Below are positions 1 through 64,000 of a DNA stretch of 64,000 nt, in pieces. The DNA is from Squalus acanthias (Eukaryota), in contig CM059432.1 of assembly GCA_030390025.1 (NCBI GenBank), positions 49,788,001-49,852,000 on the forward strand, read 5' to 3'. The translations under genes and the position numbers were made by a program. A model generated the notes under the pieces. The model was given only the letters and a program-made list of their open reading frames with translations, had not been told where the DNA came from and did not search any database. Every line of letters begins with the position of its first letter. Positions within the stretch are counted from its first letter, which is position 1.

Positions 1-1
1 T

Positions 2-679
2 ATCAGGTCTCTTCTCTCCACATCTACTAATGTCACGCCTCATGAGCGATTCTTCAAATTCCGGCGTCGCTCTACACATGGGACGTCTCTACCGTCATGG
101 TTGGTGGCTCCAGGCCCGGTGCTACTCCGGAGGTTCGTCCGGTCTGCCAAAAACGACCCTCTCGTTGACGAGGTGGAGTTAACGGAGGTAAACCCCACTT
201 ATGCGCACGTACGGTACCCTGATGGCCGGGAGACCACCGTCTCGCTCCGAGATCTGGCTCCCTGCCCAACCGGTCACACGGGCCCGAATGATGAAGGATC
301 CCCCGACAATGATATCAACACTCCGCACCCCTATGAAAATGACGCCCCGCTTGGGACATCGGGGGATCTGCCGGCAACGCTACCGGATCAACTCAGGGAG
401 CTGGACGCTCCCCGTAGGACGGCCACCCGAAACCAGGACGCCGGACAATCTCCAGCCACGACCCGGGATGAGGCCAGCTCAGCACCTGTGGGGACCCGCA
501 CCCGGAGTCATGATATTCCCAGTCCTCCACAGGATGATCAAGATGACGCGGACTCTACTGACTTACCGGTACGGGCCAAGCGACCCAGGGACCAGGACAC
601 GGTCCGGGGAGACGTGCCTTCCGGTCACAAGCAGAGAACTAAACGTCTACGGCTATTTTTGGTCCGTCTAGTCCGTTAA
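2..679 (+). CDS. pol: Ty3/Gypsy LTR retrotransposon pol, integrase C-terminal part (open from window start)
   Basis: Frame 2 is open from base 2: IRSLLSTSTNVTPHERFF...PGPVLLRRFVRSAKNDPLVDEVELTEVNPTYAHVRYPDGRETTVSLRDLAP, typical of the integrase tail of an aquatic-animal Gypsy clade; followed by a PPT and LTR. Confidence 0.8.
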   Translation: MRSLLSTSTNVTPHERFFKFRRRSTHGTSLPSWLVAPGPVLLRRFVRSAKNDPLVDEVELTEVNPTYAHVRYPDGRETTVSLRDLAPCPTGHTGPNDEGSPDNDINTPHPYENDAPLGTSGDLPATLPDQLRELDAPRRTATRNQDAGQSPATTRDEASSAPVGTRTRSHDIPSPPQDDQDDADSTDLPVRAKRPRDQDTVRGDVPSGHKQRTKRLRLFLVRLVR

Positions 680-717
680 AGGAAGACTGGACTTCCAAAC
701 CCTTTAGGGAGGAAGAA

Positions 718-932
718 TGTCATAAATCGCAAGTAACAACTCAGGAAGTACTACTGGGCGGCCAGCTGGGGCGCCGTCCAGGGAGTATAAATACTCAGGC
801 ATGGGCCCACCTTGGGCAGAGACAATCTGGAAACAGGAAGCTAGTGACTGCTAACCAGACCTCCATGTTTTGTTACAAGTTGATTAAAGCCTTGCTTTAT
901 GTTCAAGTGCGTAGTGAGTCTTTATTACGTCA
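718..932 (+). mobile_element. 3' LTR of the Gypsy element
   Basis: Polypurine tract AGGGAGGAAGAA (706-717) directly before TGTCA; TATAAATA at 786; ATTAAA at 883; ends TTATTACGTCA. Confidence 0.8.
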
Positions 933-1467
933 GTTCCCATGCTGCAGGTATATACCTCAGTTGAGGAAGTGCTCAGTCAAGGTGGGGAGAGGGTTTTCCC
1001 AGGAGGTCACAGTGGAGATGGATCTCAGCTTCAACACTTTCAAAATCAGTTGACCTGCAAAAAGTTCTCCAAGACCTGAGAAAAGAAAGTTCTGCCACCT
1101 GCAAATGATCATTGTGGAAAACTCCGTTTTTATGGTGGAGCTGCAGCTCTTAGTAAGCCAACCACTTGTGAACCCGACAGGATTAGCTGGCGTGTTCCAG
1201 GGGAGACGTGCAGCACACGGGAAGTGTGATAAACTCTGAAAGGCCTCTCAAAATGGGATTATAGAGGTACTTAAGTGGTGGTTAAGTGCCTTAAGGGCTC
1301 ATCCCGCCACTTGGAGGCGGAACCGAAACAGAGTCTGCAAGCCCGCCTTTGGGAAAGTTGCGCAGAGGCGGGTTGAAGGCGGGATCTGAGCTCGCCGCCA
1401 TTTTCTGCAACTTTCCTACCTGACCCACCTTCAAACCCGCCTCCTTGGGCCTGGCAAAATCCAGCCC
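933..1467. mobile_element. PIF/Harbinger-derived fragment (right end)
   Basis: Ends GGCAAAATCCAGCCC, matching the TIR style of the other Harbinger copies (cf. GGCAAAATCACGGTT at 4196-4210), with similar subterminal AACCCGCC motifs. Confidence 0.55.
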
Positions 1468-2552
1468 ATAGTCCCCAGATCATTAGTCCAGGCCTCTAGG
1501 ATTACTAGTCCAGTAACATAACCACTATGCTAACGTACCCACGTGACTCTACAAACATTATTATTTCATTTTGTTAATACCATCAAGTTCAAACTATCCG
1601 AGCAAGAAAAGTACTATATTGTACACATCATTAAAAATGTAACAAATTCCATTATCGGAATATATTCTGTTATGAACTATCTGACTGTAACGCATCTTAC
1701 ATAAAGGTACTCATTAAAAATACAATGACCTTGTTCAGAAAGTTATAAATCCTTTGGGGAAAATATACAGTGGTGAAAGAAAGGATTTATAAAGAGTTTT
1801 ATAATAACCATATTTATTACATTAGAAAGAGATAATCAATTGAAAAAAATGTATTGAATGTGTCTACAGTGAGACAGTATCTTATTATCAGGAGACAGAT
1901 CCAGGTCTAAAATAGTTACAGCCTGGACAAAGCCACTCACATGGATTTCAGCTAAATCAATATTAGCCTCTCCTCTCACTTAACATGTTAAAGCATCCAT
2001 CCAAATTATTTTAAGTTAGCCCATGTTGTGTTTGTTTTGGATGTTGTTTACTTTTTGGACAAAAGTATGTTGTGTAATATTTTAGATATATAGGGTAATC
2101 TGTCCATAAGGATTAGCATTTCATGTTTTGCCTTTAATAGCTAAGAAACAACATATAAATATGAATATTTATAAGATTAGTTCTCAACTTGTCCCATTTG
2201 ATCATTAGCAGATAGATTCTCCATTTGAAGAATTAAAAAAAATTATTTGCCCATTTATCATGGCACAAACAGCACTGAGTTAATCATGACAACCTTTGAT
2301 ATATTCAAGTGTATAGGTGCATTCAGACAAATTGTGTTGCAGTATTGTTTGTGAAATCTCATTTAGCTTGCGTCACTATATCCTGGATATGAGACTAGTC
2401 ATTATGTTCTCTTGAGGCTTTGTAAAGTTTCTGCTTAGGTCTTGGTTAATGGCAGTGAAGTATTTCTTCATTCATTTATGATTGAGAAGCATTTAGTTTG
2501 AAGCTATAAGGTAAATGGGGTTTTTTAAGACCCTGCATTGAGCAGATACCTG

Positions 2553-4210
2553 GGCTGCAATTTTGCCGATTGAGGCGGGTCCGGGGCGGCCGCGGTCGGT
2601 GTTGTGGTCCCAGCCCGCTGCAGCCCACACTCTCCAAGTGATTTTACGTTAATAGGGCTTGTTAAGCCCGCCCTGCGAGGTTCCCGGCCAATTAATAGCA
2701 AGTGGGTCTGATGACATCATTTGATGACGCGTCATCAGCCGGTTTCCTTAAAGGGGCCATGTCCAAATTGATCTTGACAGTTCTGCTGTCAGTGTTCTAC
2801 AGCATTGAGGTGCTGCAAACACGGACAATCACTGTACAGAGGTGCACGGCTGCACCCAGGCTCTCCCATGACTCCCTCCATATGCTTATGGAGGGAGTCA
2901 CAGCAAGCAGGGAGGTTCTCTTCCCTTCCCATGGGCGGAATAGACCTCCCCAGGAGATCAAAGCAGCCTGGATGCACATTGCACAGGAGGGCACAAGCAG
3001 GGATGTCATCAGGAGGGCCAGGCTGCAGTGGTGCAAACCTTTCAATGATCTGAGTAGATCACAAAACGTTACTGCCAAGCCACACTCAACCTCATCCTGC
3101 TGTGCCACTCATCACATCCACATCACTCTGCCTTCCCTACCCTACTCCTGCAAATCCTTACTCACACCAACTTACCTTGTGCCTCCACCCATCCCTCTCT
3201 ATCTACATTATCACTTCTCCATTTCACTACCCTCATCCTAGTGAACTAACAACACACAAGGGTAGGCACTTGGGTGGTTTAGCCAATGTTCACGTGAAGT
3301 TTCTGTTAATGTGTTGTCAAACATTGAAATCTATATTTTCAACACTTTACCTTATTAGACAGATATGTGCTCACCTTTAGAAGTGTCTTAGTGAGTTCCA
3401 GTGAATGTTTAGACATAACTTACCCCCTCCCCACCCCGCCCCCAATTGTGATGAGTGTGAAAGAAATGGCTTGGACATTGTAGGGATGCTTTATGGTGTT
3501 GGTGTGGGGTGGTGTCAACCTGGCGCATTATCTGGCAGCCAGGGTGTACAGTGTCAAGTGAAGTAAATCTGGCCATGGTGATGCCATCGCTGGCCTCCCG
3601 GGCAGCAATATTGTCGGGTGCTGATGCCCTGTGTCCTGTGCAGCATCAGGTGATGGCGAAGAAGGTTGGTGATGTTGGTGTTGGGACTGATCATGGAGGG
3701 ATTCAGAGGATCTGTCAATGGTGAGAGAGCTTGATCCAAGGAGGTGACAGTGGATAGAGAGTTTACTCCAAACTCTTCCAAACAGCTCAAAAGTGTCCTC
3801 CAAGTCCTGAAGGCTCAAGTTTCTGACATTGGAAAGTGACCAGCTGTGAAATGGTAGCTTTCATACCACTTTTGCAGCTGTCACCTATTCACAGCAATGG
3901 GGAGACATAAAGAACCCAACCTACTTACCTGACGTGATCTCTGAACGATGTGAACCTCATTAAAAAAAGTGGTAAAATAGAAAAAGGCTGGCAAAATAGT
4001 AGTTAACTAGCGTTTAACAAGCATTTAACTATCTTAAATGCTTCCCCCGCCGCTTGGTGTCGGGTCTGTTCTGAAATCGTAGACCCGACACTTTGGAAAC
4101 TTACATGGAGGCGGGTTCGGAGCAGGATCCCAACCCACTGTCAATCATTTTGATTTTGCTTGTGGACCCGCCTCCGAACCCGCCCTCTGAGCGCCGGCAA
4201 AATCACGGTT
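2553..4210 (+). mobile_element. Non-autonomous PIF/Harbinger element retaining the Myb/SANT-like exon
   Basis: 15-bp imperfect TIRs GGCTGCAATTTTGCC / GGCAAAATCACGGTT; CTG on both flanks (3-bp TSD); ~2840-3060 encodes APRLSHDSLHMLMEGV..REVLFP..AWMHIAQE..QWCKPFNDL (Myb/SANT-like). Confidence 0.8.
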
Positions 4211-4551
4211 CTGGTCTCAATAGGATTAGCTTCAGATATGCCTAATCATGGCATGCTGATAGGAATTCCCATGGTAACCCAGGATCACCCCCAGACAGAT
4301 CCTCAAAAATGGCCACCTAATCCAAATTTACAATGCAGCATAAACCGCAGGTGGGGGAGGCCATGGGGGAGGGTGGGGGGGCGGGGTGGGGGGGAGGACC
4401 CAGCAGATCCAGGTTAAAATTAACAATGTTAGTTGGAAAATAAAGCAAGCACTGAATAAGTTTGATTGATTCTCATTAAATTGTATTAACATTTCTGGAC
4501 GTCAAGGAAAAATAGTCAAAGCCCAACTAACCCAATACTTATATATTCCCT

Positions 4552-5335
4552 GGGGGCTACAAATTCGGCATCGCCCCATTTGGGGCACTAACTTTTGAGA
4601 AGTTGGAAGTGTAGCGCCAGGCACTAATCAATCTCACTGCCCGCTAAATTCAGTCTCAGCGCTCAAAAGAATGCAGGGGAGCACTAAATCAGGCACTAAT
4701 GGCATAGGTGAGTGGCGTTAGTATCCATGCAATACCGAACATCAGGTGTTCTGTAATCGGGAGTGAGCATTTGTGAAGGCACCTTGCAGCCATTAAAGGG
4801 GAGGGTCACTGGAGTCTGCACACCAGCCCCCAATGATTCGGGGAGTGCAGAACAGCAATATGCTGTGGGATGTAATGCAAAGTCCTTTGACGGCCCGCAA
4901 CACTCCAGGGACTAAGCAGCCTTTATTTGGCTGCAGATACATCCTGTGCTCTCTGGCACTCATCTCTGACCTTTGGAACGGAAGTTCCTTGACAGCTGGG
5001 GCACATCCCTTTAAGTAGCGCCCCGCCAGCCGCCAGCCGCCAGCCGCCAGGTTCACACCTTCGCTCCCTGGCGTTGTCGGTGCGAGGCGGTAAGGCAGGG
5101 GGCACTACTGAAGTTTGCCGATCGGGCGCCCAGCGAGCGTTGCACACTCGCTGACGTCACGATCTGCATGGCGAAAGGTGCCGAGGTGCTAACTGTTATT
5201 ACCGGCACTATAGGGCCGGTGAATTTGCTGTGCGGCGCGGGATTCATCCTGCCGCGGCGCTACTGCCTGAGCACCCCATTAGTGCCCCAGCCAGGCGCTA
5301 ACTGGGGGGCGCTACCATGCCGAATTTCTCCCCCC
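4552..5335. mobile_element. Harbinger-type MITE
   Basis: TIRs GGGGCTACAAATTCGGCAT / ATGCCGAATTTCTCCCC; repeated GCACTAA/GCGCTAA subterminal motifs; no coding signal. Confidence 0.65.
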
Positions 5336-5832
5336 CCCATACACAAAAAGTAAACTGAAAATGAGAACAACTTAGAATCACATATCAGGGTTTGATAATG
5401 GCATTATTGTAACATGATGGCACAATGGATTGGAGCCAATGTGGTGGGACACAGAATCAATTCCCCTCACTCCCACTTAGAGAACTGTTGTCCTTATCAG
5501 TTATTTTGTGAAGAGATGATGACTAGATTCCAGCCATATCACTGGAGAATTGGTTGAAAACCAACAGGAAACTCAACATTGGAATCCTCTCGTGCACTTC
5601 CTAGTGGCCAGCTCAAGAGTGGGTTTTGGAGGCCTGGAAGCAAACCACCATGATGCCTTCCCTCTCTGCCACAGGTGATCAATGGCTAGAAAAGGCGTGT
5701 CCAAGTTAATGGCTATGAACTATATTTGGCCCATGAAGTTGAGGCAACTATTTGTGTTTATATTTCTTACTGGTTTTGCCCTGTTTGAATTTCATGGGCC
5801 TGAAGGTTTCCAAATGGTTATTCCTGATGCTA

Positions 5833-5996
5833 TCACAGAATCACAGAATCACAGAATCCCCACAGTGCAGATAGAGGCCATTTCGGCCCATCGAGCCTGC
5901 ACCGACACGTATCCCACCCTATCCCCGTAACCCCATGTATTTAATCCCCCCTAACACTAAGGGTCAATTTATCATAGCCAAATCAACCTAACCCGC
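5833..5996 (-). mobile_element. HE1-like (V-SINE) 3' half with CR1-type tail
   Basis: Minus strand reads GGTTAGGTTGATTTGGCTATGATAAATTGACCCTTAGTG...GGCTCGATGGGCCGAAATGGCCTC...(GATTCTGT)n. Confidence 0.65.
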
Positions 5997-6439
5997 TATT
6001 GCCTCATTGGTGGATAAGTCCTAAATCAGAATGCCAAGATCTGATAGTATCAGCAATTAAGACATATGTAAACTAATGGGAACAATGATTTATAGTTTAT
6101 ATGTGGCTCATGAAGCTTCATTGCATACACCTAAGCAGCCCATGAAGACAAAATGCTTGATCACCCCTTGACAAGGAAGCCTGCAAGGTGAGGAAATTCT
6201 TTTGTCCAACAAGGGTGTTAATCCATCTACAGCAAATAGGTTAAATTGGCTTACATTGCATCTATCATTAATTGGAAGTTATTAATTAAAATGTAATTAA
6301 TGTAAATCTTTATAGGGGATATTTTATTTCACCTACTGGGAGCACAAAAGGCATAGGTGTTGGATGAGTGTTGGGCATTGGGGTTTTAAGACCCTCTGGC
6401 CATAGAGTGAGGTGAAATGGAGGGATGGAGAGGTATTGA

Positions 6440-6790
6440 AAAAAAGCCACTCACCCTGACGACCCGAGTGAGGTCATTGAACTTTTTGTGACATTGAGTA
6501 TGGGTCCTGGGCACCATGCTCCTGGAGGAGATGTGCTGAGCCACCTGCCTCCACACTCTCCTGTAGTCACGCGGCAAAGGCCTCCTGCCACTCTCAGGGT
6601 AGAGTATAGATCTTCTGCGCTCCACCCCGCCAACCAGAGCCTCCAAGACCTGCTCGCTGAAGCGCTGAGCTCATTCTCTCACCCTCTCCATAGTCCTTGG
6701 CTGGAAAATGTAGGCAAAGGTCTCTCCAGGCCGAGATTCAAAGCTCCAATGAGCAGGATGTGGCTGGAGAGCAAGATCGACCCTCCCCTT
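6440..6790 (-). pseudogene. Harbinger Myb/SANT-like gene, exon 1 remnant
   Basis: EALVGGVERRRSILYP..RRVWRQVAQHISSRSMVPRTHTQCHKKFNDLTRVVR followed by a GTGAGT donor. Confidence 0.8.
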
Positions 6791-6960
6791 TAAGTGCCCA
6801 GTCCTCACCGTTTTTAAGCCACGTTTCCGTTATTGCCACAACATCATATTGCCACACGGCTAATTGTGCTTGTAGCTCCCCAACCTTATTCACCACACTT
6901 TGTGCGTTTATGTGCATGCATTTTAAACCCATTTTTGAATTTTTCGTAGTCTTTCTTAGT
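6791..6960 (-). mobile_element. CR1 ORF2 APE endonuclease N-terminal fragment
   Basis: LKCMHINAQSVVNKVGELQAQLAVWQYDVVAITETWL. Confidence 0.8.
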
Positions 6961-7897
6961 CTGGAAAAAGGAAGACAGTAACAAAAGTAAGTGTTGGTCC
7001 CAAAGAGGCTGAGACAGGAGAAATTATAATGGGGAATAAGGAAATGGCAAAGACTTTAAACAAATATTTTGTATCTGTCTTCACAGTAGAAGACACAAAA
7101 ATCATACCAAATATATTGGGGAACCAAGCGGCTAATGAGACAGAGCAACTTAAAGTGATTAAGATCAGTAGAGAAAAAGTACTTGAGTAACTAATGGGAC
7201 TAAAAGCCGACAAATCCCCTGGACCTGATGGCCTACATCCTAGGGTTCTAAAAGAGGTAGCTACAGAGATAGTGGATGCATTGGTTGTGATCTTCCAAAA
7301 TTCTCTAGATTCTAGACCAGTCCCAGCGGAGTGGAAGGTAGCTAATGTAACCCTGCTATTCAAGGAAGGAGGGACAGAGAAAACAGGCAACAACAGGCCA
7401 GTTGGGAAAATGCTGCAATCCATTATTAAGGAAGTGCTGACAGGGCACTTATAAAATCATAATATCATTAGGCAGAGTCAACATGGTTTTATGAAAGGAA
7501 AATCATGTTTAACGAATTTATTAGAGTTTTTTGAGGATGTAACAAGCAGTGTAGATAACAGTGAGCCAGTGGATGCAGCATATTTGAGTTTCCAAAAGGC
7601 ATTCGATAAGGTGCCACATAAAAGGTTGTTATGCAAGATAAGGGCTCATGGGGTTGGGGTTAGTATATTAGCATGGATAGAGGATTGGTTAATGGACAGA
7701 AAACAGAGAGTAGGGATAAACGGGTCATTTTCCAGTTGGCAGGCTGTAACTAGTGGGGTGCCACAAGGATCGGTGCTTGGGCCTCAGCTATTTACAATCT
7801 ATATCAATGATTTAGATTTAGGGACTGAGTGCAATGTATCTAAGTTTACTGATGATACAAAGCTAGGTGGGAAAATAAGCTGTGAGGAGGACACAAA

Positions 7898-10044
7898 AGG
7901 CTAAAAATTCATGGCCGCTGCAAGAGTTGGCGGTGCCACCCCGGCCTCGGGTTAACGGCCGCTGAAAGTGGACGAAGTGGTACAAGGGAAAAATTCGCGC
8001 TGGGGGCTAAAGATTTTTACCCCAGCGCTAACTTACCATGTAACACCCTTCTGGTGGTGTTAGTGCAGGCATCGGAGGCGAAGTTGCCGTCCTGAAGCGG
8101 TGTTCAATCTTCCAACAGCCTCTGGAAGCAAGGCAATGAAGTTTGCTAGGCATTGTGGGAAATTAAAAGGGCAAAGCCTTCTGAAGTAATAAAATTAGAA
8201 ATAAAGTTTTTAAAAAATGCAGTTTTCAGCCCTTACTGCCTTTTTAAAAAAAAATAACATTAAAAAGAATTCCCGAATGGGAGTCTTCAGCTCTTAAAGC
8301 TGAATTCCCTGCAGCACCTCAAAAAATGTGAAAAGTGCTTCAGCACTAACACAAATGGCTCAGCAAGCCAGGGAAGGGGCACACAGGGTCTCGCACGCAG
8401 CACTCCAGCTTTGTGCAGAGGGTCAACACTGCAAGAGAGGTCCTCTACCCACAGGCACCAGGAGGCCCTCCAGAAAGAAGGATATGGGACCATATCACTG
8501 ATGCCATCACTGCCAACAGTGTCGCCCCGACCACCTGGCTCCAGTGCCCAAAGAAGTTTCATGACCTCAGACCAGTGGTCAAGGTCAGTGAATGCATCTT
8601 TAAAAGCCTTCTCCTACCAACTGCATCACTAGCCTCACACACTTCTCAATGCATGACTCCCTCCCGCCAATCACTCACCTACCAGCAATCTGTACCAATC
8701 ACGAGTTACACCACCATTTCTAGCCTCACCTCACCCGCCTTGGATGAGATGGTGCAGGCAATTCTTGGCAGGAGCAGAGCCCTTGGCCAGCAGTGGGGCA
8801 GAAAGGATACAAGATGCTGGTATTCTCAATCCTCCTTCTCACATGCACCTCTTGCTTTCCCACCCTCCCCTCACCACAACTCCACCCTTGTGCCTTCCTC
8901 ATTTCACACACCCAAGAAATGCAGCCTGCCCAGCCAGTGGTTGACCAAGAAGAGGGAGAGGAGAGTGAAGAAGACGAAGAAAAAGAAACACCTTCACTAG
9001 ATTTGACACTCCCAGCTACCAGCTACTCAAGGTCAACCAGCAAGTCCATTTGCAGTGTCCCCCACTGAAAGTCAGCAGCCTTTCACCAGCCTTGCTGCAG
9101 CTACTGGGGTACCACTGCGTGACATCAGTAGGGTAGGCAAAGACACACACAAGGCAGTCACTAAGAGAATGCATAAGGGTAATGAGTTGATTTCTTAATG
9201 TCATATTAGATGGATAGATGTATAAAGTTGGATTGGAAAGTTTGCTTTGAGGTGGCTTTTATTTCAGCATCGTGGCCAAGAGGATGCTGTGATGGTCAGT
9301 AACAGTGGGACAAATGTTGAAAGGAGAAGTAGGGTTGTGGTCACTGATACCTCAGGCGATGATTCCATCCTGGATATCCCGGCCAGAAAGGGGCTGTCTG
9401 GGTTGCATCCTTCCGTCTGTTTCCTCCTCTTCTGCTTCTTCGTCTTCGGCTTCTTCCTCTTCCCTCTGCGAGCGGATGCTGTAAATCTGAAATGGCAGCA
9501 GAAAATGCTGGAAATACTCAGCAGGTAAGGCAGTATCTCGACCTGAGATGTGAACTCTCTTTCTCTTTCCACGGATGGTGCCAGACCTGCTGAGTATTTG
9601 CAGCATTTTCTGTCTTCTCAGAGGCCTTCCTTTACCATCCGCAGCCTTGCAAGCATCCAGCAGCGCACCCTGCACACTTAAAAAACTTTTAACATGTACT
9701 GCAGCAAGCCACTACTCCAATAAAATCAAACAAACCCAGTCCAAAAGCTTAAATGCAAACTTACCTGGAAGATGTGTGTGTCCCTTTAAGAGGTGCTGAC
9801 AGCACCTCTGTCAGTCTGCTGCATGTTAGGTTTACCTGGTGAGCTTAGGACCCAGCACTGAACTCAGTGCAAATGTCCAAGTTCCCTCATTATAACTTGC
9901 AGTGCGATGGATGTTACCAGCAGCGCTGCTGAGCCTTGGAAAATGGTGAACTCCGCGGGCCAGCTGGTCAAAGAATGGTGGCTGCCCTCTTTATGCAACT
10001 TTTTGCAAGTAATGGGTGGCATTAAGCCCCAGAATTTTTAGCCC
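7898..10044 (+). mobile_element. PIF/Harbinger derivative (Myb exon on +, transposase deleted)
   Basis: TIRs AGGCTAAAAATTC / GAATTTTTAGCCC; AAA TSD (7895-7897, 10045-10047) whose removal restores the CR1; Myb motif REVLYPQ..RRIWDHI..WLQCPKKFHDL at ~8410-8585. Confidence 0.88.
9472..9612. repeat. Hairpin-forming inverted repeat, probably Penelope-derived
   Basis: CAGAAAATGCTGGAAATACTCAGCAGGT ... ACCTGCTGAGTATTTGCAGCATTTTCTG; the Penelope origin is from recall of similar shark repeats. Confidence 0.6.
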
Positions 10045-11331
10045 AAACAGCTTGCAAAAGGATATAGGCAGGTTAAGTGAGTGGGCAGTAAGGTGGCAGA
10101 TGGAGTATAATGTGGGGAAATGTGAGGTTATTCACTTTGGTCAGAAGAATAAAAAAACAGAATATTTTTTAAATGCTAAGAAACTATTAAATGTTGGTGT
10201 TCAGAGAGATTTAGTTGTCCTCGTACAGGAAAGACAGAGATTAGCATGCAGGTACAGCAAGCAATTAAGAAGGCAAATGGCATGTTGGCCTTTATTGCAA
10301 GGGGGTTGGAGTACAAGAGTAAGGAAGTTTTGCTACAATTGTACAGGTGAGACCACACCTGGAGTACGGTGCACAGTTTTGTTCTCCTTATCTAAGGAAA
10401 GATATACTTGCCGTAGAGGCAGTGCAATGAAGGTTCACTAGATTGATTCCTGGGATGAGAGGATTGTCATATGAGGAGAGATTGAGTAGATTGGGCCTAT
10501 ACTCTCTGGAGTTTAGAAGAATAAGAGGTGATCTCATTGAAATATAAAAGATTCTGAGGGGATTTGACAGGGTAGATGCTGAGAGGTTGTTTCCCCTTGC
10601 TGGAGGATCTAGAACCATGGGACAGTCTCAGGATAAGGAGTCAGCCATTTAAGGCTGAGATGAGGAATTTCTTCACTGAAGGTTGTGAATCTTTGGAATT
10701 CTCTACCCCAAAGGGCTGTGGGTGCTGAATTGTTGAATATGTGCTAGGCTGAGATAGATAGATTTTTGGACTCTAGGGAAATCAAGGGATATGGAGATCG
10801 GGCTGGAAAGTGGAGTTGAGGTCCAAGATCAGCCATGATCTTATTGAATGGCGGAGCAGGCTCGAGGGGCCATATGGCCTACTCCTGCTCCTAATTTTTA
10901 TGTTCTTATATTCATTCAGACTCTCGAGCCATTTTCACCATTCATTTAAATCATGGCTGATCTGTAGCTTACCCACCTTGGTTCCGTAACCCTTAATACC
11001 CTTGCCTAACAAAAATCTATCAATCTCAGTTTTGAAATTTTCAATTGACCTAGTCTCAACAGCTTTTTGCGGGGAGAGAGTCGTAGATTTCCACTAACCT
11101 TTGTGCGAAGAAGTGCCTTCTGACATCACCCCTGAATGGCCTAGCTCTAATTTTAAGGTTATGCCCTGTGCCCTTGTTCTGGACTCTCCCACCAGAGGAA
11201 ATGGTTTCTCACTATCTACCCTATCAAATCCTTTAATCACCTCAAACACTTCAATTCGATCACCCTTTAATCTTCTATATTCAAGGTAATACTAGCCTAG
11301 TCTATGCAACCTGTCCTCATAATTTAACCCT

Positions 11332-13523
11332 TGCAGATTTCAAAAAAACCCTGTACAATAGCAAAATGCTGGAAGCCTGTTTGGTCCAGTGGTAAGGGCA
11401 TGATACAGTTAAACCTGGAAGCACAGACACCTGTGAGTTTTAATTTACTTTGGACAATGAGCGTCTCGATAGGTGATTTAACGGTGAATAGGTGATTTAA
11501 CTTTGGACAATGAGACTTCGTGTTTTAATGGGTTTCGATGGATCTTCAATGGATAAGACAACGATGCCAGTTTCGCTGGAACAATGGACTTCCTCGCCTC
11601 AATGGAAAACACTTTAACCTTGGGCAAAACACATCAGCAGTAAGACTAAATCACATTAAATATGTAGCACGGGGGGGTGGTGGGGGGGGGAGAGACAAGA
11701 TAAGGAATTATCTTCCATCCCTCAGCCCTGTACATATCCTATGGTTTGGATTACTAATTGTGTGTATTGCAAAACAAGAGTTGGGGGAAGGCCCAGACTC
11801 GAAAAGGCGTGATGGAAGAGCTGTAAAAAGGAACCACACCACAGCTCTCTCTCTCTCTCTCGGAAGCTAGCTCTGACTACAGCAACTGCCAGGTGTAAGA
11901 AGGAAGGGAAGACGGTCATCTCCAGCTCCCAGCCTGCAATCGACGTCGGCCACGACCAGCCGGATGGGTGATTGTAAGTAGCAGTTGACTCTACAAGGGG
12001 TTTGTGCTGTGTAGGCAGCTGTAGTCAGATAAAGGAGGACGGGGACAGGTCATCTCCGATCCAGGCCTACAATCCACAACGGTAATCTACTGGAATTTTT
12101 TGAGGATGTAACTGGGAAAATAGATAAGGGAGAACCAGTAGATGTGGTGTATTTGGACTTTCAAAAGGCTTTTGATAAGGTCCCGCATAAGAGATCAGCG
12201 TGTAAAGTTAAGGCACATGGGATTGGGGGCAAGGTATTGACTTGGATAGAGAACTGGTTGGCGGACAGAAAGCAAAGAGTAGGAATTAATGGGTCTTTTT
12301 CCGAGTGGCAAGCAGTGACTAGTGGGGTACCAAAGGGATCGGTCCTTGGACCCCAGCTATTCACAATATACATTAATGATCTAGATAAGGGAACTAAATG
12401 TAATATCTCCAAGTTTGCAGATGACACAAAGCTGGGTGGGAGTGTGTGCTGCGAGGAGGATACCGAGAAACTCCAGGATGATTTGGACAGGTTGGGTGAG
12501 TGGGCAGAAGCGTAGCAGATGCAATATAACGTGGATAAATGCGAGGTTATCCACTTTGGTGTCAAAAACAGAAAGGCAGACTATTATCTGAATGGCAATA
12601 GATTGGGAGAAGGGGAAGTGCAACGAGACCTGGGTGTCCTTGTGCACCAGTCGCTGAAGGTAAGCATGCAGGTGCAGCAGGCGGTGAAGAAAGCAAATGG
12701 TATGTTGGCCTTCATAGCGAGAGGGTTTGAGTATAGGAACAGGGATGTCCTGCTGCAGTTGTACAGGGCCTTGGTGAGACCACACCTTGAGTATTGTGTG
12801 CAGTTTTGGTCGCCTTATCTGAGGAAGGATGTTCTTGCCATGGAGGGAGTTCAGCGAAGATTCACAAGGCTGATACCTGGGATGGCAGGAATGACATATG
12901 AGGAGAGATTGGGTCGATTGGGCTTATACTCGCTGGAGTATAGAAGAATGAGAGGGGATCTCATCGAAACATATAAAATTCTGACAGGTCTGGACAAACT
13001 AGATGCAGGAAGAATGTTCCCGATGGTCGGAGAGTCCAGAACCAGGGGTCATAATCTAAGGATAAGGGGTAAGCCATTTAGGACAGAAATGAGGAGGAGT
13101 TTCTTCACCCAGAGAGTGGTGAACCTGTGGAATTCTCTACCACAGAAGGTAGTTGAGGCCAAGTCATTAAATATATTCAAGAATGAGTTAGTTATATTTC
13201 TTAAAGCTAAAGGTATCAAGGGATATGGGGAGAAGGCAGGTACAGGGTACTGAGTTTAGATGATCAGCCATGATCTCATCGAATGGCGGAGCAGGCTCGA
13301 GGGGCCGAATGGCCTACTCCTGCTCCTATCTTCTATGTTTCTATGACCGGCCGGATGGGTGATTGTAAGTTTCAGCCAAATCTCAACAGGCTTTTGTCCA
13401 TGTTTTGTTGGTTTTAATAAACTAACAGTTTTGGGTTGAACCTAAACCTTTGTGTCGTCTACCATTTCCTGTAAAACCCAGAGTCAAAGAACTTGTAAGA
13501 ACGAGGAAACCAAACACCTTACA
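11332..13523 (+). mobile_element. Solo LTR of unknown family, interrupted by a CR1
   Basis: Starts TG, ends CCTTACA; CCCT TSD at 11328-11331 and 13524-13527, whose removal restores the host CR1 (TAATTTAACCCTTTTAGCCC); AATAAA near 13416. Confidence 0.8.
12083..13345 (+). mobile_element. Young 5'-truncated CR1 LINE inside the solo LTR
   Basis: ORFs 12144-12515 and 12519-13253 are one frame with a single TAG ([29 protein letters not shown]); tail CTATGTTTCTATG. Confidence 0.95.
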
Positions 13524-14083
13524 CCCTTTTAGCCCTGGTATCATTCTGGTGAATCTGCGCCACCTCCCTCCAAGGCCAATATATCCTTCCTGAGGTGTGG
13601 TACCTAGAACTGAATGCAGTTCGTCTATAACTTCCACCCCTTTGCATTCCAACCTTTTGAGATAAAGGCCAACATTCCAGGAGCCTTTTCAATTATTTTT
13701 TGTAACTGTCCACTAGCCTTTAGTGATTTCTGTACTTGGGCCCCCAAATCAAATCTCTCTGCTAGTCCACAGTTCCTAGTTTCTCGCCATTTAGAAAATA
13801 TTTGGTCCTAGGGTCCAACGTGGATGACCTCACACTTTCCCATATTGAACTCCATCTGCCACAGTTTTGCCCACTCACTTAATCTATCAATGTCCCTTTG
13901 CATTTATACTTATACATGACTTGGATGAAGGAATAGAGAGCTGTATATCTAAGTTTTCTGATGAAACTAAGTTAGGTGGCACCATAAGTAGTGTAGATGG
14001 GAGCAGAAAGTTGCCTTTATTTTTATTTTTCCTTGTATCTCTGGTATTTTATCCTCATCCTCTACTGCGAAGACCGATACAAA

Positions 14084-14920
14084 GGCCACGATCTTGCCCG
14101 CGCTCAGAGAGGCGAGTCAGAGGTTAAAGTCCTATTGATTGACGCCTCCAAACAGCCTTCCCGAGTGCCGGGTCCTCGATTTGCGAATGGACCCGACACC
14201 TAGCGGCGGGAAACAGATTAAAGGCAATTACCTGCCTATTAACAGGTACTTGTCAGTAGTTTTCAGCCTGTTTATCGATTTTCCCGCTTCTGGGTCGGGT
14301 TTCACGACGTCCGGATACCACGCCAACGCGTGTTGTGAGTCTGGTGTAATGTTTGTGAAAAGATGACAGCTGCAGAAGTGGTGTGAAGGATGTAATGTTG
14401 CACATGGTGAGTTTCAGACCAAAGAAAATGTTGGTTACTGCATTTTTAAAACATATACAGATTTCTTTAGCTTACAAGTTTTTAAATCCACCTGTATGTC
14501 CAGTGCCACCTCATTGGGAGAACCTCTCTCCCCAGTGACAGATCGCTTCTGTCATCTCACCTGCAGCTGCCATCTATTCCAGCATATGGAGGGAGTCATT
14601 GGAGAGCCTAAGTGCAAGAGTTCACCTTTGTGCTGTGATTGTCAGTGTTTTCAGCACCTCAATGCTGTAAAACACTGAGAAATCAACTGTCAAAATAAAA
14701 TTGTGCATGGTCCCTATAAGGGAACCGGCAGATGACACGTCATCAAATGATGTCATCAGATCCGCTTCCTGTTAATTAGCCATTAAGCCCGCAGGGCGGG
14801 CTCAACAAGGTCAATCAAGGGAAAATCACGTCTGTGGAGTGGAGGGAGCTGGGGACAGGACCGGAACCTGGAAACCAGTTGACCCGCACCCATCCCGACA
14901 CCAAACGCTAAATCGAGGTC
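14084..14920 (-). mobile_element. Non-autonomous Harbinger, same family as 2553-4210
   Basis: TIRs GGCCACGATCTTGCC / CGCTAAATCGAGGTC; AAA TSD restores CR1 codons SYF-VS; internal sequence is the reverse complement of 2620-2920 and 4000-4210. Confidence 0.82.
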
Positions 14921-16449
14921 AAAGTAGCTATTTAGTAAGTTTGCCATTTCCTGATTTCCAATTATAATATCACCTGCATCTGTCATTAAGGGCCCACATT
15001 ACTCTTAGCCACCCTCTCTCCTGAAATATTTGTAAAAACCTTTAGTTTTGTCCTTGATATCCCTTGCAAGCTTTTTCTTGTATTCCCTTTTTGCGGCTCT
15101 TACCACTTTCTTTGTATCCCTCTGCTGTTCTTTATGTATGTCCCAGTCTGTGGGATCTCTATTTTTTTTTGCCTATTATAAGCTCTTTCTTTTCGTTTTA
15201 TACTATCTCTCACTTCCCTCGTTGACCATGGTTGTTTAATTACACAAGTAGAGCTCTTGCCCTTTAGGAGTATGTACAGGTCTTGTATTCTACCAAATAC
15301 ATTTTTGAACACTGCCCACTGCTCATCCGTAGTTTTATCGTTAGTAGTTCTGCCCAGTTTATTGAGGTCAATTTCTCCCTCATCCCTCCAAAGTCAGACT
15401 CACCTAAATTTAAAACCTTGGTTTGTGATTCACCCTTCTTCCTCTCAAATCTAATATCAAATTCTATCATATAATGGTCACTGTTAGCTAGGTGTTCCCT
15501 TACCATTAGATTATTGACTAATTCAGGCTCATTACTCATTATTAAATCTAAGATGGCTGTTCTCTTGTTGGTTCAAGAACATACTGTTCCGGAAAATGGT
15601 CCTGAATGCACTCAAGAAATTTGCTGCCTTTGGGACTCTAGTTGTTCTGCTTCTCCCAGTCTATGTGAAAATGTCATTTTTAACACATGTTTTAACTTAT
15701 CACATTGCTTGTTTTTTTATCACTTCTGTTGTATTTTGATCAGTTATTTTGTTATTATTTCCTATATTTTTTACTGAACCTGAAATATTTATATTACCTT
15801 TAAATCTATTGTTGACCTAGACTTTGATCCCATCCCTTGTTTTAGTCTTTAGGCTACTTTTATTTTTATTTCTGTCTGAGCCCTCCCCTCCCTTTATGGG
15901 TTTAAAATCCTTTCTACAGCCCTATTTATCCTTTCAGCTAGGACCTTGGTACATCTCCTTCCTGTCCCAGTATTGGTGCCAGTGTCCCATGAAATGGAAC
16001 CCCTCCTTCCTACACCAATCCTTTAGCCATGTGTTAACTTTCCTAATCTGTTTGTCCCTATACCAATTTGCACGTGGCTCGGGTAATAATCTACCTTTGA
16101 GGTCCTGCCTTTTAATTTAGCTCCTATCTCCTTTTACTCCCTCAGCAGGACCTCCTCCCTTTTCTTCCTAATTCAGTGGTCCCGTCATGGACCACAACAA
16201 CTGGATCTTCTCATCCCCTTCCTAATTCCTTTCCAGCTGCATCAAGAAATCCCTTACCCTGGCACCAAGTAGGCAACATACACTTCAGGATTCTCGATCG
16301 TGACTGCAGAGGATGCTATTTATCCCCTTAATTATTTAATCCCCTATAACTATTACATTTCTATTCTGCTCCTGCCCCCTTTGGACAGCCTTCTGCTCCA
16401 TGGTGCCTAGGTCAGCATTGTGGCTGTCCTCTCCACAGTCTTTCTCTGT

Positions 16450-16904
16450 CAGCTGTGGCACCCTTGCCTTTGAGTCAGAAGATTGTGGGTTCAAGTCCCA
16501 CTCCAGAGACCTGAGTACAAAAAAATCTATGCTGATACTCCAGTGTAGTACCGAGGGAGTGCGCCACTGCTGGAGGTGCCGTCTTTTGGATGAGATGTTA
16601 AACCAAGGCCCCATCTGCTCTCTCAGGTGGATGTAAAAGATCCCATGGCACTATTTCGAAGAAGAGCAGGGGAGTTACCCCCAGTGTCCTGGCCAATATT
16701 TATCCCTCAATCAACATAACAACAGATTATCTGGTCATTATCACATTGCTGTTTGTGGGAGCTTGCTGTGCACAAATTGGCTGTCACATTTCCTACATTA
16801 CAACAGTGACTACACTTCAAATAGTACTTCATTGGCTGTGAAGCGCTTTGGGATGTCCGGTGGTTGTAAAAGGCGCTATATAAATGCAAGTTTTTCTTTC
16901 CTTT
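16450..16904 (+). mobile_element. Deu-domain SINE (SacSINE1/AmnSINE1-like), near complete
   Basis: tRNA-like head with B box GGTTCAAGTCC, central GGATGTAAAAGATCCCATGGCACT..GAAGAGCAGGGGAG, L2-type tail GGCGCTATATAAATGCAAGT. Confidence 0.8.
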
Positions 16905-17799
16905 TGTATCCTCACAGGTATCAAGTACATCATGCCTGTTGGACAGGTCCTGTGCCTGCAGGTCCTCCTTCTCCAGCTCACTTAGGTTCCCTTCGCGCTG
17001 CTGACTGACAGTCACACTCTCCCCTTCCTGCACCTGTGCTTTCCTCTGTGACTGTACTCTAGAGTAAACTATCTTTAAATTCCTCTCCCATCCCATCCCT
17101 TATGCATCTGAGTGTGTCTAACTAACACTCCTGTTCAACAACTCTGAGCTGGTGTGACTCAAGGTAGAGGCATTTCCTGCAGATGTGGCAATCTGACACA
17201 GTCTCGCTGTCCACAAACTCCCACATACTGCAGTCCCGACACACTGCTATCATTTTGATTCTTTATTTGTTTATTTATTAGTTTGCAATACTTTATTTTC
17301 AGAACTAATAGAATCACTAGAGTTCTAGATTATAATTAGGATTTAGCTTGATTTCAAATCAGTTAGTAATTCATTAATTTCTCTGATTATTACTTAATTA
17401 TTTCTTTACTTATCCTTTGTTAGCAGTTATTTCTCAATCAATGATAACCAACTGACAATTAATATTATAGAGTGTATACTAAATTGAAAAACGTTGGCTT
17501 TCCCAGGCTCCTCCGGTACATCGACTGTGACGTCACTTTTGCAAGTTTTCTCAGAATTATTTTTCCATGCTCTGCTGCCCTGCTGTTTAAATACTCGAGG
17601 CCACCCCTGTGGTGCTTCCCGCTCTCCCGACGCTCTGCTGCTCTGCTGTTTAAATACTAGGGGCTGCCCCCGTGGTTGGCTAACTAACAGAAAACAGAGA
17701 GTCAGGATAAATGGGTCATTTTCAGGTTGGCAAACTGTAACTAGTGGGGTGCCGCAGGGATCAGTGCTGGGACCTCAACTATTTACAATCTATATTAAT

Positions 17800-19770
17800 A
17801 GAAACATAGAAAATAGGTACAGGAGTAGACCATTCGGTCCTTCGAGCCTGCACCGCCATTCAATGCGTTCATGGCTGAACATGCTACCTCAGTACCCCAT
17901 TCCTGCTTTCTCGCCATACCCCTTGATCCCCTTAGTTGCGAGTGTTATATCTAACTCCCTTTTGAATATATTTAGCGAACTGGCCTCAACAACCTTCTGT
18001 GGAAGAGAATTCCATAGATTCACCACTCTCTGGGTGAAGAAGTTCCTCCTCAGCTCAGTCCTAAATGGCTTCCCCTTAATCCTTAGACTGTGACCCCTGG
18101 TTCTAGTTTTCCCTACCATTGGGAACATTCTGCCCGCATCTAATTTGTCTAAACCAGTCAGGATTTTAAATGTCTCTATAAGATCCCCCCTCATTCTTCT
18201 GAACTCCAGAGGATACAAGTTCAGTTGACCCAATCTTTCTTGATATGTCAGTCCGGCCATCCCAGGAATCAATCTAGTGAACCTTCGCTGCACTCCCTCA
18301 ATAGCAAGAATGTCCTTCCTTAAATTAGGAGACCAAAACTGCGCATAATACTCCAGGTGTGGCCTCACCAAGGCCCTGTACAACTGTAGCATCACCTCCC
18401 TACTCCTGTACTCAAATCCCCTTGCTATGAAGGCCATCATTCCGTTTGCTTTCTTGACTGCCTGCTGCACTTGCATTCCCACCTTCAGTGACTGATGTAC
18501 CATGACGCCCAGGTCTCGTTGCACGTCCCCTTTCCCTAATCTGCCACCATTCAGGTAATAGTCCGCCTCTCTATTTTTACCACCAAAGTGGATAACCTCA
18601 CATTTATCCACATTGTACTTCATCTGCCATACATTTGCCCATTCACCCAACCTGTCCAAGTCACTCTGTAGCCTCCTAGCATCCTCCTCATTGTTCACAC
18701 TGCCTCCCAATTTAGTGTCATCCGCAAATTTGGAGATATTACATTTAATCCCTTCGTCCAAATCATTAATATATAATGTAAACAGCTGGGGTCCCAGCAC
18801 CGAACCCTGCGGTACCCCGCTGGTCACTGCCTGCCATTCTGAAAAGTACCCATTTACTCCTACTCTTTGTTTCCTGTGTGCCAACCAGTTCTCAATCCAC
18901 GTCAACACATTACCCCCAATCCCATGTGCTTTAACTTTGCTCACCAATCTCTTGTGTGGGACCTTGTCGAAGGCCTTCTGAAAGTCCAAATACACCACAT
19001 CTACTGGTTCCCCCCTGTCCACCCTATTGGAAACATCCTCAAAAAATTCCAGAAGATTTGTCAAGCATGATTTCCCTTTCACAAATCCATGCTGACTTGG
19101 ACCTATCATGTCGCCACTTTCCAAATGGTCTGTTATGACATCTTTAATAATTGCTTCCATCATTTTACCCACGACCGATGTCAGGCTGACCGGTCTATAA
19201 TTCCCTGCTTTCTCCCTCCCTCCTTTTTTAAAAAGAGGGGTTACATTGGCCACCCTCCACTCCATCGGAACTGATCCAGAGTCTAAGGAATGTTGGAAAA
19301 TGATCGTCAATGCATCCACTATTTCCAAGGCCACCTCCTTAAGTACTCTGGGATGCAGACCATCAGGCCCCGGGGATTTTTCAGCCTTCAGTCCCATCAA
19401 TTTCCCCAATACCTTTTCCCGACTAATAAGGATTTCCCTCAGCTCCTCCCTCTTACCAGATCCTCTGACCCCTTTTATTTCCGGCAGGTTGTCTGTGTCC
19501 TCCACAGTAAACACCGAACCAAAGTACTTGTTCAATTGATCAGCCATTTCCTTGTTCCCCATTACGACTTCCCCTGTTTCCGACTGCAGGGGACCTACGT
19601 TTGTTTTTACTAACCTCTTTCTTTTTACATATTTATAGAAGCTTTTGCAGTCCATTTTAATGTTCTCTGCAAGCTTCCTTTCATATTTTATTTTCCCTGC
19701 CCTAATCAAACCCTTCGTCCTCCTCTGCTGAGTTTTGAAGTTCTCCCAGTCCCCGGGTTTGCTGCTACTT
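17800..19770 (-). mobile_element. Young CR1 LINE, ORF2 fragment without stops (17889-19770)
   Basis: 635-aa ORF carrying the complete RT motif set; tail CTATTTTCTATGTTTCTAT. Confidence 0.96.
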
Positions 19771-22152
19771 ATAGATACATAGATACATAGATACATAGAA
19801 GATAGGAGCAGGAGTAGGCCATCCGGCCCTTCGAGCCTGCTCCGCCATTTAATGAGATCATGGCTGATCCTTCAATTCAGTATCCCGTCCCCGCCTTCTC
19901 TCCGTAACCCTTAACCCCTTTTGCCTGTAGAAATATATCTAATTCCCTCTTAAATATATTTAATGAGCTGGCGTACACTGCCCTCTGTGGCAATGAGTTC
20001 CACAGGTTCACCACTCTCTGAGTGAAGAAATTCCCCCTCATTTCTGTCCTAAATGGTTTAGCCCTTATCCTTAAATTATGTCCTCTAGTTCTGTTCTCAC
20101 CCGCCAAGGGAAACATTCCTTCTGCATCTAATCTGTCTAGACCTGTCAGAATTTTATACACTTCTATGAGGTCCCCTCTCAATCTTCTAAACTCCAGTGT
20201 GTACATCCCTAAACTACATAGTCTCTCCTCATAGGTCAATCCCGCCATTCCTGGTATCAGCCTGGTGAATCGCCGCTGCACCCCCTCCATGGCAAGAACA
20301 TCTTTCCTCAGATGAGGCGACCAAAACTGTACACAGTACTCGAGGTGTGGTCTCACCAGTGCCCTGTACAGCTGCAGCAAGGTATCCCTGTTCCTGTATT
20401 CCAACCCTTTTGCTATGAAGGCCAGCATACCGTTTGCCTTCTTGACCGCCTGTTGCACCTGCATGCTCGCCTTCAGTGACTGGTGTACAAGAACACCCAG
20501 GTCTCTCTGTACTTCCCCCTCTCCCAATTTATTGCCATTTAAATAATAATTTGCCCTCCCGTTCCTGCACCCAAGGTGGATAACTTCACACTTGTCCACA
20601 TTATAGTGCATCTGCCATTTATCCGCCCAATCACCCAGTCTGTCCAAATCGCTCTGGAGCTTCCTGGTCTCCTCCTCTGAGCCCACCCCCCCTCCTAGTT
20701 TAGTGTCGTCTGCAAATTTGGAAATGCTGCATTCGACTCCCTGATCCAGGTCATTAATATAAATTGTGAACAGCTGGGGACCCAGGACAGATCCCTGTGG
20801 TACCCCACTTGTTACTGCCTGCCATTCAGAAAATGAGCCGTTTATTCCAACTCTCTGTTTTCTATCTGACAGCCAGTTCTCTATCCACGTCAATACTTTC
20901 CCCTTTATCCCATGAGCTTCAATTTTCCATGCTAATCTTTTATGTGGGACCTTATCGAAGGCCTTTTGGAAGTCCAGGTACACCACATCTACTGGCTCTC
21001 CCCCATCTATTTTACCAGTTACTCCCTCAAAAAATTCCAATAGATTAGTCAAGCACGATTTACCCTTTGTAAATCCATGTTGACTCTGTCCTATCCTGTC
21101 CCCATTTGCTAAGTGCTCGGCTATTTCATCCTTAATGATGGACTCCAGCATTTTGCCCACAACTGATGTAAGGCTTACAGGTCTGTAATTACCTGCTTTT
21201 TCCCTACCCCCCTTTTTGAATAGTGGGGTAACGTTAGCTACCCTCCAATCCATGGGCACTGTTCCCGAGTCTAATGAATTCTGAAAAATCATGCTTAGTG
21301 CATCCGCTATCTCTAGGGCCACCTCCTTCAGTACCCTAGGATGCATGTTATCAGGCCCTGGGGATTTGTCCGCCTTCAATCCCTTTAGCTTCCTTAACAC
21401 CATATCCTTAGAGATATTGATTTGCGTCAGTTCCTCCTTTGCCAATGTCCCTATTTTTCCCGATATCCCAGGGAGGTTTTTTGTGTCTTCCTTCGTAAAG
21501 ACTGACCCAAAGTATGCATTTAGTTGGTCTGCCATTTCCTTATTTCCCATTATATATTCCCCCGTATCTGACTGCAATGGACCAACTTTGGTTTTCACCA
21601 GTCTTTTCCTCTTGATATACTTATAAAAGCTTTTGGAGTTAGTTTTTATATTTTCCGCCAGCTTGCTTTCGTAACCTATTTTGCCCTTCTTGATTAAGCC
21701 CTTTGCCCTCCTTTGCTCTATCTTAAACTGTTCCCAATCTTCCGCTCTGGCGCGTTTTTTGGCTATTTTATACGCCCTATCTTTGGATTTTATGCTGTCT
21801 CTAATTTCCCCTGTTATCCACGGTTGAGTCACCTTTTTAGATTTCCTTTTATGCCAGATTGGTATAAACAATTTTTGCAATTTCGTCATTCTATCTTTAA
21901 ATGCTTGCCATTGTTTATCTACCTCCAGTCCTCCCAGGAACGTTGTCCAATCAGACCTACTCAGTTCCCGTCTAATGGCATCATAATTCCCCTTGTTTAA
22001 ATTCAGGACCTGAGTCTCTGAGTCAATTTCTTCGCTCTCCATTTCGAGTGAGAAATCGATCATGTTATGATCGCTCTGACCCAAGGGTCCCCGTACAACA
22101 AGATTACTAATTAGTCCCTTCTCATTGCACAGTACCCAGTCCAATATAGCCT
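19771..22152 (-). mobile_element. Young CR1 LINE, ORF2 fragment without stops (19877-22152)
   Basis: From AILDWVLCNE..GQSDHNMI (EN end) through RT to GYGEKAGTGY; tail (CTATGTAT)3. Confidence 0.96.
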
Positions 22153-23564
22153 GTGACTTGGATGAAGGGACCGAGTGTAATGTAGCCAAATTTGCTGATG
22201 ATACAAAGATAGGTGGGAAAGCAAATTGTGTGGAGGACACAAAGAATCTCCAAAGGGTTATAGATAGGCTAAGTGAGTGGGCAAAAATTTGGCAGATGGC
22301 GTATAATGTGGGAAAATGCAAGGTTATCCACTTTGGTAGGAAAAATAAAAAAGCAAATTATTATTTAAATGGGGAGAGATTACAAAATGCTGAGGTACAG
22401 AGGGATCTGGGGGTCCTTGTACATGAATCACAAAAAGTTAGCATGCAGGTACAGCAAGTAATTAGGAAGACAAATGGAATATTGGCCTTTGTTGCAAAGG
22501 GAATGGAGTATAAAAGCAAGGAAGTCCTGTTACACCTGGAGTACTGCATACAGTTTTGGTCTCCTTATTTAAGGAAGGATATACTTACATTGGAGGCAGT
22601 TCAGAGAAGGTTCACGAGGTTGATTCCGGAGATGAAGGGGTTGTCTTATGAAGAAAGGTTGAGCAGGTTAGGCCTATACTCATTGGAGTTTAGAAGAATG
22701 AGAGGGGATCTTATTGAAACATATAAGATTCTAAAGGGGCTTGACAGGATAGATGCAGAGAGGATGTTTCCTCTCATGGGGGAATCTAGAACTAGGGGGC
22801 ATAATTTCAGAACAAGGGGAAACCCATTTAAAACGGAAATGAGGAGGAATTTCTTCTCTCAGAGGGTCGTGAATCTTTGGAATTCTCTTCCCCAGAGAGC
22901 TGTGGAGGCGGAGTCATTGAATATATTTAAGGTGGAGATAGACAGATTTTTGAATGGTAAGGGAGTCAAGAGTTATGGGGAGCGGGCTGTGAAGTGGAGT
23001 TGAGGCCAAGATCAGATCAGCCTTGATCGTATTGAATGGAGGAGCAGGCTCAAGGGGCCAAATGACCTACTCCTGCTCCTACGTCTTATGTTCTTATGTT
23101 CTTATGTTCCTGCTCTCCCGATGCTCTGCCGCGCTGCTGTTTAAATACTTGGGGCAGCTCCTGTGGTGTGCCGCGCTCTCCCGACACTCTCAGATCATTA
23201 TCAGCTGTACAAGTGCTCTCAGTAATGAAGTTGATGGGGCGACTTGTAGTCAATGAGCTTTTTTGTGCCACAGTAAAATACTAATGAAGCTTTTTCACCA
23301 GTTTATGGAAGCCCGTGCTCTGTGATGTCACCAGACAGAATATTATTGCCTGCTGACATCAATAAGATTACTGCCACTGCTGTAACAGTGAAAACCAGTT
23401 TCCTGTACATGATAACTATTTAAGTCCCTGGGTATATGTTTTTTTCATTATAAATAACGTATGTAACAATCTATTTAATTAAAGTTTTCCATCTAGTCTT
23501 CCATCCATCACACTTGAATGCATCATACTTGAAAGAGTCACACGTGCAAAATTCATGTCACACC

Positions 23565-23645
23565 TGCATCTTATTGGCAGTAAAGTGCTTTGGGATGCCC
23601 TGAGGTCATGAAAGACAGTATATAAATGCAAGTCTTTCTTTCTTT
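23565..23645 (+). mobile_element. Deu-SINE 3' tail fragment
   Basis: TAAAGTGCTTTGGGATGCCCTGAGGTCATGAAAGACAGTATATAAATGCAAGTCTTTC. Confidence 0.65.
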
Positions 23646-24224
23646 TTATAAATCACAATTGACCAGGTAGGGAATCAACCTACGAACAAGTAGCATCCAT
23701 ATATTTTTTTAAAGAAAACTACCAATAAAACAACTAGCATTGGGAAAGAAGAAACCAATTAAATCACTCAAAATATATTTTTGAAACTGCTTTAAGGTGG
23801 CACTTTGTTTTGGTAAGAACCCAAAAATATAGTGCTTAAAGTAAGGTTTATAACATAACAAACACGTCAATAACTCATGCTAAAATCTTCAAATGTAGCC
23901 ATAAAATTATGTATGTGTTCTTGGAAATTTGTTCCTAGGAGCTTATTCTCAGCAGCTTCCAACTCGAGTTTTGCTCTTTTGCTGGAGCCTGCTTCATTCA
24001 TTAGCTTTCCCTACATATTTTTTGGGCCTCTGTGCATATCTTACAAGTAAATTTTGCTCAATAGCAGTTTAGAACTTTTTAAAAAATTCGTTCCTGGGAT
24101 GTGGGCATCACTGGCAAGGCCAGCATTTATTGTCCATCCCTAATTGCCCTTGAGAAGGTGGTGGTGAGCCGCCTTCTTGAACCGCTGAAGTCCTTGTGGT
24201 GAAGGTACTCCCACAGTGCTGTTA

Positions 24225-24530
24225 TGATGCGGAGATGCCGGTGTTGGACTGGGGTGGACAAAAATGAGAAGTCGCACAACACCAGGTTATAGTCCAACAG
24301 CTTTATTTGAAATTACGAGCTTTCGGAGCGCTGCTCCTTCGTCAGGTACAGTGAGGGAATACGAATCAATTACAAAGCATATATAGACAGAGAACAATGT
24401 GTCTGCAGAGATACAATCCGTCAGGGAGGCATTACATCAAAGACACAGCAGAATACAGCTAAGACAATGAGGTGGGGTCACAGGGAGTCCAACGTGTCAA
24501 ATGCTGCAGTCTGCAGTTAAGCTTTTTACT
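24225..24530 (-). mobile_element. Penelope-like element terminal fragment
   Basis: Flanked by direct repeat GTGCTGTTA (24216-24224, 24531-24539); contains a hammerhead motif and AATAAA; homologous to 36499-36679. Confidence 0.8.
24314..24348 (-). ncRNA. Minimal hammerhead ribozyme motif
   Basis: Minus strand: TAC-CTGACGA-A-GGAGC-AGC-GCTCC-GAAA-GC-TC-GTA. Confidence 0.7.
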
Positions 24531-25133
24531 GTGCTGTTAGGGAGGGAGTTCCAGGATTTTGACCCAGCGACGATGAAGGATTGGCGATATATTTCTAAGT
24601 CAGGATGGTGTGCGACTTGGAGGGGAACTTGGATGTGGTGGTGTTCCCATGTGCCTGCTGCCCTTGTCCTTCTAGGTGGAAGAGGTCGCGGGTTTGGGAG
24701 GTGCTGCCGAAGAAACCTTGGCGAGTTGCTGCAGTGCATTTTATAGATGGTACACACTGCAGCCACGGTACGCCGGTGATGGAGGGAGTGAATGTTTAAG
24801 CTGGTGGATGGGGTGCCATTCAAGCGGGCTGCTTTGTCCTGGATGGTGTCGAGCTTCTTAAGTGTTGTTGGAGCTGCACTCATCCAGGCAAGTGGAGAGT
24901 ATTCAATCACACTCCTGACTTGTGCCTTGTAGATGGCGGAAAGGCTTTGGGGAGTCAGGAGGTGAGACCCTCGCCACAGAATACCCAGCCTCTGACCTGC
25001 TCTTGTGGCCACAGTATTTATGTGGCTGGTCCAGTTAAGTTTCTGGTCAATGATGACTTCCAGAATGTTGATTGTCGGGGTGTCGGTAATGCTGTTGAAT
25101 GTCAAGGGGCGGTGGTTAGACTCTCGCTTTCCC

Positions 25134-25515
25134 TGATCTCTCCCCCCCACGATCTCTGCCCCGCAATCTCTTCCGCCCCCGATCTCTCCCCACTTGATCT
25201 CGTCCCCCATGATCTCTTCCCCGTGATCTTTCTCCCACAATCTCTTCCCCCACGATCTCTTCCCCCACGATCTCTTCCCCCACGATCTCTTCCCCCACGA
25301 TCTCTTCCCCCACGATCTCTTCCGCCACAATCTCTTCCCCCACGATCTCTTCCCCCACGATCTCTTCCCCCACGATCTCTTCCCCCACGATCTCTTCCGC
25401 CACAATCTCTTCCCCGCGATCTCTTCGCCCGTGATCTCTTCCCACCCTGCGATCTCTTCCCACCCCCCCGTAATCTCTTTCCCACCCCACCCCCCCACCC
25501 CGCGATCTCTTCCCA
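25134..25515. repeat. 15-bp minisatellite (GATCTCTTCCCCCAC)n
   Basis: Directly visible; translates as (RSLPP)n/(EEIVG)n. Confidence 0.95.
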
Positions 25516-28092
25516 CACAGCAGCCAGCCAGATAGCCTCTCAATCTGGCCAGCTGGTGGGCAGGAAACTGAGTATTAGCTTTGGCAGGACCTTCGCCTTT
25601 CCCGTATTTCTGGGTTTCCCGGTCGCTGACAGTCGCCTCCCCGTAAATATCAGGGTCAAAGTCACTGAGTCACTATTAAAGCAGCACAGTGACAAGTTCC
25701 TAAATATGTACCAGGTTCAGATCATTAACCGAGGCAGTTCTAGGGACTGTTGATGAGAAACAATTGACCTCATCTCACACCTGAATATATTATGTAAATA
25801 AGATCCATTGAATAACAAAAAAATCAGAAAAGAGGGGGTCACCTTTAAGAAGGAGTATAATAGATGGCTCTCTGTTAGTGAGGGAGACATGAACAATGCA
25901 TGTTGCAATAGAAAGCCTTATAAAGGGAATTACTTTAATATAAGCCTCCTCTTAACATGTGAACAATGAAGCAATATTATAGCAGAGGACACGGGACATC
26001 AGAGAACTTTTTAAAAGCAGTACATGCTAGAAATTGGAATTCCAAAGTAAAATCCCACGGCTTCTACTATTTTCTGCTGGTAAAACAAAACCATAATTCA
26101 TGTAACCATGAATCTAAGTCTTCATGCTGTAAATAATTGATGTTCAGGCAAACTAAACTTAACATAATTAGTAGATTGGTGCTGTATTGCACAGTATCAC
26201 TACTGTAATTAAAATTTTAGAGGCTTAAAAATCTTGATGCTGTCAGGGCTATTCACAAATAATGCATATATTTATTGTTGCTGCTAAAGTACTTCATTTT
26301 ACAGCCTGTGTGTATAAAGTGTGGCTATGTAAACTAATTGGATATGGCAATATCATCTAAATTTTAGACTTGCACCAAGGAGCAAAGTAACAGTCTATCT
26401 CTCATTCGCGTTTCATTATCAGTGTCAGACTGGCAGAATGCGGTGTCAGTGAAAATGTAACACAACATGCTCTCCAGCCCATCAACTCTTGTCAAATCCC
26501 TTATAGAGACAGGCAGTGGAGACTCCTGATGATGACAACACCAGAACTAAAAGCTCTCTTTTCACTGACCTTATCTGTCAAGAAATTCTGTATGTGATAA
26601 GAACCCGGCTACAAAAGCAGGCTAACAAGGTTCTGTTAAAAAAAGAAATATAGAAAGGAAGAAATTTTGACAGTCCAAAGAGGAAAATAAATTCTGTAGT
26701 TCAAACATCAGATGATTTTTACTCTCTGAAGATTTGTTTCTCTGAATTAAGATTTATGCATTGATAAATAATACTGAGTCTGAATGAAGCTCCCCATCAT
26801 TCTGATATATTGCTGCGATTCATTTGATTGCTAAATGAAATTTTTATTGCAATAATGTTTGTCTTTTTCAGGGCACGACTATACTATATGTACCAGTTTG
26901 ACATGACTGCTGCATAGAGCAGAACAGAGTTATACTGTGCTCTGGCCAGGGAAAATGGAGTTTGCAAATCGGTGCAGAAGTACATTCACTGGGGTCTGAA
27001 TACTGGTTAAAGTTTGCTGTTAACGGATAGTCAACTGATTTGTATAGCAGGTGCTTGCACCTATATGGACACATTTTTGCTGCCTTATGGTGGGGGTGGT
27101 GGTGGGGGGCGCTGACGTGGGAATGGGAAAAGTGCCACTGGCCAGCCATTGGTGCAGCAGCTACAGCAGGCCCATTTATAAGGAGGCCAAATATAATAAA
27201 TGTGCCAGCAATTTGATTAAGGGTCCAGGCCAGGATCCAGGCTTGGCCCCCAAGTAGGTCCCATATCTACCACTGAGCAGACCTGTGCACCTGGTATATC
27301 CCAAATAGGTCCACCTCAAACTGCTGGAAACTAGTGGCCTGGCCAGTTTTCTGCTCCACTGCTCTCCTGGCTGACCTATGCTGGGAGTGTGCTATCTGAC
27401 CCACAAATTTTTGGGGCCAACAATCTTAGCACAGGACACTGGTAGCAAAGTATTTCACGTTTTGATAACTCTACGTGAAATGGTTTGTTCTAATCTCCCC
27501 TTTTATGCAACAAGACCTTGTCTGAATCACCTATCAATGGAGGTCTTCCACCATAACTCTGCGAGACTCGAGATTAAAATGATGTCAGGGTCTGAATGAC
27601 GTCATCCGTCCCTGACCTTTAAATATTAATGAGATCCCTGCCTGCCTGTGGTGGACACCTTCCTAAAACAGCGTGCTTAAAAATGGCGGCAGATGCGAAT
27701 GCAGTGGGTACACGGCGGTAAGCGCCCAACCGCCATTTTAACCTGTTCCAGCTGGGTGGGCAGGGTTAAAATCAACCCGCTACTCTTTCTTGCGCAATAT
27801 GGGATTGGATTCAATGCTCCACTCACGCTGCAATTAGCAGGGGATGAGCTTCAAAACCAGGAAAGGCTGCCATGATGTCAAGTGACATGCAATCCATGCT
27901 AGCCTGGAACTCCCTCTGCATTTTCAGCACACAAGAAAAGTGGGAGGAGTTCACTATACCTCATTCCTGATATTTCTGCCTCTGTAACTCTCCAAAATGA
28001 AATGCATTTTAGGTAACACTGACAGTAAGTTCCAGGCTGGAATGTTAATTTTTAGCTTTAAAGGTGCTTTAAATGCTTTATGGTTTATGGTA

Positions 28093-28311
28093 AGAAACAT
28101 AGTAACAGGAGTAGGCCATTCAGCTCCTCAAGTCCATGCTACCATTGAATTAGATCATGGTTGATCTGTAACTAACTCACCCACCCGATTTGGGGTCGGA
28201 TAACAGAGAAATATCCAGGCCATAATCTAGCTGACACTTCAGTACAGTACTGAAGGAGTGCTGTATTGTTTGAGGTACTATCTTTCAGGTAAGTTGTTAA
28301 CCCAAGATCCA
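28093..28311. mobile_element. CR1 tail (minus) followed by a Deu-SINE piece (plus) that resumes at ~40385-40500
   Basis: AGGAGTAGGCCATTCAGC..; CAGTACTGAAGGAGTGCTG..GTTAACC then GGATGTAAAAGAT..GAAGAAGCGCAGGGAG after the Harbinger. Confidence 0.6.
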
Positions 28312-28598
28312 GGCGTAGAAATTCGGATGCATAGCACCTGTTGTTTGGGCGCTTCGGGTGCCGAATTGGGTCCAAAATGGTGTCCGAGCAGCTCGCACAC
28401 GCTTCTGGAGCGGGCCGTACCAGACATCACCTTGGTGAGGGCGATAGGGTGGCCGGAAGTATGGTAAGTAGGTAGATCGTGACGTCAATTAGTGTGCAAT
28501 TTATTTAAAGTTGGTGAAGTGACAGGGAGTGGTGCTGCAAGTGGAGAAGGCCTTGCTTCTGACTTCAAGGGTTCTGGTCAGACCACTTGCTCCCAGTC

Positions 28599-29657
28599 AT
28601 GGGTGCTCTAGTTGTCATCCCCCTTGGCCTGCAGCATGACAGGGAGATGGAGCAGAGGCAGCAAAGAAGAGGACAAGCTGCTCGCAGATGGACGAGGAGG
28701 AGGGGGAGAAGGATTCTCAGTAGGAGGCCTTACCCACCTAGGGTCTTCCGAGAGCAATTCACTTACCTCAACCTGAGACAGGAGCAGTGTGTGAGGCGTC
28801 TGCGCTTTACGCAGGAGGTGCTCACAGAACTCTGCCACCTCTTGCAACCACACCTGCAGCCTCACTACAGGGCAAGGACAGCGCTGCCAGTGGCTGTGAT
28901 GGAGACCGTGGCCCTGAATTTCTTCAAGTCGGGATCCTTCCAAGCTGGAGCAGGCGACATCTGTAACATCTCACAGTTCGCCATCCACTGCTACATAAGA
29001 GAGAAGCAGACGGAGCATGTGCGTGGCTTTGTCAGGATAACGGACATCCCCATGGTGCAGGCAGCCATCAACTGCGTGCACACAGCTTAGTGGGATGTGC
29101 AGTTGGTATGCAGCCATGCTCAGCACATCATGATGGTGAATGCCCGATATCCTGGCAGCAATCATGATGCATTTATTCTGCACCAGTTTGCAGTTCCCTC
29201 AGTCTTTGAGCCACCATGACAAACCAGAGAGTAGCTAATGTGCGACAAGGGCTATCACTTGATCACCTGACTCATGACTCCGCTCCGCAACCCAACCACA
29301 CGTGGCCAGCATGCGTACATTGAGAGACATGCTGCCACATGAAACATCATAGAGCAAACCATTGGAGTGCTGAAGCAATGGTTTTGCTGCCTGGACCAGT
29401 CTAGAGGAGCCCTACAGTACTCACCAGAGTGTGAGTCCCGATTCGTGGTGGTTTGCTGTATCCTCCACAACCTGGCCATCATGAGGGCGCAGCCATTGCC
29501 ACCAGAGATACGGCCACCAGCTCAGGAGCAAGAGGAGGAGAAGAAAGAAGAGGAGGAAGAGGAGGAGGAGGAGGAAGCAGAAGGAAGAAGGCAACCCAGA
29601 CAGCCCCTTTCTGGCTGGGATTTCTGGGATCAAATCACCTGCCTGCGGTATGAGTGA
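28599..29657 (+). pseudogene. Harbinger DDE transposase (HARBI1-like), disrupted
   Basis: RRLRFTQEVLTELCHLL, VALNFFKSGSFQ, QAAINCVH (GAIDCTH-like), YPGSNHDAFIL, DKGY, IEQTIGVLKQWFCCLD, CCILHNLA, poly-Glu tail; contains stops and deletions. Confidence 0.9.
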
Positions 29658-30309
29658 ATGCAACCCCAATTCCCATTTAAACATTAATCTCACACTTTAC
29701 CTTCCTTCTGTTAATGACCATCACAGTGCCCTCTTAGCCACTATGCTGAAATAAAAACCACCACAAAGCAAACAATCCAATCCAGCTTTCTACATCTATA
29801 TCCATCCAATATTATATCAAAAAATCAACTAATCACCCTTGTGCATTCTCCTAGTGACTGTCTTCTGTGTGCCTTTGCCTATCCTAATGCTCCTACGCAG
29901 TGCTACCCCAGTGGCTGCAGCATGGCTGGTGGAATGCTGCTGAATTTCAGTGGGGGAGACTGCAGATGACCTTGCAGGATGACCTCGAGGAGCTCTGGGC
30001 CTAGTAGGCCGGCTTCAGACTGCACCACCTCAGCATGGGCAGCAAAGGTCTGGGCTGGCTGGCTGACAGGCAACAGCAAGGGCAGTGGTGGAGTGGCAGC
30101 GGTGGGAGAATGAATGCTGTCATCCTGAGAGCGGACAGCAGGGTCGGCCTCCACGGATTCATTGCCACTCCCCTGGGGCAGCGCCTCAGCAATCCTAGTA
30201 TTCTGAGTACAGACTGCTGTGATACCCTGCAAGCCCCTTTCAACACTGGTAAACCCAGATATGATGGCAGCTGTCTGTGCTTGCGTGGTGTAAGAATACA
30301 CATAAACAC

Positions 30310-32929
30310 GACTGTGGCAGGGTGGCAGGAGTGGAGGTGCGCGTGGGGGGAGAACCGATGTCCAGGCCATTAAAACAATACACGTTCCCCAAGGAAGCGG
30401 AGAGATTTGAAAAAGGCAGTTGCGTCCTTGGTGGAGCAAGGGGTACTGAGGCCCCTTACGACGCATGTCAATTCCCCCATTTGGCCAGTCAAGAAACCAC
30501 AAGCTTCTAGGCGAATGACTATCGATTATAGAGTCCTGAATAAAATCATTCCCGCCTGCGCTCCCACGGTAGCCGCCGTGGTTGACTTGATCGGCAATAT
30601 CCCCAGTTCTGCCACCTTGTTCACAGTACTAGACATATCCAACGGTCGATTCCCTTACACCCAGAAGATCAGTATAAGTTCGCTTTTACCTTCAAAGGGC
30701 AGCAATATATGTGGACCTGCCTGCCACAGGGATTCCACAACAGCCCGTCTATTTTTCACCAGTGCATGGGCAAGTGCCTGACAGAGTTCAGTCAGCCAGG
30801 CCAACTTGTCCAATACGTGGATGACGTGTTGCTGTTCTCAGATAGTGAGGAGGAACATGAGGGGCTACTGGAAGAACTGTTAGAGTTGCTCAAAGCAGCA
30901 GGTTTTAAGGTAAACCCCAAGAAGGCTCAGATAGGGCAGGAGGAGGTCCAGTTTCTCGGACTGATTCTTCAACCGGGAGAGCGCGTGATAGACGAGACGA
31001 AGCGCAAAGCGATCCAGGAATTATACCGTCCGGGTTCGGTAACCGCTCTTAGGTCATTCCTGGGTCTGACAGGCTACTGTAGGGAACTCACGAGAGAATT
31101 ATGCTGCCATGGTAGCTCCTTTATTAAGGTTGTTAAGGAAGGGAGGAAAGGAGTAGAATGGGAGTGGAATGAGAACTGCGAAGAAGCATTTGTGCAGCTG
31201 AAGAGTGACTTACAGACAGCCCCGGCCCTAGAAGCTGTGGACCCTAAAAAGGGCTTCTGTCTAGAAGTTTGAGTGCTGTCCTTATGCAGGAAACTAACGG
31301 GCATTTGGGCCAGGAGAGGTTTTAAGTCAGCAGACGGCAAGCCATTGGTTACTGCACCAATGCTAGCAACCATAATGGAAGTCGTAGAAAGGGGAGGTGA
31401 AGAATATTATATCCATAAGGTCAAAGCCCATTCTAAAGCGGAATCCAGATAGGAGGGAAATAGGAAGGTGGACGAGTTAGCTAGGATGGGAGCGGAGGAA
31501 GGGGTTCCGTGGGATCCGTACCAATCGGGAGTAGTGGCGGCTGCTACCCCGGTACCCGTTACTATTTCTCTTCCTCCGGATCTTAAAATGATACAATTAA
31601 AGGATGTGGTATTAAGAGCAGTCCTCAAGGACAAGGAAGCCAGCCAGCCTGTGGAAGGGCCCTACTGGGCCAAAGATATCAGATCAGGGAAGGCATGTTG
31701 TTTAAAAGAGATAGGTGGATTGTGCCTGAAGGATACTGAGAGGAATTCATGCAGCTAGCTCACGGGGGACTGGGGGCTGGACATCCCGGCCCGGAGACGA
31801 CTTAGAAACGGGTGGAGGAAGTGGGATGGTGGCCTCACCTGAGGGAAAACGTAGAGGATTTCTGTAAAAATTGTTTGGTATGCGCAGCTAACAATCCCAA
31901 CCTGCACAAGAAAAAGGCTCCTCTAGGACGTACCTGTCGGTCTGAGGGACCGTGGCAGTGTGTTCAGATAGATTTTATTGGACCTCTGCCTACCACTAAG
32001 ATGGGCAATAAGTATTGTCTAGTCCTAGTGGACAATTTTACCAAGTGGGTCGAAGCCTTCCTGTGCAAGTCGGCCACAGCATTGTGGGCGGCCAAGACCC
32101 TAGTTAGGGAGGTATTTTCCAGATGGGGGCTCCCTCGAGTGATAGAATCAGACCAAGGGAGTCATTTCACAGGTCAGGTGATGCAGGCCACTCTGAAATT
32201 GTTTGGGATTTAAGGGAAATGGCACGTGGCTCACAACCCGCAGTCATCGGGATTTGTGGAAAGAATGAACCGTACATTGAAATTGGCTCTGCGTAAAGAA
32301 TTGAACGAAAACCCCACCAGGTGGGATGAGGTACTTCCCCTAATCCTTATGGGAATACGCAGTAAAGAGTCCAAAGGAACGGGTTACTCCCCACATGAAT
32401 TGGTAACGGGGAGACCCATGCGAACCCCCACACATCTGTTGGTCCCCACTTTGACAGACAAGCAGGTGGTGGAGGTGACCAGGGATAAAGTCCTGAGCAA
32501 TCTTTGGTAAACTTTAAAGGAGGTACACCTGGGGGCCACCCACAACATTGGGAAGGCACACCAGCGCAACCGACTACATTGGCTCCGAGTAAATCCCAGG
32601 AGTCGGAAGTAGGAAGCCAGGTGATGGTACGAAATTATGTGAAGGTGGGACTCTTCGAACCCCTCTACAAGGGACCGTATAGCATTGTCGAGACAGCTAG
32701 TCCTATGGTGTATGCGGTTCTACTACCTAAGAAAATTAAATGGTTTCACAGTAACCAGATGAAGTTTTTTCAGCCCACCAGCACGTCAAAAAGACAGCAG
32801 GCCACGATCATGAGCATGGTGAGGCTGACTCATCCTCTCCAATGGGATGATGGAGAAGGGCTGCCGAATGCGGTGCCCCCACTCAATGAGGCACCTCTGC
32901 ATGGCACGGCGCCTCCCCAGGTACAGTAA
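30310..32929 (+). pseudogene. pol: Retroviral pol: RT, tether, RNase H, integrase (frameshifted)
   Basis: NSPIWPVKKP, TIDYRVLN, LDISNG..SIPL, WTCLPQGFHNSPSIF, QYVDDVLL; WARRGFKSADGKPL..HKVKAHS..GNRKVDELA; AH..GH..CKNCLVC; QIDFIGPLP..SDQGSHF..SSGFVERMNRTLK; YKGPY. Confidence 0.93.
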
Positions 32930-33044
32930 GGTTACAATCTGAGGCAACGGCCCCGGGAGCGGCCAAGGCGGTATAGCGAATAGTTAGTATAGAGTCTGAG
33001 TAGCCGATGGTAGGGTGAAGGGATGCAGGACCGGGAGTAACACT

Positions 33045-33069
33045 CCACTTTTGTTCCCTTCTCCCACAG
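33045..33069 (+). promoter_or_regulatory. Putative env splice acceptor
   Basis: CCACTTTTGTTCCCTTCTCCCACAG|G between the pol end and the env start. Confidence 0.6.
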
Positions 33070-33139
33070 GCCAGAACAAGGCAGAGAAAAGATAGGGAGA
33101 CTATTGAGGTTGCAGTATGGCAGAGTGCTCTACGGCAGA

Positions 33140-35463
33140 ATGATAGTAATGACGGTGGAGCTTATATATGAAAGTAGGCCCGGCGGTTCAAGTTACGACA
33201 GTCAGATTACCATTGCCCCAGTAACTTCGCCCCGAGGTACCGCTCGGGAGGTTACCCTCCGACCCATTTCGGGCATGTGCAAAACAAGTTGCTCGGGAAT
33301 AGTACGGTAACCACGTATGAGGTCCAAGAAGGGAGGGGGATATGTGTAATGTGTAAGAGTGGGACTACAAGTCAGCCGCGTGTATGGTTTATCCAAGTGA
33401 AGGCAGGTAACAACACAAGGTACCATCAGATAGGGGATCCTAGGGGGAACCATGGGACCCCAACTCAATCGGAAGGTGATGGAGAGACCATGTTATGTTG
33501 GCTACGATGGCGGTGGGAACACAAGGGAATCTACGGGTGTGTAGGACTCCTGGGGATACCGAATGTTGAGGTGCCTCCACAGTGTGAAATTCCCGTCAAA
33601 CTAGATAGTGATAGCAATATCGTGCCCTACCAATGACACAGCCAGGAAAGGCGGTCATGCCAACACAGTAGTCATCCAAACTGCACTGTGAACAAACTGC
33701 ACTATGACCTATCATGTGCAGGAATGTAACAATGGAATAATACACACAGTGGAATTGAAAGTCCGTCCTAAACTTCCCCTCCCTACGAATAAAACACAGA
33801 CGGCCCAGGAATGTTGCCCCAGACACACCAAATGGGCTGGTGGTGAGCCCCACTCGAATGGTGCTGTACCACGACATGCACCATGAGGTAATACCAGTAA
33901 TGTTGAATCTGACCGAGTTGGGGCTGCCTGGTTGGTGCAAACCTGAAACAGCACAATTGTACAGAAAAATGATGCAGGAACTGATAGAGGGATTTTGGAA
34001 AAAGACCAGTGAAATGCTGACGGAATCGGAATTGGAGCCTTTATACCACATTGACCGTAGGGATGGTTATGGGTCTAATGGCACATTTGAGGAAAATGGT
34101 ACTCGGATTACTACCCAGGGGAATCACACCTAAAGGCGGCGGAGCCTGGTGAATGACAGTGTAGCCATCTTCAACACCGGAACTTCCCTCACTAATAGCC
34201 TTGATTTGGCAAGCCTAGACCAATCTGTAAAGACGATTAGAAACAGTTTAAGGAAAATTTTGTATGAAATTAATGATCAGGAACAGGAGGAATTGGAGGA
34301 GGACCAAATTATGACCATACACCTGCGGATGTGGTAAAATATCTAGAATCTCAGGCTGAGACGATAAATCAGGTTTTAAAGGAGGACCGGAATGCCTCTA
34401 GTGAGGCTGCGCGAAACGATGTACGTATAATGTATGGGTCTTGGTTGGTGGAACAAACCCGAGAAAACATACAGCACATTGTTGAGGGGAAACTCCCCTC
34501 GTGGGTGACTGATTGACATCTGATGGCGATGTCCACTTACCAACTTACCATGACTATGTGCCGAGTCAGAGGATTGGTACAGGTATACCCGGTGAAACAC
34601 GAGTGTGATTGGCAGAGGCAAAGGAACATCACCCTGTTAGGGATGGTATTATATTATCCCGTTCTGCCTGAAAACGCGGCCCCAAGTCCTCTATTCCATG
34701 TAGAGAACATAGGGGTGCGTCAGGGAAACCACCTAGTAGAGTTTGATGAACCCCCACAATACGTGACCCGAGTGAATGGGACCACATGGGTGGCCCCAGA
34801 TCTTACCAGACGTGCTCAAGCTCGGGATACATTCATCTGCCCCTACGATGTGGCAAACATGCAGCCCCAGCTTGCGGGTTCAATTGGGATAGGGTGGTGT
34901 GGAATTGTACCATGAAAGTGGCACCTCCCCGTATGATCTGCATATTGAGGGAAGGGAGAATATTGTGTGATTACTATGCAGCGGGAATACCAGAACGGTA
35001 ACGACCTGACTTGTCCTATTGCAGTGGGAACTTTTTGTTTCACCCCAGTTTGTGAGACTTGGGGTTGTTAAGCATTTATTCACATAAGCAAGTAAATACT
35101 ACTGTAAAGGATGAGTTAAAAGAGCAATTGAACCGGTACATGACTCGGTTCGGCTATAACATCCCACCGCTGCAAGAAAACTTGGTAGAGTTAATGAGGC
35201 ACGTCAATCAGTCCGAGAAGCATTATTATACCTTAGCCCAAGAAAACCATGAGCGACGAAAGGAAATATCTAGGCTTGGGAATGATTCGTCCTGGTGGGA
35301 TATCAGTAGGAATATTGAGGTTCACCCATGGATAAAGATTATCTCCCATGTCTTGGTCATTGTTCAGCTGGTGATTGTGTTATACTTACTGATAATAACT
35401 TGCCACATCAACAGATGATGCAAACAGCGAAAGTTGATCAAGCTGTTACAGAAGACACGGTAA
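33140..35463 (+). pseudogene. env: Envelope/fusion glycoprotein (frameshifted)
   Basis: Many N-x-S/T sequons; basic site *RRR|SLVNDSVAIFNTGTSLTNSLDL at ~34134; heptad-like helices; Cys-rich region ENIG..PDL..FICP..CG..NC..YC..TCP..FCF; TM IISHVLVIVQLVIVLYLLIITC (~35340-35403); short basic tail. Confidence 0.85.
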
Positions 35464-35560
35464 GAAGAAGACAATGATGAGGTGTAAGTGCCTGTGACCC
35501 AACATTCGGGTGCACAGCCACTTGAGGGTGGACTTTGTAAGAACACATCATTGCTGTAAA

Positions 35561-36282
35561 GGGCCAGAAATTCAGCTCTCCAGCTTCCCGCGGGTGCAAG
35601 GATCGCGCGCGTACTTACCTAGCGCACCTGCCATTGTGCTTTGGGCCTGCGTGAAATTCGGCTCCTGGGCCTCTTGCAGCTGCTGGTGCGCAGTGCTTGT
35701 GTATCCCAGGAGCGCAGTTAGTTCGAAGCGTCCCCTGGGATCACGTGGGCCATGGAGAGCCAATCGGAGCAGGGAATCTCCATTCATAGATTTTGACAGG
35801 AATTAATAGAGATCGGCCCCAAAACCTCACTAAAACTTCAAATAAATAAAGAAAAAATCACATTTTTAAAATAACTATAAATTACATAAATTAACTACTT
35901 TAAACAAAAATTTAAATTTTTGAAAAAGTTAATTGCACTTTTTAACGGTGCTAAAAATAAACATACCTTTCTTTAAAGTATGTAAAAAAGATAAACCTGT
36001 TGAAAAAATGTTTAAATAGTACTTAATTCACCACTTACCTTGTTAAAAGCAGGCCTTGCGCCTCCTTTTTTCCTGCGCAGCTTCTCCGTACTTACCCTCA
36101 CGGAGAAACCTGAAAATAAAAACGAAGTTTGCTGCGTTCGACCTCTGAACCCCTTCCTTCAGGGGAACGGAAGTTCCGGTTTCCAGCGCATGCGCAGTGC
36201 ATGCGCGAAACTGGCACTTTTGTTGGGTCCACGGGTGAGTACACAGCGCGTACTCACCCGTGGAGACCCGAATTTCTGGCCC
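35561..36282 (-). mobile_element. Harbinger-type MITE in the ERV LTR
   Basis: Perfect TIR GGGCCAGAAATTC / GAATTTCTGGCCC; AT-rich core; related to 56390-57134 in opposite orientation. Confidence 0.85.
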
Positions 36283-36498
36283 TTTAAAGTAACTTGACTA
36301 AACTCAAAGTTGACCAAATTTAATGGACCGGCATACCTTGAGAGACGGAGGGCCGTGTTACTGGGCAAATTCCATATAAATCACAGATAAGGAAGTGGGC
36401 CTTGAGAGTTCTGTAAAACAAATCTTCGAGCCATTGTTACCAGGAACTTTTTCAGACAATGGCGTAACCGGCCTTGAGGCCCACTGACTAACAGATAA

Positions 36499-36679
36499 CT
36501 AACAACGGCATCTCCGCATCATATATATGCTGTGCTCATTTGTATTTTTTCACTTCACCTGACGAAGGAGCAGCGCTCCGAAAGCTTGTGATTTCAAATA
36601 AAGCTGTTGGACTATAACCTGGTGTTGTGCGACTTCTCACTTTTGTCCACCCCAGTCCAACACCGGCATCTCCGCATCA
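36499..36679 (+). mobile_element. Penelope-like terminal repeat fragment
   Basis: TAACAGATAA on both flanks (36489-36498, 36680-36689); CGGCATCTCCGCATCAT near both ends (partial tandem structure typical of PLEs); hammerhead motif. Confidence 0.82.
36555..36591 (+). ncRNA. Minimal hammerhead ribozyme motif
   Basis: TCAC-CTGACGA-A-GGAGC-AGC-GCTCC-GAAA-GC-TT-GTGA; palindromic AAGCTT allows a dimeric stem III. Confidence 0.72.
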
Positions 36680-38025
36680 TAACAGATAAGGAGAGGAGAA
36701 AGAAAAACAACTACTGGCCATTGTTAACGTGGTCTGGGACACCTACGCATTGGGCGGTCTGCTAAGTTTTGGGGAATAAAAAGTGCAGGCGAAAGGCACT
36801 AGGGGCTGCTGCAGTGAGTCGGGTGACTTGATCAATCGCAGAGAAGAAAACCTACGAGTCACCGCCGAACTGATCACTCGCTGGTGTTAGTACGTATGTA
36901 TGCTTGTACTTGCTTGTAATCACTGTTGATTTTAAGTAAAGAATAGTTACCCTGAAATCTTTGTCTCGAGTTGTCTGTTCCAATACGGGTCCGAACTCTA
37001 TGTACTGTTAAACTGGAGTAAAAATTTACACATCTTACAGTGGCAGCAAGCTGAGCTTGCGTGGCAACAAGTTGAACTTGCATGACTTCAGTCTGAGCTT
37101 CCATTGCAGCACTCAGATGTTGGGTGGCTTCTGCTTGAGCTGCAGTGGAAGCTGAGACCTCGGCCATCAGACGCGGCATGATGGTTGGGTCTACAAGTGC
37201 ATTAAAGGATCTGCCCACCCCGCCTCGCTGGAAAGGATGGGCTCCAAGCTCTGCTCACAGCCCTGTGCAAGGCTGGAGCTGGACTCCTCCATGCTCCTTG
37301 ACATTGCATTCAGGCTTTCTGGCAGGCCTGCCAATGCACCACGCATTTCATTGTGCATACCCATCAGCGTTCCTTTGTATGCAGCCCCATTGAGGTTTTA
37401 AACTGAGTCCTGTGTGGCAGAACCCGTGTGCGACTTCGCCTTCTGGGGAGCTGGCACCTGAGCTTCCAGTGCAGCACTCAGACGTTGTGTAACTTCTGCT
37501 TGTGCTGCAATGGAAGCTGCACCATCATCCATCACACCCAGCATTATGGTTGGGTCCACAAGTGTTCTAATGGAGTTTCTCATCAATTTTGTCCTGGATC
37601 ATGGGCTCCAAGCTCCGCACAAAACCCCGTGCAATGTTGGAGCCGGACTCCTCCGTGCTCCTTGACACCAACAAGAGGCTCTCTGGCCTGCCATTGCACC
37701 AAGGATTTCTGTGTGCATGCTCATCACCCTTCTTCTGAAGGCTGCCCCATCAAAGTCTTCATCTGAGTCCTGTGCAACAGAACTCGTGTGCGACCTCGTC
37801 CTCTGAGGAGCTGGCACCTGAGCTACCCTGTCCCCCTGCCCTGGCTGCAGGCCACTCGAGCCCAGTGTCTCACCATGTGCAGATCCCATGGGTGTGGTGC
37901 ATTGAGCATTGTATGAGGCTAGTGGTGCAGATGGTGGGATATGACATTTGAAGATGAATTCCCTGACCTTGACCACTCATGTGAGGTCATTAAACTTCAA
38001 TTGCACTGAGTCCTGGTCCTCGGGG

Positions 38026-39883
38026 TTTTATATTTTATTCGTTCATGGGATGTGGGCGTCGCTGGCAAGGCCAACATTTATTGCCCATCCCTAGTTGCCT
38101 TTGAGAAGGTGGTGGTGAACCGCTTTCATGAACAGCTGCAGTCCGTGTGGTGAAGGTACTCCCACAGTGCTGTTAGGGAGGGAGTTCCAGGATTTTGACC
38201 CAGCGACAATGAAGGAACGGCGATATATTTCCAAGTCAGGATGGTGTGTGACTTGGAGGGGAACTTGGAGGTGATGGTGTTCCCATGCGCCTGCTGCCCT
38301 TGTCCTTCTAGGTGGTAGAGGTTGTGGGTTTGGAGGTGCTGCCGAAAAAACCTTGGCGAGTTGCTGTAGTGCATCTTGTAGATAGTACACAGTGCAGCCA
38401 TGGTACGCCGATGGTGGAGGGAGTGAATGTTTGAGGTGGTGGATTGGGTGCCAATCAAGCAGGCTGCTTTGTCTTGGATGGTGTCGAGCTTCTTGAGTGT
38501 TGTTGGAGCTGCACTAATCCAGGCAAGTGGAGAGTATTCCATCACACTCCTGACTTGTGTCTTGTAGATGGTGGAAAGGCTTTGGGGAGTCAGGAGGTGA
38601 GACACTCGCCGCAGAATATCCAGCCTTTGACTAGCTCTTGTTGCCACAGTATTTATGTGGCTGGTCCAGTTATGTTTCTGGTCAATGGTGACCTCCAGGA
38701 TGTTGATGGTGCGGGATTCGGTGATGATAATGCTGTTGAATGTCAAGGGGCGGTGGTTAGATGCTCGCTTGTTGGAGATAGTCATTGCCTGGCACTTGTG
38801 TGACACGATTGTTACCTGAAACTTATCAGCCCAAGCCTAACTATCGTCCAGGTCTTGCTGCATACGGGCATGGACTGCTTCATTATCTGAAGAGTTGCGA
38901 ATGGCACTGAACACTGTGTAGTCATCAGCGAACATCCCCACTTCTGACCTTATGATGGAAGGAAGGTCATTGATGAAGCAACTGAAGATGGTTGGGCCTA
39001 GGGCACTGCCCTGAGGAACTCCTGCAGCGATGTCCTGGGACTGTGATGATTGACCTCCAACCACCACAACCATCTTCCTTTGTGCTAGGTATGACTCCAG
39101 CCAGTGGAAATATTTTTTCCCCCGATTTCCATTGACTTCAGTTTTACTAGGGCTCCTTGATGCCACACTCGGTCAAATGTGGCCTTGATGTCAAGGGCAG
39201 TCACTCTCACCTCACCTCTGGAATTCAGCTCTTTTGTCCATGTTTGGATCAAGGCTGCAATGAGGTCTGGAGCTGAGTGGTCCTGGTGGAACCCAAACTG
39301 AGCATCAGTGAGCAGGTTATTGGTGAATAAGTGCTGCTTGACAGCACTGTCAACGACACCTTCCATCACTTTGCTGATGATTGAGAGTAGACTGATGGGG
39401 CGGTAATCGGCCGGATTGGATTTGTCCTGCTTTTTGTGGATAGGACATACCTCGGCAATTTTCCACATTGTCGGATAGATGCCAGTGCTATAGCTCTACT
39501 GGAACAGCTTGACAAGAGTTGCATCTAGTTCTGGAGCACAAGTCTTCAGCACGACAGCCGGGATGTTGTCGGGGCCCACCGCCTTTGCTGTATCCAGTGC
39601 GCTCAGACATTTCTTGATATCACATAGAGTGAATCGAATTGGCTGATAGTGAATCGATTTGGCTGAAGACTGGCTTCTGTGGTGGTGGGGACCTCAGGAG
39701 GAGGCCGATATGGATCATCCACTCAGCATTTCTGGCAGAAGATGTTTGCAAATGCTTCAGCTTTGTCTTTTGCACTCATGTGCTGGGCTCCACCATCATT
39801 GAGGATGGGTATATTCATGGAGCCTCCTCCTCCCGTTAGTTGTTTAATGGTCCACCACCATTCACGACTGGATGTGGCAGGAC
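38026..39883 (-). mobile_element. Zenon-like CR1-group LINE, 5'-truncated
   Basis: PATSSREWW, YRPISLLSIISKVMEG, ALDIKATFDRVWHQG, GVPQGSALGPTIF, MFADDYT, IYKTQVRSVMEY; A-rich tail. Confidence 0.9.
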
Positions 39884-40961
39884 GGCTAGCATTTACCACA
39901 GTGGCTATCTGCTCACACTGCAGACTGGTCTGTTGCTTGGCGGGCCCCCATGCCGCCTGTGGAAAGAGGACCTCTCTCCTGGAGTTGACCTCCTGGACCA
40001 AGGTCTCCAGTGCTACATCCGAGAATGTTGGAACCCTTTCTCTGGCCGGCTGAGTCATTATTTGGTGTTCTTCTTTCTGACCCTTGCCTCCACAACCAGT
40101 TCCAGCAGCTGCTGCAGGCAGAATGCACCATCCCTTTAAGAAGTGCAGACTGCCTTTAAGAAGTGCTGGCAAACTTTAATTATTGCTAACCTCGCACGAA
40201 CTTGGGCCCCCTGTTGAGCTTTCAGGCACTCAGCAGCACATTCAGCACTCGGCTGAATGCTACAATCATGTAAATTAGCAGGCAGCACAAAATTTGGGTG
40301 CTGCCTGCAGTCCTCTGAACAGGCATGGCTTGATAGCATCACGATCCCCGTGTCCGTTTTTGGGCCTTATCCTATTTCTAGGCCGCCATATTTTGGATTA
40401 GATGGATGTAAAAGATTTGTGTCACTTTTTGAAGAAGCGCAGGGAGTTCTCTTTTATTCTGGCAACATTCCTCCCTTAACTGACACCACCAAAATCAGAT
40501 TCTGGATATTCCTCTCTATCCCACCCCAAATCAGGTGGATGAGTTGAGGTACTTAAATTAGTTGCTTACAGAACAACAATTATGTTAAGGTCGACCTCCT
40601 CAAAAGGACTGGATTTGTTTTGGGCCATCAATATGGGTGTGTTCTCACAAATTAAAGGCCATCTTAGCCTGTAATCAGTAGAATAGCTCAGTGTTATTGA
40701 AAGTAAATTGAGCAGTGAACTGCCATACAGTTGCAAACACCATTTGAAGATTCAAATTCCTTGAATGAATCCCTTTTAAAAATCTGTGCTATTCATGTAG
40801 GTTTCCAATAAGCACTTGGTAATTGTAACTGTACCATGCTTCCTAAATGTCCCTATTCATACAAAACTTGCCTTGGACTAGTTTTATTATTCCAGTACTG
40901 TATCTGGCTATTGCTTAATATCTTTCAGGATTAAAATGTTAGCAGAGATGTCACTCTAGAG

Positions 40962-41180
40962 CAGGGGTTCCCAAACTGTGGTACAGGCAGTGAGGGTACA
41001 CCAGAGAAATTGTCTAATGGTGAATTTTAAGTTGTATATGTGTAAGGCAATTTGTATAGTTTGTACAACGCTTGGGCATTAAAGGGGTTAAAATATTAAG
41101 CCTGTATGCTGGTAGGGGTACGCGGGCAGCTGGTAGATCTGGAAGGGCGTTACGCAATAAGTAAAGTTTGGGAACCTCTG
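40962..41180. mobile_element. hAT (Charlie-like) MITE
   Basis: TIRs CAGGGGTTCCCAAACT / AGTTTGGGAACCTCTG; left flank CTCTAGAG fits the NTCTAGAN target, right flank degenerate. Confidence 0.7.
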
Positions 41181-42232
41181 CTTTCAGGTGTCTGCTTGTA
41201 GCAGGTGATTGTTATGTATAACAGCATTGATGGATAACCGTGGCAGATTTCTTGAGGTCTGAAATATTTTTCCTAATGTATCTTTTAGGTCCTAGATACA
41301 TCATTGACTCTTCTTACAGATTTGCTCTGCTAGGCACTTCTGGGTAGCGAACAATCATCAGTCCCGAATCTTTCACTCCTTCCCCTCATTCTTTCCAACA
41401 GGATGCCCAGAACTTAATCAGTACACTTATTTTCTTCTGTCTGGAAGACTGCATTGTGCAGGAAAATTGCTGTGTAAACAGCTGTTCTTTTGCTATTTCA
41501 GGGGTATAAATGCATGCCTATTGCAGTTAATGAGTGTTAATCTGTATTAGTTCTTTCCTTGTCTTATTAGTTGTTCAATCTGTAGAGGCTTTAAAGTGGA
41601 CATTTTACCGCACCTGATTAAACCACCATGCAGCATGGTCTGAGGAGCATGCTTTACAAATTCAAAAAGCTTAAGCAAAGCTCATTTAACCCCTTGCACC
41701 AATCGTAATTTCATGGCTGTTTTCTTTTATGCTGTACAAAATGTGTGATACATCATCATTGTTCAAACAGTATTGCCTTTTCAAATGGATGTCAGCATTC
41801 AAACAGACTTGCTAGGACCTAAATGTGCTATTGCTTTGAGATAGTGTTTGTATCATTAATGTTTTATATGACTCACACTGACATAAATCACACTTTGTCA
41901 TCTTCAAGACAAATCTTGGCTTGTTTAGAAGAATCTGCGGACATGGTGGATAGGACTGATACTAATTGTATTTATTTCAGGAATTCATGGCCTCTGAGAC
42001 CTCTGTCCAAATAATGATCTCTCAGGGTGGTATTGCTCAGTAGTCATGTGAAATGCGCTGTGAGGGGAACTTACACTGGTTTGATTTCCTATTTGAGAAT
42101 TTTTATATGGGAGCTGGGGTTTAAATAACTGCAACTGTTACACAGAAACCTATTTTAGATCAGGTAACATATGAAGCCACAATTGTTAAATCGCTAAGTC
42201 ATACATATTTGAAATACTTTGTGTACATTAGA

Positions 42233-42400
42233 TAGAATTTGCAGCACAGAAACATGCCATTCTACCCAACTGGTCTATGCCAGTGTTCATGCTCTACACT
42301 CTACTTCATCCAACCCTATTAGCAAATCTTTCTATTCCTTTCTCTCTCATGCACTTATCTAGCTTCCCCTTAAAAGCATCTATGATACTCGCCTCAACTA
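42233..42400 (-). mobile_element. Old CR1 3' end
   Basis: Minus strand TAGTTGAGGC..TTTTAAGGGGAAGCTAGATAAGTGCATGAGAGAGAAAGGAATAGAA..GGCATAGACCAGTTGGGTAGAATGGC. Confidence 0.65.
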
Positions 42401-42599
42401 TGTACATAAAAATGATCCATTTTAGTGAAATGCACTTCACTGAAATCACTTACTCAGTTGAAACTGAAGCAGAAGGTTATGGATTAAACCCCAACCGTGG
42501 TCTTGTATTGCTATATAATATTAATACTATCAATATTACTGCTACTATCTTGTCTTTATTTGCTTCTTTCTATCTTTGCATTTTTTTTCACTTACATAC

Positions 42600-42950
42600 G
42601 TGTGTACCATCTACAAAATGCACTGCAGCAACTCGCTAAGGCTTCTTCGACAGCACCTCCCAAAGCCATGACCTCTACCACCTAGAAGGACAAGAGCAGC
42701 AGGCGCATGGGAACACCACCACCTCCAAGTTCCCCTCCAAGTCACACACCACCCTGACTTGGAAAAATATCGACATTCCTTCACCGTTGGTGGGTCAAAA
42801 TACTGAAACTCCCTACCTAACAGCACTGTGGGAGTACCTTCACCACACGGACTGCAGCGGTTCAAGAAGGTGGCTCACCACCACCTTCTCAAGGGAAATT
42901 AGGGATGGGCAATAAATGCTGGCCTTGCCAGCAGACGCCCACATCTTGTG
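42600..42950 (+). mobile_element. Zenon-like LINE 3' end
   Basis: Matches the 3' ends at 51540-51850 and 60350-60700. Confidence 0.85.
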
Positions 42951-43647
42951 GCTGAATTTAAAAAACACAGGTCACACAACGAACACTTCAGTAGGTGCAA
43001 AAATACTACGTTTTTTCTGCAATTTCTCTGTAGTTCACAAGTTGGTTTTGTGATCTATTCAGAACCAGTTCTGCCTTTTGCTCACCCGTTGTCCTGCAGC
43101 ATAAGAAATCAGATAAAAGAGTCACGACCACCTTCTTTAATGGACAACCAAATCCAAATATTCAGAAAGCCTTAGAGATCACTGCAACTGCAACTTGCTT
43201 ATTTCATTGCAATTTTACTGCAAAGTGATTTGTCCCAGATGTTCCTCTGAGGAAAACTGCGTTATATTTGATTGAAGCCCTGTTATTACTTCTTCTTACT
43301 TAATGCTGTTTTGGAGGCTGGTAAATTGACAGGTACAGTAAAAAGGCTCCATTGTTATACACAAATACCACAGAGAACCAGGACACCACTTTGTCAGAGA
43401 CATGTTCCTTCAGATTAGGTGTTAAAAGTGAGGATTTGTCTCCTAGTCCTGCCAGATGATAAAGACTGTGTGACGCTGCTGGCAGACTTATAGTGTACTT
43501 ACTGACAAGCAGAGGTACAGTCGGTGCCCTCTTTCTCAGGGTGCTCAGTATAAATGACATGTGGCATCTTGTCCTATCTTGTTTGAGATAAAGCCCAAGA
43601 TTCTGCTCCTATCACCATTAGATTAGATTATATATAATTCAGTTTCA

Positions 43648-44450
43648 ATTGTCTTCGGTCCCCGCCACAAACTCCGTTCCCTAGCCACCAACTCCATCCC
43701 ACTTCCTGGCAACTGTCTGAGGCTGAACCAGACTGTTCACAACCTTGGTGTCACATTTGACCCCGAGATGAGCTTCCGACCACATGTTCGCGTCTTCACG
43801 AAGACCACCTATTTCCACCTACGGAACATTGCCCGCCTCCACCCCTGCCTCAGCTCATCCGCTGCTGAAACCATCCTCCATGACTTTGTTACCTCTAGAC
43901 TTGACTATTCCAATGCACTCCTGGCCGGCCTCCCACGTTCTACCCTCCGTAAACTTGAGGTCATCCAAAACTCAGCTGCCCGTGTCCCAACTCGCACCAA
44001 GTCCCGTTCACCCATCACCCCTGTGCTCGCTGACCTATATTAGCTCCCGGTTAAGCAACGGCTCGATTTTAAAATTCTCATCCTTGTTTTCAAATCCCTC
44101 CATGCCCTCACCTCTCCCTATCTCTGTAATCTCCTCCAGCCCCACAACCCTCCTAGATATCTGTGCTCTCTAATTCTGGCCTATTGAGCATCCCTGATTT
44201 TAATTGCTCCACCATTGGTGGCCGTGCCTTCAGCTGCCAAGACCCTACGCTCTGGAATTCCCTCCCTAACCCTCTCCACCTCTCTTTTCTACTGTAAGAC
44301 GCTCCTTAAAACCTAACTCTTTGACCTGTCCTGATATCTCCTTAAGTGGCTCGGTGTCAAATTTTGTTTTATAACACTCCTGTGAAGCACCGTCGATATT
44401 TTACTACATTAAAGGCTAAAGGTGTTATATAAATACAAGTTGTTGTTGTC
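43648..44450 (+). mobile_element. L2 LINE 3' part
   Basis: NLGVTFDPEMSF..YFHLRNIARL..FVTSRLDYSNALLAGLP..IQNSAARV..ITPVLADL; tail TATATAAATACAAGTTGTTGTTG. Confidence 0.9.
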
Positions 44451-44536
44451 ATTGTTGTTATACACTCCTCTCTTACTCATGCTTCCACTTATAATGTTCT
44501 CTTATCCCACTTGTCTGCCCTCATATTTTAAGTCAT

Positions 44537-44616
44537 GGGGATAACTTTCACCTTCAGTGCTTGGTAGGTAAACTGGCAGAGCTGATCACCCACTTGTTGA
44601 AGGTAAAAATTACCCC
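44537..44616. mobile_element. 80-bp hairpin mini-MITE (Harbinger-type ends)
   Basis: GGGGATAACTTTCACCTTCA / TGAAGGTAAAAATTACCCC. Confidence 0.55.
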
Positions 44617-44772
44617 TAGTCTCATTTACTTTTGTCTTCATTTTAGGGGTGGAAGATGCCTGTGCGTGAATTCTTTAAACATGGGGTGGCCGTTGCACAC
44701 CAGCTACCACATGGGCTTGACAGAGCAAGGTCTTGATCCAATGGCAAGGGGATCCAAGACGATTGGAGACCA

Positions 44773-44923
44773 TATCAAGGGGTATGGGGAGAGAGAGCGG
44801 GAATATAGCATTGAGATAGAGGATCAGCCATGATCATATTGAATGGTGGAGCAGGCTCGAAGGGCCGAATGGCCTACTCCTGCTCCTATTTTTCTATATT
44901 TTTCTATGTTTCTATGTTTCTAG
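44773..44923 (+). mobile_element. Very short CR1 3' tail insertion
   Basis: ATCAAGGGGTATGGGGAG..GGCCTACTCCTGCTCCTAT..(TTTCTATG)n. Confidence 0.85.
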
Positions 44924-45391
44924 ACTCTGCTACGTCGGCCTAGCACACACACACAAACATACTTTTACTGTCCTCCTCACTCCTTCCCGCAGGACCTCTC
45001 TGCCTGGGTTTCATAGGCTGCAGTGTGGTCCTCCCTACCTCGCTGTTGGCCCGTGCTGCACCTTCCCTGGGCCCCGACCCCGCTGCTGGTCCACACTACG
45101 CCACTCCTGGGCCTCGACCACGCTGCTGGGCTCGTCCTCGCTCCTGGGTCCTGTCCTCGCTCCTGGGTCCTGTCCTCCCTCCTGAGTCCCGACCTCGCTG
45201 CTTCTCCTGCCCCTGCTCCTGGGCCTCGACCTCGCTCCTGGGCCTTGTCCGCGCTCCAGGGTCACGGCCTCGGACATGAATGATGTTGTCTTTCACAAGA
45301 TCAAATTAGCACTAATATTCTGGTGAAGGTTAACCGGGGGGAGGTTAGTGGAACCCATCAGTTTTTTGTATTTGTGCCTGTGAGCCACGCA

Positions 45392-45941
45392 GTCTCTGGC
45401 CCCGAGCTCCCCTTGTGATCTCTGGCCCCGAGCTCCCCTCGTGATTCCTGGCCCCGAGCTCCCCTCGCGATCTCTGGCCCCGAGCTCCCATCGTGATTCC
45501 TGGCCCCGAGCTCCCCTCACGATCCCTGGGCCCGAGCTCCCCTCACGATCCCTGGCCCCGCGCTCCCCTTGCGATCTCTGGCCCCGAGCTCCCCTCGCGA
45601 TTCCTGGCCCTGAGCTCCACTCGCGATCCCTGGCCCCGAGCTCCCCTCGTGATTCCTGGCCCCGAGCTCCCCTCGTGATTCCTGGCCCCGAGCTCCCCTC
45701 GTGAATCCTGGCCCCGAGCTCCCCTCACGATCCCTGGTCCCGAGCTCCCCTCGTGATTCCTGGCCCCGAGCTCCCCTCACGATCCCTGGCCCCGAGCTCC
45801 CCTCGTGATTCCTGGCCCCGAGCTCCCCTCACGATCCCTGGCCCCGAGCTCCCCTCGCAATCTCTGGCCCCGAGCTCCCCTCATGATCCCTGGCCCCGAG
45901 CTCCCCTCACGGTCTCTGGCCCCGAGCTCCCCTCGTGATCT
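45392..45941. repeat. 26-bp minisatellite (CCTGGCCCCGAGCTCCCCTCGTGATT)n, about 21 units
   Basis: Directly visible; variation is concentrated in the CGCGAT/CGTGAT/CACGAT segment. Confidence 0.95.
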
Positions 45942-46329
45942 CTGTAGAGTTAAAACTTAAAACTTAAGCAACTGAATAGAAGACCAGAGTCATAGCAGCT
46001 GAGCCTTGCGGTGTAGTCCAATGGAGTAGCTTAGTCTTGATGTCCAGAGAAGTCCAGGAACTTGAAAGCCAAATTTGAGCAAAGATTCAGTGCTCACTGA
46101 TGAAAACAAAGAGCAAGCATGGTCGGGGGATGGGCATTGGGACCAGGTAACTTTAAACTTGCTGCTTGAAGTTGTAGTTAGGGCTAAAATGCACCCATTA
46201 TTAGTGCCAGGGGAACTTAAACAGCGGAAGAGGGGAGATTGGGGGAGAAAGGGCAAAGGATGGCAACAGATGAGCAAGGATAGAGTTGCACAGTAAAGGA
46301 GCTGCCATCCCAGGAGCCATCTTGAAACT

Positions 46330-47221
46330 ATACAAAGGTCCTCTACCAACCTGCCCCCGCCACACAGTACTGCCCCCCGATTATCAAAATCCATGACGAG
46401 GCCTTGGACAACGTGAACCACTTTCCATACCTCGGAAGCCTACTGTCAACAAGGGCAGACGTTGGTGACGAAGTCCAACACTGCCTTCAGTGTGCCAGTG
46501 CAGCCTTTGGTCACCCTAGGAATAGAGTGTTTGAAGACCAGGACCTCAAACCCAGCACCAAGCTCATGGTCTACAGAGCAGCAGTGATACCCACCCTCTT
46601 GTATGCCTCAGACACATGGACCATGTACAGCAGGCACCTCAAAGCACTGGAGAGGTACCACCAACGCTGCCTCCACAAGATCCTGCAAATCCATTGACAG
46701 GATAGGTGCACCAACGTCAGTGTTCTCGCTCAGGCCAACATCCCCAACATTGAAGCTCTGACCACGCTCGATCAGCTCCGATGGATGGGCCACATCGTCC
46801 GCATGCCCGATACGAGGCTCCCAAAACAAGCGCTCTACTCGGAGCTCCGACACGGCAAGAGAGCCCCAGGTGGGCAGAGGAAACGCTTCAAGGACACCCT
46901 CAAAGCCTCCTTGAAAAAGTGCAACATCCCCACTGACACCTGGGAATCCCTGGCCCAAGACCGCACAAAGTGGAGGAGAAGCATCCGGGAAGGCGCCGAA
47001 CACCTTGCGTCTCTTCGCCGGGAGCAAGAGGAAGCCAAGCGCAAACAGCGGAAGGAGCGCACGTCAACCCAAGCACCCCACCCACCCGCCCCTTCAACCA
47101 CCGTCTGCCCCACCTGTGACAGAGACTGTAGGTCCCGCATTGGACTCATCAGTCATCTGAGAACTCATTTTTAGTGTGGAAGCAAGTCATCCTCCATTCC
47201 GAGGGACTGCCTAAGAAGAAG
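46330..47221 (+). mobile_element. RTE-clade LINE 3' part
   Basis: FPYLGSLLS, TKLMVYRAAVIPTLLYASDTW, LRWMGHIVRMPDTRLPKQALYSEL..GGQRKRFKDTLK, C-terminal CPTCDRDCRSRIGLISHLRTH; (AAG)n tail. Confidence 0.93.
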
Positions 47222-50099
47222 TGTCTTCATTTTACTGCCACTGCAGCTCGTACATTCAAAGTTCTTTTAAAATTTCCTTTATATTTGTCTGACCACATCC
47301 CCAGTGTCTGATAAACTCTGTACAGGCAAGTAATGCGGAAATCATTTCACTCATTGTACAGAAAGGACTGGGGAGCAGAAACCCTTCGTATGCTGAGCCT
47401 TGCCATGGCCATGCTTTTTGACACTTCTTTTACCCTTGCATTAAAGCCACCTTGTAACGTGGAAGGGCAGTTTTAACAGAAGCAGGGCTGGCAATTGGAT
47501 CAACAGTTCCATACTTGTGGGGGAAGGATATTGAGATAAAGCAAACAAAAAATAACACAAGCAGTAAAAAGAAAAGCCTAAACAGCAAAGAACATCAAGA
47601 ATAGAGAAAATAATGGAAAAAAAAGCACAAGAAGAAGTCATAGGGACTGAGTAGAGAAGAAAAGTAAGCAGAAACAAATATATTTATTTAAAGTGAAATT
47701 TTAGAGGCAGGAACTTACTATGTGATTGACAGCACTTCATCCAGGACTAGAGTCCCTCTCCTGGACACATGTATTATTATATAATATCGACACTGAATTT
47801 CCTTGCAGTTTCCAGTGTTTGAGTGGTGCTGGAACAGCGTTGGAAGTTTTTCCAGTGAGGAAGCTCGTGGGGAAGCTCCTTCTGATACTTATGCTCCTTT
47901 AAGAAGCTCCCTGGAGTTTCCTCGCAATGTTGGAGCTGTTTAGTCATTCTCCTAGTCCGCAACACTGCTCGTTTACATGAGGCCACCTGTAGCGCTGTGC
48001 ACAGGTGTATCTTGAGCTTATCCTGTCAGTGCACGCTGAGTACATCCCCAGCATCACCCTAAAACAGGTGTTAGGCCCCTTGAACCTGCTAATAAGGGGG
48101 CTCACTACTGTTTTAGGAACCTTTTCCGAAATTGGCCATAGACTAGGTGGAGCTTGCATCATATAAGCTCCAGTTAGTTTTTCCAGTTCTACAGCGGCCT
48201 AAACAAGGACCACTTTAAGCTGCTGAAGACCAGGTAAGTTTCTGGTTTTCAACTTTTTAAAACTTACCTTAATGTGGAACCAGGAGGAGCAGGAATGTTC
48301 CTCCTGCCTCCACAGCAAGGCAGACCGAGCTAGACTTTTGAACTTGCTATGTAGGGGAATTGTAATTGTAACCCTTGGCACAACATTTTATACACCAATT
48401 CACCTTGCCAATTGGTGAAGCTGTTCCTCCAGACTAGGCTTTGAAAAGATTTGCCCAAATTTTAGATTTCTTGTGCAAAAAATAAATAATTTGTCTCATA
48501 GATATTGCCATTTCAATTTGATACTTCAATTTTCCATAAAGAACAATCTTTCAAAGGGTATCTGTTGTATAATAGCTGATATGAATTCATTTCATGATAT
48601 GAAATTCAAAGCATATTATTAAAATAATTTCCTATCCCTCCTTTTTCAAGTAAAAAAGAAAATGAATTATGTATTTTTCATCAGTATGAAAGTTTGAATA
48701 ATGAGCAGCCTCTTGTCTGAAAGTATATGGCTGTGTAAAGCCAATGTTTTAATCATCTGTGGTTGCTATTTTTATAAAACATTAATGTTTGTGAATGCTC
48801 TTATTAATCTAAAATAACATTGACGTCCAAAGGGCAGATGGGGAAGACTTCCTCTGTGCTATCTGTGTAGTGTAATCATAGAAATGTATATATACCAAAC
48901 ACTTTTACAATTTAGTTACAAATCTTCCCTCTCAGAGAATCTAAGGGGATAAGATGGCTTGGATCCTTGATTATTTTACTAGCAACAGAAGCTCTCTCTC
49001 TTATGTTCAGAAGCAATTGCTATGCCTGTCAGATTGTGATATCTTCACAGTTTATTCAACATTGACAGTAACACAACTAATAAACATATCTCAATTTCCT
49101 TCTATTAGATATTAATCTATGGTAATTATGATTTACAGGCAGGTCTTTCCTTCCTTTGCAGCATTTTAAATCGATTGAAAGACAATTTTATTACAGATTA
49201 TGTGGCGTTTTATCTGAAAATACTGCTACATTGACGTGTAATAGTACCAACAATTACATTTAACTTGGAACGTTCATTTTATTAAAAAGATAAAGTTTCA
49301 GTTGCGTGTGTCTCATTTTTTGTCTTTGACTCTGTAGGTCATTTTGAACATAAACATCTCCATTTACTTGAAGAGAACATCTTCCTGAGTTTCCTTAATG
49401 TTTTTCATCTTTCTTCTTTCCTATACAGCATTTAATTTAATTTGTTTGTTTTAGGATACATTGTTCCACTTTTGAACCAGGCTTCAGTGAATTGACAGTC
49501 TTCATTAGGCCCTTTACTTTGTTCTGTACTTTGGCCTCTAATAGACCTGGTTTTAAAACAAACCTCATACTTGCCTGCTTTTTATATATAACATTTTATA
49601 TATATCACAAGAACTCATAATGCTATTCACGAGTGCATGAAATAAAGCAAAGACAATGCTGTATTTTCTCTCTTGCCTTGTCCATTTTTTGGGGCATTTC
49701 TGGTTTTGTAATTACCCCATCCCTAAATTAATGCAGTAATTTAATTCTGCCCACATATGTGCATCAGTCATTTCAAGTCGCAGTTAATGAGATAAATTTG
49801 TAACTGAGAATAACACACTAAGATGTCTGCTATATCTATTCAGCTTTCCGAAACAAAAGGCAAGAATCTAAGACACAGAACTCCCTCCGTAGATTCACAG
49901 CAGGTAATCTTTACTTGTAATCAAGAAGCAAAGGTTTGGATTGTTTCATTTCCCTATCTTAATTTGTGACTTAGTAATAACCAAACTGTGCATCATTCTC
50001 CTCAAATAATTTAATCCCATCTTTTGGGGGAAAAATGATGTTAACTTTTGAAAAATGCACAACATCCACAAGGTCAATGCTTTACACTGTTACTTTACA

Positions 50100-50365
50100 A
50101 AATAAAATACTGGATAACAACAATTTGCAATTGTATCGTGCCTAAGGCAAGCCTTATGAGAGGGCTGGGAGAGGTGAACAAAAGTCTGGTCATAGAGATG
50201 AATTTTAATAAGGCTTTTAAAGGCAGACAGTGATTTGGAGAGGCAAAGTGGTTTAGGACAGGAATTCCAGAAAGTAGGGCAGAAACAACTGAAGACTCTG
50301 CAACTAATGGTAGTACAGAGGGAAAGGGCATGAAAAGAAAACCAGAGTCAGACAATCTGAGGGCA
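50100..50365 (-). mobile_element. Old L2 3' fragment
   Basis: GAGATGAATTTTAATAAGGCTTTTAAAGG..GGTTTAGGACAGGAATTCCAGA resembles the reverse complement of 44240-44330. Confidence 0.5.
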
Positions 50366-50830
50366 CATAATAAATCATGGATAGTAATGTTTATTTATTT
50401 AAAAATCTGCTGGAATGCATCGAATTAATAGTTCTAAGACTTTAGGTGATACATATTAAGGAAATTATTTTCTGTTGTAAAAAAATTCTTAACGTTTCCG
50501 TGAACAATAGTTTGTATTATGGATATTTGTTTGGCGGTGTTAAATATCATTTTAAATAAAATGTTCACCTCTTAAGTTTCATTTTAATTTTTCTCTACAG
50601 GCCATGTTTTTATATTGCATATTTTATTAAGATTCATTGAATTTGTAACTTTGCAGTTTAAGAAGCAGATTGATCATGGTATTTGATTTTGGTAACAGCA
50701 AGAGTCTAACGCACTGAAATTAACCAACCCAGTTAGAAGCTTTCTAAAGAAACCTTCCAGTTTGTAGTCATACATCCTGATCTGTGATTAGTTGCCTTTG
50801 TAATGTAATACTCATTACTTTGTAATGATT

Positions 50831-51863
50831 CCACTGGCTGGAGTCATACCCAGCACAAACGAAGATGGTTGTGGTGGTTGGAGGCCCATTATCTCAGCCC
50901 TGTGACATCGCTGCAGGAGTTCCTCAGGGCAGTGTCCTAGGCCCAACCATCTTCAGCTGCTTCATCAATGACCTTCCCTCCAACATAAGGTCAGAAGTGG
51001 GGATGTTCGCTGATGGTTGCACAGTGTTCAGTTCCATTCACAATTCCTCAGATAATGAAGCAGTCTGTGCCCGCATGTAGCAAGAACACAACAACATTCA
51101 GGTTTGGGCTGATAAGTGGCTGGTAACATTCGCGCCACACAAGTGCCAGGCAATGACTATCTCCAACAAGAGAGAGTCTAACCACCGCCCCTTGACATTC
51201 AACGGGATTACCATTGCCGAAACCCCCACCATCAACATCCCAGGGGTTGCCATTGACCAGAAACTTAACTGGACCAGCCACATAAATATTATGGCTACAA
51301 GAGCAGGTCAGAGGCTGGGTATTCTGCAACGAGTGTCTCAGCTCCTGACTCCCCAAAGCCTATCTACAAGGCACAAGTCAGGAGTGTGATGGAATACTCT
51401 CGACTTGCCTGGATGATTGCAGCTCCATCAACACTCAAGAAGCTCGACACCATCCAGGACAAAGCAGCCCGCTTGATTGCCATCCTTTCCACCACCTTAA
51501 ACATTCACTCACTCCACCACCAGTGCACCATGGCTGCAGTGTGTACCATCTACAAGATGCACTGTAGCAACTCGCCAAGGCTTCTTTAACAGCAGATACC
51601 AAACCCGCAAGCTCTACCACCTAGAAGGACAAGGGCAGCATGGGAACACCATCACTTCCAAGTTCCCCTCCAAGTCACACACCATCGTTGCTGGGTCAAA
51701 ATCCTGGAACTCCCTCCCTAACAGCACTGTCGGAGTACCTTTACCACACGGACTGCAGCGGTTCAAGAAAGCGGCTCACCACCACCTTCTCAAGGGCAAT
51801 TAGGGATGGGCAATAAATGTTGGCCTTGCCAGCGACGACCATGCCCCATGAACAAATAAAAAA
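50831..51863 (+). mobile_element. Zenon-like LINE 3' part
   Basis: [43 protein letters not shown]-rich tail. Confidence 0.9.
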
Positions 51864-51869
51864 ATTGCA

Positions 51870-53560
51870 ATTAATAATTTATTAATGATATTTGGAATGT
51901 TTGTTTTGTGGTGGCTTTTATTTCAGCATTGTGCCCAAGAGGACGCTGTGATGTTCCATGACAGAGGGATGGTAAGGCGGGGAAGTGTTGCACAACGGGG
52001 ATCTGGGGTTTCCATCAGGGGAGCAGGAGTCTGATGAAGTGTTCACGGACAGCCCGTCCGGAATGGGGATTTGCAAGCTGCCTCCTCCCTTCCTCCTCCT
52101 CCTCCTCCACCTGAGGTGGTCGTGGAACCCGTGATGGCTGCACCCTCATGATAGCCAAGTTGTGGAGCATGCAGCAGACCACCACGAATTGGGACACCCA
52201 CTCTGCCGAGTACTGGAGGGCTCCTCCCGAGTGGTCAAGGCTGGTCTGCTCGATGATGTTCCTCATGGCAGTATGGCTCTCATTATATGAGTGCTGGCCA
52301 CGAGTGGTGGAGTTGTGGAGGGGAGTTCTCAGACAGGTGTAGAGCAGATAGCCCTTGTCTCCGAGCAGCCACCCTTGGGTTTGACGTGGTGGCTGGAAGA
52401 TTGCTGGCACAGCTGACTGGCGCAGGACGAAGGCATCATGACTGCTGCCAGGATATTGGGCATTCACCATCATGATGTGCTGGGCGTGGTCACACATCGA
52501 GTGCACATTAAGAGAGTGGTAACCATTGCGGTTACGGTACATCTCAGGATTGATATGCGGTGGCCACAAATCCACAAGTGTGCAGTTGATGGCGTCCTGC
52601 ACCATCGGGATGCCCAATATCCTGGCAAAGCCACTTGCGCAGTCCTCCTGCTCCTCTCTGTTCAGAAAGAAAACAATGAATTCCCCTCTCCTGGAGTACA
52701 GAGCCTATGTGACCTCCCGGATGCAGTGATGGATGGTGAACTGGGAGATGTTAGCTATGTCGCCTGCTCCAGCCTTCAAGGCCACGGTCACTTTGAAGGC
52801 GACTAGCAGCGCCGTCGTCGCCCTGCTCTGAGGCTGCAGGTCTGGTTCCAAGAGCTGGCAGAGTTCTGTGACCACGTCCTTGTGAAGCAGAGCCTACGAA
52901 TACACTGCTCCTGGCTTAAGTGCAGGTAGGAGAAGTGCTCCCTGAATGCACAAGGTAGGTAAGGCCTCCTGCTGAGAGCCTTCCTTCCCCTCCTCCTCCT
53001 CCCTCTGTGAGCAGCTTGCTTTGCTGTCTCTGCTCCATCTCCCTATCATGCTGCAGTGTGAAGGGGACTGCAATTTAGAGCCACCATGCCTTGAAGCAAG
53101 TGGTGTAGTCAGAGGCCTTCCTTTAAGAGACAATGCCTTCCCAACGTCCAGCAGCACTTCCTGCACACTTTCCCAACTTTTTAAATGTCTTACACCAAGG
53201 CACTACTCAAATAAACTGGACAGGCGCCAGTACAAAAACAAAAAGCAACTTACCTCAAAGTTGCACTGTGTCCCTTTAAGTAGTGCTGGTGGGGTCCCTC
53301 GTGCAGCTGAATGCACGTTCAGTGGAGCGGCGATGTCCAAAATGGCAGGTCATGCTTCAAATCAGCGTTACATGCTGATTGATGTCACAATCTGCCTCAT
53401 TTGAATTCTTCCGCCGCACGCAGGCAACAGCCACGCTATCGCCCTTTCCAAGATGGCAACCAGCACAGCCCACGCCATAAGTCGGCGGAAGCGAGGTGGC
53501 CACCATTTTTTTCCGGTAGCTGGCCTTAACTGTCAGCACTAAGCATGGGAATTTTACGGC
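51870..53560 (-). mobile_element. Harbinger fragment with disrupted transposase and one TIR
   Basis: VQDAINCT..YRNRNGYHSLNV..YPGSSHDAFVL..WLLGDKGY..CCMLHNLA; end GAATTTTACGGCC. Confidence 0.88.
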
Positions 53561-53775
53561 CATGGTGTTAGAAAACAGTAGATTAGCTTGTATTCACTTG
53601 GTACTTTGTTGTGATGAAATAGAATGTGCACTTGCATTGTGCTTTATTATTCATGGAATTAGAGTTATACAGGAAATGGTGCTGATTTATTCAATCAGGT
53701 GATGATTATTGACACAGACGTGTAGAGGCAAAGAGGGCTGCTGCATTGTCATGATCTAGGGTGTACTTATTAAGG

Positions 53776-53895
53776 GAATGTTCCTTACATTACAACAGTG
53801 ACTATACTTCAAAAGTACTTCATTGGCAGTAAAGCACTTTGGGATGTCTTGAGGTTGTGAAAGGCACTATATAAATGCAAGTCTTTCTTTCTTTC
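53776..53895 (+). mobile_element. Deu-SINE 3' tail
   Basis: Matches 16790-16900. Confidence 0.75.
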
Positions 53896-54455
53896 TGTCT
53901 TGCAGAATGCCAAAAAAATGAACTGCAAAATCTTTTTCAGCTGCAGAAATTGCTACTGAAACTCGCTACACTCTGCAGGTTCACAAGCTCCTCACTTCCA
54001 CCTGTTGCTGCTGATCCTGGCAATCGTAGCATCTTATAATTCTCAGTCTAACTTACCACAAGTGCTTTGTGAACATAAAATCAGGAAACTCAGAGTTGTA
54101 GTGCCCAAGGCCCTCATAATCATTTATTTGAAAGAGACCACTCAGGACTTAGCACGCGGATCACAGGACGGGCCAAAGACCGAGAGATAATTTGGGATGG
54201 GCTAATCTTGGGGTGGAAAACTGGTGTCAACAACTTCTGTCCCATTTTGCTTCCAAAAAAAGTTACCTGCTCTTATTATATATGAACTTATGCCAAGAAT
54301 GGTATGCAAATTCGAGACCCTAATACTAATTACTTACATAGAATTTAAGGCACAGACATTAACCATTTGGCTCAACTGGTCTATGCTGGTATTTATGCCC
54401 ACACAAGCTTCCTCCCACCCTACTTCATCTAACTCTATCAGCATATCAAAATGAA

Positions 54456-54527
54456 TTCCCTGACCAGGAATCAAACCAAGGATGTGATGGTGAGCGTGTG
54501 GAATCCTAACCACTAGACCACCAGGGA
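54456..54527 (-). pseudogene. tRNA-Glu(CTC)-derived pseudogene or SINE head
   Basis: 72 nt TCCCTGGTGGTCTAGTGGTTAGGATTC..CTCAC..GGTTTGATTCCTGGTCAGGGAA, colinear with vertebrate tRNA-Glu-CTC, with CpG-type decay. Confidence 0.88.
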
Positions 54528-54647
54528 GCTACCGAATAAACAAAAGCATTTGAGCACCCAATAGAGCTAACAGCAGTTTGCTTGTAGGTGTCAAGAATGG
54601 GAAATTATTTAACAGAAAAACATGTTTAAAAGTTTATTTGTTCTTAG

Positions 54648-54820
54648 AAGAAAGAATTTGCACTTATATAGCACCTTTCATGACCTCGGGATGTCTTAAA
54701 GCGCTTTAGAACTAATGAAGTACTTTTGAAGTGCAGTAACTGTTGTAATGTAGGAAACGCGGCAGTCAATTTGCGCACAGCAAGGTCCCACAAACAACAA
54801 TGTGATAATGACCAGATCAT
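54648..54820 (-). mobile_element. Deu-SINE 3' part
   Basis: Reverse complement of 16725-16900. Confidence 0.75.
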
Positions 54821-55374
54821 GGTCTAGAAATTCGTGGCCGCCACAAAAGCTGCCGGTGCATCCGTGGCCGGGGATTAACGGCCGCTGAAAATAGTGGCGC
54901 TAGTAGGACCAAAAAATTGACGCCGGGACTAATTATCATCAGCCCAACGCTAAACTCACAGTGTAACACCGTCCTGGTGGCGTTGGTCCTGGCAGCAGGC
55001 CTCAAGGTGCCGTGCCCAAGTGGTGCTGCTGCTTCAACAGCCTCTGAAAGTGAGGCTGTGATTTCACAAAGCATTGTGGGATTCTTAAAAGGACAATGCA
55101 CTGTGGTTTCTTAAAAGGGCCTAGTGTAGGCTATCAGAGGCCCTCAAGAGTGCGCAATGGCCCTTCCCTTTAACTGAAGGGGCGGTGAGTTGTCGATCGC
55201 ACCCCGACATCGTCTTGGTTACCGCCCCACCAGGAAGTGGAGATGGTGCTCCACTTCCTGTGCGGGATGGTAAGCTGAATTTAGTAGTTGGGGCGGTACT
55301 TCCGTGCCGGGCGCTAAATGTCCGGCCTTAATCAGTTACCGCCCTCAAACGGGGCATACCCGAATTTTGCACCC
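54821..55374. mobile_element. Harbinger-type MITE or composite
   Basis: Left end GGTCTAGAAATTCGTGGCCGC resembles 7898-8130; right end CCGAATTTTGCACCC. Confidence 0.6.
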
Positions 55375-55800
55375 TTGAACTCGGTTTCTCTCTCCATGGA
55401 TGTTGCCTGACCTGCTGAGTATTTGCAGCATTTTCTGTCTTCTCAGAGGCCTTCCTTTACCATTCGAGGCCTTGCAAGCATCCAGCAGCACTCCCTGCAC
55501 ACTTAAAAATTTTTTAACATGTATTGCACCAAGCCACTACTTCAATAAAATAAAAAGCAATCCAGTCCAAAAGATTAAATGCAAACTTACCTGAAAGATA
55601 TGTGTGTCCCTTTAAAAGGTGCTGACAGCATCTCTGTCAGTCTGCTAAATGTTGGGTTTTCATGATGAGCTTAGGACCCAGCGCTGAACGCAGCGCTAAG
55701 GTCCAAGTTCGCTGAGGTGACATTAAGTCAGTGTTGCATGCCGAATAACGTCACCCTCTCTTAATTTACATTTCCAGCGCCTTAGCACTGTTATCAGCAA
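55375..55800. mobile_element. Fragment of the hairpin-bearing Harbinger derivative
   Basis: Colinear with 9552-9880, including the same hairpin-arm/Harbinger junction. Confidence 0.8.
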
Positions 55801-56389
55801 CGCTAAGGCCCTTGCCAAATTGCGGCTGGTGAGTCCCGTGCCAGAGAAGGGCCCATCTGTTGTAATAATGTTGGTTGAGGGATAAATATTTGCCAGGACA
55901 CCGAGGAAAAAGCCCCTGCTTCTTTCTTTATTTCTATTTCTTCTTGGAATATGGGCCGCCCATCTCTAGTTGACATGAGGGCATTAAGCATCAACCACAT
56001 ATTGTTGGAACTGGAGTCACATTTAGGCTGGACTAGGCAGGAGTGCAACTTCTTTTTCCATCAGGATATTAATGAACCAGTTCTGCTATTACAATAATCT
56101 AGATGCTTGAACTCTGTTTCTCTCTCCACGCATGTTGCCTGATCTGCTGAGTATTTGCAACATTTTCTGTCTTCTCAGAGACCTTCCTTTACCATCCAAG
56201 GCTTTGCAAGCATCCAACAGCATTCCCTGCACACTTAAAAAACGTTTAACATGTATTTAGGCTGGACTAGGTAGCAGTGCAACTTCTTTTTCCATCAGGA
56301 TATTAATGAACCAGTTATGTTATTACAATAATCTAAAAGCTTTCATGGTCATTTTGTCTAGAGCCAGCCCCCAAATTGCCAGATTTAAT

Positions 56390-57134
56390 GGGCCAAAAGT
56401 TGATGCCGCTACGCGAGAGTACGCACTGTGTACTCTCGCGTATTCTCTCTCCAATTGCGGTTTTCTGCATGCACTGCGCATGCGCTGAAAACCGGCACTT
56501 GGTGAATGGAAAAGGGGGCAGTTCCTCGGTGCACCGCGTGCGCGCTACAGGCTGCGCGCACGCTGTGCACTTAGTGCTTTGGACGCGCAGGTAAGGACGG
56601 AAGATTTTAGAAATGAAAAAAGGAGGAGTAAGACCCACTTTTAACAAGGTAAGTAGTGAATTAAGTATTATTTTGAATTTTTTTTAACAGGTATATCTTT
56701 TTTAGAGACTTTAAAGACAGGTAAGTTTATTTTTATAACTTTTTAAAAGATTTTAAAGTTTTTCAAAAATTTAATTTTTTATTTAAAATGGTTAATTTAT
56801 TTAACTATACTTATTTTATTAATGTGATGGTTTTTAAAAAAAATTTAATTGAGGTTTAGCTGTTATTTTGGGGGGGGGTGTAAGATTCATAGCTTTCACA
56901 GCACGTATGTGAAACTTATGAATGGAAGATGGTGTGCTGCCATTGGCTCTAACTGAGTCACGTGATCCCACAGCTCGCACGAATTCACTACGCCGGTGGG
57001 ATACGCAAGCACTGCCCAGCTGATGTCTAGAACATCAAGTTCGTGCGAGCTGGATCTGAAAAAGCCAACGCGGAGTGAGAGATCGCGCCTGCTCCTTACC
57101 CCCGCGGGAACAGAGCGAGATCAATTTCTGGGCC
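56390..57134 (+). mobile_element. Harbinger-type MITE related to 35561-36282
   Basis: TIRs GGGCCAAAAGTTGAT / ATCAATTTCTGGGCC; shared CTTTTAACAAGGTAAGT.GTGAATTAAGTA. Confidence 0.8.
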
Positions 57135-57180
57135 ATTAAATTTTATTTCACAACTTGTCATAGTGGGATTTAAACTCGTA

Positions 57181-57300
57181 GGGGTAGATTTATGTCTTCA
57201 GTCGGTGATCTGACGGAATGAATTGTCGATTCCTTATAGAACTGCACGATTTTCATTCAGTTGATTTTAATGCCAGGCGGTGAAGATGAAAATCTACCCC
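57181..57300. mobile_element. 120-bp mini-MITE
   Basis: GGGGTAGATTTATGTCTTCA / TGAAGATGAAAATCTACCCC; flanks GTA/ATA. Confidence 0.65.
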
Positions 57301-58173
57301 ATAACCTCTGGGCTGTTTGCCCAGTACCCTCACCACTAAGTTACCGCACTCTTTTTGCGATCACCTAAATTCTGCTCGGCAGGCTCTGACCTTAACATTC
57401 CAAATTGGGAAAATAGATGCTGGGATCCATGCTGGCAGGGCTCTGCAATGCAGGTTGGTCTAGCCAATGCCAAAAGATTCAGTCAGATTAGTGTTGTGGC
57501 CAGCAAGATTGAATATCCTGATTCAGGAGCCTCTCTGTCACCAGCAGTTAACCAAAGCACTGACTGCACGTAGAAGGTTTAAATGACGTGCCCCTGCACC
57601 TCCATGTCTCAGAACAAACTTTCAGTCCAGCTTATTGAGTCACTTGTGTACAGAGGCATCATGACAGGCATTTAAGTATACAACACTAACATAAGGCTGC
57701 CCACTTGGCTTGAGTTGTATGGCCAATTGTAATTTCTAGCTGTAAACCTAAATTGAAATCAAATTGAACACCTAATTTTTATTTAAAGTAACATGTTAAC
57801 CCCCTACAGACTCAACTAAAAATAAATGGCAAAATGCTTATATTCATTAAAGGATAGATTTAAAGGCTAGAGACTGTACTCCAAATCAATAATTATATTT
57901 CTATTTAATATATACTGTGAATTTTAATGCATTGAAGTAAAACAGTTATTCTTTCCTCCTCATTATTGACTTTGAATTTTAATGGTGATATCTGTACATT
58001 GAGGTTTAATTGTATTATTTTTGTGCATTAAATTGTAGCACAGCTGCTCTCCCTTTGTTTCTTGTTTAAAATGATGTTCCCTATTGTGCTTCAAAGTAAC
58101 AGTGCCTGTTAACTTGCAAATTTCACCATATGTACGTTACAGTTAACATTTTGGATGCTAATGGGCTTTATAA

Positions 58174-58688
58174 AAACATAAGAACATAAGAAACAGGAGC
58201 AGCAATAGGCCATTCAGCCCCTCGAGCCTGCTCCGCCATTCAATAAGATCATGACTGATCTTCGACCTCAACTCCACTTTCCTGCACTATCCCCATATCC
58301 CTTGATACGCTTAATATCCAAAAATCTATCAATCTCTGTCTTGAATATATTCAACGACTGAGCCTCCACAGCCATCTGGGGTAGAGAATTCCAAAGATTC
58401 ACCACCCTCTGAGTGAAGAAATTTCTCCTCATCTCAGTCCTAAATGGCCGACCCCTTATTCTGAGACTGTGACCCTGGTTCTAGACTCCCCAGCCAGGGG
58501 AAACATCCTCCCTGCATCTACCCTGTCAAGCCCTGTAAAAATGTTGTATGTTTCAATGAGATCAACTCTCATTTTTCTAAACTCTAGAGAATATAGGCCT
58601 AGTCTACTCAATCGCTCCTCATAGGACAATCCCCCCAACTCAGGAATCAGTCTGGTGAACCTTCGTTGCACTCCCTCTATGGCAAGTA
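58174..58688 (-). mobile_element. CR1 3' end
   Basis: QRRFTRLIPELGGLSYEERLSRLGLYSLEFR; tail (TTCTTATG)n. Confidence 0.92.
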
Positions 58689-58689
58689 G

Positions 58690-61600
58690 AGCAGGCAGAT
58701 CATGATGTCAATCAGCGTGTAACACTTATTTGATGCCAGCGCTGCCATTTTAGAGCTCAATGCTCCAGCGAACTCCCTCTTAAGCTCACAAAGCTAAACA
58801 CGTGTTCAGGAGCAGGCAGGACCCCCCACCAGCGCTATTTAAAGAAAGCATCAACCACAATCAATGGATCAGATCAAAGCTGTGCAGTCCTGCCACATCC
58901 AGTCGTGAATGGTGGTGGACCATTAAACAACTAATGGAAGGAGGAGGCTCCATGAATATCCCCATCCTCAATGATGGCGGAGCCCAGCATGTGACTGCAA
59001 AAGACAAGGCTGAAGCTTTTGTAACCATCTTCAGCCAGAAGTGGCGAGTGAATGATTCATCTCGGCCACCTCCTGAGGTCCCCACCATCACAGAAGCCGG
59101 TCTTCAGCCAATTCAATTCACTCGACGTGATATCAAGAAACAGCTGATCACACTGGAAACAGCAAAGGCTGTGGGCCCCGACAACATCCCGGCTATCGTG
59201 CTGAAGACTTGTGCTCCAGAACTAGCCGTGCCTCTAGCCAAGCTGCTCCAGTACAGCTGAAAAATGGCATCTATCCGACAATGTGGAAAACTGCCCAGGT
59301 ATGTCCTGTCCACAAAAAGCAGGACAAATCCAATCCGGCCAATTACCACCACATCAGTCTACTCTCAATCATCAGCAAAGTGATGGAAGGTGTCATCGAC
59401 AGTGCTATCAAGTGGCACATACTCAGCAATAACCTGCACACCAATGCTCAGTTTGGGTTCCACCAGGACCACTAGGCTCAGTACAGCCTTGGTCCAAACA
59501 TGGACAAAAGAGCTGAATTGCAGAGGTGAGGTGAGAGTGACTGCTCTTGACATCAAGGCAGCATTTGACTGAGTGTGGCATCAAGGAGCCCTAGTAAAAC
59601 TGAAGTCAATGGGAATCAGGGGGAAAACTCTCCACTGGCTGGAGTCATACCTAGCACAAAGGAAGATGGTTGTGGTTGTTAGAGGTCAATCATCACAGCC
59701 CCAGGACATCGCTGCAGGAGTTCCTCAGGGAAGTGTCCAAGGCCCAACCATCTTCAGCTGCTTCATCAATGACCTTCCCTCCAACATAAGGTCAGAAGTG
59801 GGGATGTTCGTTGATGACTGCACAGTGTTCAGTGCCATTCGCAACTCCTCAGATAATGAAGCAGTCCATGCCCGACTGCAGCAAGACCTGGAAAACATTC
59901 AGGCTTGCGCTGATAAGTGGCAGGTAACATTCGCGCCACACATGTAGCAGGCAATGACTATCTCCAACAAGTGAGATTCTAACCACTGCCCCTTGATATT
60001 CAACGGCATTACCATCGCCGAATCCCCCACCATCAACATCCTCGGGGTCGCCATTGACCTGACCACAAACTTAAGTGGACCAGCCACATAAATACTGTGG
60101 CAACAGGAGCAGGTCAGAGGCTGTGTATTCTGCAGCGAGTGTCTCACCTCCTGACTCCCCAAATCCTTTCCACCATCTACAAGTCACAAATCAGGAGTGT
60201 GATGGAATATGCTCCACTTGTCCGGATGAGTGCAGCTCCAACAACACTCAAGAAGCTCGACACCATCCAAGACCAAGCAGCCCGCTTGATTGGCACCCCA
60301 TCCACCACCTTAAACATTCACTCCCTCCACCACCGGCGTACCGTGGCTGCAGTGTGTACCATCTAGAAGATGCACTGCAGCAACTCACCAAGGCTTCTTC
60401 GGCAGCACCTCCCAACCCCACTACCTCTACCACCTAGAAGGACAAGGGCAGCAGGAGCATGGGTACACCATCACCTCCAAGTTCCACTCCAAGTCACACA
60501 CCATCCTGATTAGGAAATATATCACCGTTCCTTCATCGTCGCTGTGTCAAAATCCTGGAACTCCCTCCCTAACAACACTATGTGAGTACCTTCACTTCAC
60601 GGACTGCAGCAGTTTAAGAAGGCAGCTCACCACCACCTTCTTAAGGGCAATTAGAGATGGGCAATAAATGCTGGCCTTGCCAGCGATGCTCACATCCCAT
60701 AAAAACGAATTAAAAAAAAATAAAAGCATAATTGGCAGCAGTCTGCTGTCCCATCTGCATTTGAGCCACCACAACAAACCAAAGGGTGATTACTGGACGA
60801 CAAGTGCTATCGGTTGAAGACATGGCTCATGACTCTGGTGCGCAACCCACACACACATGGGCAGCATGCATACAATAAAAGGCATGCTGCCACACAAAAT
60901 GCGATAGAGCAGACAATTGGTGTGCTAAAATAATGCTTCCGCTGTCTGGACCGCTCTGGAGGAGCCCTGCAGTACTCAGCAGAGTGGGTGTCAAGATTTG
61001 TCATGGTCTGCTGCATGCTGCACAACCTCGTCATCATGAGGGCACAGCCGTTGCCATCAGCTATATGGTGAGCAGCTGAGGAGGAGAAGGAGGAGGAAGA
61101 GAAAGAAGAGGAGGAGGAGGAGGAAGAGGAAGAAGAGGAGGAGGAGGAGGAAGAGGAAGGGAGGAGGGAACCTAGACATCCCCTTTCTGGCTGGGTTGTC
61201 CGTGAAGAACTCATCCAAGTGCGAAACCTACCCTAGGGAACTTACGCAGTGCTACCTCAGTGTCTGCAGCATGGCTGGTGAAAGGCTGGTGACTTTCAGT
61301 GGAGGGGACTGCATATGGCCTTGGAGGACAACCTCGAGCAGCTCTGGGCCTATGGACTGCATCATCTCGGCATGTGTGGCAGCAGTCTGGGCTGGCTGGC
61401 TGACAGGCAACAGCAAGGGCACTGGCGGAGTGGCAGGTTGGGAGGATGAATGCTGTCATCCTGAGAGAGGACAGCAGAGTCCTGCTCCACGGAGCCACTG
61501 CCACTTCCCTGAGGGCGACGCCTCAGCAATCCTAATAATCTGTTGAAGGATGGATTTCTGGATTGCTGTGACACCCTTCAAGCCACTTTGAACAGTGGAA

Positions 61601-63412
61601 TCCACAGCTGTGACGGCAGCATGGTGACCTTACATGACAGCAGTCTGAGCTTCCACTACAGCACTCAGACATTGGGTGGCTGCTGCTTGTGCTGCAATGG
61701 AAGCTAAGACATCAGCAATCAGATGCTACACCATAGTTGGGTCCACAAGTATGTTAATAGAGTTAGCCACCACTTCCATACTGGAAAGGATGGGCTCCAA
61801 GCTCTGCGCAAAACCCTGTGCCAAATTGGTATCGGACTCCTCCATGCCCCTTGACATTGCACGCAAGCTTTCTGGCAGGATTCTCAATGCACCAAGCATT
61901 TCAGTGTGCATACCCATCAGCCTTCTTCTGTAGCCTGCCCCAATCAAAGTGCTCATCAGAGACCTGTGCAGCAGAACTCGTGTGCGACCACCCCTTCTGG
62001 CGAGCTGGCACCTGCGCTATCCTTGCCCCCTGCCCAGGCTGCAGGTCACTCGTGCCCAGTGCCTCACCAGGTGCAGATCCTGCCTCTATGCTATCCTTTA
62101 AATTACATGCAGTGTCAGTATCTGAGCTGGTGGCTGCGAGTGTGAAAAACGAGTGACGGTGTGTCTTCATCTTCACTATCTTCTTGGTCTTCCTCCACTA
62201 CCTGGCCAGGTCGCAGTTCTTGGGTATCTGAAAGGACAAAGGCACAATGGTAAGGTTGTGGTGAGGGGAGAGGAGAAAGCAAGAGGTGCATGCTTACACC
62301 ATCTACAGGTTGTAAATCAGAAGAGATTGTGGGATGAGATGAAAATGGGATGTGAGAAGGAGGTCTAGGTATGAAGATACCGTCATCTTCTATGGTTTCT
62401 GCCCTGCCGTTGGCCACAACCTCAGCAATGGCCATCCCAATAGTGGCCAGCACCGTCTCCTCCATGGGGGTTAGGGGATGCAGGCGCACCTGTCCCTCGT
62501 CGGTTAGCTCCTGCTGCCTCTGGTTGTGCGCCACCTTGTCCTGCAAGACAGAGGGAAGTGTGTCAGTGAGTGTAATGCAATCTGTTTGGCTGATGCGGCT
62601 GTCATGGTTGAATAGCTGGCAGTGTGTGCAAGCTGTGAGATGTCGGTGTGAGGCTTGCAGCAGTGCTAAGTGTGTGAGGGTGAGGTGAAGCTATGAATGT
62701 TAGGTATGAGTCCTGAATGATAGGGTAAGTTGTTAGGTGAGTGATAGGGGTGTGGAGCATTGAGCAGTGGCTGAGGCTAGTTGTGCAGTTGGTAGAGATA
62801 TTGCATTTGAAGATGCATTCACTGACCTTGACCACTCGAGTGAGGTCATTGAACTTCTTATGCCACTGCATCCAGGTCCTCGTGGCTTGACTCCTGGCAT
62901 TGGCTGCCATGGCTATCTGCTCCCATTGCCTTACAAGCATGTGTCTGGAGGGCTTCCTGGACCCCTGTGGATACAGCACATCTCTCCTCCTTTCCACCTC
63001 CTCCACCAAGACCTCCAGTGCAGTGTCAGAAAACCTTGGAGCCCGCTCTCTCCCCTATTGTGCCATTCCTCACTCTTTCCCAGGTCAGAATCTCTTCAAC
63101 CATGACTCCCAGCATCTGCTCCAGTCACAATGCACCTCCACTTTAAGAGGTGCAGGCTAGCTTTAAGCAGTGCAGGCTAGCTTTAAGCAGTGCAGGCTAG
63201 CTTTAAGTAGTGCTAGCAAGGTACAATTTTGGGCCCTTGCTGCTGCGTGCAGCCAATCAACAGTGTGGTTAGCACTGGCTGCACACTGCAATCATGTTAA
63301 TCAGCAGGCAGCACAAAGTTGGTGTGCTACCTGCATTGGAAACAATGGACACGGGTTAATCACGCATCACGATCCCCGTGCCCATTTTTGGAGGGCTATC
63401 AAATTTAGCCCC
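58690..63412 (+). mobile_element. Harbinger element: transposase C-terminus (+, ~60790-61215) and spliced Myb gene (-, ~61240-63065), with a LINE replacing most of the transposase
   Basis: LLDDKCY..IEQTIGVLK..CCMLHNL and (GAG)n tail; Myb exon 1 VEEVERRRDVLYP..QWEQIA..KKFNDLTRVVK|GTCAGT; exon 2 TTGCAG|DKVAHN..LTPMEETVL; end AAATTTAGCCCC. Confidence 0.82.
58856..60722 (+). mobile_element. Zenon-like LINE, 5'-truncated and degenerate
   Basis: PATSSREWW..AVGPDNIPAIVLKTCAPELA..ALDIKAAFD..GVPQGSVQGP..MFVDDCT; poly-A tail. Confidence 0.9.
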
Positions 63413-63419
63413 CGGGTGT

Positions 63420-63653
63420 TAGCCTTGTCTCAGTGGTAGCACTCTTGCCTCTGAATCAGAAGATTATGGGTTCAAACCCCACTCCAGAGACTTGAGCACA
63501 TAATCTGGGTTAGACAGAGTGCTGCACTGTCAAAGGTGCTATTGTTTGGATGGGTCATTAAACTAAGGCATTGCCTGCCCTCTCTACGGCACTATTCAAA
63601 GAAGAGCCGGGATGTTCTCACAGTGTCCTGCTAACATTTATCACTCAACCAAC
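63420..63653 (+). mobile_element. Deu-SINE 5' part, interrupted by an LTR
   Basis: CTCAGTGGTAGCACTCTTGCCTCTGAATCAGAAG..GGTTCAAACCCCACTCCAGAGAC matches 16450-16510. Confidence 0.75.
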
Positions 63654-64000
63654 TGTAAGACATTTAAATTCACCCTTGTCCTTTAACCCATCCAACAGTT
63701 TCCAAAGTTCAGACCCGTCAAACAGACAACACAAAACCCAATGAATCTGTGAAAAACTTCTTTTACTTAAAATCAGCAAGAGATTACAAGTACGCATCCA
63801 GCAGTTATGTAGCATATAATAATTCCCAATTATACCTCAGCATACACAGAGCTATCCCTTTACTTTAAGATCAAGCGATAATAAGCCAACTCTACATACA
63901 CACTAACACCAGCGAGTGGTCAATCCGACAGTGACTAGGCATATGATTTTTGGAAACTGACCAGGTCGCCCAGCTGCAGCAGCCCCGAGTGTCTTAAAAC
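63654..64000 (-). mobile_element. LTR related to the ERV 3' LTR (runs off the window)
   Basis: Starts TGTAAGA; colinear blocks shared with the reverse complement of 36795-37039 (GACCCGT, AACAGACAAC, TTTACTTAAAATCA, GATTACAAG, ACTAACACCAGCGAGTG, CTGCAGCAGCCCC). Confidence 0.85.

Follow-up and report, generated by a model that had tools for sequence, protein, structure and literature searches.

The window (the whole stretch of 64,000 nucleotides that was analysed) was found to contain a provirus that starts with TGTAAGA at 30289 and finishes with TCTTACA at 37039, flanked on the left (30285..30288) and on the right (37040..37043) by the 4-bp target-site duplication GTGG. Its parts were found in the order pol, env, purine tract and 3′ LTR, all on the plus strand. 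Two sibling copies have LTR ends that agree with the 3′ terminus, so the termini are not due to chance. The first-pass annotation, in which a lokiretrovirus-like endogenous retrovirus was proposed, had listed the same ends, duplication and gene order, and all of them were present in the sequence.

Layout and decay of the window copy

The 5′ LTR was reduced to a stub of ~12 bp (TGTAAGAA..., 30289..30300) fused straight onto pol near 30298-30300, where a short common sequence at the join makes the boundary approximate. No primer site, gag or protease was found between the stub and pol; these, together with the remaining 5′ LTR, were taken from the window copy by a large deletion. The reverse transcriptase (RT) region (30298..31164) was found in two frames with a match to Pfam RVT_1 (E 1e-27), and its assignment was borne out by the RT trees and the AU test described below. 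Next came the tether, a degenerate RNase H, of which the first ~34 residues remained (31165..31269; PF17919 positions 1-34 of 100). Near 31270-31285, ~220 codons were missing by comparison with a relative, comprising the remaining tether and the first half of the RNase H, followed by the C-terminal half of the second RNase H (31285..31500) with the motif KVKAHS..GN..VD.LA and an in-frame stop. The tether and second RNase H that had been proposed were therefore only partly recovered: the motif was present, but the arrangement was complete only in related copies. The integrase (IN; 31680..32878) contained the HHCC motif, the D-D-E core and a GPY/SH3 C-terminus, was interrupted by stops and a frame change, and matched Pfam rve (1.6e-14) and Integrase_H2C2 (2e-7).

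The env region was found to contain a predicted Ig-like (V-type) domain forming the Env head (33295..33567), followed by the pieces of a predicted F-type fusion core (33801..35418) with several stops and frame changes. The core contained a basic cleavage site and a fusion-peptide-like segment near 34134, heptad repeats and Cys-rich beta domains, followed by a transmembrane helix near 35340-35405. A polypurine tract was present at 35524..35532, followed by the 3′ LTR (35536..37039), in which ~600 bp of LTR sequence, 92-95% identical to the sibling LTRs, was split into three pieces by two later insertions. The first, an element of ~725 bp (35560..36284), carried terminal inverted repeats and a TAA duplication, its site was empty in sibling L018, and related copies were found at 56384-57018 of the window and in the pol of L018; it is probably a Harbinger/PIF-type MITE. 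The second was a 181-bp host repeat (36499..36679) with the 10-bp duplication TAACAGATAA, whose site was likewise empty in L018 and which gave matches of 87-99% elsewhere. The window copy is a retrovirus fossil, dead and with heavy deletions, that shows no sign of host function, and dating by LTR pairs is inapplicable to it.

Pol motifs and the placement of the family

The RT motifs LDISNG, SIPL, WTCLPQGFHNSP and YVDD and the integrase motifs HHCC, D-D-E and GPY were all present, as in the first reading. The window RT reads WTCLPQGF, whereas the published lokiretrovirus rows read W[TN]R[CM]PFGY in 5/5 cases; the signature LPQGFHNSP is thus set against PFGY in all five, and Odin published rows also show PFGY where the window shows LPQGF. 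Among the related copies, Gag contained a CCHC zinc knuckle, and TGA-CTAG was present at the gag-pol junction in both of the two relatives checked. Identity of one relative's RT reached 52-53% with the relatives from coelacanth and Xenopus, as against 34-36% with lokiretroviruses and 37% with MLV. Counted by eye over 113 columns, the RT of a close relative shared ~67 identical residues with the snakehead retrovirus (SnRV), 53 with HERV-L and 49 with Loki-Lch. Scans of viral contigs gave no loci with the family RT and no match to the lokiretrovirus motif, and the SnRV motif was found in none of the stored proteins.

The RT trees covered gamma, epsilon and class III retroviruses, lokiretroviruses, Odin and Gypsy, while SnRV, CmiERV-I, foamy and alpha/beta/lenti rows lay outside the set, and the epsilon-like Pol rows were labelled from the host name only. 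The lokiretrovirus references were L021 and L022, whose RT was near-identical by eye to the Loki-Bsp row, together with named fish, lamprey and frog proteins. The 55-row RT tree, from which 15 of 70 rows, mostly near-duplicates, had been left out, placed the window piece within the canonical retrovirus clade (100/96) and lokiretroviruses with Odin in a separate clade (100/99). A repeat with 45 rows (13 further rows removed, three added) supported the canonical clade and the loki+Odin clade at 100/99 each, the window family again lying outside the latter. The 36 rows with enough integrase gave an IN tree in which loki+Odin (100/98) excluded the family, whose own position was not resolved. The trees were computed under LG+G4, a simpler model more prone to long-branch errors, and the AU test rejected the union of the family with lokiretroviruses (p=1.8e-5).

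The RT and IN phylogenies placed the family outside the lineage that the first-pass annotation had favoured. A true lokiretrovirus, or an immediate sister of lokiretroviruses, would account for the dual RNase H of the relatives and for the TGA-CTAG gag-pol junction of the family, lokiretrovirus L022 having an in-frame gag-pol junction; it is nevertheless excluded by the RT signature, the RT trees, the AU test and the IN tree, and its probability is put very low. The double RNase H, which had been offered as a retroviral trait, is common to canonical retroviruses too and so is not diagnostic (PMC7947760). As judged from these comparisons of sequence, the window provirus is neither a lokiretrovirus nor a sister of lokiretroviruses, and the family RT lies inside the canonical retroviruses (gamma/epsilon/class III clade).

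The claim of an endogenous retrovirus rather than a Gypsy element was upheld. F-type env genes are described as common among invertebrate Gypsy elements in bioRxiv 2023.10.26.564294, and the top ESM Atlas matches for the Env include Gypsy/Baculo_F clusters (0.93-0.94), as an env-bearing, errantivirus-like Ty3/Gypsy element would lead one to expect. Such an element is hardly credible here, since the relatives carry the dual RNase H and the RT and IN trees part the family from Gypsy at 100/99-100. ERV4 of crocodilians, which has a 5-bp duplication, a Gag without a zinc finger and no GPY/F (PMC4299795, Table 1), was rejected because the window has a 4-bp duplication and GPY and the relatives have CCHC.

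Within the canonical retroviruses, the description of Pol as snakehead-related would follow from by-eye comparison of RT identity and motifs. The family formed a long, fully supported branch in the RT tree (100/100), and the clade uniting it with coelacanth and frog relatives received support of only 94/96 and 92/95. A separate, unnamed class III-like lineage, to which SnRV is no nearer than ERV-L or foamy viruses, would suit this long branch, the unresolved base of the canonical clade in the 55-row tree and the likewise unresolved position of the family in the IN tree. It is considered quite unlikely, given that identity by eye peaks with SnRV among the published rows compared and that Pol motifs are shared with CmiERV lineage I of the elephant shark, which clusters with SnRV (Han 2015, PMC4422223).

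The envelope protein

The window env matched the Env of a relative by tblastn (E 1e-62), and six natural env frames of the window scored from E 1e-32 to 5e-9 on the family Env profile. The fold prediction used a related copy, ~32-36% identical to the window Env, and had a mean pLDDT of 58.8. This model matched hPIV3 F by Foldseek (E 2e-11) and gave Z 12.2-10.2 to nine paramyxovirus and pneumovirus F proteins, nearer than the 8.6-8.7 to foamy Env; one match in BFVD was an entry without a name (A0A384ZVF2, E 1.5e-13). The predicted fold points to a class I fusogen of the paramyxovirus/pneumovirus-F type, in keeping with the first proposal of an Env resembling Mononegavirales fusion proteins. At the level of sequence, no Pfam fusion family matched the family Env, save for one weak Baculo_F match (E 0.001) among 14 homologues; PF00523 did not match it, whereas lokiretrovirus Env gave E 1e-5 and 2e-3. 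The Env profile found nothing significant among PDB sequences (best E 0.034). A gamma-type Env was rejected: neither the immunosuppressive domain (ISD) nor CX6CC occurred in the env frames of the window or in the relative's Env, CX6CC being found in 2/5 control proteins.

The window Ig-like domain was modelled with pLDDT 49 and a best Z of 7.1, and nearly all of the 50 matches listed were Ig-type chains; the corresponding region in the relative's Env model gave Z ~5, and a weak Pfam Ig_3 match (E 0.019) was found in a relative's Env. With moderate confidence, the models suggest that the Env head is an Ig-like (V-type) domain.

Env also lends the lokiretrovirus alternative some support. The family Env profile matched lokiretrovirus Env by hhalign (98.4%, E 7e-15, 340 columns, 20% identity), whereas a control comparison with a gamma-env-bearing protein gave 0.6%, and a genome search with a lokiretrovirus Env query recovered one family env copy (E 7e-4). 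However, a profile from the 14 close family rows only gave lokiretrovirus Env 5.8 and 10.6 bits (best shuffle -1.1), so the link is remote, and the family Env appears to be a remote homologue of lokiretrovirus Env.

Host, related retroviruses and envelope history

The host is taken to be an elasmobranch from a haemoglobin comparison with PDB entries; the chondrichthyan host of the first reading agrees with this. Two degraded RT remnants at other loci of the same genome nested inside the lokiretroviruses in the RT trees. They surfaced by protein search only, the exact lokiretrovirus DNA motif giving 0 matches in the genome, and no lokiretrovirus env was found near either of them. The window element does not fill the host-range gap for which it had been proposed, because an earlier report from the elephant shark covers its Pol lineage (PMC4422223; Pol motifs matched by eye). 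By their sequence, it is the two remnants that support the idea of such a gap being filled.

CmiERV-I and the family have in common the chondrichthyan host, THKHDCG, PACAP, LDISNGFWSIP and LPQGFHNSP, and a TGA after gag (by-eye translation). The Pol lineage would accordingly be known in chondrichthyans, but the Env type appears by eye to differ: CmiERV-I has a gamma-type Env with an LQNRMALD-like immunosuppressive segment and CX6CC, whereas neither motif is present in the F-type, Ig-headed Env of the family. SnRV, to which the RT came closest by eye among the published rows, belongs to clade Huo, reported from all major vertebrate lineages (PMC6001957; PMC12193657); it is a complex retrovirus, and neither its accessory ORFs nor its 136-residue Env tail had a counterpart in the window family. 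Lokiretroviruses (PMC7947760) and Odin (PMC9040795) resemble the family in the order gag-pol-env, the tether with a second RNase H, an F-related Env and a basic cleavage site. They differ in that the family lies outside their clade in RT and IN, lacks PFGY and has a remotely similar Env with an extra Ig head. Foamy viruses, canonical retroviruses whose Env has a paramyxo/pneumovirus F core (PMC11468914; PDB 8RM0/8RM1), differ from the family, whose Gag has a CCHC zinc knuckle. The Env of walleye epsilonretroviruses is described as neither gamma- nor beta-type in bioRxiv 2021.11.23.469661. Predicted models of WDSV and WEHV1 Env matched the family model (E 8e-11 and 3e-13); these proteins are far longer (1159-1317 aa against ~800), and epsilon-like Pol rows were on another branch of the RT tree.

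The sequence homology to lokiretrovirus Env and the true lokiretrovirus remnants in the same genome could also be read as a recombinant, in which a snakehead-related pol acquired a lokiretrovirus env in fish instead of keeping an old F-type env, and anamniote ERVs are said to swap env frequently (bioRxiv 2021.11.23.469661). This is thought unlikely, though less so than a separate class III-like lineage. The likeness is very remote and weak with close rows only, nearer Env homologues were found in other sharks, a skate and frogs, and the Env of L022 begins directly with the F core, without an Ig head. The matches of foamy, WEHV1 and WDSV Env to the model also fit an old, widespread F-type env.

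The favoured explanation, held with good confidence, is that the provirus is a dead member of a large ERV family of elasmobranchs, which combines a snakehead-related canonical Pol (class III-related, clade Huo) with an F-type Env bearing an N-terminal Ig-like domain. Its gag and pol would share one frame, parted by a leaky UGA whose readthrough is suggested by the junction of the two relatives. Cleavage of Env at the basic site would free the fusion peptide, which would enter the target membrane, followed, as in F proteins, by the zipping of two heptad repeats into a six-helix bundle. Receptor binding would fall to the Ig head, because no separate attachment gene is present, and such a head could explain how binding and fusion are united in a single protein. 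Integrase would leave the 4-bp duplication, and the window copy would later have lost its 5′ part by deletion and gained two insertions in the 3′ LTR. Since no fewer than two kinds of envelope occur in the snakehead-related branch, gamma-type in CmiERV-I and F-type in the window family, env would have been exchanged within it.

According to PMC9040795, canonical and lokiretrovirus Env are without detectable similarity and two independent env gains are preferred. Here, a canonical-type Pol is paired with an Env whose sequence profile shows homology to lokiretrovirus Env and whose predicted fold is F-like. After foamy viruses, whose F-type Env is published, and walleye epsilonretroviruses, for which there is a model match only, the family would be a third vertebrate lineage of this kind, which would widen the range of retroviruses with a paramyxovirus-type entry protein and makes the question of the ancestral envelope testable. 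A literature search, the coverage of which excluded the review PMC13709493, Calcraft et al. 2024 and other candidate texts pairing 'lokiretrovirus' with 'cartilaginous', gave no report of F-type Env in SnRV-related ERVs or of lokiretroviruses in cartilaginous fish. A broader reading is offered tentatively, as possible but rather doubtful: an undescribed, widespread anamniote lineage (sharks, skates, frogs) would combine the snakehead-related canonical Pol with a compact F-type Env and its Ig receptor-binding head. Considered with foamy, walleye epsilon and lokiretrovirus Env, such a lineage would imply that the ancestral retroviral envelope was an F-type fusogen, contrary to the preferred view that lokiretroviruses and canonical retroviruses gained env independently, and the same genome would hold the first lokiretrovirus fossils of cartilaginous fish. 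Should these remnants be confirmed in further sharks, chondrichthyans would no longer be missing from the published list of hosts.

Structure and surroundings of the provirus

The provirus on the + strand was found to start with TGTAAGA at 30289 and to end with TCTTACA at 37039, with the same 4-bp target-site duplication (GTGG) at both flanks. These ends and the duplication agreed with the first-pass annotation and every pol and integrase motif named there was found in the window translation; the damage was much heavier than described there. The reverse transcriptase (RT), integrase core and HHCC domains were recovered by Pfam (E 1e-27, 1.6e-14 and 2e-7, respectively). The 5′ LTR was a stub of ~12 bp from 30289 joined straight to pol, and therefore the primer site, gag and protease are absent. 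Near 31270-31285, ~220 codons were lost; the tether is mostly gone, as is the first half of the RNase H. Several stops and frame changes were present in pol and env. Two insertions interrupted the 3′ LTR (35536-37039, + strand): a 725-bp inverted-repeat element bearing a TAA duplication, and a 181-bp repeat whose duplication is 10 bp long. The sibling copy L018 has an empty site for each.

The provirus was embedded in Harbinger-like DNA with DDE_Tnp_4 at 29343-29654, and a paralogue of the target region at 61355-61879 matched both flanks at 79% and did not contain the provirus. Harbinger-like transposase remnants and this paralogue occupied 28563-29657, 52018-52704 and 61355-61879, and repeated units of ~365 bp were found at 37093-37827. 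Two long RT-bearing frames on the - strand (17889-19871 and 19877-22357; RVT_1 E 1e-34 and 1e-31) are probably LINE elements.

The host taxon, which had been left for confirmation, was found to be elasmobranch from two alpha-haemoglobin exons. Their best matches among single-domain chains were 1CG5, 1GCV and 3MKB (82/73/70 and 80/76/72 bits), which we take to be stingray, houndshark and mako haemoglobin, followed by the next-best chains at 61.5 and 59.3 bits.

Placement of Pol

The RT of the provirus was found to contain WTCLPQGF, as in the canonical rows of the available part of the PMC9040795 alignment, where all five lokiretrovirus rows contained W[TN]R[CM]PFGY and the Odin retrotransposon rows WTRLPFG. 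The lokiretrovirus references for the trees were L021 and L022, obtained by motif scan, and named relatives; all trees used LG+G4 only, with snakehead retrovirus (SnRV), foamy, alpha, beta and lenti rows absent. In the 55-row RT tree the uncorrected window piece was placed inside the canonical clade (100/96) and lokiretroviruses plus Odin formed their own clade (100/99), and the 45-row repeat gave the same outcome. A grouping of the family with lokiretroviruses was rejected by the AU test (log-likelihood 52 lower, p=1.8e-5), and the integrase tree placed the family outside lokiretroviruses plus Odin (100/98). The earlier reading of the element as a lokiretrovirus-like member or relative was thus excluded by the RT motif, RT trees, AU test and integrase tree, and it is not supported for the 30289..37039 provirus.

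The nearest named relatives were coelacanth and frog proteins, to which the RT of a related copy was 52-53% identical, against 34-36% to lokiretroviruses. When 113 columns from the N-terminal part of a close relative's RT were compared by eye, ~67 matched SnRV, 53 HERV-L and 49 Loki-Lch. An elephant-shark lineage was reported to group with SnRV (Han 2015, PMC4422223, in the part available). From the same partial source, by-eye translation of this lineage, CmiERV-I, gave a Pol with THKHDCG, PACAP, LDISNGFWSIP and LPQGFHNSP, like the provirus, whereas its Env, unlike that of the family, contained a gamma-type immunosuppressive segment and CX6CC. The Pol lineage therefore appears to be already known from chondrichthyans, and the novelty would lie in the envelope.

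The envelope

The window env pieces matched the Env of a related copy (E 1e-62, 32-36% identity), and six uncorrected window frames scored on the family Env profile. For the related copy, an Env model based on 34 sequences (mean pLDDT 58.8, most of the core at 70-90) was found by Foldseek to match paramyxovirus and pneumovirus fusion (F) proteins, with a best E of 2e-11. With the wide aligner, nine F chains matched residues ~245-651 at Z 12.2-10.2, compared with 8.6-8.7 for foamy Env, and the ESM Atlas returned Baculo_F and Fusion_gly clusters at 0.93-0.94. Among predicted viral proteins matching the model, the Env of the walleye epsilonretroviruses WEHV1 and WDSV ranked 3rd and 10th. These BFVD matches to the F-type model, Q9WHI8 and A4GTG3 (E 3e-13 and 8e-11), suggest that the walleye virus envelopes may also be F-type.

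The full family Env profile matched true lokiretrovirus Env by hhalign at 98.4% over 340 columns (gamma control 0.6%), but when only the 14 close rows were used the scores were just 5.8 and 10.6 bits, against -1.1 for the best shuffle. On these profiles the homology is genuine, though remote, and it depends largely on the more distant rows from sharks and frogs.

The N-terminal Env domain was Ig V-like (Z ~5) in the full model of a related copy. The window's own head piece reached Z 7.1 in a model of pLDDT 49, and nearly all listed matches were of Ig type. A frog Pol relative continued, by eye, into an Ig-like start, and a bamboo-shark homologue bears the database name 'Ig-like domain-containing'. 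An Ig V-type domain at the Env N-terminus is moderately supported by these models. Env homologues with database names belong to one skate, to three sharks, one of them a sawshark, and to three frog genera; frog homologues include P0138, P0166 and P0185 (Pelodytes, Mantella and Xenopus). The Mantella cluster contained 16 members, mostly of 677 aa, which suggests a young family in that frog.

F proteins are cut at a basic site, which sets the fusion peptide free, and refolding of their two heptad repeats fuses the membranes. By analogy, a basic-site cut in the family Env would release a fusion peptide, and heptad repeats would refold and fuse the membranes; the Ig head may bind the receptor. Gag-Pol would be produced by UGA readthrough, and the gag-pol junction was TGA-CTAG in both related copies checked. 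The 30289..37039 copy itself is incapable of fusion, receptor binding or Gag-Pol production.

F-type Env in canonical retroviruses was published for foamy viruses (PMC11468914, with SnRV and lokiretroviruses unmentioned in the part available), and env swaps in anamniote ERVs, among them pairings of a class III Pol and a gamma Env, were described in the available part of bioRxiv 2021.11.23.469661. The literature compared also took in, each in part, PMC12440569, PMC8922424, PMC6001957, PMC4299795, PMC12193657, PMC12583693 and PMC11521997, and the preprints bioRxiv 2023.10.26.564294, 2024.03.25.586437 and 2024.03.17.585361. No description of a snakehead-related Pol paired with an F-type Env was found in the parts of this literature that were covered.

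The family and lokiretrovirus remnants in the genome

In the 3.7-Gb source genome, the RT, env-core and env-head queries gave at least 150 matches each, which makes this a large family. Of the copies compared, the closest two diverged from the provirus by 7.7% and 7.3% (427/5579 and 248/3388 aligned bases), and their LTR pairs differed at 26/554 and 30/466 bases. The LTR differences correspond to ~11-15 My at a mammalian rate, but to 107-146 My if one takes the shark rate that PMC4422223 (part available) assumed, so that the age is poorly fixed. Related copies contained gag with a CCHC knuckle, protease, RT, tether, second RNase H, integrase and env, and their primer-site-like sequences start with TGGCG. 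Other subfamilies, with RT ~65% identical, often contained long open frames. In L011 and L012, copies of the closer subfamily, the window env was matched in two abutting stretches only, and therefore most of their env is deleted. L023, L024 and L026-L028 were additional subfamilies within the broad Pol branch to which the provirus belongs, and lay nearer to a Xenopus protein than to the provirus family.

A lokiretrovirus RT query matched G000:C7:114567214-114567699 (L025/L029), which was 52% identical to lokiretrovirus Pol versus 25% to the family and contained WCPFGY. A second remnant (L031/L054; G000:C9 near 93870300) showed 76% DNA identity. Both were found on chromosome-size contigs, with host repeats near the C7 remnant. 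They were highly degraded, with the RT region only and one weak gag match (E 7e-5); env was sought near both and was not found. All four single-frame pieces were placed in the lokiretrovirus plus Odin clade (100/99) and inside lokiretroviruses (91/85) in the 45-row tree, and the first piece was placed inside lokiretroviruses at 97/83 in the 55-row tree. Lampreys, bony fishes, amphibians and reptiles are the hosts in the main text of PMC7947760, which never mentions cartilaginous fish. On their RT sequences, the C7 and C9 remnants are candidates for the first lokiretrovirus fossils from a cartilaginous fish. Three unnamed database Pol proteins (P0249, P0254 and P0256) were sister to lokiretroviruses; two were Odin-like by eye, and P0254 was found to mix lokiretrovirus and Odin motifs.
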